The notes under the pieces: generated by a model
The model's input: the letters and a program-made list of their open reading frames with translations, nothing else
The model's database searches: none
Told to the model about the DNA's origin: nothing
Shown here: piece by piece, positions 1 through 64,000 of the stretch
Position numbering within the stretch: the first letter of the stretch is position 1
Layout of the letters: each line of letters opens with the position of its first letter
Made by a program: the position numbers and the translations under genes
Assembly: GCA_036339375.1 (NCBI GenBank)
Contig: JAYZBC010000025.1
Location: 27,271 to 91,270 of the forward strand
DNA from: Pseudomonadota bacterium
GTDB lineage: Bacteria; Pseudomonadota; Alphaproteobacteria; MPNO01; UBA2964
Length of the DNA stretch: 64,000 nucleotides
Direction: 5' to 3'

Positions 1-790
1 ATTTACCAGCTTGATGTTCACTTAAGACCGCCGTGATATGGTCATCAACAACAATGACTTCGTCAACGTGTTGGTGCCATTGGGGTGCAAAGATACCTAC
101 TGTAGCCGAACCACAACCAACACGCATTCGTTCTTCCTGAATTTCATTGATTATTGGCGGCTTGCCGGCTTGTACAACAATTTTAGCTCCTCCATCTATA
201 GTCATTTCTACAGGCTCTTTATTGCAGAGCCTAAGCATAGAATTACACGTAATATTACCTTCCTTTTTACTACCACCTGTCAGATGACGAACACCTCCAA
301 TGGCGAGCATTTGGGATCCATATTCGGCAGTAGTGACATGGCCTATTTGTTCACCCTGAACCCGAATAGCTGCGGGTTCAGGGCCAATATAGGCATCTGT
401 ATCTATTTTAACCTTTACACCGCAATAACTGAAGACGCCTTCGCTAACCACGGTAACTGTATCGACCCCCTCGTGTTTGGTAGAAACTATAAAAGGCGCA
501 GGTTTATAGTCGGGGTATGTGGTAGTTGACCCGATGCCAGTAAGGAAGGTTGGTGCCTGACTGATAATTGTCCCATCCCAATCTTCATCAGTTTTGGTAA
601 ATTTGACTAAATTACCAGATTCGTTTTTTATTTTTTGAACAACTATAATCGGGTCTATTCTGACAAGTTTTCCGTCAAAATTTCCATAACGGTCGCAAGC
701 CCCTGTTTTGCCTTCACGAATTCGACACAATACTGGACAAGCGTCACAGCGGATTAAACCTTCATTTTTTTTGTTTAAATCTTCCGCCAA
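1..790 (-). CDS. Cysteine-rich hypothetical protein (N-terminal CxxCx3C...C motif), 5' part only; runs off the window edge
   Basis: Hand translation of the reverse strand from 790 is open: (L/M)AEDLNKKNEGLIRCDACPVLCRIREGKTGACDRYGNFDGKLVRIDP... A GGAGGG Shine-Dalgarno lies 5 nt upstream of TTG at 790-788. The + strand ORF 38..529 has a low-complexity, junk-like translation. Confidence 0.45.
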   Translation of the reverse strand, partial: MAEDLNKKNEGLIRCDACPVLCRIREGKTGACDRYGNFDGKLVRIDPIIVVQKIKNESGNLVKFTKTDEDWDGTIISQAPTFLTGIGSTTTYPDYKPAPFIVSTKHEGVDTVTVVSEGVFSYCGVKVKIDTDAYIGPEPAAIRVQGEQIGHVTTAEYGSQMLAIGGVRHLTGGSKKEGNITCNSMLRLCNKEPVEMTIDGGAKIVVQAGKPPIINEIQEERMRVGCGSATVGIFAPQWHQHVDEVIVVDDHITAVLSEHQAGK

Positions 791-935
791 TTAGCCCTCC
801 ACGACGCAACAGCCCAAAAAATCATTGTTTAACAAAATTTAGTTTATTTTAGTTAAACTAACAGGGCCGTTTCCAGTTGGATATTAGTTTCTGTAACTTA
901 AATGTTGCCTGGAATCAATTTTCCCTATGATACTC

Positions 936-964
936 TTGACAAATTGGAAACAAAGTCGATACTA
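936..964 (+). promoter_or_regulatory. Possible sigma70-like promoter for korA (TTGACA, 17-nt spacer, ATACTA)
   Basis: TTGACA at about 936-941 with a weak -10-like hexamer 17 nt downstream, inside the 275-nt intergenic region upstream of korA. The -10 match is poor. Confidence 0.2.
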
Positions 965-1066
965 ATTTGCAAAATTTGTTAGTATACAAACAAGTTATCT
1001 TTTGGCTAGTGAACCCGATTCAGGAATTCACTGAAAAAAGAAAAAGGACCACCAAGCTAACATAAG

Positions 1067-2932
1067 ATGGCAACAAAATTAAACGATGCTGAGGAAAATA
1101 ACCGCAAGGTCCTAGATTCTGTCGTAATTAGATTCGCTGGTGACTCGGGTGACGGAATGCAACTAGCGGGAACACAATTTACCCAATCTACAGCTTTAAT
1201 GGGAAATGATTTATCTACATTTCCCGATTTTCCTGCTGAAATTAGGGCTCCTGTTGGTACCACCTACGGTGTTTCTGCTTTTCAAATCAATTTTGCATCC
1301 CATGATATAAAAACCCCTGGTGACTCTCCTGACGTGTTAGTCGCCATGAACCCGGCTGCGTTAAAAGTCCACCTACGTGATCTTTTGCCAGGTGGGACTA
1401 TTATCATCAACCTTGGCGCGTTTACTAAACGTAATTTCGAAAAGGCAGGGTATGACAACAACCCTTTAGAGGATGGTACAGTAGACGACTACAGGGCAAT
1501 TAAAATTGATATTTCAAAATTAACCCTTGCAGCTCTCGAAGGAGTAGATGTCACTCAGAAGGAAGCCTTGCGAGCAAAAAACCTCTGGACCCTGGGCTTA
1601 ATGTGTTGGATGTACGGTAGAGACCGTCAGCCAACCATTGATTGGTTAACACAACGCTTTGCGAAACTTCCAAAAATTGCAGAAGCAAATATTGCCGCAC
1701 TCAACGCGGGGCATGCCTTCGGAGAAACTGCAGAACTGCCAAGCGAAATTAGCACATATATTGTACCCAAAGCTAAAGTAGAGCCCGGCATTTATCGTGC
1801 TGTTACTGGTATTGAAACAACGAGCTGGGGGCTTTTAGTAGGATCACAAAAAGCTGGTTTAAAGATTTTTTTTGCGTCCTATCCAATTACTCCAGCTTCA
1901 CCACTTTTGCATTCTTTAAGCAACCTTCGACCCTATGGTGTGGTGACATTTCAGGCAGAAGATGAAATCTCAGCAGCGTGTTCCGCATTGGGAGCATCTT
2001 TTTCTGGTTCGCTTGGAGTTACTTCCAGTTCGGGACCGGGTGTAGCCTTAAAGTCCGAAACTTTAGGACTTGCCATAGTAACAGAGCTTCCACTAATTGT
2101 CGTTAATTTTCAACGGGCTGGTCCTTCAACGGGGATGCCAACCAAAACAGAACAATCTGATTTATACCAAGCTGTTTTTGGTCGAAATGCTGATACCCCC
2201 ATGCCAGTAATTTCTGCTTCTACACCCTCTGATTGTTATGAATGTGCAATCGAGGCAGTGCGAATAGCTACAAAATATATGACACCGGTTATGCTGCTCA
2301 ACGAAGGATATCTTGCCAACGCTGCCGAACCAATGAAATTGCCTGATGTAGAAAATGTAAAACCTTTTCCAGTCAATTTTCATAACCAAACAGAAGGGTT
2401 TCATCCATATCTCCGCAACAAAGATACACTTGGGAGACCATGGGCAATCCCCGGAACTCCAGGCCTCGAGCATAGAATAGGTGGAATAGAAAAAGACTAT
2501 GACAGCGGCAATATTTCCTACGATCCAGAGAATCATCACAGAATGACAAAAGTTCGTGCAGAAAAAATAATTGGAATAGCAAAAGATATCCCAGAACAAA
2601 AAGTGACCTCTGGAAATTCTTCTGGAAAATTGGCCGTAGTAGGTTGGGGTTCTACATTTGGAGCAATAGAACAAGCAACAAAGCTTTGCCAAGATGATGG
2701 ACTCGATGTCGCACATATTCACTTACGCTACATTTGGCCGCTGCCACAAAATCTTGGAAACCTTTTAAAGGGTTTCGAAAAAATTATTGTCCCCGAAATG
2801 AACAATGGACAGCTTGTCACCTTACTAAGAGCAGAATATTTAGTGCCTGCTGAATCCTTTTCACAGATTAGCGGTCAGCCTTTCAAAGTATCTGATTTAG
2901 AACAAGAAATCCGAACCCAAATTCAGGACTAA
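1067..2932 (+). CDS. korA: 2-oxoglutarate:ferredoxin (2-oxoacid:acceptor) oxidoreductase alpha subunit
   Basis: 621 aa with pyruvate/2-oxoacid:ferredoxin oxidoreductase domains (e.g. ...GDSGDGMQLAGTQF...). Immediately followed by a TPP-binding beta subunit, the typical two-subunit KorAB layout. Confidence 0.8.
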   Translation: MATKLNDAEENNRKVLDSVVIRFAGDSGDGMQLAGTQFTQSTALMGNDLSTFPDFPAEIRAPVGTTYGVSAFQINFASHDIKTPGDSPDVLVAMNPAALKVHLRDLLPGGTIIINLGAFTKRNFEKAGYDNNPLEDGTVDDYRAIKIDISKLTLAALEGVDVTQKEALRAKNLWTLGLMCWMYGRDRQPTIDWLTQRFAKLPKIAEANIAALNAGHAFGETAELPSEISTYIVPKAKVEPGIYRAVTGIETTSWGLLVGSQKAGLKIFFASYPITPASPLLHSLSNLRPYGVVTFQAEDEISAACSALGASFSGSLGVTSSSGPGVALKSETLGLAIVTELPLIVVNFQRAGPSTGMPTKTEQSDLYQAVFGRNADTPMPVISASTPSDCYECAIEAVRIATKYMTPVMLLNEGYLANAAEPMKLPDVENVKPFPVNFHNQTEGFHPYLRNKDTLGRPWAIPGTPGLEHRIGGIEKDYDSGNISYDPENHHRMTKVRAEKIIGIAKDIPEQKVTSGNSSGKLAVVGWGSTFGAIEQATKLCQDDGLDVAHIHLRYIWPLPQNLGNLLKGFEKIIVPEMNNGQLVTLLRAEYLVPAESFSQISGQPFKVSDLEQEIRTQIQD

Positions 2933-2935
2933 CCC

Positions 2936-3961
2936 ATGAACATTCAGCCTTCACCTGAAAAATTGAAACCAAATGACTACGCATCCGATCAGGAAATACG
3001 CTGGTGTCCGGGTTGTGGCGACTACGCTATTGTAAAGTCCGTCCAACGAGCATTATCTGAACTTGGTGCAAACCCTGCTGAAACCGTTTTTGTGTCAGGA
3101 ATCGGTTGTGCGGCAAGATTTCCCTACTATATGGCAACGTATGGTTTTCATACCATTCATGGGAGAAGCCCTGCCGTTGCAACTGGAGTTAAACTAGCGA
3201 ACCCAGACCTCGATGTTTGGGTCATTGGTGGTGACGGTGACATGCTGAGCATCGGTGGCAACCACACACTTCATATCTTAAGGCGCAATATCGACGTTCA
3301 AGTCTTACTTTTTAACAATGAAATTTATGGCTTAACTAAGGGACAGTTTTCACCAACCTCGAAAATCGGAACCCGTTCACCCTCCACACCTGCGGGCTCT
3401 GTTGATTCCCCGATTTCTGCTTGTTCATTTGCTTTGGGATGCAATGCGCGTTTTATTGCCAGATCTGTAGATACAAATCAAAAACTCTTGCCTGGCCTCT
3501 TGAGGCAAGCAAAAGAGCACAAGGGGGCATCATTCGTCGAAATCATCCAGAATTGTATCGTATATAATGACGGTGTTTTCTCTTCTTTTACAGATAAGGC
3601 TAACATTCTTGATGGACAAATTGTGTGTGACCATGGAGAACCTTTGCTTTTTGGTAAGGAAAAGGAAAAGGGTCTCAGAATGAAACCAGGGAAGTTGGAA
3701 TTGGAGGTTGTTTCTATAGGGAAAGATAATATCAAGGAGAAAGATATACTACACCATGATGAGACAAGCCGTCCACTTGCATCAATGTTATCAGCTCTTC
3801 AACCTCCTAACTTTCCAGTAGCAATGGGAATTATTTATAGAGATCCGGCACCTTCTTATGAAACTTCTGTTCACGAACAAATTGCAGAAGTAACTAAAGC
3901 ATCTCCACCAGGTTCATTAAATGAGCTCCTTCATCAAGGACGCACCTGGACTGTGGTTTGA
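2936..3961 (+). CDS. korB: 2-oxoglutarate:ferredoxin oxidoreductase beta subunit (TPP-binding)
   Basis: 341 aa with N-terminal CPGCGDY cysteine motif and GDGD TPP-binding motif. 4-nt gap after korA. Confidence 0.8.
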   Translation: MNIQPSPEKLKPNDYASDQEIRWCPGCGDYAIVKSVQRALSELGANPAETVFVSGIGCAARFPYYMATYGFHTIHGRSPAVATGVKLANPDLDVWVIGGDGDMLSIGGNHTLHILRRNIDVQVLLFNNEIYGLTKGQFSPTSKIGTRSPSTPAGSVDSPISACSFALGCNARFIARSVDTNQKLLPGLLRQAKEHKGASFVEIIQNCIVYNDGVFSSFTDKANILDGQIVCDHGEPLLFGKEKEKGLRMKPGKLELEVVSIGKDNIKEKDILHHDETSRPLASMLSALQPPNFPVAMGIIYRDPAPSYETSVHEQIAEVTKASPPGSLNELLHQGRTWTVV

Positions 3962-4063
3962 AAAGGAATATTTAAAATACAACACTCTAAAAAATTTATA
4001 TTAGTGGGATGGTTCCTCTCATTGAATTTTAGACCACTATTTTAGGTGAAAATTTTTTAACGC

Positions 4064-5398
4064 TTGATCAAAATGGTAGATACTCAAAGTCGAAGTATTG
4101 CGATTGTTGGCTCCGGTCCAGGTGGGATGTATGTAGCTCAAGCTTTGGTTGAAAAAGCCCCGGGATCAAAAATCGATATCATTGATCGTTTACCTACACC
4201 CTTTGGGTTGATAAGAGGAGGTGTAGCACCTGATCATCAACACACAAAACGCGTCGACAAAAAATACTCATCAACGATATCTCTAAATGAAAAAGTGCGG
4301 TTTATCGGCAATGTTTCATTAGATCGAGATGTGAGTATACATGAGCTGACAAAAATTTATGATGCGGTGGTCTTAGCCTACGGTGCACCATATGACAAAA
4401 AGCTGGGGATTAAAGGAGAAGACAAAAAAAATGTATTTGGATCGAATGCATTTGTAGGTTGGTACAATTGTCATCCCGATTTTATAAACCTAAACCCAGA
4501 TCTTAAAATAAATTCTGCAGTTGTAATCGGTATAGGTAATGTTGCTATTGATGTCGCTCGTGTTTTATCTCGAACAACAACCGAGATGGCTACGACAGAT
4601 ATAGGCGAATATGCGATGAAAGCCATCGAAGTTTCTCCTCTGAAGGAGGTATATATGTTTGGTAGGCGCGGTCCTATAGAAGCCGCTTTTACCAACACGG
4701 AGCTAAAGGAACTGGGTGCCATGGAAGCAGCTGCCACAACCGTTGAGTTCGCACAGCTACCAAGCCAAGTTCCTAATAACCTCGATGATAAAGAAAAAAA
4801 AGTCAAAGGGCGTATTCTGGAAACACTTAAAGAGTTATCTGAAGCAAAACTAGGGGAAAAGCGTAGAGCTATTAAAATTAAATTTTTTGCTTCACCAGTA
4901 AAAATACTTGGTAACGAACAAGTGGAAGGAATTCGAATGGAAAAAACAGAAGTGAAAAACGGGCGATGTATTGGAACCGGAAAAACTTTTGACGTACCCT
5001 GCGAAATGGTAATCACCTGCATAGGATCACGAGCAGAACCGATTAAAGGTGTCCCCTTTGACACAAAAGCTGGAATTGTGACTCATAAGGATGGCAGAAT
5101 AGCACCCAGAATTTATGCAGCGGGATGGGTGAAACGCGGCGCGGTTGGAACTATTGGAACTAACAGACTAGATTCTTATGATGTTGCTGACATAATAATT
5201 TCTGACTTTAAAGGAGATAGAAGACCAGGTCCTGATCTTTTTGATTCACTCATTGATAGTCGAAAATTACGTCAAGTCAGTTTTGAAGATTGGTTGGCTA
5301 TTAAACAAAGTGAAGAAGAAGCCGCTACACCACCTGCACCCCGACGAAAATTTAATACCGTTGAACAAATGATACAAAATTTAAACCAAAAAACTTAA
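4064..5398 (+). CDS. fprA: FprA/adrenodoxin-reductase-like NADPH:ferredoxin oxidoreductase (FAD/NAD(P)-binding)
   Basis: N-terminal GxGxxG (IAIVGSGPGGMY), a second Rossmann motif (VVIGIGNVAIDVARVL), about 440 aa. Directly downstream of korAB. The start is probably the second ATG (MVDTQ...). Confidence 0.65.
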   Translation: MIKMVDTQSRSIAIVGSGPGGMYVAQALVEKAPGSKIDIIDRLPTPFGLIRGGVAPDHQHTKRVDKKYSSTISLNEKVRFIGNVSLDRDVSIHELTKIYDAVVLAYGAPYDKKLGIKGEDKKNVFGSNAFVGWYNCHPDFINLNPDLKINSAVVIGIGNVAIDVARVLSRTTTEMATTDIGEYAMKAIEVSPLKEVYMFGRRGPIEAAFTNTELKELGAMEAAATTVEFAQLPSQVPNNLDDKEKKVKGRILETLKELSEAKLGEKRRAIKIKFFASPVKILGNEQVEGIRMEKTEVKNGRCIGTGKTFDVPCEMVITCIGSRAEPIKGVPFDTKAGIVTHKDGRIAPRIYAAGWVKRGAVGTIGTNRLDSYDVADIIISDFKGDRRPGPDLFDSLIDSRKLRQVSFEDWLAIKQSEEEAATPPAPRRKFNTVEQMIQNLNQKT

Positions 5399-5399
5399 T

Positions 5400-5849
5400 T
5401 TAATCTTCCGATGTATCTAATTCTGCAACCTTGGAAAGTAAAAATAAAAAAGTATTTCTTTCTGAAAAACTCAAAGGTGCCAGCGTCTCATTTGTAACGT
5501 TTTTTGCAAACTCTACTAATTTTGAAATTGTTTTTTTGCCCTCATTACTCAAACTGATTATGAGGCGCCGACCATCTTTTGGATCTGGACGACGAACGAT
5601 CAAACCTCGTAGTCCTAACCTCTTAATAACCCCTTGCATTGTGGCAGCATCCATCGCCGTTAACCTTCCAAGATGGTTTTGGGAAACCTCGTCCAGGTCA
5701 CGAAGCTTTACCAAAGCGGCAAACTGGAGTGGTGTTAGTTGAGGGTCTCCAATGTTTTCTTGAAAAATTGTTGAATGACGTTGCCGGGCACGACGCAGTA
5801 AATGCCCCGCCTGTCTCTCCAGAATATATTGTTGCTTAAAATTCTTCAA
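5400..5849 (-). CDS. MarR-family transcriptional regulator
   Basis: 149 aa with the winged-helix MarR pattern (...LTPLQFAALVKLRDLDEVSQNHLGRLTAMDAATMQGVIKRLGLRGLI...). Confidence 0.8.
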   Translation of the reverse strand: MKNFKQQYILERQAGHLLRRARQRHSTIFQENIGDPQLTPLQFAALVKLRDLDEVSQNHLGRLTAMDAATMQGVIKRLGLRGLIVRRPDPKDGRRLIISLSNEGKKTISKLVEFAKNVTNETLAPLSFSERNTFLFLLSKVAELDTSED

Positions 5850-6034
5850 AGTCTTGTACCTACATCAGTCCATTATTTTTAGTTAGTATACAAATTTTTC
5901 CCAGAAAAACTAAGACTATCAAGAATTTGTGGGCCTAATACATTGTTAAAATGACATTTCCCGTTTAGCCATTATTAAATTCATTTTTTTACAGGTTGGT
6001 ACAGGTTGTTTAAAGATAAATACAGTAATACTGA

Positions 6035-7267
6035 TCAGGAAGAGCCAACAATGCCATCATTTTTCAACGAAAGGATTTCTTTTTCTTCTAATTTTAAAAC
6101 TTTTTTCAAAATTTCTTCTGTGTGTTGACCGAGGGTCGGAGGGGCTCCCTTGTATTCAAGGTTTTTGCCAACAAATCTTATTGGGTTAGCCACTTGAGGA
6201 ACTGATCCAGCTAAAGGATGAGATAACTCCATTTTCATATCACGGGCTTTGACCTGTGGGTGCTCAAACACTTGCTTTAAATTGTTAATTGGCCCGCAAG
6301 GAACGCCTACTTTTTCGAGTTCAACAATCCATTCTTTACTATTTCTTTGTTTCATAAATTTTTGAATTATAGGAATTAATATTTTTCGGTTTTTTACGCG
6401 GGCGGCATTAGTGGAAAATCTTTCATCTTTGGCGAGTTCTGCATGCCCAGCGATTTCAACAAACCTTTGAAATTGGCCGTCATTTCCTACCGCTATAATT
6501 AAAAATTGGTCCGAGGCTTCAAATGCTTCATAGGGAACAATATTAGGGTGTGCATTTCCCATCCGGTTAGGAGCTTCCCCCGTTACCAGGTAGTTCATCG
6601 CCTGATTTGCCATTGACGCAGTCGTAACATCTAAAAGAGACATATCTATATGACATCCTTTCCCACTACGTTCGCGTTGGGAAAGAGCACTTAAAGCAGC
6701 TATATTTGTATAAAGGCCAGTTAGAATATCTGTTAGCGCTACTCCTATTTTTTGCGGTCCAGACCCAGGTTTACCATCCGGCTCACCAGTTACACTCATA
6801 AGGCCACCCATAGCTTGAATCAAAAAGTCATAACCTGCCCGGTTACTAAAGGGCCCAGTCTGGCCAAATCCAGTAATTGAACAATATATTAAACTAGGAT
6901 TAATTTGTTTTAAATCGTCATACCCAAGCCCATATTGTGATAACCCCCCCTTCTTATAATTTTCAATCAACACATCCGAAACAACGACCAATTGGCGCAA
7001 AATCTCCTGACCATCCGATTTCGCAATGTCTAGAGCCAAAGATTTTTTACCTCGGTTTGCTGATAAAAAATAAGCAGATTCTTTAGTCTGATTACCCTCG
7101 GAATCAACAATAAAAGGTGGGCCCCATGCTCGGGTATCATCTCCTGTCCCCGGCCTTTCAATTTTAATTACTTCTGCCCCTAGATCAGCCAAAGTCTGTG
7201 CAGCCCAGGGCCCAGCCAGAATTCGGCTCATATCTAACACACGTATGTGTGAAAGAGGGGCAGTCAT
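6035..7267 (-). CDS. Family III CoA-transferase (CaiB/BaiF; SUGCT-like, likely succinyl-CoA:glutarate CoA-transferase)
   Basis: Start set at the in-frame ATG (MTAPLSHIRVLDMSRILAGPW...), giving about 410 aa. Conserved family III motifs are present. Sits 31 nt downstream of a glutaryl-CoA-dehydrogenase-like gene. Confidence 0.75.
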   Translation of the reverse strand: MTAPLSHIRVLDMSRILAGPWAAQTLADLGAEVIKIERPGTGDDTRAWGPPFIVDSEGNQTKESAYFLSANRGKKSLALDIAKSDGQEILRQLVVVSDVLIENYKKGGLSQYGLGYDDLKQINPSLIYCSITGFGQTGPFSNRAGYDFLIQAMGGLMSVTGEPDGKPGSGPQKIGVALTDILTGLYTNIAALSALSQRERSGKGCHIDMSLLDVTTASMANQAMNYLVTGEAPNRMGNAHPNIVPYEAFEASDQFLIIAVGNDGQFQRFVEIAGHAELAKDERFSTNAARVKNRKILIPIIQKFMKQRNSKEWIVELEKVGVPCGPINNLKQVFEHPQVKARDMKMELSHPLAGSVPQVANPIRFVGKNLEYKGAPPTLGQHTEEILKKVLKLEEKEILSLKNDGIVGSS

Positions 7268-7298
7268 TTTTTTACGGAATTTTGCACTTGGAAAAGGA

Positions 7299-8522
7299 TC
7301 ATACGAAAGCTTGTATTCCCGTTTGTGCACGCCCTAGAATTAAGGCATGGATATCATGCGTACCCTCGTAAGTGATCACTGTTTCCAAATTCATAACATG
7401 ACGAATTACATGATATTCATCAATAATACCATTTGCTCCATGCATATCTCGAGAGGTTCTAGCAATATCGAGTGCTTTTCCAGTGCAATGACGTTTCATT
7501 AAAGAAATCGCTTCTGGAGCGCACTTTCCTTCGTCCATCAACCGACCCAACCGTATGCAAGACCCCAAGCCAACTGTAATCTCTGTCTGCATATCAGCTA
7601 GTTTTTTCTGAATGAGTTGATTAGATGCTAAAGGTTTGCCAAATTGAGTGCGTTCCATCACATAATTACGGGCCGCGTGCCAGCAAAATTCTGCAGCGCC
7701 TAACACACCCCAAGCTATTCCATACCGGGCATTATTAAGACAACCAAAGGGACCACCCAGCCCTTTAGCCCCCTCCAACTTATTTTCTTTCGGTACAAAG
7801 ACATTATCCATAACGACTTCGCCTGTTAATGAAGCTCGTAAAGAGAATTTACCTTCCATTTTTGGCGCGCTGAGCCCTTTCATTCCTTTTTCAAGAATAA
7901 ATCCTCGGATTATGCCTTCATCATCCTTAGCCCAAATCACAAATATATCAGCAATAGGGGCATTTGATATCCACATTTTTGTGCCAGAAATTTGGTACCC
8001 CCCATCAACGTTTTTAGCTCTGGTTTTCAAACCTCCAGCGTCTGAACCGTGATCGGGTTCAGTTAAACCAAAACATCCAATAAACTCACCCTTAGCCAGC
8101 TTCGGCAAATATTTTTGACGTTGATCTTCATTCCCGTAAGCATAAATTGGCCACATTACGAGACTAGATTGTACAGATAAAACTGAGCGATAACTGGAAT
8201 CTACGCGCTCTATTTCTCGGGCAATAAGGCCATAGCTTACATAATTTACACCGGCACAACCGTATCGATTTTCAAGAGTTGATCCTAGAAGGCCGAGTTC
8301 ACCCATTTCATACATAATCTCTCTGTGGAATTTTTCCTTCCTGTTGGCTTCCAGAATACGTGTCATTAATTTTTCCTGGGCATATTGCCGGGTCGTTTCT
8401 CTAATTAATTTTTCATCTTCAGTCAGTTGCTCTTCGAAAAGCAAAGGGTCTTGCCAATCGAATTTTGCCCATTTTTTTATCCGGGCAATGTCGTCGACTG
8501 TTTTAACGGGTTCACTGGTCAT
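7299..8522 (-). CDS. gcdH: Acyl-CoA dehydrogenase, glutaryl-CoA dehydrogenase-like
   Basis: ACAD fold with strong resemblance to GCDH over the N-terminal half (...[42 protein letters not shown]...). Start placed at ATG 8522 with an AAGGAT SD 6 nt upstream. Confidence 0.7.
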
Positions 8523-8599
8523 GACAAAATCCTTAATGGGCCAAGAGCAACACTGGTCCACACGTTTTCAACGAAAACCAAACGCATTGGTTTTCAAAT

Positions 8600-8899
8600 C
8601 TATTCAGAATGCGGACGGGACATCCACATAGCTAGATCAAATGTGTTTAGATCTGCCGCACGCATCATTTCAGCAATTGCAACTACGGCTTCTGTCGCGG
8701 TAACTACATCTTTTTCTCGAAAAGGAGGAAAATAGGTGTCTTCATCTGTCAACTTCTTACAATAAAGTTTTGCTCCAGCGGCTAATAACATCTGGACGGT
8801 TTCCGGTGAAACAGATTCGGTACCGCCATCGTTCAGCACCTCTAGGGCACTCTTAAAAATTTGGCTGACCTCCTTTGCCATCTTATCAGATGATGACAT
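8600..8899 (-). CDS. Hypothetical 99-aa protein; its start overlaps the end of the Rieske gene
   Basis: ATG (MSSSDKMAKEV...) overlaps the last four codons plus stop of the upstream Rieske gene (ATGTCATCATCTGA) in the -1 frame. No recognisable domain. Confidence 0.4.
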   Translation of the reverse strand: MSSSDKMAKEVSQIFKSALEVLNDGGTESVSPETVQMLLAAGAKLYCKKLTDEDTYFPPFREKDVVTATEAVVAIAEMMRAADLNTFDLAMWMSRPHSE

Positions 8900-9251
8900 G
8901 GACTTCCCCATCTAAAACTTTAACGTCAAATTTCCGCAACCGAGCATTTTTATACCCCGGATGCACACCTGTTTTGATGTTAAATTCGTAGCCGTGCCAT
9001 GGGCAAACAATATGCACATCCTCGTCTGACCAAGTGAGGCCCTGACTTGTTTTATCTTCACCAAGCAATTCTACAACACGATTAAGAATGCGCCCTTGAC
9101 AAATTGGACCGCCCTGGTGAACACATTTGTTTTCATAAGCAAAAAATTCCCCATCAACAAAAAAGACGCCAATTTCTAAGTCACCCTGCGCAATTACTTT
9201 ACGGCCGCGATCTTCAAACTCCTCCTCGCGACCTACATATACGTCCGCCAT
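8886..9251 (-). CDS. Rieske [2Fe-2S] domain ferredoxin
   Basis: 121 aa with Rieske boxes CVHQGGPIC and CPWHGYEF. No oxygenase alpha subunit is adjacent. Confidence 0.7.
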   Translation of the reverse strand: MADVYVGREEEFEDRGRKVIAQGDLEIGVFFVDGEFFAYENKCVHQGGPICQGRILNRVVELLGEDKTSQGLTWSDEDVHIVCPWHGYEFNIKTGVHPGYKNARLRKFDVKVLDGEVHVII

Positions 9252-9271
9252 GTCTTTTCCCCTATTGTTCT

Positions 9272-10516
9272 TTATTTTTTAATATCTAAATTAAATAACC
9301 TTACGGCATTTTCACCCAAAATATTACGTTTGGCCTGCTCATCCAAAAAGGGTAGATTATAAATTGTACTGGGTGGATTGAAGTCCCAGTGTGGCCAGTC
9401 AGATGCGTAAAGTAGCTGCGTTTCGGCCTTTACAGCCTTAAAGGTCTCTTCTGTTAAACCCATATTTGCCGTCTCAATGGGCTGGCAGGTGTAATACATA
9501 TCCGCCATATACTCACTAGGTAGTTTTTTCAACAATGGTGCCTCCGAAGGACGCATCATATATTCAGAATCAAGACGTTGCATTAGAAAAGCCAACCATG
9601 CTAGGCCTGATTCAATCCAAATAACAGGTAATTTAGGAAAACGTTCCTGCATACCGTGTACAATCCAATTAGTCATATGCACGATATTGCACAAGACAAA
9701 AGACACAGAATGCATAGAGATGAACAAGTCTAACTGCTTCATCCAATCGTCACCCCAAGTAAGGCCGGCATGAAACGCAAGGGGCAAACCACGTTCTTCT
9801 AATTCTTTATAAATGGGAATATATTGATTATGATGCACCGGCTTGTAACGGATCGCCGTAATCATAAACCCCATAACGTTTGGGTTTTCTCCAAATTCTT
9901 TAATTATTTTTAAACAAGTGTCCGGTTCTGAAATCGGTAAATATAATAATGTTTTTACCCGGTCATCAGCCGGCAAAATTCGTTCACATACCCAACGATT
10001 GTAAGCAAGAGCCAACTGTGCTTCCACACGTGGCTGCGGATGCGTCCCCAGCTGTAACAGGTTTCCGGGGAATAACACTTGAAAATCCAAACCCATGGCA
10101 TCTAAAGACCGGCGCATAAGGGTAACATCACGATGAACGCTCTTATCGTCTACATCTTCTGCTAATTTTTGTTGATGTGGTATCCGCCCACCCGCATCCT
10201 GATAACGTAATCCCGGTGTCGCATTTGAAAGCCCGGGTGCTCCTCCTGTCCGCGATTGAAATTCTTGTGCATAGTGTTTAAGTATTGGATCATCTAAATA
10301 TTCTACGACCTCACGCCAAGAACTCATTTCTGAGTGGTGAGCATCAACATCAACTATGGTCCAATCATCAAAACCATTTTCTATACGAAACTTTGTTTCA
10401 TGCGCCAAAATATCACGAGTATCTGTGTTTATCGTAATTTGGTTAAGGAGTTCTCTTGTTTGTTCTACCCCACTATCCATAACGGTAACCTCCACGTTAA
10501 ATTCCGTCGTTAACAA
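9272..10516 (-). CDS. Amidohydrolase-2 (PF04909-type) metal-dependent hydrolase/decarboxylase family protein
   Basis: 414 aa with VDVDAHH metal-binding start and further His/Asp positions typical of the ACMSD/LigW/IDCase family. About 45-aa N-terminal extension. Confidence 0.65.
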   Translation of the reverse strand: MLTTEFNVEVTVMDSGVEQTRELLNQITINTDTRDILAHETKFRIENGFDDWTIVDVDAHHSEMSSWREVVEYLDDPILKHYAQEFQSRTGGAPGLSNATPGLRYQDAGGRIPHQQKLAEDVDDKSVHRDVTLMRRSLDAMGLDFQVLFPGNLLQLGTHPQPRVEAQLALAYNRWVCERILPADDRVKTLLYLPISEPDTCLKIIKEFGENPNVMGFMITAIRYKPVHHNQYIPIYKELEERGLPLAFHAGLTWGDDWMKQLDLFISMHSVSFVLCNIVHMTNWIVHGMQERFPKLPVIWIESGLAWLAFLMQRLDSEYMMRPSEAPLLKKLPSEYMADMYYTCQPIETANMGLTEETFKAVKAETQLLYASDWPHWDFNPPSTIYNLPFLDEQAKRNILGENAVRLFNLDIKK

Positions 10517-10576
10517 CTTTCATGATAAACTAAAGTAGATAATAGAAAAACTGTTTAAAGGCAATGAGTGGAAAGA

Positions 10577-11011
10577 ATGTCAGAACAGCAAATTGAGACT
10601 AACCGGCTTTTAGTTTATCGATTTTACCATGAACTTTGGAATAATTGGCAATTTGATATTATAAGTGATTTACTGAGCCCGGACTTGGTTTTTCATGGTT
10701 CTTTGGGAACCCAAAAAACTGGTCATGAGGGTTTTATAGAGTATGCCAATCAGGTGCGTAGTGCCTTTCCTGACTTTAAAAATTCTGTCGAAGATATAAT
10801 TGCCGAAGAACAAAAGGTTGCAGCTTGCTTAACATTTCAGGGAACCCACGAAGGGAAAATTTTTGGTATTGAACCTACCGGAAGAACCATTCAGTTTGTG
10901 GGAATAGGTGTTTTTGTTTTTAGAGCAGACTTGATTAGCCATATTTGGGTTCTGGGTGACAGACTATCCCTCTTACAACAACTGAGTGATAGAGATCCCA
11001 TTTCGGAATAA
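10577..11011 (+). CDS. SnoaL-like / NTF2-like ester-cyclase family protein
   Basis: About 145 aa matching the predicted ester cyclase family (...YRFYHELWNNWQFDI...GHEGFIEYANQVRSAFPDF...). Start placed at ATG MSEQQ rather than the upstream GTG. Confidence 0.6.
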   Translation: MSEQQIETNRLLVYRFYHELWNNWQFDIISDLLSPDLVFHGSLGTQKTGHEGFIEYANQVRSAFPDFKNSVEDIIAEEQKVAACLTFQGTHEGKIFGIEPTGRTIQFVGIGVFVFRADLISHIWVLGDRLSLLQQLSDRDPISE

Positions 11012-11033
11012 ATATCAATATTTAGAAAAGGAT

Positions 11034-11064
11034 TAAGAAGACCCAAGCGATCTCTGGGCCTTCT
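11034..11064. terminator. Possible bidirectional hairpin terminator between the convergent SnoaL-like and UbiD-1 genes
   Basis: GAAGACCCA / TGGGCCTTC stem with one mismatch and a 9-nt loop, flanked by A/T runs on both sides. Confidence 0.3.
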
Positions 11065-11079
11065 AAAAATCTTTAAATA

Positions 11080-12537
11080 TTAATATTTAAATACGTTCGG
11101 GAACTTACTTCTCACTTCAGAAGCTAGTTCCGGAGATGTTTGTGCCACTGCCGGAAACGTGTCTATTCTCTCGTAAGGACGACAGGCATTAATGATCACA
11201 CGATTATTGAACAGAGTTTCTTCTTCATGCATTGGATCGAGACGGGAGGATTGGCATTGCGACAAATGCGTAATGTCCCGAGCAGGATCAGACCTTGTAC
11301 CCATTGCCCAAACAACATCATGTAAATTGGCTGCATCTATATCTTCATCCACTACAACAGTATAGCGCCCACAATAAGTTGCTGGGTTAAGTTGCGACGC
11401 CATTAGTCCAGCCTGAGTGGCATGCCCATAAAATCTTTGTTTTATTGAAACGACAACAAAGGTTCGACCGGAACCTGCTTCATGATGCCATACCCCGCGA
11501 ACATCTTGGACACCTGCTTTTTGCAATCCTTCAAGCAAGGTGACGGAGCGTGTAAAACACCGCTCAAACAAATGCGAATGCGGCGGTTTTTGACTTGCTG
11601 CACACGTCAAAATTGGGTTGCTCCGGTAATATACTTTTTTGATTTTAAAAATTGGATCCATTTCAGCGTCACCAGCATAATACCCGGTCCATTCCCCAAA
11701 GGGACCTTCCATACGTTCTTCATCCGGAACTTGTTCACCTTCAATAACAATTTCAGAATGTGCAGGAAAAGGTAAACCATTATCGCCAACAATTAAGTCA
11801 ATTGGCTTACCAGCAAGGCCTCCTTGAAAAGCAAATTCATCAACGTCGTCGGGAATTGTCATGCGCGCTGCAAGAAAATGTGTCGGATCAACGCCCACGA
11901 CAATTGTAGCAGGACAGGGTTCACCCTTTGCAAAATACTTTGCGCGCTGAATATTTCCTTGTTTCCCATTGGAAATCATTACGCCTAGAGTTTGGCCGTC
12001 ATGTACCATACACCGATAAGTTCCGGAATTAACGCGTCCGTTATCAGGGTCTCTTGTGACAACACCACACGCTGTCCCTATATAACGTCCTCCATCTAAT
12101 TCATGATGTACAGGTACAGGTAATAATTTTGTTATATCTATTTCATCTCCCTCCAAAATGTTTTCAAGGATAGGTCCATTTTCTACTATCCTTGGTGGAA
12201 TAGGTTCATGATTAAACATTTTTTCTCGGTAGGCGTTTAATAGAGCAAATCGATCAGTCGACAATTCTGTATCCATTCCTACTGCCAGTGCTAAACGAAA
12301 AGGAGACGCCAGCATCCCATACAAGCAACGGAATCCTTCTGGATAGCCGGGAACTTTATCAAACAAAACCGCTTTCGCTTTTTCGACACGCTCTCGATAC
12401 AAAACTTCAACAACCGCGCCCATTTCTTTATCCCAATGCGCACCATTTACCTTTTCAAGCTGACCGGCTTCTTCTGCAGCCGCTAAAAAATCTCGTAAAT
12501 CTGTTTGCGGGCTGAAGTTCTCCCTACCACCATCCAT
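11080..12537 (-). CDS. UbiD-family (prFMN-dependent) aromatic acid decarboxylase paralog 1
   Basis: About 485 aa with the UbiD hallmark DGGRYIGT, ...SEIVIEG... acidic motif and C-terminal oligomerisation region. Start placed at ATG (MDGGREN...) 8 nt after an AGGAGAG SD. Confidence 0.8.
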   Translation of the reverse strand: MDGGRENFSPQTDLRDFLAAAEEAGQLEKVNGAHWDKEMGAVVEVLYRERVEKAKAVLFDKVPGYPEGFRCLYGMLASPFRLALAVGMDTELSTDRFALLNAYREKMFNHEPIPPRIVENGPILENILEGDEIDITKLLPVPVHHELDGGRYIGTACGVVTRDPDNGRVNSGTYRCMVHDGQTLGVMISNGKQGNIQRAKYFAKGEPCPATIVVGVDPTHFLAARMTIPDDVDEFAFQGGLAGKPIDLIVGDNGLPFPAHSEIVIEGEQVPDEERMEGPFGEWTGYYAGDAEMDPIFKIKKVYYRSNPILTCAASQKPPHSHLFERCFTRSVTLLEGLQKAGVQDVRGVWHHEAGSGRTFVVVSIKQRFYGHATQAGLMASQLNPATYCGRYTVVVDEDIDAANLHDVVWAMGTRSDPARDITHLSQCQSSRLDPMHEEETLFNNRVIINACRPYERIDTFPAVAQTSPELASEVRSKFPNVFKY

Positions 12538-12597
12538 TTTCATCTCTCCTCTCATTTTTAAATCTTCTACCAACAAATATTGTTGTTATCGACATGT

Positions 12598-14094
12598 TTA
12601 ATCCCTTAGGTAGCCCCATCTTTCCCAAGCCTTTCGTCGGGCTTCTGGGGTAGGTGCGTTCACTTTTTGGAACTTATCTTTCCAATGAAATGGACGACAA
12701 GCATTAATGATAGCTCTACTGTTATAGAGCTTACCTTGTTCACGGTCATCAGGCGAAATAACTGGATCCAACGCGGAACTCCACATATTGTGAATTATAT
12801 CTATGCCACTTGCTGGATCACAGCGCGTACAAACTGCCCAAATAACTTCTTCTAAATTAGAAACATCAACATCTTCGTCAACTACCACAACAATCCGGCC
12901 CAAATAAGCACCAGCATGGCAGGTGGCTGTAATTTGGCCAGCCTGGGTCGCATGACCCGGATACCGTTGCTTGATAGACACTGCCAAAAATAAACGCGAA
13001 CCCCCAACCTCATGGGCCCAAACCTCCACAACATCAGGAACACCTGCTCGGTTAATATTTTCCTTCAATACAGCCGAACGGCTGATCGCCCGATAACGAG
13101 CATATTCATAGGGCATCCGAATATGAGCGGCACCTAAAATAATGGGATTGTTGCGATGATAAATTGCCGCAATATCTATCCAAGGCTCAGCCGCCATTAC
13201 TCCACCTTGATAGCCAAGCCATTCCCCAAAAGGGCCCTCACGACTTGTATTGCCCGGATTTATAAATCCCTCAATAACAATTTCAGAATTAGCTGGAAAA
13301 GGCAGTCCGGTATGTTTACCTTCAACACACTCTATGGCTTTTCCACGATAGGCACCCATCATATCAAGCTCACACATACCTTCGGGTGCTTCCGTCGAAG
13401 ATGTCAAAAATGATAATGGATCGCTGCCAACAACAACACATACTGGCATGGGTTTGTTATTTGCCAGGTACTTGTCTCTGTGGATCCTCCCATGTTTTCC
13501 AGGGGAAATATAAAGTCCCACTCTTTTTGCATCATGTACCATCACCCGATAGGTACCACAATTTATCCAACCGCTATCTGGATCACGTGTGATATTGAAA
13601 CAGCCTGTTCCAATATACCTACCCCCATCTTCTGGATTCCAAAGGGGTGATGGAAATTTCGTAATATCAACATCTACACCTTCGGTGATGTTTTCAAAAA
13701 TCGGGCCATCCCTAACAATAGCATGAGGTATAGGTGTGAGATTCCGGGTATGGCGATGATATGCCTGACTTAGTTCAAGTTTATTCAGTTGAGAGGGAAA
13801 TCCAAGTGTGAGGTTCTTTCGTGTACCCGTAAACCAGTTGATTAATAAACGAAACCCCTTCGGACTGCCCTTCACCTCATCAAACAGAATTGTGGGAGTA
13901 TTTTCGTCGTGACAGACGACTTCAACTACTTGACCAATATCGCTCTCCCAATCCGCTCCTTTCACAATTTTTAGGTCACCACGTTTTTTTACTTCCTCCA
14001 ACCAATCACGTAGATCAACATATTCAAGTGCGCAGCCTGCATTCGGGCCAACACCCTGTATAGTCTCGGGTTCAATTGCATTCCCCATTCCCAC
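12598..14094 (-). CDS. UbiD-family decarboxylase paralog 2
   Basis: 498 aa with DGGRYIGTG and NSEIVIEG motifs. By-eye identity is about 50% to paralog 1 and about 70% to paralog 3. GTG/ATG start is ambiguous. Confidence 0.8.
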   Translation of the reverse strand: MGMGNAIEPETIQGVGPNAGCALEYVDLRDWLEEVKKRGDLKIVKGADWESDIGQVVEVVCHDENTPTILFDEVKGSPKGFRLLINWFTGTRKNLTLGFPSQLNKLELSQAYHRHTRNLTPIPHAIVRDGPIFENITEGVDVDITKFPSPLWNPEDGGRYIGTGCFNITRDPDSGWINCGTYRVMVHDAKRVGLYISPGKHGRIHRDKYLANNKPMPVCVVVGSDPLSFLTSSTEAPEGMCELDMMGAYRGKAIECVEGKHTGLPFPANSEIVIEGFINPGNTSREGPFGEWLGYQGGVMAAEPWIDIAAIYHRNNPIILGAAHIRMPYEYARYRAISRSAVLKENINRAGVPDVVEVWAHEVGGSRLFLAVSIKQRYPGHATQAGQITATCHAGAYLGRIVVVVDEDVDVSNLEEVIWAVCTRCDPASGIDIIHNMWSSALDPVISPDDREQGKLYNSRAIINACRPFHWKDKFQKVNAPTPEARRKAWERWGYLRD

Positions 14095-14127
14095 ACTCGT
14101 TTAACGTAAGTTTTCCGTCAAAAGAAA

Positions 14128-14162
14128 TCCGGCCGCCGCACTAATGTTTGGTACGGCAGCCG
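14128..14162 (-). terminator. GC-rich imperfect hairpin between UbiD-3 and UbiD-2 (possible intercistronic attenuator or processing site)
   Basis: CCGGCCGCCG ... CGGCAGCCG inverted repeat (7/8 bp, about 15-nt loop) in an otherwise AT-rich 91-nt spacer, with a T-rich tract following on the transcribed (minus) strand. Confidence 0.3.
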
Positions 14163-14185
14163 ACCTCTATTTCAGTACACCCATT

Positions 14186-15679
14186 TTAAGAGGGTTTTTC
14201 GCAAAGGTGTCCCCACTTCTCTATAGCCTCTCTCATGACTTCTGGCTCCGGAGAATTTACAGGGGGAAATTCATCTTTCCAATGAAATGGGCGACAAGCA
14301 TCAATAATCGCCCGGCTATTAGTCAAATTGCCTTTGGCTTTTTCTTCCGGTGGAATTCTTGGATCCAAAGGTGTAGACCAACAATTATGAATGATATCAA
14401 TTGAGGTTGCTGGATCAGAACGTGTGATCATGCCCCAGATTAGCTCTTCCAAGTTAGTCACATCAATATCATCATCTACAACGATTACGTATTTACCTGC
14501 ATATGCCCCGAGATGACACATAGCAGCAACGTGACCCGTTTGCATTGCATGTCCAGGGTAACGTTGCTTTATTGAAATAGCGAGTAACATTCGGGCGGTA
14601 CCAACTTCGTGGGCCCAAACCCCTTGCACATCTGGCACTCCAGCCTTGACAATATTTTCTTTGAGTGCGGCTGAACGTGTAACTGCCCTATAACGTGCCA
14701 ACTCATCTGGTGGGCGCAGAGGTGGACAGCCCAAAATTATTGGATCGTTCCTGTGATAAATAGCCTTAATGTCTAAAACTGGCTCAGCACGCATTTTTGA
14801 ACCATAGTAGCCAGTCCATTCCCCGAATGGTCCCTCTTCAACCCGGTTACCAGGTTCAATAAAACCCTCTAATACAAGTTCCGCATTTGCAGGAAAGGGT
14901 AAACCAGTATGTTTGCCTTTGACGCATTCAATAGCATGCCCCCGATAGCCTCCTAAAATATCATATTCACAGGCACCGGGTGGCATTTCTGTACAACCCA
15001 TTAAGAAGGCCATGGGATCACCACCCAAAACGATACAAGCCGGCATAGGCTCACCATTAGCTTCGTATTTATCACGATGGATTCGACCATGTTTCCCGGG
15101 CGAAATGTAAAATCCGACTTGTTTTTTGTTATGGATCATAACCCGGTAGGTTCCGATATTTATCCAATCACTATCTGGATCACGCGTTACATTGTAGGAA
15201 CCCGTTCCTATATAACGTCCACCATCTTTGTCATGCCACATCGGCGTCGGAAATTTCTCGACGTCTATGTCATCGCCTTCCATAATATTTTCGAATACCG
15301 GCCCGTTATCAACAATTGCATGTGGAATTGGCTCTATAGAAGATAGATGTTTATGGACCCCGTCGGTTAGCTCAAGTTTGGTAAAGTCAGGGGAAAAACC
15401 CATTGTCATGCATTTTCGTTTACCGGCAAAGAAATTGATCATCATTCTAAAACCAGGAGGACAACCCGGCACTTCATCAAAAATGATGCAGGGCGCGTTT
15501 TCATCATGCTGGACAACTTCAGAAGCCAACCCGATGTCCTTTTCCCAACTCGCTCCCTTAACGACTCTAACTTCGCCAAGTTTCTCGGCTTCCACGATCC
15601 ATTCTCTCATATCTTCGTAAGTCATACGGGCACCAACATTCGAACCACTGTCAACGGCCGTAGCTTTTACATCTGCCAT
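14186..15679 (-). CDS. UbiD-family decarboxylase paralog 3
   Basis: About 497 aa with DGGRYIGTG and NAELVLEG motifs. Start placed at ATG 15679 (MADVKATAV...) with a GGGAGAG SD upstream. The ORF-track start 15754 is an upstream in-frame extension. Confidence 0.8.
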   Translation of the reverse strand: MADVKATAVDSGSNVGARMTYEDMREWIVEAEKLGEVRVVKGASWEKDIGLASEVVQHDENAPCIIFDEVPGCPPGFRMMINFFAGKRKCMTMGFSPDFTKLELTDGVHKHLSSIEPIPHAIVDNGPVFENIMEGDDIDVEKFPTPMWHDKDGGRYIGTGSYNVTRDPDSDWINIGTYRVMIHNKKQVGFYISPGKHGRIHRDKYEANGEPMPACIVLGGDPMAFLMGCTEMPPGACEYDILGGYRGHAIECVKGKHTGLPFPANAELVLEGFIEPGNRVEEGPFGEWTGYYGSKMRAEPVLDIKAIYHRNDPIILGCPPLRPPDELARYRAVTRSAALKENIVKAGVPDVQGVWAHEVGTARMLLAISIKQRYPGHAMQTGHVAAMCHLGAYAGKYVIVVDDDIDVTNLEELIWGMITRSDPATSIDIIHNCWSTPLDPRIPPEEKAKGNLTNSRAIIDACRPFHWKDEFPPVNSPEPEVMREAIEKWGHLCEKPS

Positions 15680-15732
15680 AAAATTTCTCTCCCTAAGTAA
15701 ATACGTCCCATTTCCAATTATTCTCGAAAATA

Positions 15733-15823
15733 GGCAATACACAATTTGCCACAAATTTTAAAAAAGGTAAAAGTTTTCGAATGGCAATACAAAAACTTTT
15801 GAAAGACTAGAATTATGCCATTC
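15733..15823. promoter_or_regulatory. Cluster of inverted and direct repeats upstream of UbiD-3 (candidate operator plus promoter)
   Basis: GGCAA-N8-TTGCC inverted repeat at about 15733-15750. (A/T)GGCAATACA repeated directly at about 15732 and 15781. GAATGGCA...TGCCATTC inverted repeat at about 15779-15823. All lie in the 190-nt gap between the 2OG oxygenase stop and the UbiD-3 start. Confidence 0.3.
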
Positions 15824-15946
15824 TAATACAGAAGTCACGTAAAGCTTTAAAAATTTTAACTTATTTTTGGATATTATTTAGATACTGGGAAATGAGGTAT
15901 TAGCAAAATAAGCGTGGAAAACAATATTATAATGGCTAAACGAATT

Positions 15947-16864
15947 TTATCCGGAAATTTCATTACTCTCCGCAATCCGTTGAGCAACATAGGCACCAGC
16001 CGTTGTGGCTGGATATTTGGCTGGTTGACCCACGCTGACACAACTGTCGAAAGCACTCACTGGTACATCTGTATCAGGATCAACAAAAAATGCTATTGAA
16101 TAACGTTCACGATCCCCAGTAATAGCTCTTACCCTGTGAGGGCTTGAACAATAGCGATCATTTGTCCAAGTTGCGATCAAATCAGCTGTATTTACAATTA
16201 CCGTCCCTGGAATGTGCACTGCATCGAGCCATTGACCAGAACGATTTTGGATTTGTAGACCTCCTACATCATCCTGAAATAATAAAGTTATTGTACCAAA
16301 ATCTGTGTGTGCTCCAGCCCCTAATTGATTTGCAGATAAATTTTTACCCGAAATAGGGTAATGTAAATAACGTAAAGCCACATTTTCTCCCTTATGACGT
16401 TCGCGAAAATATTTAATTGGAAGGTCAAGTGCTATGGCAAAGGCTTCCATAACAATATTTGACCCTCGTAAACATTCTCCGAAAGCACGGACAGCAATTC
16501 TACGAAATTCGTTGGAAGGCCATAAATTCAAAAATTTCTCACGCAACGGTACATCGCGCATGGTAAAGGCTTCTTTCAAATCAGGGGCAAATTGGGAATC
16601 AAGTCGTTGTTCTCCAACACCTTGGTATCCATGGTTCATGTCTTGAACGTAAGATAATTTTGATTTTTCGGACAGCGGTTGTTTGAAAAATTTTACACTA
16701 GAATTAAATGCATCTTGGAGAATATTTTGGTCAATACCTAAATTTTTTGCATACATAAAACCTACTTCAGACGCGGCCTTATTTACCTCTTCTGAAATTC
16801 TCCGTCGTTCGTTTTCGTCACCACTGTCAAATCTTTTAAAATCGATTAGAGGTATATTTGTCAC
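15947..16864 (-). CDS. 2OG-Fe(II) oxygenase, isopenicillin-N-synthase-like (COG3491-type)
   Basis: 305 aa. N-terminal (...IPLIDFKRF...) plus HxD...H facial triad region (GAHTDFGTITLLFQDD...SSPHRV). Confidence 0.7.
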   Translation of the reverse strand: MTNIPLIDFKRFDSGDENERRRISEEVNKAASEVGFMYAKNLGIDQNILQDAFNSSVKFFKQPLSEKSKLSYVQDMNHGYQGVGEQRLDSQFAPDLKEAFTMRDVPLREKFLNLWPSNEFRRIAVRAFGECLRGSNIVMEAFAIALDLPIKYFRERHKGENVALRYLHYPISGKNLSANQLGAGAHTDFGTITLLFQDDVGGLQIQNRSGQWLDAVHIPGTVIVNTADLIATWTNDRYCSSPHRVRAITGDRERYSIAFFVDPDTDVPVSAFDSCVSVGQPAKYPATTAGAYVAQRIAESNEISG

Positions 16865-16895
16865 AATATTTATTCTCCCAAAACATCAGGTTATT

Positions 16896-18440
16896 CTATA
16901 AAGAAAATTTATCCTTAATCCAAAATTCTGCCAGTGCATTTCGATCAAGCTTTCCCCGAGAATTTTTTGGCAGTTCATTTAAAAATATAATTTTTTTAGG
17001 GCATTTAGCTGCAGGCAATGTTTTCGAACAATGTTCCATTAAATCTTTAGGGTTCACTTTACTGCCTTTTTTACAAGAAACGTACGCAATTATTTCCTCT
17101 CCATAAATTTTATCAGGTATTCCTAATGTTCCTGCTTCAGATACTGCTTGATGCAAAACCAATACAGCATCAATTTCGAGTGGGGCAATATTTATTCCCC
17201 CCCGAATAATTAATTCCTTTGCCCTTCCCACAATATGGAGATGGCCCTCACTATCAACATAACCCAGATCACCAGTTTTGTGACCTCCCTCTGGCAAGAG
17301 TTCAATTTTACCGTTTGGTAATAAATAACCAAATGCCTGCTGCTTACCCCCTCCTACAATGATTTCTCCGGTTTTACTTTCTTTAAGTAAATTACCATCG
17401 CCATCAACAATACGAACATCTTGATATTTTAACTGTGGGCCAATCGACCCAATTTTTCTATCAGCTCCTCGGTGGGCTGCTGTGTTTCCTCCTTCACTTG
17501 AACCACAGCTTTGAGCAAGTGTAATACCAAAAATTTTTTCAAATTCACGCCATTGTTCTTCATGAAGTGGGGCAGAACTTGAGGTTAAAAATCGGAGCTC
17601 TGGTAATTTACCAATATTTGTATTTTGAGTTCGATTTAACAACATGTTAACCATTGTTGGGACTACAAAACCAATATTGATTTTAAATTTCTTCAACCAA
17701 TAAAAATAACGGCTCTGAGAAAACCGTTTGGCCATAAACGTAGTCCCGCCTGCGATGAGCGGAGCTCCAAGACTCATATGTTGAGCCGATAGCCAACTAT
17801 AAGATCGACAATCTAAAACCCGGTCTCCAGGGGATAGTTGGAGATAGTCAGCCGTAGCGTCATAATTGTAAAACGCATTGGCATGGGTTTGGATTACACC
17901 CTTTGGCTTCGCTACTGTGCCTGAAGTGTAAAAAATAACGCCATGATCATCCGGCTCTGCACAACTGGATAAATCATCCTTGTCAGTAAAATTATAAACT
18001 TCCGAAAAAAAGCCCGTCGAATTTTTCTCTCCTTTAAATTCTCCCAAAAGAAGCCATATCCCAGGGGCCTTTTGTTTTAATTCCTCCAGTCCCAAACCGC
18101 TTTGATACAAAATTATTTTTGGATCAATAGCCTTTATGATTTCAATCAAGCTACCTTGATTCATCTCAACATGGACTGTCGCTATACTCGCGCCATAACG
18201 CAGAACGCTTACGAATACTGCTAAATTTTCTACTGAGTTTTCAGCCAGTAACAATATACGGTCGTTGGCTTTTATTTTGTGTGTTTTTAAAAAGTGAGAT
18301 ATCCGATTAGACAACCCATAAAGGGTTCCGTAGGTAAGGGATTTGTTTTGATCAATACAATGGACGTAAATCCGATCCGGAAACTGGGCTGCGTTTTTGG
18401 CTAAAATTTGATGAAAATTTGTATAGCAGTTTAAAGCCAC
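16896..18440 (-). CDS. AMP-dependent synthetase/ligase (acyl-/aryl-CoA ligase)
   Basis: 514 aa with the adenylate-forming enzyme motif YTSGTVAKPKGV and a C-terminal ligase domain. Confidence 0.8.
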   Translation of the reverse strand: MALNCYTNFHQILAKNAAQFPDRIYVHCIDQNKSLTYGTLYGLSNRISHFLKTHKIKANDRILLLAENSVENLAVFVSVLRYGASIATVHVEMNQGSLIEIIKAIDPKIILYQSGLGLEELKQKAPGIWLLLGEFKGEKNSTGFFSEVYNFTDKDDLSSCAEPDDHGVIFYTSGTVAKPKGVIQTHANAFYNYDATADYLQLSPGDRVLDCRSYSWLSAQHMSLGAPLIAGGTTFMAKRFSQSRYFYWLKKFKINIGFVVPTMVNMLLNRTQNTNIGKLPELRFLTSSSAPLHEEQWREFEKIFGITLAQSCGSSEGGNTAAHRGADRKIGSIGPQLKYQDVRIVDGDGNLLKESKTGEIIVGGGKQQAFGYLLPNGKIELLPEGGHKTGDLGYVDSEGHLHIVGRAKELIIRGGINIAPLEIDAVLVLHQAVSEAGTLGIPDKIYGEEIIAYVSCKKGSKVNPKDLMEHCSKTLPAAKCPKKIIFLNELPKNSRGKLDRNALAEFWIKDKFSL

Positions 18441-18526
18441 GCTATCATTATCCTGCCTGTCAATTTTTTCTGTCGATAAAAGGTTCTCTTAAATCTGAGT
18501 TTAACATGACAGCGATTTTTGAAAAA

Positions 18527-20092
18527 TTAGCCGTTACCTGTCTCACCCAACCAACGAAAGTAGGGATCTTGCATTGCCCGAAGTTCAGAGAGTTCATCAT
18601 CAGAAAACCATTTAGAAAAATCCATTTCCTCGACTGGATAATGGGCTCGTTCATAAACCTGTACACCGAGGGGTGCTGTAGCATCAATTCCCATACCTCC
18701 ATCAGATACGGAGATATTGCCAATCTTGTGTTCAGAAGGCTGAAAAGCCTGACCTCGTCCGTATTCGTTATAAACGATGTAATCTTTAGTAGCAGAAGCA
18801 CGCGATTGAATGGCCCACATCACGTCTTCCGGTTGCCAGGGGTCAATATCATCATCCACAACAACGACGAGTCGCATGCCTCGGTAAAGTCCCATTATGG
18901 CGGTGAGTAAATTGCGCTGCATACCTTCATCGGAGCGCCGACGTTTTTTTACCTGGATAACCAATCCACCCCAAAGTGTTAGACCTAGCCAGCTCGCAAC
19001 ATCTTTTACAAAGCCAGGGGCCATCCTTTCACAAAGCTCAAAAACGCTGGCACACATAAAAGGGGCCTCATACCAAAAAGCACCAAAATGTGGGGTGTAC
19101 ACAATTGGATTATTTTTACGCCGAGTTACTGCGGTGAGTTCAAAAGCCCGGGGCGTCCGATATGCATGGCCCATAGTACGCGCCCACTCGGGATGCAATA
19201 AAGCCACCCCTTGTTTACCCATTTCTTCTGCTTCAGCAGTTTCCCAAACACGTTCTCCTTCTACAACATACCCCTCAAGTGACCACTCAGCATTGGCAAT
19301 TGTATATGCATCTACCGTTTTGGCCTTCACTACATCCACTGGGTAACCCTGAATGGCACCAGCAAAACCCAGCTTATCTGTCTGCCCGGGGAAAATGACA
19401 GGGTTCATAGTAGAGACTGAAACTAGTTCAGGACCGACAGGTGGGCAAATATTTACCGTGCATGGTACTTTCTCCCCTTGGTGACGCGAGCAAATTACGT
19501 CACCAGCGCCCCCTGGCACCATGTTTATAGAAGCAAGTTTGTGTCCTTCTCTAAACGACATTCGATACATAGAAATTTGACTACCACCCCCAGGTACCCA
19601 GGGTTCACCCATAAAAAGATGTGATCCCGCACCGAAAATTCTTCCGCCATCTTGGAAGGTGTGTTGTGCAACGGGTATAATTTCTTCAATATGATTAAAA
19701 TCTTTCCCCGGGATAAGTGTTTCCTCATGGACCGGACCGTCGTCTACCACGCGTGGGGCAATTGGATTTTCAACCTGCTTTAATAGCTGATTTTTGATGT
19801 TTCGGAAGTCATCACACCCGTGAAATAAACACACACGCTCTTTTCTAGAGTATAGATTAGATATCATCCTAACATTTGGATAACCTTTGATTTTGTTAGC
19901 AACAATTACTTTAGAGTTATCAAAGGCTTTGGTTATAGTACACATCTCAACGTGGGGATCGACCTCGGCGTCAATATAGTGAACATCGTCGCCAAGCCAT
20001 TCAAGTGTAGACCGTAAGTCAACAAGCCCTTCACCACGCGTCAGGCTGCTAAACCTTTGATCGTCTAGCTTAACTGTCATTCGGTCTGACAT
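18527..20092 (-). CDS. UbiD-family decarboxylase paralog 4 (divergent)
   Basis: 521 aa. UbiD-like throughout (QDGGRIFGAG..., NAEWSLEG) but much more divergent than paralogs 1-3. Confidence 0.7.
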   Translation of the reverse strand: MSDRMTVKLDDQRFSSLTRGEGLVDLRSTLEWLGDDVHYIDAEVDPHVEMCTITKAFDNSKVIVANKIKGYPNVRMISNLYSRKERVCLFHGCDDFRNIKNQLLKQVENPIAPRVVDDGPVHEETLIPGKDFNHIEEIIPVAQHTFQDGGRIFGAGSHLFMGEPWVPGGGSQISMYRMSFREGHKLASINMVPGGAGDVICSRHQGEKVPCTVNICPPVGPELVSVSTMNPVIFPGQTDKLGFAGAIQGYPVDVVKAKTVDAYTIANAEWSLEGYVVEGERVWETAEAEEMGKQGVALLHPEWARTMGHAYRTPRAFELTAVTRRKNNPIVYTPHFGAFWYEAPFMCASVFELCERMAPGFVKDVASWLGLTLWGGLVIQVKKRRRSDEGMQRNLLTAIMGLYRGMRLVVVVDDDIDPWQPEDVMWAIQSRASATKDYIVYNEYGRGQAFQPSEHKIGNISVSDGGMGIDATAPLGVQVYERAHYPVEEMDFSKWFSDDELSELRAMQDPYFRWLGETGNG

Positions 20093-20248
20093 TTGCGTCC
20101 TCCTACATAAAAACTTTAATCGATATTATAGTTTAATCTTTATAAACGAACCTAGTTTAAATCAACAGGGCTTTCCCGTTTTGTTACACAGCGTTAATAT
20201 TAATAACAATTTTTATATTTTTCTGATCGGAACAAGAAGGAGACCGAA

Positions 20249-20764
20249 ATGTTAGATTCACCGGAATTTGCAAAGCCTGCCAAAACCAACAAACAAATGA
20301 AAGAACAAGAAGTTTCGTTTGCCGAAATTCAAACTCCTTATTGTTTTTCACTGAAAGGCCAATTGCTTGACCAAGGCCGAACAGACACCGTATTAGCTGC
20401 AACTGATGATTTGACTATCCGGCTCAAAATTTACGCATCTGGCGGGGAAAATGAACTCCATGCTCACCCCCACGAGGATCACAGTTTTATGATTCTACAA
20501 GGTTCCGCCAAATTTTTTGGTCCGAATGAAGAAGAAATTGATTTAAAACAATGGGAAGGAATCATGTTGCCGCGCGGCAATTTATATAAATTTTATGCTA
20601 CCAGCAAAGAACCTCTTGTCATGATACGAGTTGGAAACCCTAACTATAAAAAACAAACGGCACCCTACCGTGTCAACAAAAAGGGTGTGGAAATGAGAGG
20701 TGATTCTGAAGAGAACAAAACCGTTCCCGTCATTTTCAAAGAAGATACCTTTTTCGGTAGTTAA
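20249..20764 (+). CDS. Cupin-domain protein
   Basis: 171 aa with cupin motifs (GGENELHAHPHEDHSFMILQGSAKF...). Divergently transcribed from UbiD-4. Confidence 0.55.
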   Translation: MLDSPEFAKPAKTNKQMKEQEVSFAEIQTPYCFSLKGQLLDQGRTDTVLAATDDLTIRLKIYASGGENELHAHPHEDHSFMILQGSAKFFGPNEEEIDLKQWEGIMLPRGNLYKFYATSKEPLVMIRVGNPNYKKQTAPYRVNKKGVEMRGDSEENKTVPVIFKEDTFFGS

Positions 20765-20888
20765 TACCCTCAAAAAAAGATAACTTTTTTAAAAAATCCA
20801 ACGGGCTAAGTTTATCCAAATGCGGAATTTGAAGGTTGTTAAGTGGTTAAAAGGTGAAACCAAAAATTATAAAAGAGCCAGAATTTTA

Positions 20889-21986
20889 CTAATCTCTGAT
20901 ATCCTGGAGAAACCATTCGGTTGGAAATTGCCTCCCTACTTTCGCCTTCAACGCTTTTTCGTAAACTAGTCCACCAACAGACGAAAATTGCAAACCCTGG
21001 TTGCCTATATTGTGATAGAAAGTAATCTGTTCATCGTCTGTTCGTCCAAGAGAAGGATCTTTTACTAATTCGCCAAAATCTGGGTAATCGGCCACAAAAT
21101 TGAAATTTTCCTGTTTAGGGGGCAGACGCGTGCGTTCTTCTTCAGAACCTGCAACCCAAGCCATTGGACTATGCCCTACCCCTTTTAAAATATCATCCCC
21201 ATCGATCTTTAAACCGGATTTTCCCTGGGAAATTTTTACATCACAACTTTCTATTACCTCATTTGAAATTTCTAGTGGGCCGAGCATCGTAACGTGTTGG
21301 CCAGGAGACAACCATTCTGCATCAAATGTAGGTTCCATTGAATCAGTACAAGAGGAAACAATATCTGCACCGCGAACAGCCTCTTCGGGGGAACTAACAG
21401 GTACCACTTCGATATTTAACCGCCGGCTCATTTCAGAGGCATAAGCATTTCGATTTGCCTCCGTCGGGCTATAAACTTTAACAGAGCGGATTCCCCGAAC
21501 GGCGCAATAGGCTTGGAGATAGGTGCGGGCCATACCCCCCGATCCAAGCATGCCAACTGAAGTGGAGTTTTTGCGAGCGAGATATTTTGCTCCAATTCCA
21601 CCGCCACCTCCTACTCGCATGTGTTGTAAAACTCCATCATTTATAAAGGCAAGAGGCTCACCATTCTTTGTAGAAAAAAGCATAATCAAACCACAATATG
21701 TCCCAGGTTCAATACAAAATTTATCTTCTCTCCAGTTACCTTTTTCATTGACCGGCCATGTCATAATGTCAGATTTCATTCGAATGGCTAAGTATCCACC
21801 GGAACAACCCTCCATTGTTCCCCACCGATAATATCCATCCTCAAGATCACAAGGTGCATAAATATCTGAACGTGGCCGATGTGTTGCACGGCCTTCTGCC
21901 AAGTCTGAAAATGCTTTTTCTTGAGCAGCAATACAGTCTTCCATAGTCAAAATTTCTTGTACAACATCATTATGGATAAACAACAT
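20889..21986 (-). CDS. Ornithine cyclodeaminase / mu-crystallin family NAD(P)-dependent enzyme
   Basis: 365 aa with the OCD/mu-crystallin pattern, including a Rossmann motif (MLGSGGMARTYLQA). Confidence 0.7.
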   Translation of the reverse strand: MLFIHNDVVQEILTMEDCIAAQEKAFSDLAEGRATHRPRSDIYAPCDLEDGYYRWGTMEGCSGGYLAIRMKSDIMTWPVNEKGNWREDKFCIEPGTYCGLIMLFSTKNGEPLAFINDGVLQHMRVGGGGGIGAKYLARKNSTSVGMLGSGGMARTYLQAYCAVRGIRSVKVYSPTEANRNAYASEMSRRLNIEVVPVSSPEEAVRGADIVSSCTDSMEPTFDAEWLSPGQHVTMLGPLEISNEVIESCDVKISQGKSGLKIDGDDILKGVGHSPMAWVAGSEEERTRLPPKQENFNFVADYPDFGELVKDPSLGRTDDEQITFYHNIGNQGLQFSSVGGLVYEKALKAKVGRQFPTEWFLQDIRD

Positions 21987-22273
21987 TTTGTTCTCCCTAG
22001 TTTTGTCTTTCAGTCAAACACTTCAATGAAAAATACAAAAGTTACTCAGCTTAGGTTCAAGTTACGTCGGATACAATACGACAAAGAAATCAAAAAAGAA
22101 TCATCTATTCTGGTCCATAGTAAAAATTTATTCCCACAGTAACCAAAAAATCTATTGAATGATCAAAATTGATTTTCCAAATCCAAAGAACATCCTGTTT
22201 GCTTATTTAAAAGAATTTATTGAATGAAGGTTCAAACCAATAATATAAGTTAGAAATTTAATTTTTCTTCGAC

Positions 22274-23269
22274 CTAAACCTTAAATTCGCTTTGAACCTC
22301 TTTAGGAAACATTTCTTCAGGCGTTAAGTGCCGGTGAAACAACCCCTGTTCGTAACCATAGAGCAGAAATGCCTCCAACGTTTTTCGGTTTGGCTCAATA
22401 CCATAAGGATAGAAATCATTTCCAAATAAATCACGTGCTTCCGATGCTGCATTATAAACCCACGCGATTGGAGCCCTACATGCTGTTATATCGAGCATTC
22501 TCTCGAGTGATCGATTTTTTGCCTCGGTAAGGGCCTTGACCATATTCTGAGCCACCCAGGGGTCTGCTTCAAAAACTTCTCTCCGAATTGCGTAGAGGTG
22601 CATGATGGGCCAAATACCCGTCTTTTCATAATACTCCTTTTCTACCCGCTGGTAATCTTTATAAAGACGTACAATTCGGGGATCACCCTGTTCAACCAGG
22701 TCTGGAGGATGTGCCGTTAAAATTGCATCAATGTCACCCGCCAGTAAAAGTTCAGTCAAAGATTTGTCTGGACACGGAATTAACTTAACTCCATCAGGAA
22801 GCTTAAGAGCGACCTTTTCTTTTCGGCCGGCTTGATTGACACCAGCTTGGTGCCATTCGATTTCGTTTAATGGAATTCCTATGTCATGCTGAAGCCAGCC
22901 ACGTGAATACACCGAAGCGGATTGACCCCATTCTGGTATTCCAATTCTTTTACCAGCCAGATCTTCAGCCTTTTTCACAACGCTATCAGCAGAAATGTAG
23001 AGTGAAGACTGACGATGAACGCGGGAAGGAAATATCGGCAATCCCACAAACCGATCATCGCCTTGACTTATCATTGAGGTGTATTTTCCAGAAGAAATTT
23101 CTGAAATATCGTATTCTTCAAAATTGATAAAGCGATGAAACATTTCTTCAATTTGAACTGTCATCGCTATTAAATCTATTCCCTCTGGTTCAACAGGGCC
23201 TAGGGTTAGGTCTCTTACATGGTCATAATCGCTTGTAGCGAACGTAAGTTTTAACCGTTTCTTCGGCAT
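22274..23269 (-). CDS. Cytoplasmic NMT1/THI5-like (SsuA-fold) protein resembling 4,5-dihydroxyphthalate decarboxylase (Pht5/PhtD-like)
   Basis: 331 aa with no signal peptide (MPKKRLKLTFATSDYDHVRDLTLGPVEPEGIDL...), a periplasmic-binding-protein-like fold outside any transporter operon. The Pht5 similarity is recalled from memory, not searched. Confidence 0.45.
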   Translation of the reverse strand: MPKKRLKLTFATSDYDHVRDLTLGPVEPEGIDLIAMTVQIEEMFHRFINFEEYDISEISSGKYTSMISQGDDRFVGLPIFPSRVHRQSSLYISADSVVKKAEDLAGKRIGIPEWGQSASVYSRGWLQHDIGIPLNEIEWHQAGVNQAGRKEKVALKLPDGVKLIPCPDKSLTELLLAGDIDAILTAHPPDLVEQGDPRIVRLYKDYQRVEKEYYEKTGIWPIMHLYAIRREVFEADPWVAQNMVKALTEAKNRSLERMLDITACRAPIAWVYNAASEARDLFGNDFYPYGIEPNRKTLEAFLLYGYEQGLFHRHLTPEEMFPKEVQSEFKV

Positions 23270-23431
23270 TCTCTAAGAGCTCCCAATTTTTTTATTTATA
23301 GAAAACAGATGTTTACAATTTTTAATGTTAAATTATTCTGTTCATTCGTTAAACGGATTTAAAAAAAAAATTGAATTTATTTACCTGGTAACGTAAGAGC
23401 TTTATATCATAAACATTTTCGGGGCCAGACC

Positions 23432-24394
23432 ATGGCAGACTTTAAAGATTTCATGCCAAAAGGCGTAATTCCAGCGACGTTACTTGGATTTAGCGAGGAT
23501 TACACCATTGATGAAAAGGCAACCCGCAATCATTTAAAACATGTGTCGAATGTAAGAGGAATTAGTGCAATCACCATAAACGGACATTCCTCTGAAATTC
23601 ACGCTTGTAGCGAGAAGGAACAACAACAACTGCTAGATTTAGCGCTCAATGAAGTTGGTAATAAAATACCTCTCATTAACGGTATTTGGGCTGATGGTAG
23701 TCACCAAGCCGCTCGTATGGCACGACAGGCAGAAGCGGCAGGCGCGTCTTGTCTTCTCATATTTCCACCACAGCCCATAATGATGATGCAGGGACAGCAA
23801 AAACCTGAAATGGCTATCACCCACTTTAAGATAATTGCAAATGCTACAAACTTGCCCCTAATCGCCTTTCAGTATCCTAATAATTTTGCATACCGCCTGG
23901 AAACACTGCATAAGATGATTGAAGAGATTCCTACACTTGTGGCAATTAAGGACTGGAATATGGGGCACCTTCACGAACGACACATTCGTGAACTGCAAAA
24001 CGGTCCTCGCCCTTTCAACGTACTCACCACGAATAGTGCTTGGTTGATGTCCTCACTAACTATGGGAGCTAATGGTTTATTGTCTGGATCAGGAAGCGTC
24101 ATAGCAGATTTACATGTAGCTTTATTCGATGCCGTTCGGGAGGGTGATTTGAAAAGAGCCCAGCTTATTAATGACCGAATTTTTCCAACCGCCCAATGTT
24201 TTTATGCTCCCCCGGAAACTGATATGCATAATCGCATGAAAACAGCATTACTTATGTTGGGGCGTATGCCTAATGCCGTAGTCAGGCCACCACTCACCAA
24301 CCTCTCGGAAGATGAACTTACCAAAATTCAAAAAGCAGTACAGGATGCGGGACTAAGTTATGAAGGCGCCAATATTTTGAAAAAAGCAGCCTAG
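23432..24394 (+). CDS. DapA/DHDPS-family class I aldolase (pyruvate-dependent aldolase or hydratase-aldolase)
   Basis: 320 aa with DHDPS-family features including the Schiff-base lysine context (VAIKDWN). Confidence 0.7.
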   Translation: MADFKDFMPKGVIPATLLGFSEDYTIDEKATRNHLKHVSNVRGISAITINGHSSEIHACSEKEQQQLLDLALNEVGNKIPLINGIWADGSHQAARMARQAEAAGASCLLIFPPQPIMMMQGQQKPEMAITHFKIIANATNLPLIAFQYPNNFAYRLETLHKMIEEIPTLVAIKDWNMGHLHERHIRELQNGPRPFNVLTTNSAWLMSSLTMGANGLLSGSGSVIADLHVALFDAVREGDLKRAQLINDRIFPTAQCFYAPPETDMHNRMKTALLMLGRMPNAVVRPPLTNLSEDELTKIQKAVQDAGLSYEGANILKKAA

Positions 24395-25506
24395 TTTACA
24401 TTTGTAGTTGTTTTTTTGTTACGTAAACCCAAACGTTGCATACGAGGTAAAATTTCGTCACGAACGATAGGCATGTCATCAACATAATTCACAAGGCCAA
24501 TAGCCATCCCGTTAAGGCCACAATCGGCTAAGAATTTAAATTTTTCGGCCACTTCATCATAACTTCCAATTACCGGATACGTGCCGGTTCCACTGATTAT
24601 TGCTTCTTTCATTTCCGCCAACTTTGGACCAGAAGAAGACCCACCCCTGGTTCTAATTTGGACGGTATATTCGGCTGCCTCCCAGTCTCCATTTTCAAAG
24701 ACCAAATAATGATAATACTCTGCAGCTTCTTTTGAGGTTGGTCTGGTAATTACATGGCCGCTAGCATAAATACCCGAAGTCCGTTTAGATACTGCGTTCC
24801 TTAAGTCTTCGACTTTTCCAGCAAGCTCCCCAAGCTCTCTTATGGATGTAAACAAACAATCACAGTGACGAGCAGCAAAATTCCGTCCTACAGGAGAATT
24901 CCCAGCACTAATTAATAACGGTCGATCACCACCAAATGGTTTTGGTTTACATTTTACTTCTTTTACATCGAAATATTTTCCTTTAAAATCAAATGGCTCA
25001 TTTTCCTCCCAAATGCGTTTAACGATGGTGATCCATTCTTCTGAATACGCGTAGCGTGCGTCATGATCCCGAATCGAAACACCGTGCATCTCATGCTCAC
25101 CTACATTCCAACCAGAAACGATATTAAGTCCAAACCTTCCTCTCCCGATATGATCAGCGGTAACCATTTGTTTTGCACAAAATACTGGCCCTATTAATGA
25201 AACGTGAACTGTCCCAAAAATTGAAATTTTCTGAGTAGAGGATAAAAGGCCAGATGCCCAGGTCAAAGTTTCAAAAGAAGAACTTGCGGTATCTGTTTCC
25301 CCGCCATAACCATGCCAACGACCTATTGGAAGAATAAATTCTAGTCCTGCATCATCAGCAAGTTGAGCAGCCTTTACATTATTTTCCCAGGACGCGACCC
25401 AATATTCCGGAGCCTTTGTCATCGTAAGACCCCCAGAACAATTCATGCCAAACAAGCCCAACCTAAATTTGTTCTCGTTGTACATTCGTGTTTTGAACCG
25501 GCTCAT
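24391..25506 (-). CDS. LLM-class (luciferase-like) flavin-dependent monooxygenase
   Basis: 371 aa with the TIM-barrel LLM pattern (...GLFGMNCSGG...). Confidence 0.7.
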   Translation of the reverse strand: MSRFKTRMYNENKFRLGLFGMNCSGGLTMTKAPEYWVASWENNVKAAQLADDAGLEFILPIGRWHGYGGETDTASSSFETLTWASGLLSSTQKISIFGTVHVSLIGPVFCAKQMVTADHIGRGRFGLNIVSGWNVGEHEMHGVSIRDHDARYAYSEEWITIVKRIWEENEPFDFKGKYFDVKEVKCKPKPFGGDRPLLISAGNSPVGRNFAARHCDCLFTSIRELGELAGKVEDLRNAVSKRTSGIYASGHVITRPTSKEAAEYYHYLVFENGDWEAAEYTVQIRTRGGSSSGPKLAEMKEAIISGTGTYPVIGSYDEVAEKFKFLADCGLNGMAIGLVNYVDDMPIVRDEILPRMQRLGLRNKKTTTNVN

Positions 25507-25584
25507 CCCTTCCCCCGGTGACGAAGAATATACTTTAATTTAAATGTTAAGTTTTTATCACACCAACTCTTTGACATCCCCTCA

Positions 25585-25614
25585 AATTAAAACGACGGGG
25601 CATCGCCCCGTCGT
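25585..25614 (-). terminator. Rho-independent terminator of the bicupin dioxygenase gene
   Basis: Perfect 10-bp GC-rich stem ACGACGGGGC / GCCCCGTCGT with a 3-nt loop, followed on the minus strand by TTTTAATTT. Confidence 0.6.
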
Positions 25615-25636
25615 ATAATTCAAAAATGGCAATTGT

Positions 25637-26758
25637 TCACCCATATTGAGATTCATCAATGAATTTCCCCATTAGGGAGTCTGCCCCAGCTTTTTTCATT
25701 GCCTCCAGAAAAATCTGATGTATACGGGGATCTTGATCTCCGTATTCAAGCTGGGCACCACCCTTATTAACATCTACATCCATACCCATGAAAATCCTGC
25801 GTTTTTCTTCCATTAGCGGATAACGTAAACCACCACACGCAACCGCCAGATAACGAGATGGTATGGCCGCAGCATTAAAATGCTGATGAAACATCATATC
25901 AGGAGGAGCAAAAACAGTACCGTGGGTCCAATCAACTCTCGTAAAATCCTTATCCCCCTCATACCAAAGAAGGGAATAACCGTGACCCGTTACACACATA
26001 ACGTGGAAATCTGCCCCATGCCGATGACCCTTTTTATAGGTCCCGACTGGCATTTCCGACATATGTGCATGCATTGCACCATCAGCGAGAACAAACATCA
26101 TATTTGACCCACCAGCGCCTCTCGCCTCCCATTTTTGTAACTCAAACGTCTGTAAATCTGGAATAAAATTTGTTTCCCACATATGACGGCCTGGACGTTT
26201 TGGTATAAACGTACCCTCTCCCGCATAATAATCTGCCGATCCCTCACGGGTTGGGAAACGAAAAGAATTATTGAATAAAAAATCATAATCATGAAACACA
26301 TTCATAATCATAGGCATATTGTTAGTTGAGGATAAACGGGCAGGTTCTTGCCCTGAACCATTGAAATGCTGATATTTGGCATTAAGAGGTAAAGCAAACA
26401 AGCTTCCCTTGCCCCACTCAAAACTGTGTTTAGTTCCATCAGCCGTTTCAACCTGGGTGCTGCCTTGCCCTGCAAGGCAATAAACCACCTCTTCAAACAT
26501 ATGTTGTTGAGGAGATGTTTTTCCGCCCGGTTGAAGTTCCAGAACGAATACCGACAACCAATCGCCTCTTCCCTTAAGATGAGCGAATGCGCCATGTGCA
26601 TCGAAACGCGCCCAAGGCTTTACATCTATTTTCGGAAGATCAATTCCAAAATCTTCAACAATGGGGACCCCTTCGCCCTCGCACCAATCAAGGAATGGGT
26701 CCGAAAGAAACGGTTTTTCATCTACTTCAGATCTTACTTCTTGTTCGATCGTGTCCAT
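25637..26758 (-). CDS. Bicupin ring-cleavage dioxygenase, gentisate 1,2-dioxygenase-like
   Basis: 373 aa with two cupin modules carrying His-rich metal motifs, and a size typical of gentisate / 1-hydroxy-2-naphthoate dioxygenases. Confidence 0.5.
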   Translation of the reverse strand: MDTIEQEVRSEVDEKPFLSDPFLDWCEGEGVPIVEDFGIDLPKIDVKPWARFDAHGAFAHLKGRGDWLSVFVLELQPGGKTSPQQHMFEEVVYCLAGQGSTQVETADGTKHSFEWGKGSLFALPLNAKYQHFNGSGQEPARLSSTNNMPMIMNVFHDYDFLFNNSFRFPTREGSADYYAGEGTFIPKRPGRHMWETNFIPDLQTFELQKWEARGAGGSNMMFVLADGAMHAHMSEMPVGTYKKGHRHGADFHVMCVTGHGYSLLWYEGDKDFTRVDWTHGTVFAPPDMMFHQHFNAAAIPSRYLAVACGGLRYPLMEEKRRIFMGMDVDVNKGGAQLEYGDQDPRIHQIFLEAMKKAGADSLMGKFIDESQYG

Positions 26759-26983
26759 TTTTATTTTCCCAATAAAAAATTATTCAATTTTCTTAAAGCC
26801 AATTCCACCTGCTTTATCCTAGTGTGGGTAACCCCAATGGTGCAAGTCGTGTATGAATGTAACGTAAAATACCCATAATTTTTTTATAGCCCGTAACTTT
26901 TCCAGGAACCATTAATTTCCAATAAAAAAGTCATCTATTGCGAGACTATATTTTAGAAGATAAAATTAAAAAGAAAATTCTTT

Positions 26984-27799
26984 TTGTGTCAGAAGAAAGC
27001 CCAGGAGAACAATAAATTGGCTAAACACAAGGCTGAAACTTTAAAAATAAATGACTGCAACATACAAAGTCTCCGAGGCGGATCGGGCGAGACAATGCTG
27101 TTTTTGCATGGGGCGGGTGGAATTAATGGCTGGACGCCCTATTTAGATGCGCTTTCTGACCGGTTCAATCTAATAGCTCCGAGCCACCCTGGTTATGGCA
27201 ATTCGGATAATCCAGACTGGTTAGATAATATGGCAGACCTAGCCTATTTCTACCTAGATTTTATTGAACAACAAAAACTAGACCAAATTCATTTAATTGG
27301 GCATTCCCTTGGTGGCTGGCTCGCAAGTGAAATTGCTGTAAGAAATGCTGAACGTATTAAAACATTAACTTTGGTTGCCTCTGCAGGACTACGTGTAATT
27401 GGGGAGCCAATGGGTGACATTTTTATGTGGAGCAAGGAAGAACGGGCACACAACCTTTTCTACGACTCAAAACTTGCAGAGCAGAGATTGTCAGAAAACC
27501 TTTCGTTAGAAGAAGAAGACATGCAACTTAGGAATTTTTTTACCACTGGAAAACTTTCCTGGAACCCCCGTTTTCATAACCCCCATCTCGACAAATGGCT
27601 GCATAGAATAAAAATTCCAACGATGATAATTTGGGGTGATTCCGACAAAATTTTTCCACCGGCCTATGGGGAAGCCTATAAAAATGCGATACCGGGCTCC
27701 CAGTTACTAGTAATTCCAAATTGTGGGCACGTTCCCCACCAAGAAAAACTGACGGAATTTTTAGCAGGGATAGACACTATTACCAAAGGAGCCAAATGA
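26984..27799 (+). CDS. Alpha/beta-hydrolase fold hydrolase (C-C bond / ester hydrolase type)
   Basis: HGAGG oxyanion region and GHSLGG nucleophile elbow. The true start is probably the TTG about 33 nt in (MAKHKAETLKIN...), which has an AGGAGA SD. The stop overlaps the next gene's start (ATGA). Confidence 0.7.
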   Translation: MCQKKAQENNKLAKHKAETLKINDCNIQSLRGGSGETMLFLHGAGGINGWTPYLDALSDRFNLIAPSHPGYGNSDNPDWLDNMADLAYFYLDFIEQQKLDQIHLIGHSLGGWLASEIAVRNAERIKTLTLVASAGLRVIGEPMGDIFMWSKEERAHNLFYDSKLAEQRLSENLSLEEEDMQLRNFFTTGKLSWNPRFHNPHLDKWLHRIKIPTMIIWGDSDKIFPPAYGEAYKNAIPGSQLLVIPNCGHVPHQEKLTEFLAGIDTITKGAK

Positions 27800-28962
27800 T
27801 GAGATTTTCATTCTTTCACTTAATGCCCTATGGTGCCGTTGATCTGGAGGCTATTACGGAAACAGCCTGGATTGTATTTTCTAACAGCAATTATGACCCG
27901 AAGGAAGGTCACAAACTTTATAACAGATATCTCGACGAGTTAGAGTATGCCGATCAACTTGGTTTTGATGGCGTTTGCGTTAATGAGCATCATCAGACAG
28001 CTTACGGCATGATGCCACAACCCAGCGTTTTAGCTGGAGCACTTTCCCGAAGAACAAGCAATGCTAAAATTTGTGTTTTAGGGCGTGCCCTCCCACTAAC
28101 CGAAAACCCCCTATCAATCGCGGAAGAATATGCGATGATAGATAACGTAACCGGTGGCCGTCTTATTGCTGGATTTGTTAGGGGAATTGGTTGCGAATAC
28201 CATTCTTATATGGTCAACCCTAGTGAATCTCTGTCACGATTTCACGAGGCACACGATTTAATTTTACAAGCATGGACTAAACCAGGACCAACCCCTTTCG
28301 AAGGCAAATATTACCGTTTTCAATATGTTAACCTTTGGCCACGCCCTTATCAACAACCGCATCCGCCTATCTGGATTCCGTCACAAGGGTCCACGGAAAC
28401 CAAAGACTGGGCGTCTCATCCTGACCGGAAATATACTCTTTTGATGACATTCAGCCCTGTTAAAAATGTAATACGAAATCTAAATGCATACGCGGAAAAA
28501 TGCCAGGAATACGGTTACCAATGTTCACCTGAACAACTAGGTTGGGCTTTGCCACTTTATGTGGCTGAGACTGATGAAAAAGCAATAAAGGATGCACGCC
28601 CCCACGTCGAAAATTTCTTCAATAAATTTATCCTAGCTCCCACAGAGTTTCGTATGCCTCCGGGTTATTCCTCTATTAACTCTTATAAAATGATAATGGA
28701 AAATAAAATGAAATTCCGGGAACAATTCTTGTCTATAGAAATGTTGATGGAAAACGGCATGTTCGTTTGTGGAAGTCCGGCTACCGTTGCTGAAAAACTC
28801 GAAGGTTATCAAAACGAAATGGGTTACGGCAATTTAGTTATTATGGGCCAATTTGGTACTTTAGGGCATGAAGCAGTTAAAACGAGTATGCAAATGTTTG
28901 CTGAAGAAGTGATGCCTAAACTCCGCCCCATAGGAATGTCAAGCGCCGCAGCTGCGGAGTAG
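27796..28962 (+). CDS. LLM-class flavin-dependent monooxygenase (second copy)
   Basis: About 388 aa from ATG 27796 (MMRFSFFHLMPYG...) with an AAGGAG SD. LLM signature. Translationally coupled to the hydrolase. Confidence 0.7.
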   Translation: MMRFSFFHLMPYGAVDLEAITETAWIVFSNSNYDPKEGHKLYNRYLDELEYADQLGFDGVCVNEHHQTAYGMMPQPSVLAGALSRRTSNAKICVLGRALPLTENPLSIAEEYAMIDNVTGGRLIAGFVRGIGCEYHSYMVNPSESLSRFHEAHDLILQAWTKPGPTPFEGKYYRFQYVNLWPRPYQQPHPPIWIPSQGSTETKDWASHPDRKYTLLMTFSPVKNVIRNLNAYAEKCQEYGYQCSPEQLGWALPLYVAETDEKAIKDARPHVENFFNKFILAPTEFRMPPGYSSINSYKMIMENKMKFREQFLSIEMLMENGMFVCGSPATVAEKLEGYQNEMGYGNLVIMGQFGTLGHEAVKTSMQMFAEEVMPKLRPIGMSSAAAAE

Positions 28963-29106
28963 AAATTTAGCTACATTTGCAAAAACGGCATGATAATACC
29001 CTAACAATCTAAATCTTGACTTAAATACGACGTCCAGTAGGACTTTTTAACGGCTGCTTCCAAGTTCCGTCCTAGAAAGAGGTATACTAAAGGAAAACCT
29101 TAATCA

Positions 29107-30039
29107 TTAACCTAAAATTTTATCGATCATTGCTAAATCCTGTTCATCCATTTTCCAATCGGCTGCAGCAGCATTTTGTGCTAGCTGTTCTCTGCGTGTT
29201 GCCCCTGCAATCACACTAGCAGTAATTTTTTGAGAAGAAAGCCACGAAATTGCTAGGGTGAGTAGATTAAAACCGCGTGAGTTTGAAAATTTTTCGAGTT
29301 CTTCCAAACGTCTAAAATCCACTTTGGCCATGGCTGCCTCTCCTTCCAATCGACTTCCTTTTGGGGCATCAGCCCCCCGCCGGTATTTTCCCGTAAGGAG
29401 ACCTTTTGCTATAGGATAGTAGGGCAAAATTTTCACATTTCTTGAATTACAAATTGGCTTGAGATCTGTTTCAATACCCCTATCCAATACGTTCCAACAA
29501 TTTTGTGCTGTTACAAACCCTCTATAATTTTCTTTAACTGATATTGTTTGAGCTTCCTCTAACTGCATCCCAGAAAAATTTGAACAACCAAACAATCGGA
29601 TTTTTCCAACGGTAACTAAATCATTTAATGTACCAAGTGTTTCTTCGATAGGTGTAGAGGAATCAGGAGTATGTATTTGATAAAGATCAACGTGGTCTGT
29701 CCGCAATTTTTTGAGGCTTAAATCAATAGCTGCCATAATATTTTCCCTGGTACCTTTCCCTTTTCCGGGGACATGTTGCATTGTCAGGCCAAATTTCGTG
29801 GCGAGAATTACTTCATGACGACAATCTTTCAAAGCGTTTCCAATAAACTCTTCAGACAATCCACCACCATAATTTTCTGCTGTGTCGAAAAAAGTGATTT
29901 CCGCTTCAAGAGCCGCTTTTATTACTTCTTTACTGGCCTCCTCATTAATACGTCGGCCGAATGCGTTACATCCTAAACCAACAATCGAAATATCAAATCC
30001 CTCCTCACCACCAATCTTACGAGTTTCCATGATCCTCAT
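29107..30039 (-). CDS. Aldo/keto reductase
   Basis: 310 aa with AKR motifs (...GLGCNAFGRR..., ...ENYGGG...). Confidence 0.8.
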   Translation of the reverse strand: MRIMETRKIGGEEGFDISIVGLGCNAFGRRINEEASKEVIKAALEAEITFFDTAENYGGGLSEEFIGNALKDCRHEVILATKFGLTMQHVPGKGKGTRENIMAAIDLSLKKLRTDHVDLYQIHTPDSSTPIEETLGTLNDLVTVGKIRLFGCSNFSGMQLEEAQTISVKENYRGFVTAQNCWNVLDRGIETDLKPICNSRNVKILPYYPIAKGLLTGKYRRGADAPKGSRLEGEAAMAKVDFRRLEELEKFSNSRGFNLLTLAISWLSSQKITASVIAGATRREQLAQNAAAADWKMDEQDLAMIDKILG

Positions 30040-30201
30040 CCCTTTTTCACCTAAAGCCAGTAATTCAAACAGAAATTACAAAAAATTAGTTAACAATTTG
30101 GTAATTTGTTATTTTTTTAACGGCAAATAGGTTAGAACATAAGCAATAAATTCGCACTGACAGAATTACCCTTAAACTTCGAATCCAATCGAGCCCTTAA
30201 T

Positions 30202-31509
30202 TTGAACGAAAACCTATCCAAAAAAAAGCCCCGCACTTCAAATATCAAATCGGGCAATATAATTCTTTCATCTAGAGACGAATTGACCGCATATTCCACA
30301 GCTTTTATTAGCAGCGGAATTTTACCCATGATCCAGCTGATTGTGCCTCTTTGGTGTTTGGTCGAATTGGGAATGTCGGCTACGATGATTGGGATAGCAG
30401 CCGGTGCGAGGTCACTTTTAGCAGCCTTTTTTTCAATTCACAGTGGAGCTTTGTTGGACCGTATTGGCGTTCGACGGGTAATGGTTTTTTGTACCGTTGT
30501 TAGCATTGCCCTTACTCTAGTTTATCCTCTGGTGCCCATTATAACCTCTGTAATAGCAATTCAGTTAGCCATGATTGTTCTTCTGCAATTAGTTACAGGT
30601 TTCTTACACACAATCGGATGGATCGGTTCCCAAACACAGATTGGACAATTAAGCAAAGGTTCTCCAAAACACATGGGACGGTTTACCGCTGTAACCAATT
30701 TAGCTCTTTTTTTTACACCCCCGTTAGCCGGTTGGGCATGGGATTTTGGCCAAAGTACAAATTACGGGGGCGCGTGGCTGGCTTTCATTGTTATAGCGTT
30801 ATGTAATGTATTGCTTTGGGTTTCAGTTGCTCTAATGCCAATTCCAAAATCTGTTTCCGTCCCAACTTCTTTTCCTCTACTGCGATCACTCTCACCATCT
30901 TTAATAGACTACAAACAAGCGTTTCACCTGTTTTTAACTCCCACTGTCGCTTTTGTCGTTGTCGCCTCTTTCCTTATAAATGGTTTAATTCAAGTTAGGA
31001 TGAATTTTATGTCCCTTTACATGGAATCTGTGGGCTATGAAGGAAGAATTATCGGGTTAATGATGGGTCTTGCTTTTTTAATAGCAGGAATAACTGCACT
31101 GCCAACTGAGAGAGCGAAACGTTACATGGCACCGCATTGGATTGTTCTTTTAATGATAATTCTGACAGCCCTGGGAAATGGGTTGGTACCGTTATTTGAA
31201 GGAATTTCGGGTCTCACTTTTTCTACAATTTTATTTGGTGGGGGCGTTGGGTTAGGCATGGCCTATGTACTAATGTTACTTTCTAGGAGTGTCCCAATTA
31301 GTCAATTTGGCTTGAGTGTAGGATTACGAACAACGGGAAACAGGGTGGGTGCTACAATCGTTCCACCAATTGCGGGGCTTGCTATTGACTTTGCAGGTGG
31401 GGATATTGGTGTCGGATTTTACGTTATGTCTATCATATTTTCGTTAGGAGCTTTGGGGATTGGAATATTAGCAATACGGTCAAAAAACTTAAAATATACT
31501 TTTTTATAA
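30202..31509 (+). CDS. MFS transporter
   Basis: 435 aa with about 12 predicted hydrophobic helices and an MFS loop motif region. The exact start is uncertain. Confidence 0.7.
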   Translation: MNENLSKKKPRTSNIKSGNIILSSRDELTAYSTAFISSGILPMIQLIVPLWCLVELGMSATMIGIAAGARSLLAAFFSIHSGALLDRIGVRRVMVFCTVVSIALTLVYPLVPIITSVIAIQLAMIVLLQLVTGFLHTIGWIGSQTQIGQLSKGSPKHMGRFTAVTNLALFFTPPLAGWAWDFGQSTNYGGAWLAFIVIALCNVLLWVSVALMPIPKSVSVPTSFPLLRSLSPSLIDYKQAFHLFLTPTVAFVVVASFLINGLIQVRMNFMSLYMESVGYEGRIIGLMMGLAFLIAGITALPTERAKRYMAPHWIVLLMIILTALGNGLVPLFEGISGLTFSTILFGGGVGLGMAYVLMLLSRSVPISQFGLSVGLRTTGNRVGATIVPPIAGLAIDFAGGDIGVGFYVMSIIFSLGALGIGILAIRSKNLKYTFL

Positions 31510-31577
31510 GAATTAACTTGGCATCATATTCAAACTATGAAAAAAGCAGCCAAACGGTTTTCTAAAAGGATAAAATC

Positions 31578-32867
31578 ATGACGGACAGCAAAAACCCAGA
31601 GACGATAGCCCTACATGGTGGATGGCGCCGTGACGAAAGTACGACTGCTGTAGCAGTTCCAATTTATCAAACAACGTCTTATCAATTTGATAGCCCTGAT
31701 CACGCAGCCAAGTTGTTCGGACTAGAAGAGTTGGGGAATATTTATACCCGAATTATGAACCCTACTACTGATGTATTCGAAAAGCGTGTAGCTGCTTTAG
31801 AAGGTGGCGTTGCAGGACTTGCCACAAGCTCGGGACAAGCCGCTGAATTTATTGCTATCACAAATATTACACATTCGGGCGATAACATTGTGAGTTCAAC
31901 AGATTTGTACGGAGGAACTTGGAACTTATTTCAAAATACTTTGAACACGATGGGAATTGAAGTGAGATTTGTAGATCCTGCAGACCCAGAAGCCTTTCTC
32001 AGGGCAACAGACAAACGTACCCGTTGTTATTTCGCGGAGACTTTGCCAAATCCAAAACTTGAAGTCTTCCCCATTGGTGAAGTAGCAAAAATCGGTATAG
32101 AACATGGAATTCCATTAATTATGGACAATACAGCCTCTCCAATTATCTGCCGTCCGATCGATCATGGTGCTGCTATAGTTGTACATTCCACCACCAAATA
32201 TATTGGCGGTCATGGTACTTCAATTGGTGGAATGATTGTTGATAGTGGTAATTTCGATTGGAGTACAAATAGTGACCGATTTCCTATGCTCAACCAACCA
32301 GATCCAAGTTACCACGGTGCTATATGGACGGAAGCAGTAAAACCACTTGGCCCAATCGCTTATATAATTAAAGCTAGAGTAACCCTCCTACGTGATATTG
32401 GCGCTTCCATGAGCCCATTCAATTCATTTCAATTTATTCAGGGACTTGAAACCTTAGCACTTCGTATGGAACGTCATTGCCAAAATACAAAAGCTGTTGC
32501 CGACTTTTTATCAGGACATGAAAAAGTTGAGCGTGTAATTTATCCGGGCCTGATGGAAGGAGAACCCAAACGTCGCGCAGATACCTATTTATCAGGAGGA
32601 TATGGTGCTCTTGTTGGGTTTGAACTTGTAAAAGGTGCAGAAGCCGGGAAAAGTTTTATTGAAGCTTTAGAACTATTTTACCATGTGGCGAATATTGGCG
32701 ATTCAAGAAGCCTTGCAATTCATCCAGCGACAACGACCCATTCTCAACTTAGTAAAGAAGAACAGCTGAAAACGGGGGTCACAGAAGGATACGTTCGTTT
32801 AGCAGTTGGCATTGAGCACATTGACGATATTCTTGAAGACCTTAAAAATGCTCTTGATATTGTTTAA
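31578..32867 (+). CDS. metY: O-acetylhomoserine aminocarboxypropyltransferase (sulfhydrylase)
   Basis: 429 aa with strong MetY/Cys-Met PLP enzyme similarity, including the PLP-lysine region. Confidence 0.85.
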   Translation: MTDSKNPETIALHGGWRRDESTTAVAVPIYQTTSYQFDSPDHAAKLFGLEELGNIYTRIMNPTTDVFEKRVAALEGGVAGLATSSGQAAEFIAITNITHSGDNIVSSTDLYGGTWNLFQNTLNTMGIEVRFVDPADPEAFLRATDKRTRCYFAETLPNPKLEVFPIGEVAKIGIEHGIPLIMDNTASPIICRPIDHGAAIVVHSTTKYIGGHGTSIGGMIVDSGNFDWSTNSDRFPMLNQPDPSYHGAIWTEAVKPLGPIAYIIKARVTLLRDIGASMSPFNSFQFIQGLETLALRMERHCQNTKAVADFLSGHEKVERVIYPGLMEGEPKRRADTYLSGGYGALVGFELVKGAEAGKSFIEALELFYHVANIGDSRSLAIHPATTTHSQLSKEEQLKTGVTEGYVRLAVGIEHIDDILEDLKNALDIV

Positions 32868-32890
32868 TCGTAAAAAGTCACAAATTTAAA

Positions 32891-33904
32891 ATGAAGTCCG
32901 GAATGCATCCAAAGCCAAGTTTTCCCACAACACGTATGCGGCGTAATCGCAGTCATCAATGGATCCGAAATTTAGTGGCTGAAAACAGCCTCTCTGTAAA
33001 TGACCTCATTTTACCTCTATTTGTCCATAGCGGTAACGAACCGAAAATTGAAATTCCATCATTACCGGGTGTCAACAGGCTTTCTGTCGAACAACTTGTC
33101 TCAGAAGTGGGTGAAGCTAAAGATTTAGGAATACCCCTGGTCGCCATTTTTCCAGTTATTGAACCATCTTTAAAAACAGAAGAAGCGGAAGAAGCATATA
33201 ATTCAGATAATTTAATTTGTCGCGCTGTTTCTGCAGTAAAAAAAGAGTCTCTGGAAATTGGCATTATGTGTGATGTCGCCCTCGACCCATTTACAAGCCA
33301 CGGCCATGACGGCCTTTTAAGAGATGGAATTATATCAAATGATGAAACCCTTGAAATCCTATGCAAACAGGCCATTGTCCAAGCTAACGCTGGCTGTGAT
33401 GTCATAGCACCCTCGGATATGATGGATGGACGCATAGGTGCAATACGTTCTGCATTGGATGCAGAGGACATGGAAAATGTTTTGATAATGTCATATGCCG
33501 CTAAATTTGCATCTGGATTGTATAATCCCTTCAGAAATGCTGTCGGCTCTTCAGCTAGTTTAGGTAAAGCAGATAAAAAAACCTATCAAATGGACGCAGC
33601 TAATTCTGATGAGGCATTACGTGAGGTCGCCATGGACATTGAAGAGGGAGCTGATATGGTCATGGTCAAACCTGGCTTGTTCTATCTCGATATCCTTTTA
33701 CGTGTAAAGTCTGCGTTTTCAATGCCTACATTTGCTTATCAAGTTAGTGGAGAATACGCTATTCTTAAAAGCGCGAGTGCCAAAGGTTGGGTGGATGGAG
33801 ATGCAATAATGCTGGAGGCTCTTATAGCATTAAAACGAGCTGGAGCTGATGGAATTCTTACATATTCAGCTTTGGAAATAGCCCGGGAACTCCAAAAAAA
33901 TTAA
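32891..33904 (+). CDS. hemB: Porphobilinogen synthase (delta-aminolevulinate dehydratase)
   Basis: 337 aa with the HemB N-terminal signature (FPTTRMRRNR...) and active-site lysine regions. Confidence 0.85.
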   Translation: MKSGMHPKPSFPTTRMRRNRSHQWIRNLVAENSLSVNDLILPLFVHSGNEPKIEIPSLPGVNRLSVEQLVSEVGEAKDLGIPLVAIFPVIEPSLKTEEAEEAYNSDNLICRAVSAVKKESLEIGIMCDVALDPFTSHGHDGLLRDGIISNDETLEILCKQAIVQANAGCDVIAPSDMMDGRIGAIRSALDAEDMENVLIMSYAAKFASGLYNPFRNAVGSSASLGKADKKTYQMDAANSDEALREVAMDIEEGADMVMVKPGLFYLDILLRVKSAFSMPTFAYQVSGEYAILKSASAKGWVDGDAIMLEALIALKRAGADGILTYSALEIARELQKN

Positions 33905-33981
33905 CTCAAATTTATCCCTCTTATTAAAATCCATAGAATTTGGTATGGCTAATTTGATAAGAAATTACCAACTAAAAGGAA

Positions 33982-34473
33982 TTAGCAAGATAAATCAGCA
34001 TAACCGCCCCGATAAAAAATAATGGGCTTAACGTCCAAACCGGAAGAAACTAAGTTTTTTACTTCGCCTGCAACTATTACATGATCACCGCCATCAAAAA
34101 GAGAGGTGATACAACCCTCCAAATTTGCAAGGCAACCCCGCAGAATAGGGCATCCGTTTTGTCCTTTATCGTATTCAAAACCTACCCATTTCTCGGGACC
34201 GCTTTCTGCGAAACGTTTGGATACTTCTTTTTGTTCCGCCGACAAAATGTTTATACCGAAACCCCCTCCTACTATGAAAGCGTCAAAACTTTGTATTTTC
34301 CTATCAAGACAAAATAAAACCATGGGGGGATCAAGAGACAAAGATGTAAAAGAATTTGCCGTTAGTCCTACAGGCGTACCATCAGCCTCCAATGTAGTAA
34401 TAACTGTTATCCCGGTGGCAAAACAACCAACAGTGTTCCGAAACTCTTTTGAATCGACCGTCATGGAGACCAC
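33982..34473 (-). CDS. Flavin reductase domain protein (NAD(P)H:flavin oxidoreductase, HpaC-like)
   Basis: 163 aa with the flavin-reductase-like signature (...FRNTVGCFATGITVITT...). Confidence 0.7.
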   Translation of the reverse strand: MVSMTVDSKEFRNTVGCFATGITVITTLEADGTPVGLTANSFTSLSLDPPMVLFCLDRKIQSFDAFIVGGGFGINILSAEQKEVSKRFAESGPEKWVGFEYDKGQNGCPILRGCLANLEGCITSLFDGGDHVIVAGEVKNLVSSGLDVKPIIFYRGGYADLSC

Positions 34474-34541
34474 CTTAATAGTTATGATTTATAGGATGAT
34501 GGCGTGGATAACCATCGATGTCAAAAAATGTGCCGTGGAGT

Positions 34542-34997
34542 CTATTTTTTTACAAATGTGTAATAAAGACCTCGGCCACTTGCTATAAGTTTAGTATCAG
34601 AATCAAAAATTTCAGCTTTGGCGGTAGAAAATGTTTTACCAATTCGGATAATACTTCCAACAGCTTTTAGACTTCCAGGCATTGCAGCCCTATGATAATC
34701 AATCCTCATATCAACCGTTGGCGCTGGAGAACCTAGTTTGGCTGCTATCATGAAGTCAGCAGCTACATCCACAAGGGCGCCAAGTATGCCTCCATGTGTT
34801 ACTTTGGCTTTAGGGTTTGAAATCATTTCCTCCCGCCATTTCATTGTAATTTCTATTTTATCCTCGTTGAGTTCAACAATGTTTAAACCCATCCACTGGT
34901 TAAAATGATTAGCTACCAACCGCTTTTGCAATTCTTCAATTGTTTTTATGTTTTTTGACACTTTTTTCTCCTGGTAAACGAAACATATTTTTAGCAT
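34542..34997 (-). CDS. Hotdog-fold thioesterase (PaaI/YbgC-like)
   Basis: 151 aa with the hotdog thioesterase pattern (...VTHGGILGALVDVAADFM...). Confidence 0.6.
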   Translation of the reverse strand: MLKICFVYQEKKVSKNIKTIEELQKRLVANHFNQWMGLNIVELNEDKIEITMKWREEMISNPKAKVTHGGILGALVDVAADFMIAAKLGSPAPTVDMRIDYHRAAMPGSLKAVGSIIRIGKTFSTAKAEIFDSDTKLIASGRGLYYTFVKK

Positions 34998-35164
34998 GAA
35001 ATATATTTCACGGGGCAGTTAAACTAAGAAACCTTTTGAATAAAATTTGATATACTAAAAATAATTAACCAAACTTTTCAAAAGATCTGGGCACACCAAA
35101 GTTTCTAGTGTTAAAATTGATAACGTTTTTTAAGACCATATTTTTCAAATTTTAAAATGAATTT

Positions 35165-35896
35165 ATGAACGATTCGTCTAACATTCACCTAGAAAAACAA
35201 TTTGTGGCAACTCCTGCTTTACCATGCCCGTACATTCCTGGGCAGACCGAACGCAAACTCGTTACAGAATTAGTCACAAAAAAAGCAGTCGATTTTTATG
35301 AAGAGCTTTCACAAATCGGCTTCCGACGAAGTCATGGACTCGCTTATAAACCCATATGCCCCAATTGTAACTCTTGTGTTCCAGTGAGAATTCGTGTTGG
35401 TGATTTTAAATGGACCAGAACGTTTCGCCGTATGATGAAACAAAATGTTGACTTGCTAAGTAAAGACATGGTCGCCCACGCTACAATAGAACAATACAAT
35501 TTGTTTAACCGATATCAAAGATTTCGCCATACTGGTGGAGAGATGGCCACCATGGCTTTTCGTGATTTTCAGGCGATGGTAGAACATAGCCCAATAGAAA
35601 CTCGAATAATCGAATTTAGAGATATACATGAAGATTTAGTTGGCGTTATGTTAGCGGATAGACAAAAAGATGCACTTTCCGCTGTTTACAGTGTTTTTGA
35701 TCCAAGGATAAAAAAACGTGGACTAGGTACATACATGGTTTTATGGATGGTAAAACGCGCAGAAGAACTGAAGCTTTCTTATATTTACCTTGGTTATTGG
35801 GTTAAAGAGAGTTCAAAAATGTCTTATAAAGAACGTTTTAGACCTTTGGAGGGCTTTACCACCAAAGGTTGGAAAACTCTTCGAAACTCTGCATAA
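35165..35896 (+). CDS. bpt: Arginyl/leucyl-tRNA--protein transferase, bacterial Bpt type
   Basis: 243 aa with the ATE N/C domain pattern (...CPYIPGQTERKL..., ...FRRSHGLAYKPICPNCNSCVPVR...). Confidence 0.75.
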   Translation: MNDSSNIHLEKQFVATPALPCPYIPGQTERKLVTELVTKKAVDFYEELSQIGFRRSHGLAYKPICPNCNSCVPVRIRVGDFKWTRTFRRMMKQNVDLLSKDMVAHATIEQYNLFNRYQRFRHTGGEMATMAFRDFQAMVEHSPIETRIIEFRDIHEDLVGVMLADRQKDALSAVYSVFDPRIKKRGLGTYMVLWMVKRAEELKLSYIYLGYWVKESSKMSYKERFRPLEGFTTKGWKTLRNSA

Positions 35897-36086
35897 ATCC
35901 TCCATAAGAGATCCTATTCAATTAACTATAAAAGCCACCCTTTTATTGTTCTGAGTGAATTTTGGTATAGTTGCACCAAATTTTACGAACAGATAACATC
36001 AACTAGCTGATCAGGTCTATTTTAATTACGAAGCGCACTCCAGTGATAACTACACTACCTTTTTTGAAATTTTTGGGAGAAAAAAG

Positions 36087-37241
36087 ATGGTTAAAGAAAT
36101 TGTTTCAAAGAACATCAAAGTAAAATCTAATTCTAGCCGTCGGAAATTTTTGAGGGGAGCTGCAGGAGCAACAGCTGCTACGGTTGCTGTATCTAGTTTT
36201 CCCGCACCTGCGTTATCCAAAGGCCACTTACAATGGCGAATGGTTACGACTTGGCCAAAAAATTTTCCGGGCCTTGGGACTGGTGCTAATTTATTAGGAA
36301 AGTTAATTACTGACGGTTCTGGCGGACGACTTACAGTGAAAGTATACGGTTCAAAAGAAATTGTTCCAGCATTTGAATCACTTGATGCAGTCGCAAGTGG
36401 AACCGTTGAAATGGGACATGGTGCCCCTTATTACTGGAAAGGAAAGGTTGCAGCTTCTCAATTTCTTGCGTCTGTACCCTTCGGTATGACCGCACAGGAG
36501 GTTAATGCGTGGTACCAATGGGGAAACGGCCAAAAATTTGGGGACAAAATTTATAATCAAATGGGTGCTAAATTTTTTCCTAGCGGAAATACTGGTGTCC
36601 AAATGGGTGGTTGGTTTAACAAAAAAATGGATAGCATTGGTGATTATAAGGGTTTGAAAATGCGTATACCCGGACTAGGGGGTGAGGTAGTTAAGGCAGC
36701 CGGTGGCAATGTTGTTAATCTCCCTGGGGGAGAAATCCCACCTGCACTTCAATCTGGTGCCTTAGATGCAACGGAATGGGTTGGCCCATATAATGATCTG
36801 GCATTTGGTCTTTATAAGAGTGCGAAGTATTACTATTTTCCTGGTTGGCATGAACCAGCAACAGTGCTTGATAACTTCATTAACATTAAGGCTTGGGAAA
36901 AATTGCCAGGGGATCTCAAGTCAGTTGTTACAGCAGCAAATGCTGCGGTAAATCAAATAGTGCTTAGTGAATTTATGGCGCGAAATAACGCTGCCCTGCA
37001 AACCCTAGTAGGGAAACACAACGTAAATTTGGTCAAATTTCCAAATGCTGTGTTAAACGGTCTAGGAAAACTCGCGGGCGAGGTCATGAGTGATCTTGCT
37101 TCCAAGGATGCCCTAAGTAGGGAAGTAATGGATGATTACCTAAAATTCAGAAAAGGGGCGCTTTCTTGGTCAAGCCGCGCAGAAGGTACCTATCTTCCTG
37201 CACGTTCGTTACCTTTCAAATATGCTTCGCCATCCAAATAA
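36087..37241 (+). CDS. TRAP transporter substrate-binding protein (DctP family) with a twin-arginine-like signal peptide
   Basis: 384 aa. The N-terminus has SRRKFLRGAAGATAATVAV...ALS, followed by a DctP-type solute receptor fold. Confidence 0.75.
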   Translation: MVKEIVSKNIKVKSNSSRRKFLRGAAGATAATVAVSSFPAPALSKGHLQWRMVTTWPKNFPGLGTGANLLGKLITDGSGGRLTVKVYGSKEIVPAFESLDAVASGTVEMGHGAPYYWKGKVAASQFLASVPFGMTAQEVNAWYQWGNGQKFGDKIYNQMGAKFFPSGNTGVQMGGWFNKKMDSIGDYKGLKMRIPGLGGEVVKAAGGNVVNLPGGEIPPALQSGALDATEWVGPYNDLAFGLYKSAKYYYFPGWHEPATVLDNFINIKAWEKLPGDLKSVVTAANAAVNQIVLSEFMARNNAALQTLVGKHNVNLVKFPNAVLNGLGKLAGEVMSDLASKDALSREVMDDYLKFRKGALSWSSRAEGTYLPARSLPFKYASPSK

Positions 37242-37262
37242 GAAGCCAAACTTTGCCTTTAA

Positions 37263-37296
37263 AACTGGCGGGTAGATCCCGCCAGTTCTGTTTTGT
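37263..37296. terminator. Bidirectional rho-independent terminator between the convergent dctP and dctM genes
   Basis: 10-bp GC-rich stem AACTGGCGGG / CCCGCCAGTT with a 5-nt loop. T-rich tract downstream on + (CTGTTTTGT) and an A-run upstream, which is T-rich on the minus strand. Confidence 0.6.
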
Positions 37297-37304
37297 AACT
37301 CTTT

Positions 37305-38687
37305 CTAACCAAATAAAAGTCTTGGTAGCCATGTTGCTAGTTCTGGCCAAAAAGCCAAAATGATTAATCCTAAAACCTGAATAGTTACAAAGGGAATGAT
37401 CCCTCGGTAAATATCCATGGTGGTAACGGATTCAGGGGCAACACCCCTTAAGTAAAATAGTGCAAACCCGAATGGCGGTGTAAGGAAACTGGTTTGCAAA
37501 TTTATGGCAATCATCACACCGAACCACACCGGATTTAAATCCATACCTAACAAAATAGGCCCTACAATTGGGACTACTACAAAAATAATTTCAATAAAAT
37601 CAAGGAAAAAACCCATTAAAAACATTAATGCCATAACGGCAAACATAGCGCCAAACGCCCCGCCTGGAATGTCTTTAAGTAACGCTTCTACAATATCGTC
37701 CCCTCCGAACCCTCTGAAAGTGAGGGAAAAGATAGAAGCTCCTAATAAAATGACAAAGACCATCGAGCTAATACTCAATGTAGAACGCATAACCTCACGA
37801 AGGATCACGATACTGAATTGTTTATGGCTGGCGGCTAATACAACAGCACCTACGGCGCCAACTGCTGCAGATTCTGTTGGCGTTGCCGCTCCAGCCAAAA
37901 TTGAGCCAAGGACGAGTGTAATAAGTAAAGCGGGCGGAACCAAAACTTTTAATATTCTTTGTCCAAGATCATCTGGGCGCCCTTCTTGGTCAACGAGTGC
38001 AGGGCAAGACTTTGGATGCAAGACGGCCTTAAGTAAAATCCATCCGATATAAAGACCAACCAAAACAAGTCCAGGCAAAAAGGCACCAGCAAATAAATCA
38101 ACAACCGAAACTGGGTCAGGGGCAAAATTTCCTTTTCCTAGCTGTGCCTGTGTATTAGCACCCTGAAGTATATCCCCAAGCAAGACCAGTACAATGGACG
38201 GCGGAATGACCTGCCCCAGTGTCCCAGAGGCACAAATTGTCCCAGTCGCCAATTTTGGATCATAACCTGCTTTGAGCATAGCAGGCAGACTGAGCAAACC
38301 CATTGTAACCACTGTTGCTCCGACAATACCAGTCGACGCAGCAAGAACCGCACCAACTGCTATAACTGAAATTCCAAGTCCACCCCTTAAACGACCAAAC
38401 ATAAGGCCCATCGTTTCCAAGAGTTGTTCCGCAATTCGGGATCTTTCCAACATTACCCCCATGAAAACAAATAGAGGCACCGCCACTAAAACCTCGTTTG
38501 TCATCACTCCTATAAAACGCGATGGGATCGCACCAAATAAAAGGTTGAGATCAAATACATGGAAATAAGTGCCAATAAGAGCAAAAACCAAAGGCACCCC
38601 GGAAAGGGTAAACGCCACAGGAAAACCGAAAAGGAGAACACCACAAGTGGCTATAAACATCAAAAGTGCAAGAAACCCGGCCTCCAC
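37305..38687 (-). CDS. dctM: TRAP transporter large permease
   Basis: 460 aa polytopic membrane protein with DctM-family conservation. Confidence 0.85.
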   Translation of the reverse strand: MEAGFLALLMFIATCGVLLFGFPVAFTLSGVPLVFALIGTYFHVFDLNLLFGAIPSRFIGVMTNEVLVAVPLFVFMGVMLERSRIAEQLLETMGLMFGRLRGGLGISVIAVGAVLAASTGIVGATVVTMGLLSLPAMLKAGYDPKLATGTICASGTLGQVIPPSIVLVLLGDILQGANTQAQLGKGNFAPDPVSVVDLFAGAFLPGLVLVGLYIGWILLKAVLHPKSCPALVDQEGRPDDLGQRILKVLVPPALLITLVLGSILAGAATPTESAAVGAVGAVVLAASHKQFSIVILREVMRSTLSISSMVFVILLGASIFSLTFRGFGGDDIVEALLKDIPGGAFGAMFAVMALMFLMGFFLDFIEIIFVVVPIVGPILLGMDLNPVWFGVMIAINLQTSFLTPPFGFALFYLRGVAPESVTTMDIYRGIIPFVTIQVLGLIILAFWPELATWLPRLLFG

Positions 38688-38689
38688 AC

Positions 38690-39238
38690 TCAGATTCTCC
38701 CCAAACCTACTTTATCTTTTGGAATTAAATGTTTCTGTTTGCTAATGATCAAAATACTTCGAGACGCAAGCGAAATTCCTTGTAGGGCAACACAGATGCA
38801 AAAACCCCAAATTACTGTTTTTAGTAAAAACAGGCCAGGTAACCCGCCAGCTTCCCGGGATTCTTCTAAACCCTTCCAACTCTTAAGCACATAATCCCAG
38901 CTGCCAAAAAAAGCCAAAGTGATAACCGGTAGCAAAAGAAAAACGACACCTAAAAGATCTACCCAGGCTTTTTTTTCATCCGACTTAGGACGATAAAAAA
39001 TATCAACTCTTACGTGTCCATTATGCAAAAGTGTGTAACCAGCACCGAGCATAAAAACAATACCGTGAAGCCATACATAAGACTCTTGCATCCAGACCCA
39101 ACCTAAAGAAAATACATACCTAAAAACAACAACAGCGAATGTAACTAGGACCATAGCTAGGGTGAGCCAAGCTATCCCCCGACCAACTGTGTCATTAAAA
39201 TTATCAATAACCCTCACAAGTGCGACGAGTACTTTCAT
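38690..39238 (-). CDS. dctQ: TRAP transporter small permease
   Basis: 182 aa with four TM helices, immediately upstream of dctM (2-nt gap). Confidence 0.7.
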   Translation of the reverse strand: MKVLVALVRVIDNFNDTVGRGIAWLTLAMVLVTFAVVVFRYVFSLGWVWMQESYVWLHGIVFMLGAGYTLLHNGHVRVDIFYRPKSDEKKAWVDLLGVVFLLLPVITLAFFGSWDYVLKSWKGLEESREAGGLPGLFLLKTVIWGFCICVALQGISLASRSILIISKQKHLIPKDKVGLGRI

Positions 39239-39255
39239 CTCGGTTTCCTAAATTT

Positions 39256-41484
39256 CTAAAACTTATTTAAACGTGAAAAACCCTTGGGGGCGAGGCGCCC
39301 AAATTGCGCACGTTTTCCGAACCAATCTCGTAGATTGGTTTCCCTACGGCTTCGTTGGCCAGTTTTCCAAACTAGTCCATCAGAGATATTAAACACTTTG
39401 ACATCTGATAAACCACCATCTTTATAACTTTGTAATTTGACACCTCGGCCCCTGGACATTTCAGGAATTTCGCGAAGCGGAAAAATTAGCATTTTGTGGT
39501 TATCTCCAATCACAGCTACAAAATCTGAGTTTTCCGGAAGGGCTGAACAAGCACAAGCTTTTATTGCATTAGGCACATTAAGCACCTGTTTCCCACTTCG
39601 AGTTTGGGCAATTACTTCGTCTTCAGATACAACAAACCCTCGGCCATCCGAAGCCACCACCAATAATTTTTGTTTGGGTTTGTAAATTAATAAATCTACA
39701 ATTTCGTGATCATTACCGAGTCCAACCAAGAGGCGTACCGGCTCTCCTTGCCCCCTCCCTCCAGGTAATTTATCACAGCCAATTGTGTAGAATCGTCCAT
39801 TAGTCCCAAAAATTAAAACTTTATCTGTTGTTTCCGCTTTTAAAGCAAACCGAAACCGATCGCCCTCTTTAAATTTTACAGCAGAAAGGTCTTCAATATG
39901 TCCTTTGATTGCTTTTATCCAACCTTTTTGAGAACAAATAACAGTAATTGGTTCTTTTTCTGTAACTGCCATCAGTGGAAGAATTTTAGCACTGGGAGCT
40001 GTTCCTATTTCTGTTCTCCTTTTTCCCAATTCAGTCTTCTTACCAAATTTTTTTCGAATTTCACTCAATTCTTCGGAAATTTTTTTCCATCTCATGGTTT
40101 GATTTTTTAATAAAAAATTTAACTGATCTCTTTCCTTTTCCAGCTCTGTTATTTCCTTTCGAAGCTTTATCTCTTCTAACTTTCGTAATGCTCTTAACCT
40201 AATGTTCAAAATAGCTTCCACTTGGCCCTCGCTTAGTCGCCATTTGTTCATCATAATTTTTTTTGGATCATCATCCTCTCTGATAATTAAAATTACTGCG
40301 TCAATGTTAAGATAAACTAACATATAGCCATCGAGCACCTCGAGACGCTTTTCTATTTTGTTTAGTTGGTTTTGGCTGCGGCGAGTTAGCACTTCATGAC
40401 GGTGATCTAAATATGCCTGTAGAACGCTCCTTAAATCTAAAACTCCTGGAATTTTCTTTGAGTTTAACACGTTTAAATTCAGCCCAACCCGAACTTCCAA
40501 ATCTGTATTTTGAAACAATGCTTCCATTAAAATTTCTGGCGAAATAGACCGAGTTCGAGGTTCCAAAACGAGCCGAACATCAGCTGAAGATTCATCCCTA
40601 ACATCCTCAAGCAAGGGTAATTTTTTTTCCAGCAAAAGCTCTGCAATTTTTTCGACCAGTCGTCCCTTTTGTACTTGGTAGGGGATTTCACTTACTACAA
40701 TTTGCCATAGACCGCGTCCTAAGTTTTCGACCTCCCAACGAGCACGAAGCCGAAAACTGCCCCGACCAGTGGAATATGATTTTTTAATCAAATTAGGAGC
40801 CTCAGCTAAAATGCCTCCAGTTGGAAAGTCAGGGCCGGGCATTAAAGATAGAATTTTATCTAAAGTTGCCTTCGGATATTTTATTAAATGTATTAGCGCT
40901 TGGCAGATTTCGTCTAAATTGTGAGGGGGAATTGAAGTCGCCATTCCTACAGCAATGCCAGTTGCTCCATTGGCAAGCAAATTCGGTACAGCCGCTGGCA
41001 TTAACGCTGGTTCGTCTTCAGTGCCGTCGTAGTTTTCTTGAAAGCTTACTGCATCCTGGTTGATGCCGTCTAGCATAGCCAAGGCGTAGTCGGTTAACCT
41101 AGCTTCGGTATAACGCATCGCAGCAGCCGAATCCCCATCTAGGTTCCCAAAATTACCCTGTCCTTCTATAAGAGGAAAACGGGCCGCAAACTCTTGTGCC
41201 ATTCTTACCAAAGCATCATAGACGGCTGTGTCACCATGCGGATGGTATTTTCCAATTACATCTCCAACCACACGGGCACATTTTTTAAAACCAGTCCTTG
41301 GATCTAAATTTAACTGTTGCATTGCAAATAGTAATCGACGATGAACCGGTTTCAAACCGTCACGTACGTCGGGAAGAGAGCGAGAGGTAATTGTAGACAT
41401 AGCGTAAGCGAGATACCTTTCTCCAAGCGCAATGTCTAAAGGAATTTCAGCGGTATTTGTTGTGGTTTCCGTTACTTTTTCCAT
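39256..41484 (-). CDS. parC: DNA topoisomerase IV subunit A
   Basis: 742 aa type IIA topoisomerase A subunit (...RDGLKPVHRRLLFAM..., active-site Tyr region), with a ParC-like length. Confidence 0.8.
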   Translation of the reverse strand: MEKVTETTTNTAEIPLDIALGERYLAYAMSTITSRSLPDVRDGLKPVHRRLLFAMQQLNLDPRTGFKKCARVVGDVIGKYHPHGDTAVYDALVRMAQEFAARFPLIEGQGNFGNLDGDSAAAMRYTEARLTDYALAMLDGINQDAVSFQENYDGTEDEPALMPAAVPNLLANGATGIAVGMATSIPPHNLDEICQALIHLIKYPKATLDKILSLMPGPDFPTGGILAEAPNLIKKSYSTGRGSFRLRARWEVENLGRGLWQIVVSEIPYQVQKGRLVEKIAELLLEKKLPLLEDVRDESSADVRLVLEPRTRSISPEILMEALFQNTDLEVRVGLNLNVLNSKKIPGVLDLRSVLQAYLDHRHEVLTRRSQNQLNKIEKRLEVLDGYMLVYLNIDAVILIIREDDDPKKIMMNKWRLSEGQVEAILNIRLRALRKLEEIKLRKEITELEKERDQLNFLLKNQTMRWKKISEELSEIRKKFGKKTELGKRRTEIGTAPSAKILPLMAVTEKEPITVICSQKGWIKAIKGHIEDLSAVKFKEGDRFRFALKAETTDKVLIFGTNGRFYTIGCDKLPGGRGQGEPVRLLVGLGNDHEIVDLLIYKPKQKLLVVASDGRGFVVSEDEVIAQTRSGKQVLNVPNAIKACACSALPENSDFVAVIGDNHKMLIFPLREIPEMSRGRGVKLQSYKDGGLSDVKVFNISDGLVWKTGQRSRRETNLRDWFGKRAQFGRLAPKGFSRLNKF

Positions 41485-41576
41485 GAGATACTTTATACAC
41501 TATATATAGTAGCCAAGCACTAAAAACACCCTAAATTTGTTTAATTGGATAAAATCAACGAAATTTACTTGAAAGT

Positions 41577-42305
41577 TTAGACTCGATTCTTTTCAAAAAA
41601 TTCTGCGAGCCTAATACGGGCCGCTGGCAGTTTTTGATTTACATCATTCAGTGCGTGACGAGCGAGAAAATACCCGGTCAAAGTAAACCCTTTAGAAAGA
41701 CAAGCACTTTCAACTTTGTGTTCGTCTTGAGAAATAAAAAAAGCTGGAAGATCTAAAAGTTTTTTACGATATTTTTTTCCTGCTGCAGCAGAAACTGAAC
41801 GACCAGATTTAGGAGACACGTAAATTAAATCTTGTTTTGATCCAGTAGCAGCACATTCGGTTAAATCTAAACCAAACCCTAGATGCTGGAGAAGTTTCAT
41901 TTCCCAACGTAAATACCGAATTTCCCACCCAGTTTTTCCTAAGAATTCAATTAATTGAGTCAATTCCGCAAACTGTTCTGGAACTGGCGCGCGTTCTGGC
42001 AATACTACATCAAGAATTGCAGTCGCCGAGCTTAATGCTATCAATGGTAATGGATCATTAAATAAAACAGCAGCATTGGATTTAACGAGTTCTCCTATAA
42101 AAGTGCCAAGATGTTCGATAAGCCGACCTTTCCATTCCACTCGCAAATGATTTCCAGGCTGGTATAGACCACGATTTCGGGTACTAGAGCCTGCACGTAC
42201 CATGCCTGAATGACGACCGTGTTTATTAGTCAATAAATTTACAATTAGAGAATTTTCGCCATAACGGCGAGTTGACAATACTAGACCTTCATCTTTCCAA
42301 ATCAT
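41577..42305 (-). CDS. recO: DNA repair protein RecO
   Basis: 242 aa with RecO N-terminal OB-fold and C-terminal domain conservation. Confidence 0.8.
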   Translation of the reverse strand: MIWKDEGLVLSTRRYGENSLIVNLLTNKHGRHSGMVRAGSSTRNRGLYQPGNHLRVEWKGRLIEHLGTFIGELVKSNAAVLFNDPLPLIALSSATAILDVVLPERAPVPEQFAELTQLIEFLGKTGWEIRYLRWEMKLLQHLGFGLDLTECAATGSKQDLIYVSPKSGRSVSAAAGKKYRKKLLDLPAFFISQDEHKVESACLSKGFTLTGYFLARHALNDVNQKLPAARIRLAEFFEKNRV

Positions 42306-42389
42306 AATGGTTTATAACGGATTGCCTGCTGATTGGTATATAAATTAAAATAATCTTTTACATACAACAATTTTAAACAAAGCATTGAA

Positions 42390-43910
42390 TTGAAACGACG
42401 AAGATTTATTAATGGCTTGATTGGAATTTCAGTAGCACCCTTGATTATTGCTAATTCCAAAACTCGAACGCGGTTCATTGAAGGAATTTCCGCAGGTGAT
42501 CCGGCGTCAGATACTGCCGTGATTTGGGCAAAAACAAATAAATCTGCTCAAATGTTTTTAGAATGGTCGACCACCAACAATTTTGAAAATGGTTTTCGGA
42601 TTGCCGGTCCTCATGTTTCAAAACAAAACGGACATATTGGAAAAATTGCTTTAAGTGGATTGCCTCCGGGGCAGAAAATTTTTTATCGTATCACCTTTGG
42701 TCATAGTAGAAACAAAATTTCTAAAATTGGTAAATTGCAAACTCCACACATGGAGCGTGATGTTAGCTTTGTTTTTGGCGGCGACCAGTGTGGGGCGGGT
42801 TGGGGTATCAATCCAGATTGGGGAGGGCTTCGAATATTTGAAACGATGCACAAAACAAACCCGGATTTTTTGATCCACCTTGGTGATCGAATTTATGCTG
42901 ATACGCCTCTACAGGAGAGTGTATATATTGGGAATAATTCTTATTGGCGCAACATCGTTACACCAGAAAAATTACAACCTGCACAAACTCTTGAAGAATT
43001 TAGAGGAAATTACAGTTATAACTTTCTTGATAGACATTTTAGAAAATTTTCAGCGGAAGTCCCGATTATGGCGACTTGGGATGATCATGAAGTCACTAAT
43101 AATTGGTGGCCTCACCGACGTTTTAGCAAACGTTTAATCGAACACAAGGGTTATATTAACAGGGATGTAGATTTCCTCCTGCAAAACGGGCGTCAAGCAT
43201 TCTTTGATTTTACACCAATGTCACGATTTAAAAACGATCCGAACAGAATTTATAGAAAGATCTCCTACGGAAAATTGATTGACGTTTTTCTATTAGATTC
43301 TAGAAGTTACCGATCCAACAATAATTTAGAGAAATCGAGAAAATTAGGAGAACATTCAGCGTTACTTGGAAACACTCAAGTAAATTGGTTAAAACAAAGC
43401 CTTGCGCATTCTAAAGCTACTTGGAAGGTGATTGGCAATCCTTTACCTATTTCACATACAAGCAAAAACTATCGCCGTCGTTATGATAAATTCGGAAATT
43501 ATGGGGATTACGAGCCACTACACCGGGAAATCGAAATTGCTGACGTTCTTTCTCACATAAAAAACCAGAAAATCAAAAATGTCGTTTGGTTAGCAGCCGA
43601 TGTTCACTATTCTGCCGCAAACCATTTCCACGCAGATAGAGCAAGTTTCAAAAATTTCGACCCTTTTTGGGAATTTATTTCAGGGCCATTTCACACGCGA
43701 CCAGGACGTGGTGTTAGCTTAGATATGACGTTTGGCCCAGAAAGAATTTTTCGGACACCGCGGGCACCTAAAGGCAATTTGCCACCTAGTGAAGAATACC
43801 TATACTTCGGACATGGCAGAATTCTCAAAGAAAACAGTGATTTAATTATTACTATACGTAACTTGCAAGGAAAAACGCTCTTTGAAAAACGGATAGCAGC
43901 TTCAAAGTAA
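42390..43910 (+). CDS. phoD: PhoD-like alkaline phosphatase / phosphodiesterase
   Basis: 506 aa with an N-terminal RRRF twin-arginine-like signal and PhoD metallophosphatase motifs (GDQ..., ...GDRIYAD..., ...WDDHEV...). Confidence 0.75.
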   Translation: MKRRRFINGLIGISVAPLIIANSKTRTRFIEGISAGDPASDTAVIWAKTNKSAQMFLEWSTTNNFENGFRIAGPHVSKQNGHIGKIALSGLPPGQKIFYRITFGHSRNKISKIGKLQTPHMERDVSFVFGGDQCGAGWGINPDWGGLRIFETMHKTNPDFLIHLGDRIYADTPLQESVYIGNNSYWRNIVTPEKLQPAQTLEEFRGNYSYNFLDRHFRKFSAEVPIMATWDDHEVTNNWWPHRRFSKRLIEHKGYINRDVDFLLQNGRQAFFDFTPMSRFKNDPNRIYRKISYGKLIDVFLLDSRSYRSNNNLEKSRKLGEHSALLGNTQVNWLKQSLAHSKATWKVIGNPLPISHTSKNYRRRYDKFGNYGDYEPLHREIEIADVLSHIKNQKIKNVVWLAADVHYSAANHFHADRASFKNFDPFWEFISGPFHTRPGRGVSLDMTFGPERIFRTPRAPKGNLPPSEEYLYFGHGRILKENSDLIITIRNLQGKTLFEKRIAASK

Positions 43911-43916
43911 TTTTCT

Positions 43917-44822
43917 TTAATTTACAAAATCAAGCCCTATTTCCCTATATCGTGCGGGCTCATCAGCCCAACTCTCGCGGACTTTGACAAAAACAAATAA
44001 ATGGACCCGGCAACGCAGGATTTTTTGCAGCTCTTCTCGCGCTTCAATCCCCACCCGTTTGATTTGTTTTCCCCCTTTTCCAAGGACAATTCCCCGTTGA
44101 CCCGCCCGCTCTACATAAACAATTTGGTGAATTTTAACACTACCGTCCCCACAGTTTTGCCACTCTTCCGTTTCAACAGTTAGTGAGTATGGTAACTCCT
44201 GATGTAGATGAAGAAACAGTTTTTCTCGGGTTATCTCTGCTGCAAATAAACGTTCGTTTAAATCTGTAAGTTGGTCTTCTGGATACAACCAAGGACCACT
44301 CGGCAATTCTTCAAACAATTTTTCTAACAAATCTGTTACCCCATCACCATTTAAAGCCGAAACCATAAAAATACTGGGAAAATCAGAAACTTCAGAAAAA
44401 CCTTTGGTTAGGTTCAAAAGATATGAGCGGGAAATTAAATCTATTTTATTCAACACAAGGATGGGACTTTTGCCGATTTTCTGAAGCTCGAAAACAATAT
44501 TTATCACGTCTTCATGTAAGCCCTTTTTTGAATCTATCAAAAGAACAATTTTATCGGCATCGTAAACACCACGCCAAGCGGCAGAAACCATAGCTCTATC
44601 CAACCTGCGGACGGGAACGAAAATACCGGGTGTGTCAATGAAAACCAACTGGAATGGTTTTTGAGTTAGCACCCCTAAAACACGGGTACGAGTTGTTTGT
44701 ACCTTATGGGTAACAATAGAAACTTTAGTTCCCATAAACCTATTTACCAGGGTGGACTTCCCAGAATTGGTTGGCCCAATTATAGCAATGTAACCGAAAA
44801 ATGGTTTGAACTTGTCAATCAA
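43917..44822 (-). CDS. era: GTPase Era
   Basis: 301 aa with G1 (GPTNSGKST), G3 (DTPG), G4 (NKID) motifs and a KH domain. Confidence 0.9.
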   Translation of the reverse strand: MIDKFKPFFGYIAIIGPTNSGKSTLVNRFMGTKVSIVTHKVQTTRTRVLGVLTQKPFQLVFIDTPGIFVPVRRLDRAMVSAAWRGVYDADKIVLLIDSKKGLHEDVINIVFELQKIGKSPILVLNKIDLISRSYLLNLTKGFSEVSDFPSIFMVSALNGDGVTDLLEKLFEELPSGPWLYPEDQLTDLNERLFAAEITREKLFLHLHQELPYSLTVETEEWQNCGDGSVKIHQIVYVERAGQRGIVLGKGGKQIKRVGIEAREELQKILRCRVHLFVFVKVRESWADEPARYREIGLDFVN

Positions 44823-45492
44823 AAGAATTTTTCCTTAGGACATCAAGTAGTGCATTAGCGGCAGCCTGTTCAGCAATTCGCTTTGAATTGCCTTCTCCTG
44901 CCCTAGCTTCAAATCCTTTCAATAAAACGGAGATGGTGAATAGTGGTTGGTGATCTGGGCCGCTGCGCTTAATTTCTCGATATTCTGGTAAACCAAGTTT
45001 ATGAGCTTGCGCCCATTCTTGTAATTTTGTTTTTGGGTCTGTCGGCGGCTCTTTATTTTCGCCCAATATTGGAATAAATAACCCCTCAATTACAAAGCTT
45101 GCAGCTTTAAATCCACCATCACAAAAGACTGCACCAAACAAAGCCTCCATCACATCAGCTAGTATTGACTGATTAACCTCTGTCCCTTTTCCTACTGAAA
45201 CAAATTTTTCGAGACCAATTTTGGAAGCTATAGAATACAGACATTTTTTATCTACCAAACCACTTAAACGACGCGATAATTCTCCTTCATTTTCGTTGTC
45301 ATAAGTTCTTATCAACAAATCCGAGATTACTAAACCAAGAACCCGGTCCCCAAGAAATTCGAGACGTTCGTAGGAAATTTTTTCTTTACCATCTGTGCTA
45401 GCATGCGTCAGAGCGTTTTCAAGCAAATCTGAATCCGCAAATTGATAGCCGACCCGTTCACACAACTCGTTTTTTAAAAGTGCAAAAGACAA
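44815..45492 (-). CDS. rnc: Ribonuclease III
   Basis: 225 aa with the RNase III signature ERLEFLGDRVL and a dsRBD. Confidence 0.85.
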   Translation of the reverse strand: MSFALLKNELCERVGYQFADSDLLENALTHASTDGKEKISYERLEFLGDRVLGLVISDLLIRTYDNENEGELSRRLSGLVDKKCLYSIASKIGLEKFVSVGKGTEVNQSILADVMEALFGAVFCDGGFKAASFVIEGLFIPILGENKEPPTDPKTKLQEWAQAHKLGLPEYREIKRSGPDHQPLFTISVLLKGFEARAGEGNSKRIAEQAAANALLDVLRKNSFD

Positions 45493-45494
45493 AG

Positions 45495-46253
45495 CTAAAT
45501 AATAGGTTGAAAAAATCTGCTAAAACGCATGGCTTTAAACCAACCCCAAAACTCAAACAACCCAGCGGTCCCATCAGTAGAAAAAAACAAGACCTCCGCA
45601 CGCCCTACCAAATTTTCAAAAGGTATGAAGCCTACCCCACCAATATTTGCACGATTGGGAACACGGCTATCAAGAGAATTATCCCGATTGTCGCCTAGGG
45701 CAAAATAATGGGATTTTGGGACAATATAGATTGGTGTATTATCAAGGGGACCCGTATCTTCATTTTTTTCAAGAATTTTATAGGCACGGCCATTAGGTAA
45801 TGTTTCTAAAAACTGTGGCGCTACTTCCAACCGTCCATTTTGGGAAATATTGGTAAACGGCTCAATTCTTTGTCTTGTCACCATTCTTTTATTTAAAAAC
45901 AATCGTCCACCTTTTATCTGAATACTATCACCAGGCAGGCCAATAATTCGTTTTATATAATCTGTCTTGTTATTTGAGGGTAGCTTGAAAACGGCCACGT
46001 CACCTCTTTTAAGTGGCGACGCAAAAAAACGACCCGAAAAAATTTGCGGGCTAAGTGGAAAAGAATGTTTGCTGTAGCCGTATGAAAATTTTGAAACGAA
46101 AAGATAATCCCCTATCAGTAAAGTCGGGATCATCGACCCAGAGGGTATATTAAAAGGTTCGTAACCAAATGTTCTTATTATGACAGCTATTAAAACAGCA
46201 TAACAAACCGTTTTAATGGTTTCCAAAAAGCCACCTTTGCTCAAATTTTTCAC
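45495..46253 (-). CDS. lepB: Signal peptidase I
   Basis: 252 aa with an N-terminal TM helix and the SPase I catalytic Ser box (IPSGSMIPTL) and Lys box. Confidence 0.85.
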   Translation of the reverse strand: MKNLSKGGFLETIKTVCYAVLIAVIIRTFGYEPFNIPSGSMIPTLLIGDYLFVSKFSYGYSKHSFPLSPQIFSGRFFASPLKRGDVAVFKLPSNNKTDYIKRIIGLPGDSIQIKGGRLFLNKRMVTRQRIEPFTNISQNGRLEVAPQFLETLPNGRAYKILEKNEDTGPLDNTPIYIVPKSHYFALGDNRDNSLDSRVPNRANIGGVGFIPFENLVGRAEVLFFSTDGTAGLFEFWGWFKAMRFSRFFQPII

Positions 46254-46342
46254 TAGAAAAATGCCATTGTTTATTTAAAAGGATGTCCGCGAAAAGCGTA
46301 CTTCGAAAAACTGATAAATACACCTCTTTCGTTCCCTGTCAA

Positions 46343-46750
46343 TTAAGAGTTGCCTTTGGGGATTACGGAAATAATGACGAAAGCTTCTGCAAGAGGATGT
46401 TCATCTGTCAGTGTTAATTCGATATTTGGTTTATATTCTTTCGGGGTAATATCAATTAACCTTTGTTTGGCGCCCCCAGTAAGAATAATGCTCGGCTTGC
46501 CACCGGGTAAATTTACTACACCGATGTCTCGCCCAAACACACCCTTACGAAACCCAGTCCCTAAGGCTTTAGAACAAGCCTCTTTCGCTGCAAATCGTTT
46601 GGCATAACTTTCCACACGATTTAACCGGCGTTCGGATACTTTTTGTTCAGTTGTTGTGAAAAAACGATTTAGAAATCTATCACCGTATCTTTTCAAGGTA
46701 CGCTCAATTCGGCGTATATCTATTAAGTCATTTCCAATACCAATGATCAT
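46343..46750 (-). CDS. acpS: Holo-[acyl-carrier-protein] synthase
   Basis: Start taken at the internal ATG (MIIGIGNDLIDIRRIE...), giving about 135 aa, the usual AcpS length. Confidence 0.8.
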   Translation of the reverse strand: MIIGIGNDLIDIRRIERTLKRYGDRFLNRFFTTTEQKVSERRLNRVESYAKRFAAKEACSKALGTGFRKGVFGRDIGVVNLPGGKPSIILTGGAKQRLIDITPKEYKPNIELTLTDEHPLAEAFVIISVIPKGNS

Positions 46751-46757
46751 TGTTTTT

Positions 46758-47513
46758 TTATGCCTTTTGTTGACACTCGCGCGCTTGACCAATCAAAGTC
46801 TTCATACGCTTAATTGCTTCACCTAATCCATTAAAGATCCCTTCGCCAATTAAAAAATGACCAATATTAAGTTCAGAAATTTCTGGAATCTTTGCGATTG
46901 GAGACACAGTTTCAAAATTTAGACCATGGCCTGCATGACATTCCAAACCAATTTTTTGGGCAAATTCAGCTGCTTCAACAATCAAACGTAACATTTGCTT
47001 TTGTTTGTTAGTACCGACCGGAACATCACAATATGCCCCGGTATGTAATTCTACTACAGGCGCACCAACTGACTTGGCAGCTTCTAACTGTTTTGTGTCT
47101 GGATCGATAAATAAAGAAACGCGTATCCCTTTTTCAGTTAAACGTTCAATAAAAGGTTTTAGAAAATTAGTTTCTCCTACTATATTAAGGCCTCCTTCCG
47201 TTGTTTTTTCCTCTCGTTTTTCAGGAACAATACATACTGCATTTGGATTGTAAAGAAGCGCTATTTCTAACATTTCAGGTGTAGCGGCCATCTCTAGATT
47301 TAAAGGTAAATTTATTTCTTCAATTAATTTTTTTATGTCAAAATCTTTGATATGACGACGGTCTTCCCGCAAATGTGCAGTTATACCATCTGCTCCAGCT
47401 TTGGCTGCAATTTTTGCGGCATGTATAGGATCCGGGTGGACACCACCACGGGCATTACGAATAGTTGCAACATGATCTATATTAACGCCAAGTCTGAGGT
47501 ATTGCCCTGACAT
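46758..47513 (-). CDS. pdxJ: Pyridoxine 5'-phosphate synthase
   Basis: Start at the ATG giving MSGQYLRLGVNIDHVATIRNARGG... (about 250 aa), the PdxJ signature. Confidence 0.85.
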   Translation of the reverse strand: MSGQYLRLGVNIDHVATIRNARGGVHPDPIHAAKIAAKAGADGITAHLREDRRHIKDFDIKKLIEEINLPLNLEMAATPEMLEIALLYNPNAVCIVPEKREEKTTEGGLNIVGETNFLKPFIERLTEKGIRVSLFIDPDTKQLEAAKSVGAPVVELHTGAYCDVPVGTNKQKQMLRLIVEAAEFAQKIGLECHAGHGLNFETVSPIAKIPEISELNIGHFLIGEGIFNGLGEAIKRMKTLIGQARECQQKA

Positions 47514-47523
47514 TTTGTAGCGT

Positions 47524-48591
47524 TCAATTAATTCCATAAAGGGCTCTTGCGTTTGTCTCAAGGATCTTCTTCGCAACAACACCTGAAATTCGTTTATCTT
47601 TTTTTAAGAGATGGACAGCCATCACTTCGCTGGAAGGATCATGGTGACCATAATCTGTTCCAATAACGAGATTGTCTTCCCCGGCATGTTTTATGATGTA
47701 ATCAAGATGATCTGTGTTTTCACAGGCAACATACATATTGTTATCTTTCAAAGGATTTTCATACCAATCCCAACCGTTCCGCCTGTACCTATCTTCCAAA
47801 TCACAAAGTACGTACGGCACCCATTGTGCGCTTACTTCCACAAAACCCCATCGCACGTCCGGAAATTTGGAGGGTATTTTCTTTTCAAGGAGGGTGTGAA
47901 AAGCCCCAACGACCGCAAGTTTGAATTTCGTAAATGTAGTATCAAACTCAAAAAAATCATGATGCATAACACTACCGTTTGCGGAATGAATACAAACAGC
48001 CATATCAAGTTCAGACGCTATTTCGAAAACCGAATAAAACAATTGATCTCCTAGAGCCCGATCACATTCCAAACCTCTCATAAAAATTCCACAAGCTCCG
48101 TTTTGCTTAGCAAACTTCATTTCTTCACGGACTTTACCTGGAGACCGTAGCGGTGGAATTGCTACCCAACGCAGCCTTCCGTTAGATTTTCGAAATATAT
48201 CTGCTAACCAACGATTATATGCTTTTGTTAATGCCAATTCGGCAGCAATATCATCTGTAACAGGGCGCAAATATAATGTTGGGTACAGAATTTGGATATT
48301 TATTCCTAGCTCGTCCATGTGAGCCAGTCTGCCTGGAATATCCTCCATTTCCCGTATAGCCCTAGACATTTCTGTTCCAACATTACGATCTTTCCCCATG
48401 GGCCTATTTCCCACGAGCCAGTAATTTTTTTGAATGTTTTCTCCGTCGTTGGCTTTAACTGTTTGTCCATACGTCTGAGAAACAATCATGGGAGTGTATT
48501 GCTTATCCTCGCCCTCCAAAAATTCCCATGTAGCGGTTGTTTCAAGGACATGAGCATCCGCATCTATTGCACTCATATTTTTAGTCTCCAT
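47524..48591 (-). CDS. Amidohydrolase-2 family protein (second copy)
   Basis: 355 aa with IDADAHV metal-binding start and further conserved His/Asp of the ACMSD-like family. Confidence 0.6.
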   Translation of the reverse strand: METKNMSAIDADAHVLETTATWEFLEGEDKQYTPMIVSQTYGQTVKANDGENIQKNYWLVGNRPMGKDRNVGTEMSRAIREMEDIPGRLAHMDELGINIQILYPTLYLRPVTDDIAAELALTKAYNRWLADIFRKSNGRLRWVAIPPLRSPGKVREEMKFAKQNGACGIFMRGLECDRALGDQLFYSVFEIASELDMAVCIHSANGSVMHHDFFEFDTTFTKFKLAVVGAFHTLLEKKIPSKFPDVRWGFVEVSAQWVPYVLCDLEDRYRRNGWDWYENPLKDNNMYVACENTDHLDYIIKHAGEDNLVIGTDYGHHDPSSEVMAVHLLKKDKRISGVVAKKILETNARALYGIN

Positions 48592-48593
48592 TT

Positions 48594-50735
48594 TTATTTC
48601 ATTTTTGCTCGGGTAACCGAACTTACCACAAAAATTCCTCTCAAAGCCGCCATAATTTCATTTAAATGTTTGTTATCTTTAACTTGAATATCGAGTGACA
48701 TTTCAAAAAAATCAGTCGTCCTATTGTTAATTTTTAAGTTAACGATATTTCCTAAATTATTTGCCACCACTGTTGTCAAGCTCGCTAATCCACCCCTTTG
48801 GTTAGCAAGAACTAATTCTAAACGTCCAACAAATTCTTTCGATTTCGCGGAATTAATATCCCAAGATATATCGACCCACCTTTCAGGCATTTCATGAAAA
48901 CTTTCAAGAGTTTCACAATCATTCGTATGAACTACCACACCCTTTCCTGGGGTTTGTATCCCTATAATTCGATCACCGGGCAAAGGATGACAACAGCTAG
49001 CATAGTGAACAGCCATTCCTGGAATTAATCCGTGAATGGGAATCGATTTTTTATAATTCGCTATTTTTTTTCTTTCAATAATACTTCCACCCTTTTTAGA
49101 CGGTTTTTCTCCTTTAACAATCATGTCAACTACGATTGATGCCATAAGATTTCCCTGACCAATTGACAAATATAATTCTTCTACCTCTTTCATCCCCAAT
49201 TTTTCTAAAATAGTTTTCAAGACGGTTTTTGATATGCCATAGCCCCTATCGGAGAAAGCTTTTCCAAGCATCGCTTCCCCTAAACGGAGGTATTCAGAAT
49301 GTTGCTTAGAACGCACAAATCTACGAATACGTGAACGTGCTTTCCCTGTAACGACAAATCCTTCCCATTCCGGCGCTGGAACACCAGGTGTAGATGTTAC
49401 AATTTCAACCTGATCACCATTTTTTAATACCGTCCTAAGGGGAACTAAACGACCGTTGATTTTAGCACCCACACAAGAATCTCCTACTTCAGAATGGACC
49501 TCATAAGCAAAATCAACGGTAGTGGCCCCTCTTGGTAGTGCAATCAAATCACCTTTTGGTGTAAAGCAGAAGACTTGTTCTTGGAACAAATCTAAACGCG
49601 TATGCTCAATTACTTCATCTGGATCAGCTGTATGTTCAAGAATATCTAAAAGTTCATGGACCCATCGATATTCAACAGTTTCTTCTTCTCGGTTTTCTTC
49701 TTTGTACTGCCAATGGGCTGCTACACCAAACTCCGCAACCTGATGCATGTTGTGGGTACGAATTTGTATTTCGGTACGCCTTTGTTTTGGCCCTATTATT
49801 ACTGTATGGATAGATCGATAACCATTTCTTTTGGGAGTGGAAATATAATCCTTGAAACGACCGGGAACACATGGATAATTTCCATGAATTATTCCTAACG
49901 CCTGATAACATTCTTTAATTTCCGCTACAACAATTCTAAATGCCATTATATCTGAGAGTTGGGCGAACTCCACATTCCTGCTTTGCATTTTTCGCCAAAT
50001 TGAATAAGGCTGCTTTTCACGACCAGATAAATCTATTTTTAAACCTTCTGTTCCCAATTTTTCACGAAGTTCTTTTAAAATCGCCCCGATAATCTCTTCT
50101 TCCACTGCTTCTGATTTTAAAAACTCTAATCTTGTGACGATTGTTGTTTTTGCATCGGGATAAAGTTCAGAAAATGCTAAATCTTCTAACTCGTCTTTTA
50201 TACGCTGCATGCCAATTCGTTCAGCTAATGGTGCAAAAATTTCCAAAGTTTCTCGAGCTATTTTAGTACGTCTTTCAGGAGATGGAATGAATTCCAAAGT
50301 ACGCATATTATGGAGCCTATCCGCTAATTTCACCAGTAATACCCGGATGTCTCGAGAGGTGGCTAGCAAAAGTTTTCGAAAATTTTCGATTTGATGTTTA
50401 CCAGCTGACTTTTGCTCAAGTTTTGAAAGTTTTGTTACACCATCAACAAGTCGAGCAACAGAGGGGCCAAACAAACCCTTAATTTCTTCAATTGTTGCTA
50501 TTGTATCTTCAACGGTATCATGGAGAAGGCCAGTCACGATTGTATCAGAATCCATTTTGAGTTCGGTCAAAATTCCTGCAACTTCTAATGGATGAGAAAA
50601 ATAAGGATCGCCCGACTCTCTTATTTGCGATCCGTGTGCCATCATAGAAAAAACATAGGCGCGATTTAACGCATCTTCATTGGCACCGTTTTCATATGAT
50701 TTTACACGATCAACGAGTTCAAATTGGCGAATCAT
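48594..50735 (-). CDS. spoT: Bifunctional (p)ppGpp synthetase/hydrolase (RelA/SpoT homolog, Rsh)
   Basis: 713 aa with an HD hydrolase domain, synthetase domain, and TGS and ACT regions. Confidence 0.9.
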   Translation of the reverse strand: MIRQFELVDRVKSYENGANEDALNRAYVFSMMAHGSQIRESGDPYFSHPLEVAGILTELKMDSDTIVTGLLHDTVEDTIATIEEIKGLFGPSVARLVDGVTKLSKLEQKSAGKHQIENFRKLLLATSRDIRVLLVKLADRLHNMRTLEFIPSPERRTKIARETLEIFAPLAERIGMQRIKDELEDLAFSELYPDAKTTIVTRLEFLKSEAVEEEIIGAILKELREKLGTEGLKIDLSGREKQPYSIWRKMQSRNVEFAQLSDIMAFRIVVAEIKECYQALGIIHGNYPCVPGRFKDYISTPKRNGYRSIHTVIIGPKQRRTEIQIRTHNMHQVAEFGVAAHWQYKEENREEETVEYRWVHELLDILEHTADPDEVIEHTRLDLFQEQVFCFTPKGDLIALPRGATTVDFAYEVHSEVGDSCVGAKINGRLVPLRTVLKNGDQVEIVTSTPGVPAPEWEGFVVTGKARSRIRRFVRSKQHSEYLRLGEAMLGKAFSDRGYGISKTVLKTILEKLGMKEVEELYLSIGQGNLMASIVVDMIVKGEKPSKKGGSIIERKKIANYKKSIPIHGLIPGMAVHYASCCHPLPGDRIIGIQTPGKGVVVHTNDCETLESFHEMPERWVDISWDINSAKSKEFVGRLELVLANQRGGLASLTTVVANNLGNIVNLKINNRTTDFFEMSLDIQVKDNKHLNEIMAALRGIFVVSSVTRAKMK

Positions 50736-50836
50736 AATACGCTCAACCGCACATTTGTTGGTGGGTTACCGTAGCAATGAACTTACTCTAAAAAATTTGA
50801 TCAATCCGTATATTAAAGACTTACATATGACCAAAT

Positions 50837-51235
50837 TTATTTGTCCTTACTTTTAGGTTTGTCTAAAACCGAACCGGTTTGGTTTTCTATCGCAGCTTGT
50901 TTGATGCTTTCTGCAATCATCGCAGCTTCCGCATCTGCGGCCTCGGCAAATTCTTCTTCCATGGCTAAGAGTTCCTCCGCCTCTTCTTCGGGATCATCTG
51001 TATCGCCATGTCTTTGCAAACCGTGGATAAGCTCTTCTTCTAATTCTGTTAAAGAAATTGTTTCTTCGGCGATTTCACGAAGTGCAACAACAGGATTTTT
51101 ATCGTTGTCACGGTCTAACGTAATTTCCTCTCCTTTGCCAACAGAAAGCTCACGAGCGCGTTGTGAGGCTAACATAACAAGGCGGAAACGATTACGAATT
51201 TTGTCAACGCAATCTTCAACAGTAACGCGGGCCAT
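50837..51235 (-). CDS. rpoZ: DNA-directed RNA polymerase subunit omega
   Basis: 132 aa with the RpoZ N-terminal signature ([30 protein letters not shown]) and an acidic C-terminal tail. Confidence 0.85.
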
Positions 51236-51378
51236 GCGTACAACTCCTCATTGATTTATAAACATTACAAAATTTAAGCAACAATTGCGCCGCAATATAT
51301 GAGAAATTTCTGGTCAAATGCAAGTATTTAGGGGTACAAAGCTATAAAATATTATCATTATTTATATTGGTTTTTACC

Positions 51379-51915
51379 TTAGAACTTCCAACATTTTTGG
51401 TCAGAGGACAAATCATTTATTAAACGGTTGATTGAGCGATGCTTCGTTGGATGAATCCATTCGGGTTCAAGATCACGCAAAGGAAAAAGAACAAATGCAC
51501 GTAAATGCATTCGCGCATGAGGTAGGACTAATTTAGTACCTTTATTTACGTTAAAGACACATTGGTGGTAAATAAGCAAATCGAGGTCCAAACTTCTGGG
51601 TGCATTTGGGCCTGTTCTTACACGCTCAAACTGTTTTTCTATTTCTTGCAACCTTGAAAGAAGAATTATTGGTGTTAATTCTGTTTTAACTTCTGCTACA
51701 GCATTAAAAAAGTTGGGTTGGCTAGATATAGGTAATGGGGTGCTTTGATACCATGGCGAACAACGGATAACATCACAAACACTCTCATTAATAGCAACAA
51801 TTGCCGCTTTAAGGGAACGCAAGGGTGACCCAAACTTTTTGGTTGGCAAATTTCCACCAATTCCTATTAAAATCATTTGCGTCAAATACTCTTTTAAATC
51901 AAATAATGTTCTCAT
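51379..51915 (-). CDS. folK: 2-amino-4-hydroxy-6-hydroxymethyldihydropteridine pyrophosphokinase (HPPK)
   Basis: 178 aa with HPPK motifs (IGIGGNL..., LDLDLLIY). Confidence 0.8.
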   Translation of the reverse strand: MRTLFDLKEYLTQMILIGIGGNLPTKKFGSPLRSLKAAIVAINESVCDVIRCSPWYQSTPLPISSQPNFFNAVAEVKTELTPIILLSRLQEIEKQFERVRTGPNAPRSLDLDLLIYHQCVFNVNKGTKLVLPHARMHLRAFVLFPLRDLEPEWIHPTKHRSINRLINDLSSDQKCWKF

Positions 51916-52022
51916 CTAGTGAATATATCTTCACTTTCCTTACCAAACCCCAATGTGTCTATATTTTGTTCGCTTCAGCAAGTATTATTTCAAAAGTTGT
52001 TTACCATCCGGAGAATAGAATT

Positions 52023-52649
52023 TTGCAGCCAAGTCCAAATTGCCCTTTATGCCCTCGACTCCTTCAGTATCGTTTAAAAAATAGATCCTCATTTCCCCAA
52101 TGGCATAATGCCCCGGTTAAACCTTTTGGAGGATTGGATTCCCAACTATTGATTGTTGGTTTGGCTCCCGGATTGAAAGGAGCAAACCAAACGGGAAGAC
52201 CTTTCACCGGGGATTATGCAGGTGATCTTTTATATAAAACGCTCATGGAATTTGGATTTGCTGAAGGAGAATATCAGAAACATGCAGAAGATAATTTATT
52301 TCTAAAGGATTGTCGAATTACAAACGGTGTTCGTTGTGCCCCCCCTAAAAACAAACCCACCGGAACCGAGATAAAAAGTTGTGCAAAGTTTTTGGAGGCT
52401 GAAATTAAAGGGATGAAAAATTTGATTTGTATATTGGCCTTAGGAGGAATTGCTCATACTACAGTTTTGGCTGTGTTAAACCAAAAAAGAGCCAAGTGGC
52501 CATTTAAACATGCGGCAATACACCATTTGCCAAACCTTCCAATTCTCGTAGATAGCTATCATTGCTCAAGATATAATACTAATACCGGAAGGCTCACCAA
52601 TGTTATGTTTAACGAAGTTTTCTTAAAAATAAAAAAACTACTTTATTAA
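52023..52649 (+). CDS. Uracil-DNA glycosylase, family 4 (Fe-S type)
   Basis: The C-terminal 208 aa of ORF 51825..52649 carry the UDG family 4 signature (...GLAPGLKGANQTGRPFTGDYAG...). The in-frame region upstream of about 52023 overlaps folK and has no good start. A TTG at about 52023 with a GGAGAA SD 8 nt upstream is proposed, but the start is uncertain. Confidence 0.55.
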   Translation: MQPSPNCPLCPRLLQYRLKNRSSFPQWHNAPVKPFGGLDSQLLIVGLAPGLKGANQTGRPFTGDYAGDLLYKTLMEFGFAEGEYQKHAEDNLFLKDCRITNGVRCAPPKNKPTGTEIKSCAKFLEAEIKGMKNLICILALGGIAHTTVLAVLNQKRAKWPFKHAAIHHLPNLPILVDSYHCSRYNTNTGRLTNVMFNEVFLKIKKLLY

Positions 52650-52712
52650 TTAAATCCATTTATTCATACAAATTTTACCAACAATGAACCAGATTAAGTT
52701 TCTAACAGAAAA

Positions 52713-53189
52713 TTATCCCTTTTCACGCATTAAACGCGCTTTTTGTCGTTCCCAATCTTTTTTCTTTTGAGATTGGCGTTTGTCGTACTGGTGCTTTCCT
52801 TTACCAAGAGCCAGGGCTAGTTTTGCTCTTCCTTGCGTATTTATATACAGCTTGAGGGGCACAAGGGTCATCCCTTCTCGTCTTATAGCGCCAATAAACC
52901 GGCTAATTTGACGTCTATGGAGTAAAAGCTTCCTGGGTCTTTTTGGTTCGTGATTAAATTGCCCAGCTTGTTTGTATTCAGGAATATGTGCATTTACTAA
53001 AAATAATTCGCCATCCTTTTCATTTGCAAAGGAGTCAGCAATATTAGCCCGCCCTTCCCTAAGTGATTTAATTTCGCTCCCAGTAAGTACAATCCCCGCC
53101 TCAACACTATCTTCTATGGTATAGTTGTGACGAGCTTTACGATTTTGGGCAGCGATGCGCACCACATCCGCACTACCCGCTTTAGCCAA
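52713..53189 (-). CDS. smpB: SsrA-binding protein
   Basis: 158 aa with the SmpB signature and a basic C-terminal tail. Confidence 0.9.
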
Positions 53190-54065
53190 TTAGTTTAATA
53201 CTCCCGATGCTCTCATTGCATCCTCAACAATTTTTTTACTTTTTTTGGAAATTACAGTAAGAGGTAATCTTGTTTCTGCAGACGATCTGCCCAAAAGACT
53301 CGCTGCATATTTAACGGGACCCGGACTGGATTCACAAAAAAGGCCAATATGTAACGGCATGAGACGCTCATTCAAAGATTGTGCTCCTCTGATATCACCA
53401 TCTCGCCAGGCTTTATGAAAATCAAACATTTGTTTAGGTGCAATATTTGCGGTCACAGAAATACATCCATGTCCTCCTTGCGCCATAAATCCTATTTGGG
53501 TACCGTCTTCACCAGACAACTGCAAAAATTCTTCCCCTATGGTATTTTTCTGGCAGGTTGCCCGAGAAACATCATTAGTAGCATCCTTAACGCCTATAAT
53601 ATTTGGCAAGCGCGCCAAGCGCGTCATTGTCTCGATAGACATGTCTATGATGCTCCGCCCAGGTATATTGTAAATTATCACTGGCAGTTCTACAGAATCA
53701 TTGATCGCCTTGTAATGCTCGTAAAGGCCTTCTTGAGTGGGCTTATTGTAATAGGGAGTTACCACCAGAGCAGCATTGGCCCCGGCTTTTTTTGCATGCC
53801 GCGTCAACATTATCGCTTCTTCAGTTGAATTTGAACCTGTTCCAGCTATGACAGGGACCTTTCCTTTCGCAACGCCAATGCAAATTTCGGTAACCCGTTT
53901 ATGCTCCTCATGTGTTAAAGTTGGTGATTCGCCCGTCGTTCCACAAGGCACAAGTGCTTCGGTACCTTGTTCAATTTGCCAATCAATTAACTTTTCATAA
54001 GCCGTACTGTCCACCGAACCATCCTTAAATGGTGTGATCAATGCACAAATGGAGCCTTCGAACAT
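53190..54065 (-). CDS. dapA: 4-hydroxy-tetrahydrodipicolinate synthase
   Basis: Start at ATG 54065 (MFEGSICALITPF...) with an AGAGGA SD upstream, giving about 291 aa, canonical for DapA. Confidence 0.85.
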   Translation of the reverse strand: MFEGSICALITPFKDGSVDSTAYEKLIDWQIEQGTEALVPCGTTGESPTLTHEEHKRVTEICIGVAKGKVPVIAGTGSNSTEEAIMLTRHAKKAGANAALVVTPYYNKPTQEGLYEHYKAINDSVELPVIIYNIPGRSIIDMSIETMTRLARLPNIIGVKDATNDVSRATCQKNTIGEEFLQLSGEDGTQIGFMAQGGHGCISVTANIAPKQMFDFHKAWRDGDIRGAQSLNERLMPLHIGLFCESSPGPVKYAASLLGRSSAETRLPLTVISKKSKKIVEDAMRASGVLN

Positions 54066-54337
54066 ATAATTTCCTCTGAGTTTGTACCCTGGATGACACT
54101 CAATCTTATACAGAGCAGTCACCAATTAGACTAAACTGCAAGCATTTGCATCGCAAGTGGCTTCATACTCAAATCTGAAAGGCAAAATTATCGATTTTTG
54201 AAAGGCTTAAAACATTATGAAAAGAAAAACAAAAAAAGATACAAAGGAAATTAAAAATAACCTTGTGGTTTTCTGAAAACTTATCTTATGTCTAACTGAT
54301 CTTAAGAATTTTAAAATTTCAAAAAGGCTGTTCCTTT

Positions 54338-55345
54338 ATGGACACTGAAAGAAGTAAAAATAAGATCGACTTACCTTCTTTCACCGATATATCTATGGCG
54401 GCCCAGAGACTGGTTGGCATTATTCACTGCACTCCTCTTTTTGAATCATTAAAAATTAACAAAAAGTTGGGAGCCAAAATTTTTTTTAAAATGGAATCAA
54501 AACAACGGACAGGGTCTTTTAAAATCCGTGGTGCTTACAACAGAATAAGCCAAATCCCAATAGAAACCCGCTCACGAAACATCGTTGCTTTTTCTTCAGG
54601 AAATCATGCACAGGCTGTTGCAGCAGTGGCAAAAATGCTTGATTTTAAGGCAACAATAGTAATGCCCGAAGATGCACCAGAAATTAAAATTTCTGCAACA
54701 AGGAAGTATGGTGCAAACATAATCTTCTACAATAGACTGACAAAAAATCGTGAAAACATTGCACGTTCCCTTATCGCCAAAAATGGTGGAACGTTAGTAC
54801 CACCATTTGATCACCCTTTGGTAATTGCCGGACAAGGAACAGTAGGATTGGAAATATCAAAGCAACTGGAAAAGTTAAATTCAGTACCTGATGTGTTCCT
54901 TGTGCCATGCAGCGGCGGGGGACTAGTGTCTGGAATTGCAATTGCAATAAAACAAAAATTTAAAAAAGCCAAAATTTTTTCGGTTGAACCGTCAGGTTAT
55001 GACGATACCGCGCGGTCGTTAAAATCAGGTAACAGAGTAGTGTTATCCCAATTTAAACCATCAATTTGTGATGCATTGTTGGTGCCAACTCCCGGAAAAC
55101 TAACATTTCAAATTAACCAACGGCTTTTGTCTGGAGGTTTGGTGGTTACTGATTCCATGGTTGAGAATGCCATGAGGTTTGCTCATAATTTTCTTGGACA
55201 AAAAATAGAACCCAGTGGGTGTGCCGCATTAGCAGCATTGCTAGAAAATATTGACAAATTTAGAAACAAAATTGTGGTAGTTATCTTATCCGGTAAAAAC
55301 GTAGACCCTCATTTCTTTAATAAAATCCTGAACGAAAAAATTTAA
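54338..55345 (+). CDS. PLP-dependent threonine/serine dehydratase-like enzyme (no ACT regulatory domain)
   Basis: 335 aa with a fold-type II PLP enzyme lysine motif (...SKQRTGSFKIRGAYN...) and a glycine-rich loop (CSGGGL). Confidence 0.7.
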   Translation: MDTERSKNKIDLPSFTDISMAAQRLVGIIHCTPLFESLKINKKLGAKIFFKMESKQRTGSFKIRGAYNRISQIPIETRSRNIVAFSSGNHAQAVAAVAKMLDFKATIVMPEDAPEIKISATRKYGANIIFYNRLTKNRENIARSLIAKNGGTLVPPFDHPLVIAGQGTVGLEISKQLEKLNSVPDVFLVPCSGGGLVSGIAIAIKQKFKKAKIFSVEPSGYDDTARSLKSGNRVVLSQFKPSICDALLVPTPGKLTFQINQRLLSGGLVVTDSMVENAMRFAHNFLGQKIEPSGCAALAALLENIDKFRNKIVVVILSGKNVDPHFFNKILNEKI

Positions 55346-55414
55346 GAAGTACAATATTTGCGAAACAATCTTATTGGTTTTATAAATTATAAAAATATAA
55401 ATTTGCAATCAAAC

Positions 55415-56935
55415 CTAAATTTTAAGTTCCAAAAGTGCGTTTTCCTTAACCTCCCTACGCAATACCTTTCCAACACTACTACGGGGCAAATCATTGAGTG
55501 TTTTTATGTTTTTTGGAGATTTTATTGAACCAATAACTTGTTTGGAAAATCCAAGCATTTCGGACTCGTTAGCTTTGACACCTTTTTCTAAAACTACTGC
55601 GGCCTGAACAACTTCACCCCATTTTTCATCAGGTAAACCATACACGACACACTCATAAATCGCTGGGTGTTTAACAAGTGCAGCTTCAACATCACTTGGA
55701 TAAACATTAAACCCTCCGGAAATTATTACATCCCGTAATCTATCTTTAATAAAAAGATAACCCCTGTCATCTAAAAGGCCTACATCGCCTGTACGCAGCC
55801 AGTTTCCGGTTTTTACTGCTGATGTAGCGTCAGGCATATCCAGGTACTCACTCATCAAAAGATCACCGCTAACTACAATTTCTCCTGTATTTCCCTCCGG
55901 CAATTCTTCATCACTATTTGGCTCCATAATTGTTACCCTTGTAAGAAAACTTGAAGGACCCACTGATTCTACATTCTTCTCTTTCAGCATTTCATTTGGA
56001 GAAAGATAAGTCACTATTTGGGGTGCCTCGGTTTGCCCATAATTTGTAGCTAAAACAGGACCAAAAACCCCCTGTGCCGCACGAATTTTTTCAGAAGGCA
56101 TTGGAGCCCCACCATAAATAAGCCTTGAAAGCATGGGGAATTTCTGTTCTTCGCCTCCAATCTCTGACATCATCATGTAAATAACGGTTGGTGGAATAAA
56201 ACTCGTTGTAATATCCCTATTTTTGAAAGCATCCAGAATATCCGGTGGCCTCATAATCCTTTTACCAAGGACAAGGGTGCCCCCGACACCCAAAATTGGT
56301 GTAACATAACAAGAGGTACCGTGAGTAAGAGGAGAACAAACAAGGTAGCGGTCTCCACCACATAATTCCAATTCATTGATCATACAAGCGGCTCCCGTTA
56401 ACCAGGAACGATAAGGTTGCAATACTCCCTTCGGCCTACCACTCGAACCACCGGTAAATTTGATTGCTTGAATATTTTCACCATTAAAGTTATTAATATT
56501 TGGCCGCTTACCGCGATTTTTTTCTATCAATCCTCCGATTGTATCCAAGGCGGTTGACATTCCACTAAACCCAACAATTTTTTCCCCTTTAAATAAACCC
56601 ACTTGGCCTTCACAATCTTCATCAAAAATCAAGATTGAAGGTTTTGCCGCTTCAATTTTTAATTGGATGTCATTTTTCCCATCGCGTGGGTTTAAGGGTA
56701 CCCAAACTTTTCCTGCTGCCATGACAGCCAACAAACCAATTAAATGCTCCAAAGAATTATATCCACAAATCGCCACACGCGATTGCGGTCTTTCATCGAG
56801 CCCGTGTATGGCCGCAGCAAGGGAATTAACCCGTTCTACCAATGAGGCGTAAGTGATAACTTCAGTTTCAGTCTCAACGGCTACAGCGTTCGGCGCCCGC
56901 CGGCAGGAAGCATACAAAAAATCTATTGGAAACAT
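55415..56935 (-). CDS. AMP-dependent synthetase/ligase (acyl-CoA ligase, second copy)
   Basis: 506 aa with the adenylation motif FTGGSSGRPKGV. Confidence 0.8.
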   Translation of the reverse strand: MFPIDFLYASCRRAPNAVAVETETEVITYASLVERVNSLAAAIHGLDERPQSRVAICGYNSLEHLIGLLAVMAAGKVWVPLNPRDGKNDIQLKIEAAKPSILIFDEDCEGQVGLFKGEKIVGFSGMSTALDTIGGLIEKNRGKRPNINNFNGENIQAIKFTGGSSGRPKGVLQPYRSWLTGAACMINELELCGGDRYLVCSPLTHGTSCYVTPILGVGGTLVLGKRIMRPPDILDAFKNRDITTSFIPPTVIYMMMSEIGGEEQKFPMLSRLIYGGAPMPSEKIRAAQGVFGPVLATNYGQTEAPQIVTYLSPNEMLKEKNVESVGPSSFLTRVTIMEPNSDEELPEGNTGEIVVSGDLLMSEYLDMPDATSAVKTGNWLRTGDVGLLDDRGYLFIKDRLRDVIISGGFNVYPSDVEAALVKHPAIYECVVYGLPDEKWGEVVQAAVVLEKGVKANESEMLGFSKQVIGSIKSPKNIKTLNDLPRSSVGKVLRREVKENALLELKI

Positions 56936-56944
56936 AAAATTATT

Positions 56945-57382
56945 TCACTCTAGAAAAATTTTTATTGAAATCACCTGTCCATCTCGAATTCCTAAAGTAT
57001 CCCTTATGGGCAATACGGAAATCAATTCAATTTGGTCAGGAGGGTAGTCTTTTATCTGTGGCAAAATTATAGCTGCTTCAATTCTTTCCTCAATTGTAGA
57101 AAGAAAACAGCGGGCATCACACCAATCTGAGCGATGTGGCTGCAATAAAATTCCCGGTAAATTTCTGATCCAAGACCATTTTTTCTTTGATATTTCATCT
57201 GTTACAAGGGCATTTAAAGTCCCGGGGAAAGGGTCAATTCCAAGGTTTTTATGAAACGCTTTTCGTGCCCAATCTAACTGTGTAAACTCAGACCCTTTAC
57301 CTAACCCTGTAACAATTTTTCCGAGTACTGATTCTGTTCTCATTTTTCTATCAATATTTTTGTCCAACTTAACATTGCACAA
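56945..57382 (-). CDS. DUF120 / archaeal-type CTP-dependent riboflavin kinase-like protein
   Basis: 145 aa. GKIVTGLGKGSEF and GIDPFPGTLNALV match the Gly-rich and PxxGTLN motifs of MJ0056-type riboflavin kinase. 9 nt upstream of the acyl-CoA ligase on the same strand. Confidence 0.55.
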   Translation of the reverse strand: MCNVKLDKNIDRKMRTESVLGKIVTGLGKGSEFTQLDWARKAFHKNLGIDPFPGTLNALVTDEISKKKWSWIRNLPGILLQPHRSDWCDARCFLSTIEERIEAAIILPQIKDYPPDQIELISVLPIRDTLGIRDGQVISIKIFLE

Positions 57383-57431
57383 CCAACTTTAGATGAGCAA
57401 TATTCAAAATAGGACAAAAACTTTTAAATCA

Positions 57432-57506
57432 GCGGGTGTAGCTCAGTGGTAGAGCACGAGCTTCCCAAGCTCGGTGTCGAGGGTTCAATTCCCTTCACCC
57501 GCTCCA
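57432..57506 (+). tRNA. tRNA-Gly (anticodon CCC)
   Basis: Cloverleaf folds by hand: 7-bp acceptor stem GCGGGTG/CACCCGC, D-arm GCTC...GAGC, anticodon stem CGAGC/GCTCG with loop TTCCCAA, T-arm GAGGG-TTCAATT-CCCTT, and an encoded CCA. Confidence 0.85.
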
Positions 57507-57538
57507 GTTTCGAAGTGCTGTGATAATTGTATCATAAA

Positions 57539-58765
57539 TCAAATGATGGACTGCCCCTTGAGTTCATTGATTTCTTCTTCTTGTAACTCAAGAACTTCCT
57601 CCAAAACCTCTTCCGTATGTGCACCCAAAATTGGGGGAGAGTGTCGATATGTTACCGGTGTTGCAGAGAAATTTAGGGGACTACCGACTAGTGAAACATT
57701 TTGTCCATCCACAGCATCGTGAGGCATTTGTATTATCATGCCACGTTCCTGCACATGTTTATCATTAAAAACCTGTTCTATTGAATTAATAGGACCACAA
57801 CCAATGGTTAATTTTTGGAGCGCAGTCAGCCATTCTTTTGAGGTTTTTGAAGCCATAACAGGCTGCATAGCCATAATCAGCGTATCTCTATTCTTAACTC
57901 GAGCACTATTGCTTTTATAAAGCTCATCATTTGCGAGTTCTTCACAATTCGCAAACTCACAAAACCGTTGAAATTGTGGATCATTGCCAATTGTCAGCAT
58001 AATATGACTATCCTTAGTCGCAAAAACTTGGTAGGGAACAATATTAGGATGTCCGTTGCCAAGGCGGGGTGGATTTGACCCACTAGTAAGGTAATTCATT
58101 GCCTGTATAGAAAGCCAAGCTGCTTGAGTATCTAACATTCCAATATCGATATATTGACCCTGACCGTCGCACTCTCGTGACCGTAGGGCAGCACAAATTG
58201 CCACAGTTGCATACATGCCTGCCATAATATCGGCTATTGGGACACCGGTTTTCATGGGATCACCTTGGGGCTCACCCGTGACACTCATAATCCCGCCCAT
58301 GGCCTGAATAAGCGGATCGTACCCCGCTCTTTCAGCGTATGGCCCGTTTTGACCAAACCCTGTGATTGAACAATAAATAAGCCTTGGACATTCATTTTTT
58401 AAAGTTTCATAACCTAGGCCATACCGAACAAGGTTACCGACTTTAAAATTTTCTACTAATACGTCTGCCTTTTTTGCTATGCGACGAACTAAATCCTGAC
58501 CCTCTTTTTTGGAAATATCGATAGAAACAGACCTTTTGTTACGATTGGCACCCAAAAAATAAGCACTCTCTAAGGTATCCTCCCCTTCTTTATTTTGTAA
58601 AAAGGGCGGTCCAAATCGCCGAGTGTCATCACCATTGTTCGGACGTTCTATTTTGATAATATTCGCCCCTAAATCCCCTAAAATTTGTGTACAAAAAGGT
58701 CCCGCTAAAATTCGGGTTAGATCAAGAACAGTGATCCCATCAAGAGCTCCACTATTTTTTTTCAT
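57539..58765 (-). CDS. Family III CoA-transferase (CaiB/BaiF), paralog of 6035..7267
   Basis: 408 aa, roughly 55-65% identical by eye to the first CoA-transferase (e.g. LIYCSITGFGQ(N/T)GP...AGYD.LIQAMGG(I/L)MSVTGEP). Confidence 0.8.
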   Translation of the reverse strand: MKKNSGALDGITVLDLTRILAGPFCTQILGDLGANIIKIERPNNGDDTRRFGPPFLQNKEGEDTLESAYFLGANRNKRSVSIDISKKEGQDLVRRIAKKADVLVENFKVGNLVRYGLGYETLKNECPRLIYCSITGFGQNGPYAERAGYDPLIQAMGGIMSVTGEPQGDPMKTGVPIADIMAGMYATVAICAALRSRECDGQGQYIDIGMLDTQAAWLSIQAMNYLTSGSNPPRLGNGHPNIVPYQVFATKDSHIMLTIGNDPQFQRFCEFANCEELANDELYKSNSARVKNRDTLIMAMQPVMASKTSKEWLTALQKLTIGCGPINSIEQVFNDKHVQERGMIIQMPHDAVDGQNVSLVGSPLNFSATPVTYRHSPPILGAHTEEVLEEVLELQEEEINELKGQSII

Positions 58766-58887
58766 GGTTTCATCCTGTAATTATTATTCTACGCACAGTC
58801 ACTATCGAAAAAAATTCTAAAACAAAGTTGACAGGTTCCCCACTGATAATTCAACCTTTTAACAAAAGTTGCATAAACGAAAATACA

Positions 58888-59361
58888 ATGATTGACAGGA
58901 TAGAAAAAAAAATCAATCAAATGGGGTACACTTTGCCGAAGCCATTTGTTTACCCCAGTCCTAATAGGACAGGGTGCCTCAAAACGGGTAATTTGTTGTT
59001 TGTTTCAGGACACCCTCCGCCGATGGATTTCGGAGTGGCCGTGTTCGGCAAAGTTGGGGCAACAATTACTGAAGAAGAAGCCGTAATTTCCGCTCGTGCA
59101 ACCGGTCTAAATATGCTTGCATCAATTAAACAGCAACTCGGTGACCTTCAGAAGATCAACAGGATAGTTAAATTAAATGGTATGGTAAATTCTGCACCCG
59201 GTTTTCAACGTCAGTTTGCCGTCATTGATGGTGCTTCTAATTTATTTTATGAATTACTCGGACCAAGACATGGACAGCATGCAAGGAGCGCTGTTGGAAT
59301 GTTCGAATTGCCCAGAGGATTTTGTATGGAAATTGAAGGTATTTTTGAAATAAAGGTTTAA
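58888..59361 (+). CDS. RidA/YjgF/L-PSP family protein
   Basis: About 157 aa from ATG 58888 (MIDRIEKK...) with the YjgF-like fold pattern. ATGA overlap with the convergent end of the FAH gene. Confidence 0.6.
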   Translation: MIDRIEKKINQMGYTLPKPFVYPSPNRTGCLKTGNLLFVSGHPPPMDFGVAVFGKVGATITEEEAVISARATGLNMLASIKQQLGDLQKINRIVKLNGMVNSAPGFQRQFAVIDGASNLFYELLGPRHGQHARSAVGMFELPRGFCMEIEGIFEIKV

Positions 59362-60206
59362 CCTGGGTAAGATATTATTTTATGTTTTTGTTGGCCGAGA
59401 CCATCAATTCCCATATCAATAACATCATTTGGTTGCAACCATTTTGGTGGTTTAAATCCAACAGCCACTCCGTGCGGAGAACCGGTTGTTAACACGTCAC
59501 CAGGATTAAGCGACATAAACTCACTCACATATGCTACTAATTCGGCCATTCCAAAAACCATGTCAGAGGTATTGCCGTCTTGGCGAATTTCGTCGTTCAC
59601 CTTCGTCCAGATACGCTTTTTTTGTGGATTGCCAAATTCATCTGCTGTCACTAACCAGGGGCCAAGAGGACCGAAAGTGTTAGCACTCTTGCCCTTTGTT
59701 GTGCCGCCCGCTCTTTCTCGCTGAAAGGCCCGCTCGGAAACATCATTCATTATGCAGTATCCCGCTATATAGTTGAGACCCTCAGCAGCACTCACATTAA
59801 TAGCGGTCCGCCCAATTATCGCAGCAAGTTCCACTTCGTAATCTAAATTTGTTGAAGTCTTTGGTTTGATTATTGGATCAAATGGACCAACTACCGAACT
59901 AATCGCTTTTAAAAATAATACAGGCTCTTCAGGCCGAGTGTATCCCATTTCTAAAATATGGTTCATGTAATTCTGTCCAACAGCAACGATTTTTGGAATA
60001 CCCGATATTGGAACACCAAGACGAGGTTCACCTTTTACTTCGGGAAGCGTATGAAAATTTAAATTTTGCAGTTGAGCAAGATTATCAGGAGCAAGTGTAT
60101 CCCCTGTAATATCTGAAATTTTTCCGGATAAATCACGAAGCAAACCGGATCGGTCTATCAACCCAGGTTTTTCTTCCCCTATATTGCCAAATCTTACAAG
60201 TTTCAT
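59358..60206 (-). CDS. Fumarylacetoacetate hydrolase (FAH) family protein (hydratase, decarboxylase or hydrolase)
   Basis: 282 aa single FAH domain with metal-binding acidic residues. Confidence 0.7.
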   Translation of the reverse strand: MKLVRFGNIGEEKPGLIDRSGLLRDLSGKISDITGDTLAPDNLAQLQNLNFHTLPEVKGEPRLGVPISGIPKIVAVGQNYMNHILEMGYTRPEEPVLFLKAISSVVGPFDPIIKPKTSTNLDYEVELAAIIGRTAINVSAAEGLNYIAGYCIMNDVSERAFQRERAGGTTKGKSANTFGPLGPWLVTADEFGNPQKKRIWTKVNDEIRQDGNTSDMVFGMAELVAYVSEFMSLNPGDVLTTGSPHGVAVGFKPPKWLQPNDVIDMGIDGLGQQKHKIISYPG

Positions 60207-60271
60207 TTCTATCCTTTAAATTTTTAGACATGCTTAGTGCCAATACGTCCTTATTGCAGTAGAATTGAATT

Positions 60272-62425
60272 ATGGCAAAGGAAAAAAATGTTGTTCCCAC
60301 TACCTGTTGGGAGTGTAGCACTCATTGTGGCGCCTTAATGTCCGTAAAGGACGGTAGAGTTACAAAAATAGTGCCTAACAACAAACATCCAAGTTCACTA
60401 GGAGCATTTTGTGTCAAAGGTTTCCGTGGTTTACCGGAACTTACCTATCACCCTAAAAGGATATTGTCCCCCATGAAACGAATGGGGGGTCGTGGCGAGG
60501 GAAAATGGGAAAACATTACCTGGGACGAAGCGTTAAATATTTTTTATCAAAAAATGTTTTCCGTTATAGACAAATTCGGCCCAGTTTCAGTCTGTGGTGC
60601 TGTTAGCAACGCCCATTTTAGCCGTGGGGTTTCTTTAGCTCTTTTGATGAGAGCCTTTGGATCGCCAAACTGGATGATAAATCAAGACCTATGCGGTGGT
60701 TGCCGTGCGGTTTCGGATAAATTAACAGGGCTCAATATTTCGAATGGTGAGGATATAGAAAATACCAATTGCGCATTAATCGTTGGACGTAACCCTTCGG
60801 CTGCAGACCCCGTACAATGGCTCTCATTAAAGAGAGCAAAAAGTCGTGGGGCAAAAATAATCACTATAGACCCGGCAAAGACCCCTGCTGCTTTGATGGC
60901 TGATATTTGGCTCCGTCCTAAAATTGGCACGGATGCAGCAATAGGTCTCGCCCTGACTAATTGGCTGATAAAAAACAAACAATATGACAAAGACTTCGTT
61001 AATCATTTCTGCCATGGATTTGATAAACTTGCTGAAAGGGCAGAGAAATTTACACCTGATTTCGCTTCAAAGATAAGTGGCGTCAATGCAAAAGACATCG
61101 TTAAAGCTGCTGAATACTACGCAAACGGACCGTCCTGTTTTGTAAGTGGACATGGGATAGATGCTTTTAGTGCCGGCGTCCAAACATACCGCACTTTTCA
61201 TGCTCTAGTCGCCATAAGTGGTAATTTGGATCGTAAGGGCGGTAATCGTCGGGTAAAAAGACCCCCGGGTTTCACAAATTATATAGAAGTGCTGCACAAA
61301 CAAGAGTTTCGCCTGCCTCATAAAATAGAAAAACAAACCATTGGAGCTGAGAAGTTTCCCTTATGGGCTGGCCCTGAAGGGTGGCAAACCGCCTGCCATA
61401 ATCCCTCAGTTATCAATGCCATCCTTACCGGCAAACCCTACCCCATTCGTGCCCTTTATGTAACCGGTGTCAACATAGTGGTTACCTATCCTAACACAAA
61501 AAAAACGATTGAAGCGCTTAAATCCCTCGACTTTCTTTGTGTAGCGACCCATATGATGACGCCGACTGCAGAATTTGCAGACCTAATTTTGCCAAAAACG
61601 ACTGGCCTAGAAGATGAAGAAATTTCTCTGGAAGCAAGTGGCCCCTGTTTGAGTGTCATTCAACCAGCTCACCCACCACTTGGTGAGGCTCGAAGTGATT
61701 TTATGATAGCTCAGAATTTGGTCCACCTAATGGAAAAGGGAAGAAATCCCCATGCCCGTCGTTATTTTCCTTGGAAAACTAAAAGCGATTTCAATAAATT
61801 CCTTTTAGGAGATGGACCAATAAACATTAAACAACTCAAACGAGATGGTTATGCACAGTACGAATATAAATTAGAAAATTTTCGTGAAGAAGGATTCAAA
61901 ACCAAGACCGGGAAAATAGAGTTATTTTCTGAAAAACTAGCAACACTTGGATTGGATCCCCTTCCTAACTACGTACCCATACCCCCCACCGAGCGAAAAA
62001 CAAAGACTAATTTTCCATATACACTCCTCACGGGAGCGAGGGAGAAAACCTACCATCACTCACGTTTTCGAGATCAAAACTGGGCTAGAAAAGTGTCGCC
62101 TGACCCCTGGTTACAACTTCACCCTGAAACGGCAACTAAAATTGGAGTTAAAACTGACGATTGGGTCAAAGTGGAAACGCCTAAAGGACAGCATTCTTGT
62201 TACCTAAAAGTGAAAGTTACAGACACCACTATGCCTGATTTAGCACGGACTGGTATGGGCTGGTGGTATCCAGAGAGTAAAGGCCCAGAACATGGGGCTC
62301 TAGACATTAATATCAACGTAGCACTCAGCTATGACGGGCCATGGGATCCAGCAACCGGTTCATCAGATATTCGCGGATTACCTTGCCGAATTACTCGGAC
62401 TAACAACATGGTTGTAAATAGATAA
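60272..62425 (+). CDS. Molybdopterin (bis-MGD) oxidoreductase family protein, stand-alone cytoplasmic MopB
   Basis: 717 aa. N-terminal Cys12-x2-Cys15-x3-Cys19...Cys47 4Fe-4S motif, WENITWDEAL MopB signature, and a C-terminal MopB_CT region. No Tat signal and no adjacent Fe-S or heme subunit. Confidence 0.75.
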   Translation: MAKEKNVVPTTCWECSTHCGALMSVKDGRVTKIVPNNKHPSSLGAFCVKGFRGLPELTYHPKRILSPMKRMGGRGEGKWENITWDEALNIFYQKMFSVIDKFGPVSVCGAVSNAHFSRGVSLALLMRAFGSPNWMINQDLCGGCRAVSDKLTGLNISNGEDIENTNCALIVGRNPSAADPVQWLSLKRAKSRGAKIITIDPAKTPAALMADIWLRPKIGTDAAIGLALTNWLIKNKQYDKDFVNHFCHGFDKLAERAEKFTPDFASKISGVNAKDIVKAAEYYANGPSCFVSGHGIDAFSAGVQTYRTFHALVAISGNLDRKGGNRRVKRPPGFTNYIEVLHKQEFRLPHKIEKQTIGAEKFPLWAGPEGWQTACHNPSVINAILTGKPYPIRALYVTGVNIVVTYPNTKKTIEALKSLDFLCVATHMMTPTAEFADLILPKTTGLEDEEISLEASGPCLSVIQPAHPPLGEARSDFMIAQNLVHLMEKGRNPHARRYFPWKTKSDFNKFLLGDGPINIKQLKRDGYAQYEYKLENFREEGFKTKTGKIELFSEKLATLGLDPLPNYVPIPPTERKTKTNFPYTLLTGAREKTYHHSRFRDQNWARKVSPDPWLQLHPETATKIGVKTDDWVKVETPKGQHSCYLKVKVTDTTMPDLARTGMGWWYPESKGPEHGALDININVALSYDGPWDPATGSSDIRGLPCRITRTNNMVVNR

Positions 62426-62508
62426 TGCTTGGAAAGAAGTATTTTCATGCATAAGGACCTGGATTATAACTTTCTTGATTATTCTAATTTTTAATAGAAG
62501 GCAAAAAA

Positions 62509-63309
62509 ATGGCCCAAAGACGTTCAAAAAAAGATCCTGTTTTGACCGCAGCAAGAAGGTTGCGTTCTGCTTTAAATAGCGGGCGTCCCTGCAAACCTAT
62601 TCGAGACTTAGTAAAAAAGGGTGATTTGGATTCCGCTTATTCTATACAGCAGGCAAATACTGATTACTGGATTAAAGAGGGCCGTCGCCCGGTTGGTCGC
62701 AAAATTGGATTGACCGCAAAAACTGTCCAAAAACAGCTCGGAGTGAATCAACCAGATTACGGTATTCTTTTTGCTGACATGGAAATTGTAGATGGGGATG
62801 AAATCTCATCGGCTCTCCTCATGCAGCCAAAGGTAGAAGGAGAAATAGCTTTGGTGCTGGACGATGATCTAGTTGATGAACAAATTACTCTGGTCGACTT
62901 GGTGAACTCAGTGGCTTATTGCCTCCCAGCAATCGAAATTGTTGGAAGCCGTATATCCAATTGGGACATTACAATTGTTGATACAATTGCTGATAACGCT
63001 TCTTCGGGTTTGTACGTCCTAGGTACAAAACCAGTTGGCCTGCATGAGATTGACCTCAGAATGTGCGGTATGGTTATGGAAAATCGGGGGAAGCAAGTTT
63101 CCATTGGGGCAGGCGTGGCATGTTTAGGTAACCCACTTAATGCTGCCCTTTGGTTAGCCCGTAAAATGGTTGCTGTCGGCATGCCGCTTATGGCCGGGGA
63201 TACAATCATTACAGGGGCTTTGGGGCCCATGGCACCTGTAACTCCTGGAGATGTAATCGAAGTCCGCATTTCGGGGTTAGGGTCTGTTCGGTCTGTATTT
63301 GCTAAATAA
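62509..63309 (+). CDS. mhpD: 2-keto-4-pentenoate (2-oxopent-4-enoate) hydratase
   Basis: 266 aa MhpD/BphH/HpaH-family hydratase, immediately followed by the acylating acetaldehyde dehydrogenase gene. Confidence 0.7.
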   Translation: MAQRRSKKDPVLTAARRLRSALNSGRPCKPIRDLVKKGDLDSAYSIQQANTDYWIKEGRRPVGRKIGLTAKTVQKQLGVNQPDYGILFADMEIVDGDEISSALLMQPKVEGEIALVLDDDLVDEQITLVDLVNSVAYCLPAIEIVGSRISNWDITIVDTIADNASSGLYVLGTKPVGLHEIDLRMCGMVMENRGKQVSIGAGVACLGNPLNAALWLARKMVAVGMPLMAGDTIITGALGPMAPVTPGDVIEVRISGLGSVRSVFAK

Positions 63310-63321
63310 AGGAGTGCCATA

Positions 63322-64000
63322 GTGAAAACAAAAGTGGCTATCATTGGTTCAGGAAATATTGGTACCGATTTGATGGTGAAAATTTTGAATGGTTCCAAGG
63401 ACTTGGAAATGAGTTGTTTGGTGGGGATAGATCCAGAATCCGACGGTTTAAATAAAGCTAGAAAAATGGGTGTAGCAACGACCGATAGAGGTATAAATGG
63501 ATTGGTAGAAATGGACGAATTTCAAAAAATTGAAATTCTATTCGATGCTACCTCCGCTAAAGCCCATGCTCAACATGATCAGGTTGCACGAATACATGGA
63601 AAGCAAATTATTGATATGACCCCGGCTGCCATTGGCCCGTATGTTGTACCAGTCGTAAATATTGACCAACACCTAAACTCGCCAAATATCAATATGGTAT
63701 CTTGTGGAGGACAGGCTACCATACCCATGGTAAACGCAGTCCAAAAGGTTTCAAAGGTTCATTATGCAGAGATTGTTGCTTCAATAGCCAGTCAATCAGC
63801 GGGACCAGGAACAAGGGCAAATATCGACGAATTCACCAAAACTACCGCAACCGGCCTTGAAGTTGTTGGGGGTGCAAAAAGGGGGAAGGCAATCATTGTA
63901 TTAAACCCTGCAGAACCTCCTATGATGATGCGTAATACAGTTTACACGCTAAGCGAAAACACAGACACTGAGGTAATTATTGAATCTGTTAAAAAACAGG
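63322..64000 (+). CDS. mhpF: Acetaldehyde dehydrogenase (acetylating), N-terminal part, truncated by the window end
   Basis: GTG start with an [30 protein letters not shown]... NAD-binding N-terminus and the catalytic Cys region (MVSCGGQAT), typical of MhpF/DmpF/BphJ. Confidence 0.8.

Follow-up and report, generated by a model that had tools for sequence, protein, structure and literature searches.

An alphaproteobacterial operon joins a predicted amidohydrolase-related oxygenase, its Rieske ferredoxin and an undescribed 99-residue protein to glutarate genes beside a BpsR-type MarR regulator

Amidohydrolase-related dinuclear oxygenases (AROs) are recently recognised two-metal oxygenase systems with a published signature of two motifs, D-x-H and D-x-P-H-x-D, and characterised PF04909 decarboxylases have neither of these oxygenase motifs. 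AibH1H2–AibG–AibF of Rhodococcus wratislaviensis is a 2-aminoisobutyrate monooxygenase. The pairing of an ARO with a Rieske ferredoxin has precedents in AibH1H2/AibG and SfbO/SfbR, while the closest solved ARO to the protein described here, D3EI84 (8sm7), is an orphan. As regards nicotinate catabolism, alphaproteobacterial homologues of hnr (6-hydroxynicotinate reductase) have been reported to share 42% identity with the E. barkeri enzyme.

Six minus-strand genes occupy positions 5400–10516 of the window, that is, the whole 64,000-nucleotide stretch analysed here, and their ORF coordinates were reproduced from the ORF list and Pfam (Table 1). The gene content, operon-like layout and common strand given by an earlier, sequence-only reading were correct, its gene labels match the Pfam assignments of the operon proteins, and the spacings it listed are borne out: a 20-nt gap, a 14-nt overlap between the Rieske and 99-aa genes, and gaps of 38, 31 and 185 nt. 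On account of homologue lengths, the most likely starts are ATG 10480 for the ARO, whose ORF as called reaches a TTG at 10516 (9272–10516), and ATG 8522 for gcdH; with the latter, the spacer between s99 and gcdH measures 77 nt, not 38, and holds a hairpin of 9 bp. A hairpin and terminator scan found no terminator between the operon genes. The divergent pairing of the ARO gene with a SnoaL-like gene is kept in close relatives.

Table 1. Features of the locus, with positions counted from the first nucleotide of the window.
Feature	Length	Position	Strand	Remarks
hnr (6-hydroxynicotinate reductase) homologue, 5' part	263 aa	1–790	-	TTG start 788–790; runs off window
Predicted operator copy 2, GTTAGTATACAAA		978–990		Divergent hnr/OFOR promoter region, just downstream of TTGACA...TACTAA promoter
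2-Oxoacid:ferredoxin oxidoreductase (OFOR)		alpha 1067–2932, beta 2936–3961	+	Pfam POR, POR_N, TPP_enzyme_C; TIGR03710 612 bits
Adrenodoxin-reductase/FprA-type NADPH:ferredoxin reductase		4064–5398	+	1cjc E 8e-83; FprA 1lqt E 3e-78
BpsR-type MarR repressor	149 aa	5400–5849	-	Pfam MarR; BpsR 6pcp E 8e-28
Predicted operator copy 1, GTTAGTATACAAA		5882–5894		Exact 13-mer, 33–45 nt upstream of marR
Family III CoA-transferase, SUGCT/succinyl-CoA:glutarate type	410 aa	6035–7267	-	PF02515, 438 bits; ORF to 7330
gcdH, predicted decarboxylating glutaryl-CoA dehydrogenase	407 aa	7299–8522	-	Start most likely ATG 8522; ORF to 8561
s99	99 aa	8600–8899	-	No Pfam domain; start overlaps Rieske stop by 14 nt
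Small Rieske [2Fe-2S] ferredoxin (rFd)	121 aa	8886–9251	-	Pfam Rieske, Rieske_4
ARO	402 aa	9272–10480	-	PF04909; start most likely ATG 10480
SnoaL-like protein		10568–11011	+	Pfam SnoaL; divergent from ARO
Terminator-like hairpin		11036–11064	-	Downstream of last UbiD gene

The amidohydrolase-2 protein had been read as decarboxylase-type, an assignment that fails on both motifs and fold. D46-A-H48 and D361-W-P-H364-W-D366 are invariant in 26 homologues, and alignment places the segments VDVD-A-H and SD-W-P-H-W-D-F on the metal motifs of 8sm7, 8sm6 and 8sm9. By sequence, AROs supply all of the best PDB matches (8sm7, 8sm6, 8sm9, AibH2 and 8sm8); profile E values lie between 1e-49 and 6e-32 for the nearest five ARO chains and between 1e-49 and 7e-5 for all ARO chains, the weakest being PtmU3 and DitZ, whereas PF04909 decarboxylases reach no better than 4e-13. 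When the PDB was searched with Foldseek, AROs filled every one of the top 20 ranks and decarboxylases followed from rank 21 on, which, together with both oxygenase motifs, stands against a PF04909 decarboxylase. Judged on sequence and fold, the protein is an ARO with a predicted Mn/Fe or Fe2 cofactor. Its gamma4 Trp and gamma5 Phe are like those of ferredoxin-using low-potential AROs, and its gamma1 Ala gives an ambiguous prediction as to Mn/Fe versus Fe2.

The Rieske protein had been called an orphan, and this label does not stand, since rFd is of the redox-partner type known for AROs (AibG, SfbR). Residues C43, H45, C83, P84, W85 and H86 are invariant among 51 rFds whose genes adjoin ARO genes, and W85 corresponds to the interface Trp of SfbR. 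The rFd would be the ferredoxin partner and electron donor of the ARO. The 64-kb window yielded no further Rieske domain, and therefore the claim that no cognate Rieske oxygenase large (alpha) subunit is encoded there holds.

The 99-aa reading frame is evidently a real gene and not a chance ORF. Its product, s99, has 89 close homologues, a profile search reached at least 1516 clusters, the family comprises 730 clusters at 50% identity, and other annotators have also called it as a gene. It stands alongside rFd in 50 of 51 loci and is missing from all 32 loci without rFd; it adjoins the Rieske gene in three gene orders, distant loci included, and the 14-nt overlap is kept in Phaeobacter and Neorhizobium. 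No Pfam family is similar to s99, no PDB fold matches its AF2 model, which is predicted all-helical with low confidence (pLDDT 70), and no description of the family was found in the searchable literature. s99 is an undescribed partner protein joined to the known ARO and rFd halves, and may be the third component of their oxygenase system. It would be translationally coupled to the ferredoxin and would most likely serve as a docking, effector or assembly subunit.

The acyl-CoA dehydrogenase (ACAD) had been labelled GCDH-like, and by its scores and residues it appears to be a true decarboxylating glutaryl-CoA dehydrogenase: it matches human GCDH (1sir) with 619 bits (E 2e-185), as against at most 254 bits for non-GCDH ACADs, and conserves the active-site Arg of DSxYRS and Glu of YEGTHDIH. 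Its reported pairing with a SUGCT-like family III CoA-transferase was likewise correct; the transferase matches human SUGCT (9br7) with E 3e-111 and scores 518 bits, under the cut-off of 750, against the NCBIfam succinate--glutarate CoA-transferase model. Of 19 metagenomic close relatives with sufficient flanking sequence, 16 have a gcdH gene after the ARO–rFd–s99 triad, at ARO identities down to 74%; this order also occurs in loci L001 and L004–L009, with ~4.5 kb inserted between triad and gcdH in L008. In a clade at 64–66% ARO identity, rFd and s99 have been lost and the ARO–gcdH association is kept.

The proposal that the MarR protein senses an aromatic acid fits its BpsR-type sequence. Tyr8, His16, Arg19 and His25 align with the residues of BpsR that contact 6-hydroxynicotinate (6HNA), namely Tyr15, His23, Arg26 and His32, and all four are conserved in 16 of 16 distinct MarR sequences, the window's included. 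The ligand may well be 6-hydroxynicotinate or a close analogue. Operator copy 1 is a member of the palindrome family TTTGTRYACAAACAA, which 14 related loci also keep upstream of marR, and the identical 13-mer occurs only at the two tabulated positions within 64 kb. In L005, L006 and L009, equivalent sites precede OFOR alpha; in L012 and L013 the MarR operator lies ahead of ARO, gcdH and marR, and no copy was found upstream of ARO or gcdH in window-type loci. Two MarR target regions had been proposed: 5850–6034 contains operator copy 1, and 15733–15823 has no match in searches with the exact 13-mer (up to two mismatches) or the 15-mer consensus (up to three).

Beyond marR, the hnr homologue is 63–66% identical to genes annotated as hnr or 6-hydroxynicotinate reductase on Neorhizobium, Sulfitobacter, Sagittula and Pseudosulfitobacter plasmids, and a full-length homologue in L163 has 497 aa. 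Its putative identity follows other annotators' names and the reported 42% identity to the E. barkeri enzyme. The place of the FprA-type gene beside marR is kept in relatives, and its product could reduce the Rieske ferredoxin, the OFOR ferredoxin pool or both.

It is reasonably probable that the locus represents the glutarate end and the electron supply of an Azorhizobium-type nicotinate route, with an ARO–rFd–s99 multicomponent monooxygenase under a BpsR-type MarR. Nicotinate would pass through 6-hydroxynicotinate and THON to ring opening and glutarate, which the CoA-transferase and the decarboxylating dehydrogenase would carry via glutaryl-CoA to crotonyl-CoA. Electrons would probably run from NADPH through the nearby FprA-type reductase and rFd to the ARO, for which two candidate steps can be put forward: O2-dependent 6-hydroxylation of nicotinate, replacing the Mo hydroxylase, or oxidation/deformylation of ring-opened 2-formylglutarate to glutarate. 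MarR would control marR and the promoter region common to hnr and the OFOR–FprA operon via the two operator copies. The hybrid aromatic-to-glutaryl-CoA route suggested by the sequence-only reading is plausible with an N-heteroaromatic substrate such as nicotinate, but its decarboxylase and orphan-ferredoxin parts are largely refuted.

Several observations count against the nicotinate reading. The Roseobacter hnr clusters lack an ARO, and window-type loci lack an operator upstream of ARO and gcdH. The triad stands without gcdH in most loci, with Mo hydroxylases, GMC oxidoreductases, lig/pob-type genes or TPP enzymes as neighbours, and this diversity means that the ARO family clearly has many substrates; L010, L098 and L100 have no gcdH after the triad, and L008 carries its insertion. 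All of these but the Roseobacter clusters, together with the 77-nt spacer and its hairpin, would also suit independent neighbours, the triad hydroxylating an unrelated compound while gcdH, the CoA-transferase and MarR serve general glutarate, lysine or nicotinate catabolism in a lineage-specific synteny. Such independence is unlikely, though worth keeping in view: the genes share a strand, with short gaps and no terminator between them, their adjacency is kept in most close relatives and in the clade that lacks rFd and s99, where one operator type precedes ARO, gcdH and marR.

SfbO has been shown to perform N-alpha C–H hydroxylation and AibH1H2 hydroxylates an amino acid, so an ARO acting on a C–H beside N in a C5/C6 compound (for instance 5-aminovalerate, pipecolate, piperidine or a betaine) could lead through glutarate semialdehyde or 2-aminoadipate semialdehyde to gcdH, OFOR converting 2-oxoadipate to glutaryl-CoA. 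The window has OCD/mu-crystallin and DHDPS-family genes in the vicinity, and a DavA-like CN-hydrolase follows the triad in L008. This amine route is nevertheless improbable: the CN-hydrolase is found in that one locus only, neither an aldehyde dehydrogenase nor an aminotransferase is encoded in the operon, and MarR keeps the four 6-hydroxynicotinate contacts and has an operator at the hnr-type gene. Very improbable is the earlier model, in which a decarboxylase and an orphan ferredoxin take UbiD-fed carbocyclic aromatic acids to glutaryl-CoA and MarR responds to aromatic acids or their CoA esters. UbiD genes are indeed found repeatedly near the ARO family, upstream (window, L009, L095), between ARO and gcdH (L012–L017) or directly downstream on the same strand (L021, L024, L029), so that a functional link is conceivable, and the UbiD cluster includes an AMP-ligase. 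However, it is a separate transcription unit, parted from the ARO operon by the opposite-strand SnoaL gene and the terminator-like hairpin, and is absent in L001 and L004–L007. The MarR is distantly related to PcaV (E 1e-15) and CouR (E 1.5e-6) but far closer to BpsR (8e-28), and the oxygenase motifs, fold ranks and known ferredoxin partner type also stand against that model.

Among described oxygenases, the Aib system is similar in that a TIM-barrel hydroxylase of the PF04909 family, with a dinuclear Mn/Fe site, works with an adjacently encoded small Rieske ferredoxin and an NAD(P)H reductase, and AibH2 ranks with the window ARO's closest matches in sequence and fold, at an identity of only ~24%. 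However, two PF04909 paralogues make up the heterotetrameric Aib hydroxylase and the window has one PF04909 gene; the Aib reductase is the FMN/[2Fe-2S] protein AibF, whereas the window's is FprA-type and outside the operon; and the Aib cluster table has no ~100-aa protein, whereas the window operon has s99. A second comparison group consists of SfbO/SfbR with the orphan low-potential AROs W7L2Y2, B6JH23 and D3EI84, whose structure 8SM7 ranks first among PDB matches both by sequence and by fold. This group shares with the window ARO both signature motifs, the aromatic gamma4/gamma5 and a neighbouring Rieske ferredoxin that carries the C-P-W-H tryptophan. Identity to that group is ~23–26%, no function is transferable from it, and the window ARO differs by 40 extra N-terminal residues and a conserved insertion at 77–107. 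The papers on SfbO/SfbR and these low-potential AROs make no mention of a 99-aa partner.

The likeness of s99 to the effectors MmoB/DmpM and the assembly factors MmoD/DmpK is a functional analogy only: like them, it has ~100 aa, no cofactor motif and a place inside a multicomponent dinuclear-metal oxygenase operon. Unlike these accessory proteins of diiron monooxygenases, s99 follows the distribution of the ferredoxin gene and not that of the hydroxylase gene, and it resembles no Pfam family or PDB fold. The alignment of the window GCDH with the human enzyme spans almost its entire length, and the catalytic Glu and carboxylate-binding Arg are kept. In contrast with the classical GCDH/SUGCT-type pair, the window pair shares an operon with an oxygenase system, and it adjoins a MarR gene, whereas the known bacterial gcdH pair has the LysR-type GcdR.

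The locus resembles the reductive nicotinate pathway of Azorhizobium and Eubacterium barkeri in its hnr homologue, its ferredoxin-reducing system and glutarate as end intermediate, and its MarR is 48–50% identical to same-subfamily MarRs of Roseobacter hnr clusters. Known alphaproteobacterial hnr clusters comprise a Mo hydroxylase, FNR, UPF0280 and two 'amino acid synthesis family' genes, with no ARO; in the window, OFOR and FprA take the place of FNR, and the remaining cluster lies beyond the window edge. The window MarR and BpsR have the four ligand contacts in common and both adjoin nicotinate-pathway genes, here the hnr homologue; the comparison is between the proteins, since the BpsR paper defines no operator. 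The Bordetella nic locus of BpsR belongs to the oxidative (NicC) route, whereas the window neighbours point to the reductive THON route.

The six minus-strand genes recognized in the sequence-only reading, and their spacing, were reproduced by an ORF listing, and the domain labels given there agree with Pfam. The lengths of homologues place the likely start of the PF04909 protein at 10480 (402 aa) and that of the acyl-CoA dehydrogenase-family protein (ACAD) at 8522 (407 aa), so that the gap between the 99-aa ORF (s99) and the ACAD gene (gcdH) is 77 nt, not 38. No terminator-like site was found between the five upstream genes of the operon, and a terminator or structured RNA in the 77-nt spacer was rejected, since this spacer holds only a 9-bp hairpin without a U-tract and has a fold z-score of -0.45.

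Coordinates of the operon genes, with strand and basis of assignment
Feature	Coordinates	Strand	Basis
MarR	5400-5849	-	ORF listing, Pfam
Family III CoA-transferase	6035-7267	-	ORF listing, Pfam
ACAD	7299-8561 (as ORF)	-	ORF listing, Pfam
99-aa ORF (s99)	8600-8899	-	ORF listing
Rieske	8886-9251	-	ORF listing, Pfam
PF04909 protein	9272-10516 (as ORF)	-	ORF listing, Pfam

Across positions 1-11011 of the window, the order is a leftward homologue of the 6-hydroxynicotinate reductase gene (hnr), an operator, and rightward genes for the alpha and beta subunits of a 2-oxoacid:ferredoxin oxidoreductase (OFOR) and an FprA-type reductase; then come marR with its own operator, the CoA-transferase gene, gcdH, s99, the Rieske ferredoxin (rFd) and the PF04909 protein, and finally a SnoaL gene. 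The interpretation first placed on the operon held in part. The ACAD stood as a glutaryl-CoA dehydrogenase (GCDH), whereas the decarboxylase gave way before oxygenase motifs and top folds of oxygenases only, and the supposedly orphan Rieske protein proved to be of a known partner type. Elsewhere in the window, positions 55415-63309 form a further catabolic block. Besides an AMP-ligase and a second family III CoA-transferase (57539-58765), it encodes a molybdopterin oxidoreductase (60272-62425), a YjgF-like protein and a pair of FAA-hydrolase family proteins.

The amidohydrolase-related dinuclear oxygenases (AROs) are defined by an N-terminal D-x-H and a C-terminal D-x-P-H-x-D/E motif (Liu et al. 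2024, 2026; the motif pair in the 2026 paper), and both motifs are missing from the characterised PF04909 hydrolases and decarboxylases (2026 ARO paper). Membership was judged by a D-x-H in the first beta strand and, within a PF04909 fold, a C-terminal D-x-P-H-x-D/E preceded by no fewer than about 200 residues. The PF04909 protein of the window carries VDVD46-A-H48, with residues 43-48 forming a strand in its AlphaFold2 model, and SD361-W-P-H364-W-D366-F, together with a PF04909 match. Both motifs are invariant in 26 homologues (55-97% identical) and align with their counterparts in 8sm7, 8sm6 and 8sm9 (the N-terminal one against DvH).

Searching solved structures with a profile of 26 homologues gave E-values of 1e-49 to 6e-32 for 8sm7, 8sm9, 8sm6, 8sm8 and AibH2 (6m1w_B), against only 4e-13 to 1e-7 for gamma-resorcylate decarboxylase, LigW and ACMSD. 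The 8sm entries are AROs from the Rittle laboratory, and 6m1w_B comes from the AibH1H2 hydroxylase. The AlphaFold2 model (pLDDT 78.5, pTM 0.83) gave only AROs among its top 20 PDB fold matches, with a TM-score normalised to the target of 0.78-0.80 for the best matches, and the first decarboxylase appeared at rank 21. A non-oxidative PF04909 decarboxylase has a mononuclear or metal-free site, other N-terminal motifs and no D-x-P-H-x-D/E, a pattern that this protein does not show. With both ARO motifs present and decarboxylases so much weaker by profile and fold, the earlier label of amidohydrolase-2 decarboxylase had to be abandoned. The protein is predicted, from its sequence and model, to be an oxygenase of the ARO type with a redox-active dinuclear cofactor (Mn/Fe or Fe2) and O2-dependent turnover.

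Low-potential (Mn-preferring) AROs are recognized by a hydrophobic gamma1, a hydrophilic gamma2 and an aromatic gamma4 residue, and usually by a neighbouring Rieske ferredoxin. In the window protein, gamma4 is Trp365, inside the motif, and gamma5 is Phe367, after it, as in the low-potential, ferredoxin-using AROs, and rFd is adjacent; the protein is a candidate member of this subclass. The gamma1 position is Ala47, borderline for a hydrophobic gamma1, and because this alanine is ambiguous, the choice between Mn/Fe and Fe2 is left uncommitted. Separately, the loop at residues 77-107, GAPGLSNATPGLRYQDAGGRIPHQQKLAEDV, holds many residues that are invariant across the family (G79, G90, Q94, G98, R99, H102, E108) but is modelled with a pLDDT of only 30-46. 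It may serve to dock a partner or act as a lid. A second PF04909 protein of 355 aa is encoded at 47524-48591 on the minus strand, between spoT and pdxJ. The N-terminal D-A-H is present, whereas the C-terminal motif reads D-Y-G-H-H-D, with Gly replacing Pro, so that the protein falls outside the strict ARO signature.

AROs were originally discovered through their genomic neighbourhood with small Rieske proteins, and the rFd of the window, described at first as an orphan, counts as such an oxygenase partner. It adjoins the ARO gene and corresponds to the AibG/SfbR-like type, that is, a soluble Rieske protein of less than 250 aa with C-x-H...C-x2-H, encoded next to a PF04909 gene and bearing an interface surface Trp. 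The protein has 121 aa, and its C43, H45, C83, P84, W85 and H86 recur without exception in 51 Rieske proteins whose genes adjoin those of homologues of this ARO. No second Rieske domain was found in the window.

The pairing of oxygenase and ferredoxin is already known. What appears new, as far as the searchable literature shows, is the 99-aa protein as a constant companion, together with the position of an ARO inside a nicotinate/glutarate regulon. An s99-like protein is absent from the searchable ARO literature, and there is none in the Aib cluster table. The family is large: a single-sequence search with s99 returned 89 homologues, every one annotated as hypothetical and without a Pfam domain, a profile search returned at least 1516 clusters at 90% identity, and an exhaustive HMM search returned 730 representatives at 50% identity. 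Among the 150 of these 730 representatives that were listed, nearly all are stand-alone proteins of 70-165 aa.

The co-occurrence of s99 with ARO and rFd was scored in 79 genome loci, four earlier loci and the window, by HMM searches of six-frame translations of the neighbourhoods. The ARO gene is accompanied by same-strand Rieske and s99 genes in 49 loci and by neither in 32. Two loci are discordant, and one of them (L055) does have both genes by tblastn. Three gene orders occur (ARO-rFd-s99, rFd-s99-ARO and ARO-s99-rFd), with the Rieske gene always adjoining s99. The two are also found together in metagenomic loci whose ARO is only 45-52% identical, and the 14-nt overlap between the Rieske stop and the s99 start is kept on Phaeobacter and Neorhizobium plasmids.

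Alignments of s99 show invariant P59, T69, D88, W92 and R95, within VTATE...LNxFDLAMWxxRP, and no conserved Cys or His. The AlphaFold2 model is helical with a pLDDT of 70, the most conserved C-terminal half being its lowest-confidence part, and Foldseek found no PDB match for it. No Pfam match is common to 20 members, even at E <= 1, and NCBIfam likewise gave no usable match. We tentatively infer that s99 acts as a structural or effector subunit and takes on an ordered fold only upon its partner. A fusion of ARO and s99 seemed to be present in L146, but on translation the long ORF was an out-of-frame artefact of high-GC DNA; no such fusion was found among the 150 of 730 representatives listed, where the single long match is repetitive. 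Soil Xanthobacteraceae versions (L034, L040, L043, L063, L065, L146) carry a basic N-terminal tail of 20-50 residues, rich in Lys, Arg, Ala and Pro, which the marine versions lack.

The identification of the ACAD as a glutaryl-CoA dehydrogenase was borne out by a preset grouping check, which placed it far nearer to GCDH than to generic ACADs. Human GCDH gives 619 bits (E 2e-185) and the Burkholderia enzyme about 583 bits, compared with 254 bits for ACX4 and at most 221 bits for every other ACAD. In human GCDH, the catalytic Glu lies in YEGT and the Arg of YRS binds the gamma-carboxylate; the Arg of DSxYRS and the Glu of YEGTHDIH in the window protein align with GCDH. By score and active-site residues, the ACAD is a decarboxylating glutaryl-CoA dehydrogenase. 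The CoA-transferase matches PF02515 at 438 bits and human SUGCT at E 3e-111, and its best NCBIfam family is succinate--glutarate CoA-transferase (NF052585), at 518 bits against a cut-off of 750. In L001 (13196-13295), and also in L005, L006, L012 and L013, the spacer that separates gcdH from the CoA-transferase gene contains long GC-rich hairpins of REP-like or terminator-like form; in the window this spacer is only 31 nt.

Among related loci (numbered with L), the triad of ARO, rFd and s99 is followed by gcdH and the CoA-transferase gene in the genomes of L001 and L004-L009, and gcdH comes directly after s99 in 16 of the 19 metagenomic relatives with an ARO of at least 74% identity and enough flank. 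A sister clade (L012, L013, L015, L017; ARO 64-66% identical) has lost rFd and s99 and kept ARO, gcdH, the CoA-transferase and marR. Against the link count L008, where 4.5 kb with CN-hydrolase and TctC genes and a deiodinase-like ORF separate the triad from gcdH, and L010, L098 and L100, where other genes follow the triad. Where the ARO is at most 58% identical, the triad occurs in other settings, such as with Mo hydroxylases and GMC oxidoreductases in Xanthobacteraceae, with SSADH, GMC and lig/pob-type genes in Aminobacter, and with a TPP enzyme in Neorhizobium. These varied settings indicate that the ARO family has many substrates; the glutarate link is specific to this marine clade. In L008 (15643-16326) and L010 (13492-14229), a pair of neighbouring short ORFs (95 and 124 aa) matches AhpC/TSA and the iodothyronine deiodinase family. 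The pair resembles a single gene interrupted by an in-frame stop, which might be the UGA codon of a selenoprotein.

The nearest solved relatives of the MarR protein are 2nnn and then Bordetella BpsR (E 8e-28). In BpsR, the residues Tyr15, His23, Arg26 and His32 hold 6-hydroxynicotinate, the ligand that frees the protein from DNA. Tyr8, His16, Arg19 and His25 of the window MarR correspond to these contacts at a constant offset of 7, and all four are kept in 16 of 16 distinct MarR sequences from related loci, that of the window included. By contrast, at least one of the two His residues is missing from 2nnn and from the Roseobacter MarRs. The window MarR, as judged by these residues, seems shaped for 6-hydroxynicotinate and is predicted to be a BpsR-type repressor. 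The Phaeobacter MarR encoded beside a triad was considered as an orthologue and dropped, as no alignment was obtained. A VanA-like Rieske oxygenase alpha subunit (about 345-355 aa) is encoded next to MarR in L001 (16125-17180), L163 (13643-14677), L165 (19091-20158) and L166 (18523-19593); these loci include marine Rhodospirillales relatives of the window as well as Roseobacter hnr clusters, so that the subunit is a recurrent member of such nicotinate-type loci.

Fourteen related loci carry the palindrome TTTGTRYACAAACAA ahead of marR; where measured, the distance is about 35-60 nt, except in L142 (about 117 nt). The 64 kb contain just two exact copies of the 13-mer GTTAGTATACAAA, one at 5882-5894, upstream of marR, and one at 978-990, just downstream of a TTGACA/TACTAA promoter ahead of the OFOR operon; the same arrangement at OFOR is found in L005, L006 and L009. 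In L012 and L013, the palindrome is present in the region upstream of ARO, ahead of gcdH and ahead of marR, which ties ARO and gcdH into one regulon there. Window-type loci have no operator copy before ARO or gcdH, and their ARO promoters share TTGGTTTATCAT; looser patterns gave only chance-level matches within the window. The TTGGTTTATCAT-like element lies at 10500-10530, about 60-75 nt upstream of the ARO start, with equivalents in L001, L004, L006, L007 and L009. This conserved element is unrelated to the MarR palindrome; it may represent the -10 region of a promoter or be bound by a different regulator.

To the right of the 978-990 site are the two-subunit OFOR (TIGR03710, 612 bits) and the adrenodoxin-reductase/FprA-type NADPH:ferredoxin reductase (1cjc, E 8e-83; FprA, E 3e-78). 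To its left, the minus-strand hnr homologue starts with TTG at 788-790 and runs off the window, with 263 aa inside. Pfam and NCBIfam gave no usable match for this 263-aa fragment. Its identity is 63-66% to the products of plasmid genes from Neorhizobium, Sulfitobacter, Sagittula and Pseudosulfitobacter that carry the annotation 6-hydroxynicotinate reductase. Those genes neighbour an XDH-type Mo hydroxylase, FNR, UPF0280, two 'amino acid synthesis family' genes, MarR and a VanA-like oxygenase. An 'amidohydrolase family protein' beside hnr in Roseobacter was examined as a possible ARO; it has no similarity, and an enamidase-type protein is the more probable identity.

The Hnr homologues of alphaproteobacteria share 42% identity with E. 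barkeri Hnr and are markers of the THON route, which runs 'via glutarate' in Azorhizobium caulinodans (PMC3511419). The best-supported model is that the region represents the ferredoxin-supplying, glutarate-consuming part of a reductive pathway for nicotinate or a related pyridine-carboxylate, with a BpsR-type repressor and the ARO system embedded in it. In the work of Kitts et al. (1992), glutarate is reportedly transthioesterified with succinyl-CoA and then oxidatively decarboxylated to crotonyl-CoA, and these are exactly the steps predicted for two enzymes of this operon.

Two steps may be proposed for the ARO within this pathway. It could use O2 to hydroxylate nicotinate at position 6 where a Mo hydroxylase is lacking, and none was found within the window; or it could oxidize or deformylate ring-opened 2-formylglutarate to glutarate. 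The FprA-type enzyme would be the obvious reductase for rFd, and its place in the OFOR operon would fit ferredoxin/NADP(H) exchange for Hnr equally well. A much bolder proposal, which we regard as improbable, is that ARO, rFd and s99 make up a three-protein, ferredoxin-driven Mn/Fe oxygenase for a step of Azorhizobium-type nicotinate degradation that so far lacks a gene (Mo-independent 6-hydroxylation of nicotinate or oxidative conversion of ring-opened 2-formylglutarate to glutarate), with s99 as an obligatory new class of subunit, acting in docking, gating or metal loading, in a large share of ferredoxin-dependent AROs. Homarine catabolism was also considered and rejected, the published hom operon being flavin-based and without a Rieske or PF04909 component.

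The other neighbour of the operon is a UbiD cluster, with three tandem paralogues at 11080-15754 on the minus strand (498, 498 and 522 aa) and, upstream of them, a 2OG-Fe(II) oxygenase, an AMP-dependent ligase and a fourth, divergent UbiD (the block as a whole spanning 11080-20092 on the minus strand). No UbiX-like gene was seen among the annotated ORFs. An opposite-strand SnoaL gene and a terminator-like hairpin (11036-11064) lie between this cluster and the ARO operon. The cluster is absent in L001, L004-L007 and L163; UbiD genes lie directly downstream of ARO in L021, L024 and L029 and upstream in L009 and L095. In L012-L017, UbiD is found between ARO and gcdH, next to QRPTase-like and phosphoribosyltransferase-like genes. 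As a speculation, a role of UbiD in decarboxylating a pyridine dicarboxylate would fit the theme. The loci of the L017 type (L085, 7125-9756) carry a QRPTase-like gene and a gene for a 599-aa glycosyltransferase-family-3/PYNP protein, both divergent from ARO.

AROs are a recently recognized superfamily of about 17,000 sequences, nearly all labelled as amidohydrolases and very few with a known substrate. The locus gives one large alphaproteobacterial clade of them a context of glutarate genes, a 6-hydroxynicotinate-shaped regulator and an hnr/OFOR/FprA regulon, which narrows the search for the substrate to a handful of compounds. For annotation, the lesson is to treat an 'amidohydrolase' that neighbours an 'orphan' Rieske ferredoxin as part of an oxygenase system. 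As a possible missing component, s99 may explain the weak or surrogate-only activity of orphan AROs reconstituted from two components. Since Phaeobacter, Neorhizobium and Aminobacter strains that are in culture and open to genetics carry the triad on plasmids, the idea is directly testable.

In comparison with other oxygenase systems, s99 shares no sequence or fold similarity (by Pfam and Foldseek against the PDB) with the MmoB/DmpM effectors or the MmoD/DmpK assembly proteins. For rFd, the precedent is AibG, the ferredoxin of AibH1H2. SfbR, in turn, docks on SfbO through Trp85, which stacks on gamma5, and rFd keeps this Trp85 in its C83-P-W85-H86.

Follow-up and report, generated by a model that had tools for sequence, protein, structure and literature searches.

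Phenazine-1-carboxylate decarboxylase (PhdA) of Mycolicibacterium fortuitum is a stand-alone homohexamer that acts on a free heteroaromatic acid, with E269 and R159 as its catalytic residues (PMC10850782). Xanthine-8-carboxylate decarboxylase (XCDC) of Cupriavidus sp. LA-1, a hexameric, UbiX-dependent UbiD enzyme of an orphan clade, acts on a free N-heteroaromatic acid and is encoded inside a catabolic cluster (PMC12391406). In the phthalate system of sulfate reducers and in the isophthalate system of Syntrophorhabdus, a CoA-activating enzyme adjoins the decarboxylase (PMC13040137, PMC9516798).

The locus described here lies in a 64-kb stretch of DNA (the window) with a GC content of about 41%, the relatives of which are marine Rhodospirillaceae-like MAGs; the host is of a pelagic marine lineage, and the marine alphaproteobacterial background agrees with an earlier, sequence-only reading of the window. 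That reading had also recognized four UbiD-family genes, and the four full-length ORFs, all on the minus strand, are indeed found where it had placed them: U1 (11080..12576), U2 (12598..14094), U3 (14186..15679) and U4 (18527..20092). The Rift-related UbiD core domain is identified by Pfam in each protein (E-values of 1e-62, 6e-61, 2e-64 and 1e-22 for U1 to U4, respectively), and both this domain and UbiD_C pass the Pfam cut-offs in all four, while UbiD_N does so in U1, U2 and U4 and stays below threshold in U3. Model TIGR00148 (cut-off 244.85) is passed by U1–U3 at 261–265 bits (265 for U1), U4 remaining below it at 94 bits. The start of U3 at 15679, again as first read, is an ATG preceded by GGGAGAG. 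In a 99%-identical genome U1 is called as a 485-residue protein, which makes 12537 its likely true start, and U2 as one of 496 residues, so that the gaps, first given as 21 and 91 nt, amount to 21–60 nt between U2 and U1 and 91–97 nt between U3 and U2, depending on the start calls.

Immediately 3′ of U1, a terminator-like hairpin on the minus strand (11036..11064; an 11-pair stem followed by a T-rich tail) is the strongest match in the scan, and the U3-U2-U1 unit stops after U1 because a plus-strand SnoaL-like gene comes next. On the other side, the AT-rich, 267-nt intergenic region 5′ of U3 (15680..15946, minus strand) contains the inverted repeat TTGCCA...TGGCAA and is, to judge from its sequence, a probable promoter or operator of the unit; the sigma-70 scan gave no enrichment.

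Between this region and U4, two further minus-strand genes encode a thymine-7-hydroxylase-like 2-oxoglutarate/Fe(II) oxygenase (15947..16864; Pfam DIOX_N and 2OG-FeII_Oxy; top PDB match thymine dioxygenase 5C3P, E 1e-45) and an AMP-forming acyl/aryl-CoA ligase (16896..18440; Pfam AMP-binding), which starts 86 nt downstream of U4 and whose nearest solved relatives act on dicarboxylates (oxalate-, malonate- and o-succinylbenzoate-CoA ligases). In marine relatives the oxygenase is kept together with the ligase and U3-U2-U1. Beyond U4, Pfam identifies three conserved companions of this gene, namely a small cupin (20249-20764, plus strand), an OCD/mu-crystallin-family enzyme (20889-21986, minus strand) and an NMT1-like putative solute-binding protein (22274-23269, minus strand). 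The surroundings of the array are rich in O2-dependent enzymes (the 2-oxoglutarate oxygenase, an ARO with a Rieske ferredoxin, and luciferase-like monooxygenases) and in genes of transport and catabolism (TRAP transporter, solute-binding protein, CoA transferase, acyl-CoA dehydrogenase, hydrolases), and in relatives a TRAP DctM-like carboxylate transporter is encoded inside the array itself.

By sequence comparison U1–U4 are assigned to three subfamilies: the A-type, which includes U3 and U2; its sister, the B-type, represented by U1; and the phthaloyl-CoA decarboxylase (PCD) clade, to which U4 belongs. Identities are 63% between U2 and U3, 44.5% between U1 and U2, 43% between U1 and U3 and about 25% between U4 and the others, the range among the first three thus being 43–63%, lower than the 50–70% estimated by eye. 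The closest PDB structure for U1–U3 is that of PhdA (7PDA; 305, 335 and 377 bits for U1, U2 and U3, respectively), at 37–38% identity over the full length (37% for U1, 38% for U3), with HudA and VdcC far behind at about 165–175 bits. Since A- and B-type proteins resemble one another (43–44%) more than they do PhdA, they are best regarded as sister subfamilies and not as orthologues. Identification with the C subunit of VdcBCD/BsdBCD was considered and rejected (NF041204, cut-off 650: 249–256 bits for U1–U3 and 144 for U4; no adjacent UbiX/VdcD-like gene).

The two types are separated by 53 fixed differences, and U1 carries the B-type signature PPHSHLFERCF. Within the A-type, U3 represents a widespread form, whose homologues (55–89% identity) occur throughout Alphaproteobacteria, Betaproteobacteria and Acidobacteria and frequently adjoin ubiX, and U2 is a duplicate of it specific to the marine lineage, its orthologues (72–85% identity) being found in marine MAGs and metagenomes only. 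Sixteen fixed differences distinguish the U3 type from the U2 clade, several of them in active-site loops; several fixed differences map to the loop following the catalytic Glu and to the segment aligned to Fdc1 residues 313–332. As for the supply of cofactor, no ubiX (PF02441) was found among window ORFs of at least 80 aa in the 5–27 kb interval and at least 110 aa elsewhere, nor by tblastn in the whole window or in the loci of the marine clade; elsewhere, more than 20 loci have ubiX next to an A-type homologue, which was counted in favour of prFMN dependence of the clade.

With residues numbered as in A. niger Fdc1 (sequence verified against 4ZA4), the Glu–Arg–Glu network equivalent to E277, R173 and E282 is present in U1–U4 when these are aligned to Fdc1, PhdA and PCD, in the context of an EGPFGE motif that in U4 and PCD reads ETAE...HPEW. 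The three positions are invariant across 100 A/B homologues and 57 U4 homologues, and E269 and R159 of PhdA align with the conserved catalytic Glu and Arg of all four proteins. All four are bona fide UbiD-family genes with apparently active products. The DGGR and E-x-x-x-E-G motifs on which the sequence-only reading had relied do occur literally in each of them, but E..LEG is not the catalytic motif according to the Fdc1 alignment.

The canonical Mn2+/K+ site for the prFMN phosphate, formed in Fdc1 by N168, H191 and E233, follows a different pattern. It is conserved as N/H/E in U2 and U3, U3 retaining every canonical catalytic and metal residue. In U1 it reads N/Q/E, with a Gln at the H191 position that is invariant in 52 B-type sequences, the Asn, Arg and Glu residues and EGPFGE being retained. 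In U4 it is replaced by Q/A/K instead of N(H)/H/E. Within a subclade of the U4 homologues (16 of 57 aligned, about 63–88% identical to U4) the change of His to Ala, Gln or Gly covaries with that of Glu to Lys, and a similar ligand pattern in the cluster representative P0388 may, judging from the alignment, have had a second origin. This replacement is the most unusual feature of the array, and, since two of the canonical three metal ligands are absent from U4, its mode of cofactor binding may differ from that of PCD.

The kinship of U4 with PCD is otherwise evident at several levels. Its top PDB match is PCD (8PMK/8OZ5; 276 bits, E 4e-81, 34% identity), AroY scoring far lower at 114 bits; its AF2 model (pLDDT 86.6) has PCD as best fold match (TM 0.75–0.78); and in both proteins a long insert separates the catalytic Glu residues from one another. 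U4 is not an orthologue of the characterized enzyme, with 34% identity to 8PMK as compared with 91–93% for genuine PCD orthologues in pcd operons and 47–68% for more distant ones, and belongs, by sequence and model, to the PCD superclade, but to a different branch of it. The adjacency of ligase and U4 recurs in three other loci, but in several marine relatives no U4 precedes the ligase gene, so that the coupling is not universal. In a soil alphaproteobacterial MAG, a U4 homologue of 74% identity is adjoined by the cupin/OCD/NMT1 companion set together with a DHDPS-like gene. Membership of U4 in this aryl-CoA decarboxylase clade, as well as its pairing with the adjacent CoA ligase, had been missed in the sequence-only reading.

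The array is no isolated curiosity, its conservation extending to at least 12 marine alphaproteobacterial MAGs. Each paralogue has its own set of orthologues, 83–89% identical across MAGs, and in comparison with orthologues at 85–89% identity the UbiD genes show a dN of 0.08–0.14 with dS saturated, their conservation being higher than that of the neighbouring ligase and oxygenase genes. All four UbiD genes are under purifying selection.

The explanation we favour, to which we give a probability of about one half, is that U1–U4 are four separately functional prFMN-type decarboxylases of three subfamilies, embedded in an island for the aerobic catabolism of substituted aromatic or heteroaromatic carboxylic acids. 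In favour of a shared pathway, A-type genes occur in or beside five genuine pcd operons (PCD 91–93% identical to 8PMK, fused CoA transferase, ubiX and ABC transporter) and adjoin PCD-like and CoA-activating genes in five other loci. The data demonstrate directly the family and subfamily of each protein, that the catalytic residues are kept, the purifying selection, and the synteny and co-occurrence of the genes, while from homology at 34–38% identity and from the gene neighbourhood we infer the oligomeric state, the direction of the reaction as decarboxylation, the substrates and the link between ligase and U4. U3, U2 and U1 would most likely be PhdA-like enzymes, probably homo-oligomeric by analogy, acting on free (hetero)aryl carboxylates with a pocket that differs in each; jointly, they could widen the substrate range or remove carboxyl groups successively from polycarboxylated rings. 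The adjacent dicarboxylate-type ligase would most likely produce a carboxy-aryl-CoA thioester to be decarboxylated by U4, by the same logic that leads from phthalate or isophthalate through (iso)phthaloyl-CoA to benzoyl-CoA, and the 2-oxoglutarate oxygenase may turn a ring methyl into a carboxyl group that a decarboxylase then removes. The ‘substrate-diversified decarboxylase system for aromatic acids’ that had been suggested at the outset is thus the reading favoured by the evidence. The genes look like an intact, conserved set of separate enzymes with differing substrates, not one multi-subunit carboxylase, and three UbiD subfamilies come together in a single marine alphaproteobacterial aromatic-acid cluster.

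We consider it unlikely that the A- and B-types (U2 with U1, possibly with U3) form a heteromer, which would be the aerobic equivalent of enzymes with two UbiD subunits such as phenylphosphate carboxylase (PpcAB), with U4 separate, yet this explanation accounts equally well for two observations: the adjacency of U2 and U1 in every marine relative examined, where U3 may sit 1.3–7 kb away, and the recurrence of the A-then-B order, as tandem pairs or triples, in Defluviicoccus (503 and 481 aa, 85-nt gap), in locus L101 and in a Thermodesulfobacteriota MAG. Locus L167 has a U2-like and U1-like pair without U3, an A-type gene lies within 6 kb of five of the eight non-marine B-type genes, and the invariant Gln in place of the metal-binding His could mark the B-type as a specialized subunit. 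Against a heteromer, of the 32 A-type genes outside the marine clade that have 4 kb or more of flanking sequence, 30 lack a B-type gene within 6 kb, seven of the 32 having a second A-type nearby; U2-type genes occur alone in other marine MAGs; and solitary B-type genes, with their signature retained, are found in four loci, three of them with 6 kb of flanking sequence to either side. Furthermore, the catalytic sets are complete in both types, the nearest relative of known structure is a homohexamer, gaps of 21–97 nt lie between the genes in place of overlaps, and no HAD-family partner appears among the scanned ORFs (80 aa or longer at 5–27 kb, 110 aa or longer elsewhere).

Equally doubtful are two non-exclusive readings, namely a metal-independent U4 subclade and a heteromeric A–B decarboxylase working with a PCD-like enzyme. 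On the first, the U4 subclade would bind prFMN without the canonical divalent metal (Glu to Lys; His to Ala, Gln or Gly), U4 being a metal-independent or differently metallated aryl-CoA decarboxylase in an aerobe; on the second, the conserved A-then-B pair would encode a heteromeric UbiD decarboxylase, the first from aerobic bacteria, and, with the PCD-like enzyme, would act in a widespread, undescribed pathway for decarboxylation of aromatic polycarboxylates, compounds presumed abundant in the refractory organic matter of sea and soil.

A role as tailoring decarboxylases for a secondary metabolite, as for TtnD, SmdK or BagN/FevL, is very improbable. A MarR regulator (5400-5849) weakly matches BagL/FevM (68 bits, cut-off 230), U1–U3 score 160–191 bits with BagN_FevL (cut-off 1000), and a SnoaL-like gene adjoins U1; however, both scores fall well short of the cut-offs, the window yielded no PKS, no NRPS and no other genes for building a scaffold, and the neighbours are of transport and catabolic kinds.

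Less credible still is an anaerobic-type phenylphosphate, benzene or naphthalene carboxylase activating the aromatic ring by carboxylation, for which the tandem arrangement had originally been taken as an argument. Among NCBIfam models, phenyl_P_beta matches U2 and U3 best (278–291 bits), and multi-UbiD clusters of 27–37% identity are found in Desulfobacterales and Syntrophorhabdus MAGs. The scores, however, are far below the equivalog cut-offs: 250–291 bits for U1–U3 with the PpcB model (TIGR02724, cut-off 468.95) and 188–199 with the alpha model (TIGR02723, cut-off 564.6), U4 having 35–37 bits over both; PhdA, a homohexamer and not a Ppc subunit, reaches 287 (beta) and 193 bits (alpha). Ppc gamma and HAD-type delta genes were not found among window ORFs of at least 80 aa (5–27 kb) or 110 aa (elsewhere), limits set above the size of a PpcC-type subunit, nor was a HAD-type phosphatase or phenylphosphate synthase gene found in the window. 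With O2-dependent oxygenases as neighbours, a pelagic marine host and A- and B-types that also occur singly, there is no support for counting the array among the phenylphosphate or benzene carboxylases.

That the paralogues are superfluous or decaying copies of a single enzyme, as the recent-looking U2/U3 pair (63% identity) might suggest, or ordinary UbiD for ubiquinone synthesis, is already refuted by selection and motif data, every catalytic residue being kept; the separate orthologue set of each paralogue and the scores with the model of UbiD proper, NF008175 (142–155 bits for U1–U3, 48.5 for U4; cut-off 788), also speak against it.

Taken against the known systems, the separate-enzyme array shares with PpcAB and the putative benzene and naphthalene carboxylases the side-by-side placement of UbiD-like genes, but differs in its aerobic setting and in the single occurrence of A- and B-type genes elsewhere. 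XCDC finds a parallel in the marine A–B pair of L167, which lies near amidohydrolase and molybdenum-hydroxylase genes as in the lumazine cluster, a likeness of gene neighbourhood, whereas beside the array in the window neither a lumazine dehydrogenase nor an isomerase is encoded. In fungal thymidine salvage, thymine-7-hydroxylase followed by iso-orotate decarboxylase (IDCase) converts a methyl group to a carboxylate that is then lost by non-oxidative decarboxylation. The oxygenase of the cluster is closest to the former enzyme, but the decarboxylases here are of UbiD type and IDCase of amidohydrolase type, the suggested link coming from adjacency only. No phenazine-degradation genes were recognized near the array, and U1–U3, at 37–38% identity and with the B-type Gln in place of the metal-binding His, stand apart from PhdA, with which they share the EGPFGEW loop and the catalytic Arg and Glu. 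U4 differs from PCD in having DGGR where PCD has ETEM, Q/A/K in place of metal ligands H/H/E, no adjacent ubiX, and an aerobic host and gene neighbourhood; as in the phthalate and isophthalate systems, however, a CoA-activating enzyme, here the ligase, is encoded beside the decarboxylase.

The analysis favours a reading of the array as four separately functional decarboxylases of the UbiD (prFMN) family, for which we infer substrates, oligomeric state and direction of the reaction. ORF listing and Pfam/NCBIfam scans agree with the sequence-only reading in finding four full-length paralogues, all on the minus strand, and confirm the UbiD domain in each: U1 (11080-12576; called from 12537, giving 485 aa, in a 99%-identical genome), U2 (12598-14094), U3 (14186-15679, with an ATG start and GGGAGAG just before it) and U4 (18527-20092). 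A 2OG/Fe(II) oxygenase gene (15947-16864) and an AMP-forming CoA ligase gene (16896-18440), both also on the minus strand, lie between U3 and U4. The intergenic gaps are 91-97 nt from U3 to U2 and 21-60 nt from U2 to U1. The measured identities (63% for U2-U3, 44.5% for U1-U2 and 43% for U1-U3) are somewhat lower than the 50-70% initially estimated by eye; U4 is ~25% identical to the other three. A strong terminator-like hairpin (11064-11036, minus strand) is found directly 3' of U1, followed by a plus-strand SnoaL gene, and an AT-rich gap of 267 nt precedes U3, features which suggest that U3-U2-U1 may form a transcription unit of their own, downstream of U4-ligase-oxygenase.

Among all PDB sequences, the best match of U1, U2 and U3 is PhdA (7PDA), with 305, 335 and 377 bits, respectively, and 37-38% identity, the next being HudA and VdcC at ~165-175 bits. 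PhdA is a homohexameric phenazine-1-carboxylate decarboxylase (PMC10850782). U4 best matches phthaloyl-CoA decarboxylase (PCD; 8PMK/8OZ5; 276 bits, E 4e-81, 34% identity), with AroY next (114 bits), and its AlphaFold2 model (pLDDT 86.6) has PCD as the top fold match (TM 0.75-0.78). The best NCBIfam model for U2 and U3 is PpcB, at 278-291 bits, where 469 would be needed. PhdA, too, reaches 287 bits on it; therefore, the sub-threshold similarity is a trait of the whole PhdA-like clade and no evidence for a phenylphosphate carboxylase, and the earlier suggestion that a tandem UbiD array points to a PpcAB-type carboxylase is not borne out. U1-U4 likewise fall far short of the cut-offs set for UbiD proper, VdcC, the menaquinone-type decarboxylase and BagN, which sets aside plain UbiD, envisaged at the outset as a counter-case.

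Three groups were separated by homologue searches and alignment A1 of the A- and B-type homologues. The A-type, to which U3 and U2 belong, is widespread, U3 having homologues at 65-89% identity in Alpha- and Betaproteobacteria, Acidobacteria and other phyla; the U2 clade is a marine-restricted offshoot of it, whose members are 72-83% identical to U2 and to other A-types by just 57-60%. The B-type is the sister subfamily of U1, which has homologues at 61-66% identity in Defluviicoccus, Kiloniellales, Gammaproteobacteria and others. There are 53 fixed positional differences between A- and B-types and 16 between the U2 clade and the U3 type, several of which adjoin DGGR, directly follow the catalytic Glu or fall in the pocket region aligned with Fdc1 residues 313-332. 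A word-indexed protein search gave thousands of matches at E <=1e-30 for the A- and B-types each; the queries were single sequences, and the counts may take in other UbiD clades. The PCD-like branch to which U4 belongs is rare, with just 45 clusters (50% identity) at E <=1e-30 among 1.84 billion representatives.

Active sites were compared in an alignment of PhdA, PCD and U1-U4 with A. niger Fdc1 (sequence verified against 4ZA4), from which the Fdc1 numbering is taken. All four proteins keep the catalytic network R173, E277 and E282 (motif EGPFGE), with a ~13-residue insert, shared by U4 and PCD, separating the two catalytic Glu (ETAE...HPEW). The E..(E/L)EG motif previously regarded as a mark of activity is conserved, but it is not the catalytic network. 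At the metal-ligand positions (N168, H191 and E233 in Fdc1), U2 and U3 carry N/H/E, U1 carries N/Q/E, the Gln being present in 52/52 B-type sequences and also in solitary B-types, and U4 carries Q/A/K. Of 57 U4 homologues, the distant ones (~50% identity) have His and Glu, and 16 closer ones (~63-88% identity) have exchanged His for Ala, Gln or Gly together with Glu for Lys. Other cluster representatives of the PCD superclade keep His and Asp-Glu, with the exception of P0388, an unrelated representative with a Lys pattern similar to that of the U4 subclade (alignments A3 and A4). For all four genes dN is 0.08-0.14 against orthologues at 85-89% identity; because synonymous sites are saturated, selection is expressed as dN plus saturation, with no dN/dS ratio. 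Together with the intact catalytic network, these values speak against decaying duplicates, the other counter-case considered in the sequence-only reading, and the metal-site changes count as conserved substitutions rather than decay.

The near-identical genome GCA_964646825.1, which contains a 99% homologue of U2 (P0001), has the same gene order as the window. The order ligase-oxygenase-U3-U2-U1 is kept in about a dozen marine alphaproteobacterial MAGs, with UbiD genes 83-89% identical, preceded by U4 in L012 and L022 and not in L004-L009. A TRAP DctM-like permease gene is found between the oxygenase and U3 in L004, L005, L008 and L022. In marine relatives, U2 and U1 are constantly adjacent, and U3 may be separated from U2 by 1.3-7 kb, a TRAP DctM-like gene having been inserted; in L003, U3 is 7 kb away from U2-U1. 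Therefore, the array is being rearranged around a constant U2-U1 pair. A pair of U2-like and U1-like genes without U3 occurs in L167, and the U2 type stands alone in other marine MAGs (L013-L021, L034, L042, L061). Outside the marine group, among genes with at least 4 kb of flank, 30/32 A-types are without a B-type within 6 kb, and 5/8 B-types have an A-type nearby (including Defluviicoccus, L101 and L031), statistics that are small and biased since the metagenome scan for B-type loci was swamped by the generic DGGRYIGT pattern and ~15/80 loci were true B-types. Solitary B-types are found in L087, L090, L092 and L093. Thus, the A-then-B order recurs and is not obligatory. The recurrence of this order and the invariable adjacency of U2 and U1 keep a heteromeric A/B enzyme as a live alternative, albeit an unlikely one.

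A-type genes repeatedly accompany PCD modules, genuine pcd operons included. In Sulfuritalea, Polaromonas and Sterolibacterium MAGs (L025-L028, L166), an A-type is found in or beside a genuine phthalate operon, whose pcd is 91-93% identical to the crystallised PCD; the order in the Sulfuritalea MAG (L166) is ubiX, pcd, a fused CoA transferase, an NMT1-type binding protein, two ABC transporter genes and the A-type. Elsewhere (L023, L031, L113 and L157), the genes near the A-type include more distant PCD-like ones and CoA transferases or ligases, and a soil alphaproteobacterial MAG (L081) has homologues of U4 (74%), the ligase (64%) and U3 (84%), as well as of the cupin, OCD-family, binding-protein and DHDPS-like genes. 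In L029 and L063, the A-type lies beside CoA-activating genes and no PCD-like gene was detected. This companionship is among the more unusual points of the locus, no earlier mention having been found in the part of the phthalate literature covered; the literature searched also yielded no relevant survey of UbiD paralogue arrays and no relevant sequence similarity network.

The A-type that ends the phthalate operon in L166 (2403-11512) and in L025-L028 is 67-70% identical to U3, and TraG and IS66 genes flank the region, which is, therefore, probably mobile. Nearly the whole parts list of the window is repeated in a distant anaerobe, a Thermodesulfobacteriota MAG (L031, 2616-17124), with a PCD-like gene, two CoA transferases, ubiX, one A-type, two B-types and an OCD-family gene. 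ubiX adjoins A-type genes in >20 loci; none was found in the 64-kb window or in the marine-clade loci.

Among the neighbouring genes, the CoA ligase has dicarboxylate activators (of oxalate, malonate and o-succinylbenzoate) as its closest solved relatives, and the 2OG oxygenase is closest to fungal thymine-7-hydroxylase (5C3P, E 1e-45). The latter converts a ring methyl to a carboxylate for subsequent removal by a decarboxylase, and by analogy the same methyl-removal logic may apply to the oxygenase of the array. The 'Amidohydro_2' gene (9272-10516, minus strand) has its nearest solved relatives among the amidohydrolase-related dinuclear oxygenases, namely 8SM7 (E 5.5e-38), SfbO (8SM6) and AibH2 (6M1W), and is directly followed by a small Rieske ferredoxin gene (8886-9251, minus strand). 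An ARO with a Rieske ferredoxin is the signature of such monooxygenases (Liu et al. 2024), so that the gene probably encodes a C-H hydroxylase rather than a hydrolase or decarboxylase; a further decarboxylase (LigW/IDCase-like) was discarded on the same relatives and ferredoxin partner. With genes for an acyl-CoA dehydrogenase, a family III CoA transferase, a MarR regulator, luciferase-like monooxygenases, a flavin reductase, hydrolases, and MFS and TRAP transporters around the array, the region has the make-up of an aerobic catabolic island. A two-subunit 2-oxoacid:ferredoxin oxidoreductase (POR/PFOR type) beside a pyridine-nucleotide-disulfide oxidoreductase (1067-3961, plus strand) is unexpected next to such a cluster of O2-dependent enzymes. 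A 373-aa bicupin (25637-26758, minus strand), for which no PDB or NCBIfam relative was found, recurs beside A-type genes elsewhere (61% identity in L027, 51% in L002). At 55415-58765 (minus strand), a CTP-dependent riboflavin-kinase-like ORF (PF01982; 56945-57382) is flanked on one side by a second AMP-forming CoA ligase and on the other by a second family III CoA transferase; riboflavin kinases of this type are usually archaeal, and the ORF may have to do with flavin cofactor supply.

Of the two options first proposed, a multi-subunit or a substrate-diversified system, it is the substrate-diversified one that is favoured; the tests run here contradict three other readings, namely an anaerobic-type carboxylase, UbiD proper and decaying duplicates. 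The three PhdA-like enzymes U1-U3 would act on free (hetero)aromatic acids through diversified pockets, and the PCD-like U4 on an aryl-CoA ester supplied by the adjacent ligase, all four probably within one catabolic theme, namely carboxyl removal from substituted or polycarboxylated aromatic rings. Should the substrates be aromatic polycarboxylates, the locus would matter for how carboxyl-rich aromatic dissolved organic matter is turned over in the ocean, and for the degradation of phthalate and plastic monomers. The changed metal ligands in the U4 subclade, also among the more unusual points, would be of interest for the mechanism by which prFMN is bound, and the locus would gain in interest if prFMN were shown to bind independently of metal, or a heteromeric UbiD enzyme to work in an aerobe. 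UbiD/prFMN enzymes are sought as catalysts of reversible (de)carboxylation, and few clades have known substrates. Three uncharacterised UbiD subfamilies are defined here by one locus, whose genes add new members to an enzyme family already known and lie in a cluster of a recognisable type.

Follow-up and report, generated by a model that had tools for sequence, protein, structure and literature searches.

We find that a UbiD-type decarboxylase gene (UbiD-4) and a CoA ligase gene of an uncultured marine alphaproteobacterium represent a linkage of two gene types that is conserved across phyla. We lean, with some reserve, towards a reading in which the two work as a known type of two-enzyme module: the ligase forms a CoA thioester and UbiD-4 decarboxylates it. 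The 2-oxoglutarate (2OG)/Fe(II) oxygenase gene that follows them appears, from its sequence and distribution, to be a lineage-specific accessory.

A compact gene string and its surroundings

Within the 64,000-nucleotide stretch of DNA that we analysed (the window), the genes for UbiD-4 (521 aa; 18527..20092; Pfam UbiD_N, UbiD and UbiD_C domains), an AMP-forming acyl/aryl-CoA ligase (514 aa; 16896..18440; Pfam AMP-binding and AMP-binding_C) and an 'isopenicillin N synthase family' 2OG/Fe(II) oxygenase (305 aa; 15947..16864; Pfam DIOX_N and 2OG-FeII_Oxy) follow one another on the minus strand. A first-pass annotation had described them as a set with gaps of 86 nt (UbiD-4/ligase) and 31 nt (ligase/oxygenase); all three ORFs are indeed intact at exactly those coordinates, and the public annotation of the source contig lists the same products for them. 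Each gene is preceded by a Shine-Dalgarno-like sequence, no terminator-like site was predicted in either gap, and promoter-like matches in both gaps showed no excess over shuffled sequence. The spacing, ribosome-binding sites and lack of terminators are all consistent with one transcript, making co-transcription plausible for three genes as closely spaced as they are in this genome. The promoter region for UbiD-4 is likely to be the 156-nt divergent intergenic region (20093..20248) that carries a strong TAGGAGG before the UbiD-4 ATG and is bounded on its other side by a small cupin gene (171 aa; 20249..20764, plus strand; Cupin_2 match). An orthologue of this cupin (65-86% identity) divergently adjoins the UbiD-4 orthologue in nearly all loci with a UbiD-4 identity of 74% or more. 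A mosaic of oxidoreductases occupies the 25 kb around these genes.

Downstream of the oxygenase, an AT-rich spacer in which no terminator-like hairpin was found (15680..15946) leads to a triplet of canonical-type UbiD paralogues (11080..15679, minus strand; Pfam UbiD domains), all of which pass the TIGR00148 cut-off (UbiD family decarboxylase). The spacer measures 267 nt from the ATG at 15679, which has a AGGGAGAG ribosome-binding site and agrees with the public gene call, and 192 nt from the longest ORF start (TTG at 15754); the first-pass annotation gave 190 nt and described the spacer as repeat-rich, a description that we could not confirm. What it holds is a 12-nt direct repeat present twice, along with imperfect inverted repeats. 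The 12-nt motif has 7 matches in the window against 3.4 expected, a count reached in 2/100 shuffles, such that enrichment is not clear, and of the fetched loci just three, all from the same strain, have it ahead of the triplet. In relatives, the ligase block is followed by triplet orthologues (78-88% identity), with a divergent LysR gene and/or genes for a TRAP transporter in between, and UbiDa-like genes (42-59% identity) adjoin PCD-like genes in anaerobes, PCD being the phthaloyl-CoA decarboxylase with which anaerobes degrade phthalate.

The cluster extends further downstream (8600..10516, minus strand) to an Amidohydro_2 protein, a Rieske ferredoxin and a 103-aa ORF, all three of which also follow the UbiD genes in one other locus (L026). 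With ARO structures (8sm7, 8sm6, 8sm9, 8sm8) and AibH-type 6m1w as its best PDB matches, the Amidohydro_2 protein is a candidate amidohydrolase-related dinuclear oxygenase (ARO), the signature of which is PF04909 beside a small Rieske protein (PMC10811679). Classical decarboxylases of the same fold score just 24-34 bits against it.

UbiD-4 resembles phthaloyl-CoA decarboxylase

Of the two architectures with which the first-pass annotation compared the locus, the second, phthaloyl-CoA decarboxylation with a CoA thioester as the substrate of the UbiD enzyme, gained support from comparison with solved structures. The best PDB matches of UbiD-4 were the PCD entries 8pmk and 8oz5 (E 4e-81, 276 bits, residues 19-512), followed by AroY at 114 bits, and a Foldseek search with an AlphaFold model (pLDDT 78, pTM 0.84) likewise ranked PCD first (E 6e-37, TM 0.74-0.77). 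UbiD-4 has in common with PCD an insertion of ~13 residues before the catalytic Glu and a C-terminal extension; its identity to PCD is just 33%, which suggests rather than fixes a substrate class, against 23% to the window's other three UbiDs. Sequence and model together point to a prFMN-type UbiD decarboxylase of the PCD branch and not to a generic UbiD.

The Glu-Arg-Glu network of UbiD enzymes has its counterparts in E284, R177 and E302, at positions that are invariant. At the canonical metal-ligand sites (Fdc1 N168, H191 and E233), UbiD-4 has Q172, A196 and K240, such that two or three canonical ligands are replaced; this loss is stepwise across the clade, with correlated H-to-A/G/Q and E-to-K changes. 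PCD is described as dependent on Fe2+ and K+, so that cofactor binding or activity could differ in UbiD-4, where the Lys possibly replaces the cation.

Linkage of UbiD-4 and ligase types across phyla

To examine gene linkage we used 65 species-representative loci in which the sequence continued for at least 2 kb beyond a UbiD-4 homologue (36-90% identity) on its downstream side, drawn from Alpha- and Betaproteobacteria, Actinomycetes, Chloroflexota, Rokubacteria, deltaproteobacteria and Syntrophorhabdus. A homologous ligase gene was found downstream on the same strand in 46 of these 65 loci, within 400 nt in 24 of the 46. Family III CoA-transferase genes, most as a pair, took the ligase's place in 5/65 loci, which have the same arrangement as the known clusters of succinyl-CoA:phthalate CoA-transferase and PCD. 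Neither ligase nor transferase was found downstream in 14/65 loci, and in one UbiD-4 sub-branch their place is taken by a CE4 deacetylase-like gene and a thioesterase. The synteny of UbiD and ligase, whose absence from related genomes would have counted against the first-pass annotation, thus extends across phyla. The annotation's five-gene arrangement did not hold up as a conserved unit: most close relatives have an opposite-strand SDR gene or 3-8 kb of other genes between UbiD-4 and the ligase, and LysR and/or TRAP genes between the ligase block and the triplet. Co-transcription of UbiD-4 and ligase is consequently not conserved in most close relatives.

In other phyla, the ligases next to UbiD-4 homologues reach 298-504 bits against the window ligase, compared with 155 bits (26% identity) for its paralogue in the window (55415-56935) and 184 bits for its best PDB match, oxalate-CoA ligase, which indicates on sequence grounds that the ligases linked to PCD-like UbiD genes form one uncharacterised family. 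Across loci, ligase identity declines in step with UbiD-4 identity. R212 and W216 are invariant in this UbiD-4-linked family and specific to it, in a stretch taken to be the A4 acyl-pocket motif. None of the NCBIfam models reaches its cut-off for the ligase (best PRK06187, 279 of 476 bits), and besides oxalate-CoA ligase its best solved relatives are FadD13, malonyl-CoA synthetase and o-succinylbenzoate-CoA ligase, with 4-coumarate ligase at 128 bits and 4-chlorobenzoate ligase at 100 bits. It groups with none of the benzoate, 4-hydroxybenzoate, phenylacetate or hydroxycinnamate-CoA ligases among which the first-pass annotation had sought it.

The oxygenase as a probable lineage-specific accessory

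The catalytic site of the oxygenase is complete, with both the 2-His-1-carboxylate triad (H186-x-D188...H243) and the 2OG-binding Arg/Ser (R254-x-S256) invariant in 27 homologues. Its best PDB match is the fungal thymine-7-hydroxylase (T7H) 5c3p (160 bits, 37% identity), with weaker scores for feruloyl-CoA 6'-hydroxylase (F6'H1; 71 bits) and IPNS (56 bits). The gene's position directly after the ligase, or after the ligase and an aldolase, is confined to relatives with oxygenase identities of 61% or more; homologues of at most 56% identity never adjoin this ligase or a UbiD gene. Often a class II aldolase-family gene replaces or joins it, and in several close genomes it is absent or has such a gene in its place. 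Where relatives do carry it, a DctP gene that is highly conserved among them (86-97% identity) comes next, and many genes often stand between the oxygenase and UbiD-4.

Wherever a locus has both genes, ligase and oxygenase are neighbours, save for two loci with the aldolase between them. Ligase and oxygenase also diverge in parallel, with 63-69% identity to relatives compared with 84-90% for UbiD-4 and 78-88% for the triplet genes, and both are lower in G+C (39-40% versus 44-46%), which suggests that the ligase-oxygenase pair behaves as a unit.

Alternative readings

UbiD-4 might instead (de)carboxylate a free aromatic acid first, with the ligase then activating the resulting or a neighbouring acid. 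Such an order would match that of the genes. It would also mirror clusters for the anaerobic metabolism of benzene, naphthalene and phenol in which a CoA ligase follows a carboxylase, the first of the two architectures named in the first-pass annotation. Among solved structures, the relatives of UbiD-4 that come next after PCD (AroY, HmfF and vanillate decarboxylase) use free acids, and free-acid-type UbiD paralogues occur nearby in the window and beside PCD-like genes in anaerobes. We nevertheless regard it as unlikely, given that UbiD-4 matches PCD with over twice the score of any free-acid enzyme, that the PCD-specific insertions are present, and that the CoA-transferases which replace the ligase in part of the family fit as suppliers of substrate to a decarboxylase dependent on thioesters, as they are in the phthalate clusters already known. 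Much less probable still is a degenerate or non-catalytic UbiD-4, serving for instance as a structural or regulatory subunit: the stepwise loss of the His, Glu (and Asn) ligands of the metal bridging the prFMN phosphate speaks for it, but the strong conservation of the protein (84-90% identity in many marine genomes and, in an alignment of 23 sequences, 88 invariant columns), its invariant Glu-Arg-Glu and correlated substitutions look like a remodelled site and not like decay.

It is also doubtful that the locus is a loose catabolic island whose three genes serve unrelated substrates, the oxygenase going with the cargo of the relatives' TRAP transporter. The DctP gene after the oxygenase, the frequent distance of UbiD-4, the patchy presence of the oxygenase, the absence of its more distant homologues from beside this ligase or a UbiD, and the oxidoreductase mosaic around the locus all speak for this possibility, but the UbiD-4/ligase linkage is too widespread for chance and the oxygenase keeps its place beside the ligase and diverges with it.

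Relation to known systems and proposed function

Phthalate is activated ahead of PCD (PhtDa), which acts on the CoA thioester, by a succinyl-CoA:phthalate CoA-transferase in Thauera, Aromatoleum and 'Azoarcus', and by an ATP-dependent phthalate-CoA ligase in Desulfosarcina cetonica. The window's locus resembles these systems in the UbiD branch to which its decarboxylase belongs, in the CoA-activating gene beside it, and in the TRAP-type carboxylate transporters near the locus in relatives. It differs in the low identity and altered metal-ligand sites of UbiD-4 (H/H/E in PCD), in its aerobic marine alphaproteobacterial host, in the O2-dependent oxygenase of the string, and in that the ORFs scanned in the window included no gene for a flavin prenyltransferase (UbiX), which is present in the known anaerobic phthalate clusters. 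In Syntrophorhabdus aromaticivorans, an ATP-dependent isophthalate-CoA ligase (IPCL) similarly precedes UbiD-type decarboxylation of the thioester by isophthaloyl-CoA decarboxylase. IPCL, the one characterised isophthalate-CoA ligase, is however a ~49-kDa PaaK-type (phenylacetate-CoA-ligase-like) enzyme, and the window ligase is of the FadD/AAE type, another family. Syntrophorhabdus genomes also hold an uncharacterised pair of the window type (UbiD 39%, ligase 36-37% identical), adjoining a GntR regulator and a TAXI-TRAP transporter.

For the oxygenase, T7H residues N87, R190, Y217 and F292 correspond to N77, R165, F189 and F260, and E122 and N294 are changed to T101 and D262; the T7H-like residues are also kept in the solved homologue 9ovh, and are therefore subfamily features and not thymine-specific. 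In thymidine salvage, T7H is paired with iso-orotate decarboxylase, and an oxygenase-made ring carboxyl followed by a decarboxylase would fit this decarboxylase-rich cluster, but the window decarboxylases are UbiD-type and not amidohydrolase-type, and the Amidohydro_2 gene looks like an ARO. In plants, 4-coumarate-CoA ligase is paired with F6'H1, a DIOX_N/2OG-FeII_Oxy-type oxygenase that hydroxylates a CoA thioester. This pairing offers a mechanistic precedent for a CoA ligase with such an oxygenase, with no claim of membership, the similarity of both plant enzymes to the window proteins being low.

Combining these comparisons, we infer a CoA-thioester substrate and the following order of reactions. 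The ligase would use ATP to convert a carboxylated acid, most likely an aromatic or heteroaromatic di- or polycarboxylic acid, to its mono-CoA thioester, from which UbiD-4, with prFMN, would remove a remaining ring carboxyl to give an aryl-CoA. The oxygenase may either ready the acid before ligation or hydroxylate the CoA-bound product. The unreported route with oxidative tailoring put forward in the first-pass annotation is thus possible, its basis being adjacency in one lineage. The O2 requirement of the oxygenase, together with the ARO/Rieske pair downstream, points to an aerobic version of the module. Modules of this kind have so far been studied mainly in anaerobes and denitrifiers, and here one would be at work in aerobic marine Rhodospirillaceae-like genomes.

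UbiD-4 resembles phthaloyl-CoA decarboxylase

The UbiD-type protein UbiD-4 (18527-20092, minus strand; 521 aa) carries the Pfam domains UbiD_N, UbiD and UbiD_C, all of which exceed their cut-offs, and its AlphaFold model, based on 23 members of the family (mean pLDDT 78, pTM 0.84), matched UbiD structures with TM-scores of 0.60-0.79. Its best solved relatives are the two entries of phthaloyl-CoA decarboxylase (PCD; PDB 8pmk and 8oz5; E 4e-81, 276 bits, residues 19-512), followed by the protocatechuate decarboxylase AroY at 114 bits. A Foldseek search with the model also placed both PCD entries first (E 6e-37, TM 0.74-0.77), with AroY, HmfF and VdcC behind them (next-best E 1.5e-29). In a joint alignment, UbiD-4 was 33% identical to PCD, compared with 23% to the window's three other UbiDs. 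Moreover, UbiD-4 and PCD have in common an insertion of about 13 residues directly before the catalytic Glu (…ETAEAEEMGKQGVALLHPEW…) and a C-terminal extension, both of which are missing from canonical UbiDs. Sequence and predicted structure together indicate that UbiD-4 is PCD-like and that none of the UbiD enzymes acting on free acids is as close to it as PCD.

Residues E284, R177 and E302 of UbiD-4 align with the Glu-Arg-Glu network and are invariant in the 23 family members; in A. niger Fdc1 the catalytic Glu-Arg-Glu/Asp network consists of E277, R173 and E282 (see PMC5818171). Compared with PCD, the metal site of UbiD-4 is remodelled, and the residues aligned with the canonical UbiD metal ligands are Q172, A196 and K240, none of which is the canonical residue. 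The corresponding Fdc1 residues, the ligands of the metal bridging the prFMN phosphate, are N168, H191 and E233. These three positions read His/His/Glu in PCD, mostly Gln/His/Glu in relatives 47-52% identical to UbiD-4, Gln/Gln (once His)/Glu in relatives 57-61% identical, and Gln, then Ala, Gly or Gln, then Lys in UbiD-4 itself and relatives at least 63% identical. Replacement of the metal ligands is stepwise and correlated across the UbiD-4 clade and occurs in an aerobic marine branch, and the Lys may stand in for the cation. Such stepwise ligand loss in an aerobic clade provides a testable lead on how prFMN enzymes might escape dependence on oxidation-sensitive Fe2+.

Every anaerobic o-phthalate cluster known so far includes a dedicated UbiX-like flavin prenyltransferase. 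Pfam gave no UbiX/Flavoprotein match among the 40 window ORFs scanned, a set whose coverage is fuller before 46 kb than after it, and a housekeeping UbiX may still be encoded at another place in the genome.

UbiD-4 homologues are linked to a ligase family across phyla

Scanning a profile of 23 UbiD-4 relatives against one genome per GTDB species, we obtained 78 loci with UbiD-4 homologues 36-90% identical (84-90% in 21/78), which were annotated by tblastn with the window proteins; the counts below refer to the 65 loci with at least 2 kb of downstream sequence. A homologous ligase lies downstream on the same strand in 46/65 loci from several phyla (within 400 nt in 24 of them), which answers in the affirmative the synteny check proposed by the first-pass annotation. 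In 5/65 loci the downstream position is taken by family III CoA-transferase genes, in most cases two of them, the same arrangement as in the clusters of succinyl-CoA:phthalate CoA-transferase and PCD, and the remaining 14/65 have neither. The source taxa comprise marine Rhodospirillaceae-like Alphaproteobacteria, Betaproteobacteria, Actinomycetes, Chloroflexota/Dehalococcoidia, Rokubacteria, deltaproteobacteria and Syntrophorhabdus. Genomic association with an enzyme of CoA activation, a mark of the PCD branch, is seen both in the window, where the ligase follows 86 nt downstream of UbiD-4, and in these family-wide counts.

The linked ligases match the window ligase at 298-504 bits, compared with 155 bits (26% identity) for a second AMP-ligase in the window and 184 bits for the best PDB entry, and ligase identity drops in parallel with UbiD-4 identity. 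The linkage of UbiD and ligase is established by these counts, and gene order together with sequence conservation gives strong evidence that the UbiD-4-type gene and the ligase form a long-standing two-gene module.

Syntrophorhabdus-type genomes (the MAG loci L082 and L083, together with L081 and L088) combine a PCD-like UbiD with a window-type ligase, with the order GntR regulator, UbiD, ligase and TAXI-TRAP transporter in L082; the bin name PtaB of one Syntrophorhabdus genome suggests a terephthalate-wastewater reactor. As the way in which anaerobes activate terephthalate is, according to the literature, an unsolved question, this pair is, as judged by homology, a candidate for the activation and decarboxylation of terephthalate or another phthalate isomer under anaerobic conditions, and the ligase family that travels with PCD-like UbiDs across phyla presents a concrete assay target for terephthalate activation. 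The isophthalate-CoA ligase of Syntrophorhabdus, the one ligase of such a pathway with a biochemical characterization in the literature consulted, is of the PaaK type and belongs to a different branch from the window ligase.

In three further marine alphaproteobacterial loci (L035, L036 and L040; UbiD-4 62-64% identical), a DUF2461 gene precedes the PCD-like UbiD and a polysaccharide-deacetylase (CE4)-like gene follows it in the ligase's place, itself followed in L035 by a 4HBT_2 thioesterase.

The ligase lies outside the classical aromatic-acid CoA ligases

The ligase (16896-18440, minus strand; 514 aa) scores 201.7 bits for Pfam AMP-binding and 65.2 bits for AMP-binding_C. The ANL core motifs YTSGTVAKPKG, GDLGY, GRAKELIIRGGINI and PKNSRGK can be read in its translation, as can the C-terminal catalytic Lys, K497, which is also present in the window paralogue. 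Its score is under the cut-off of every NCBIfam model (the nearest being the generic PRK06187, 279 bits against a required 476), and none of the benzoate, 4-hydroxybenzoate, phenylacetate/PaaK and 4-coumarate/feruloyl ligase families appears in the 25 best of its 105 NCBIfam matches. Among PDB entries, oxalate-CoA ligase ranks first (184 bits), ahead of FadD13 (167), malonyl-CoA synthetase (164), o-succinylbenzoate-CoA ligase (MenE, 151), 4-coumarate-CoA ligase (4CL, 128) and 4-chlorobenzoate-CoA ligase (100). Because of this ranking of NCBIfam and PDB scores, we place the ligase outside the classical aromatic-acid CoA ligases, a grouping that the first-pass annotation had proposed to check.

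Several of the nearest characterized neighbors of the ligase use dicarboxylic acids as substrates. Across 20 UbiD-linked ligases we found 69 near-invariant columns in common, and the family-specific residues include R212 and W216, the latter in place of the usual His. We take this stretch to be the A4 acyl-pocket motif, and one might speculate that R212 binds a second carboxylate.

Gene spacing and the operon question

The open reading frames of UbiD-4, the ligase and the oxygenase (15947-16864; 305 aa; Pfam DIOX_N and 2OG-FeII_Oxy) are all intact on the minus strand (15947-20092), and public gene calls on contig CAZYHK010000001.1 (GCA_964646825.1) contain the same three products. The short gaps previously reported between them, 86 nt from UbiD-4 to the ligase and 31 nt from the ligase to the oxygenase, are correct. 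Each start codon is preceded by a purine-rich ribosome-binding site, a consensus scan detected no terminator-like hairpin in either gap, and promoter-like matches in such a scan (13) were close to the 12.1 expected in shuffled sequence. With one strand, short gaps and no internal terminator found, we infer that a single transcript of the three genes in the window is plausible.

The closest relatives, a marine clade with UbiD-4 84-90% identical, are organized differently from the window, which is the most compact version of the locus. A divergent small cupin gene (20249-20764 in the window) is nearly constant in this clade. UbiD-4 and the ligase are usually separated there, either by an opposite-strand SDR gene, with a gap of about 900 nt, or by 3-8 kb whose genes include those of a TPP enzyme of the acetolactate-synthase type and of an alpha/beta hydrolase. 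A junction as tight as that of the window occurs in only one further species-level locus, L015. The region 3' of the ligase is variable: loci have the oxygenase there, or a gene of the class II aldolase family (best, weak NCBIfam match to the 3,4-dihydroxyphthalate decarboxylase PhtC, 77 bits where the cut-off is 200), or both; in many loci these are followed by genes of a TRAP transporter, by a LysR gene in divergent orientation or by both, and then by the UbiD triplet. The TPP enzyme, hydrolase, aldolase, DctP and LysR genes of these relatives have no homologue in the window. Since UbiD-4 and the ligase usually lie apart in close relatives, a common transcript of the three genes is not conserved among them. 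Of the five-gene arrangement in the first-pass annotation, the linkage of UbiD-4 and ligase holds across phyla, whereas order and spacing vary in the closest relatives.

We considered whether the relatives' TPP enzyme, which is absent from the window, could be an oxalyl-CoA decarboxylase or a 2-hydroxyacyl-CoA lyase, either of which would have suited the ligase's resemblance to oxalate-CoA ligase. We rejected this assignment, as the protein scores 733 bits to PRK08322, of the catabolic acetolactate-synthase type, with CoA-dependent enzymes far below.

Downstream of the oxygenase lies the UbiD triplet, three canonical-type paralogues (11080-15679, minus strand). Its first gene probably starts at the ATG at 15679, where a AGGGAGAG site lies upstream and a public 497-aa call agrees, and the AT-rich spacer following the oxygenase is consequently 267 nt long. 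Within the spacer a 12-nt direct repeat occurs twice, alongside some inverted repeats that are imperfect. The description of the spacer as repeat-rich is not supported, as the direct repeat, GTATTGCC, shows no clear enrichment in the window and, among the fetched loci, lies 5' of the triplet solely in those from the same strain. On the same two observations we rejected it as a conserved operator. In relatives where a divergent LysR gene precedes the triplet, this gene order requires a separate promoter for the triplet.

Genes homologous to the first of the triplet (42-59% identical) were also observed a few kb or less from the PCD-like UbiD genes of anaerobes, namely Bacillota, deltaproteobacteria, Chloroflexota, Rokubacteria and one Methanomicrobia archaeon (loci L062, L064, L065, L067, L071, L074, L076, L080, L084 and L087). 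From this proximity, triplet-type and PCD-like UbiDs seem to be functionally linked well outside the present lineage, perhaps by successive decarboxylations.

The oxygenase as an accessory gene

The oxygenase scores 89.9 and 79.6 bits for its two Pfam domains, and its iron triad (H186, D188, H243) and 2-oxoglutarate site (R254, S256) are complete, and these residues show little or no variation among 27 homologues. Source databases label the homologues "isopenicillin N synthase family oxygenase"; isopenicillin N synthase itself scores 56 bits, and the best solved relative is the fungal thymine-7-hydroxylase (T7H; 160 bits, 37% identity). T7H contacts its substrate through N87, E122, R190, Y217, F292 and N294 (PMC4787775). 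Four of these six contacts are kept in the oxygenase, as N77, R165, F189 and F260 (for N87, R190, Y217 and F292), the Tyr-to-Phe change at F189 being tolerated in T7Hs, and T101 and D262 stand in place of E122 and N294. Since another solved homologue also has the kept contacts, alignment identifies them as features of the subfamily and not as indicators of substrate.

An oxygenase profile scan of metagenome contigs yielded 80 loci. The oxygenase was at least 61% identical in five of these, and in all three with enough flanking sequence it adjoins the ligase, and these three also carry the conserved DctP gene; among loci with an oxygenase at most 56% identical, none adjoins a ligase of the window's family or a UbiD gene. 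In the linked sets, ligase and oxygenase are 63-69% identical to the window copies, compared with 84-90% for UbiD-4 and 78-88% for the triplet genes. The two genes also have a lower G+C content (39.0% for the ligase and 40.0% for the oxygenase, against 43.8-46.4% for the flanking UbiD genes), with GC3 values of 30% and 26%. By this parallel divergence and lower G+C, ligase and oxygenase appear to evolve together as a pair within a single lineage, a pattern that suggests cassette-like replacement or faster evolution. On its distribution, we regard the oxygenase as an accessory to the UbiD-4/ligase module and not a core part of it.

Other genes of the window

Further along the minus strand, an Amidohydro_2 gene (9272-10516) has as its best solved relatives the amidohydrolase-related dinuclear oxygenases (AROs) 8sm7, 8sm6, 8sm9 and 8sm8 and the AibH-type 6m1w, and not the decarboxylases of the amidohydrolase fold. 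It is followed by a Rieske ferredoxin gene (8886-9251, minus strand; 121 aa) and a 103-aa ORF without a family match (within 8600-10516, minus strand). A PF04909 gene adjoining a small Rieske protein is the ARO signature (PMC10811679), with which the two window genes agree. The Amidohydro_2 gene thus probably encodes an uncharacterized ARO monooxygenase, in one gene string with the four UbiD genes. Its match to AROs led us to reject it as an iso-orotate-decarboxylase-like partner of the T7H-like oxygenase.

A family III CoA-transferase and an acyl-CoA dehydrogenase gene overlap by 32 nt at 6035-8561 (minus strand). The closest NCBIfam model of the former is succinate-glutarate CoA-transferase (518 bits, under the 750-bit cut-off), and the latter has moderate similarity to glutaryl-CoA dehydrogenase. 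By homology they are probably a glutarate-utilization pair closing the same minus-strand gene string, and we set them apart from the UbiD-4/ligase set as a separate unit.

Two ORFs elsewhere in the window are without Pfam match: a 163-aa ORF at its start (38-529, plus strand) and a conserved 331-aa ORF (22274-23269, minus strand), also without NCBIfam match, which in many relatives (72-79% identical) is syntenic with OCD/mu-crystallin and DHDPS-like genes.

A model for CoA-dependent decarboxylation

The best-supported model has three steps, whose order and substrate class we infer from homology. The ligase would turn a di- or polycarboxylate with an aromatic or heteroaromatic ring into its mono-CoA thioester, UbiD-4 would strip a free ring carboxyl group from the thioester, by analogy with PCD, and the aryl-CoA product would be processed further or hydrolysed. 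The oxygenase might act before ligation, possibly through a T7H-like oxidation of a ring substituent, or alternatively on the CoA-bound product, resembling plant feruloyl-CoA 6'-hydroxylase.

A reverse order, in which UbiD-4 decarboxylates a free acid that is ligated afterwards, would have it act as AroY, its next solved relative after PCD, might suggest; with the insertion and C-terminal extension common to UbiD-4 and PCD, we consider this rather unlikely. We see a similarly small chance that the three genes are merely co-located in a catabolic island, a reading favored by the variable spacing in close relatives and opposed by the ligase linkage across phyla. The replaced metal ligands might point to a non-catalytic UbiD-4, which the invariant Glu-Arg-Glu network makes highly improbable.

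A more specific scheme, to which we would give a slim chance, joins all three genes in an aerobic "oxidise, activate, decarboxylate" route that removes a ring substituent. The T7H-like oxygenase would turn a methyl, hydroxymethyl or formyl group of a (hetero)aromatic acid into a second carboxyl, the ligase would form the mono-CoA thioester, and the PCD-like UbiD would remove the new carboxyl group, using, in place of the Fe2+/Mn2+ site, a Lys-containing, metal-independent prFMN site that would hence be O2-tolerant. If true, this route would give widespread marine Rhodospirillaceae-like bacteria an entry into aryl-CoA metabolism from methylated or polycarboxylated aromatics of dissolved organic matter, or from plasticizer-derived phthalates.

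The three-step model extends a known combination, since phthalate degraders that denitrify, reduce sulfate or ferment are known to join a CoA-activating enzyme to a UbiD of the PCD family. Unlike the known phthalate clusters, the window has a distinct UbiD subfamily from aerobic, uncultured marine Alphaproteobacteria, a ligase of an as yet uncharacterized family, a remodelled metal site, and an O2-dependent oxygenase in the gene string, with an ARO/Rieske ferredoxin system further downstream. The literature searched contained no description of this gene cluster or combination, nor relevant work on marine UbiD clusters. Studies of CoA-dependent phthalate-type decarboxylation have dealt mainly with anaerobes or denitrifiers; here the same enzyme branch lies beside O2-dependent oxygenases in an uncultured and apparently common group of marine Alphaproteobacteria. 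If active, the UbiD-4 module would point to an aerobic marine sink for natural or plasticizer-derived aromatic di- and polycarboxylates.
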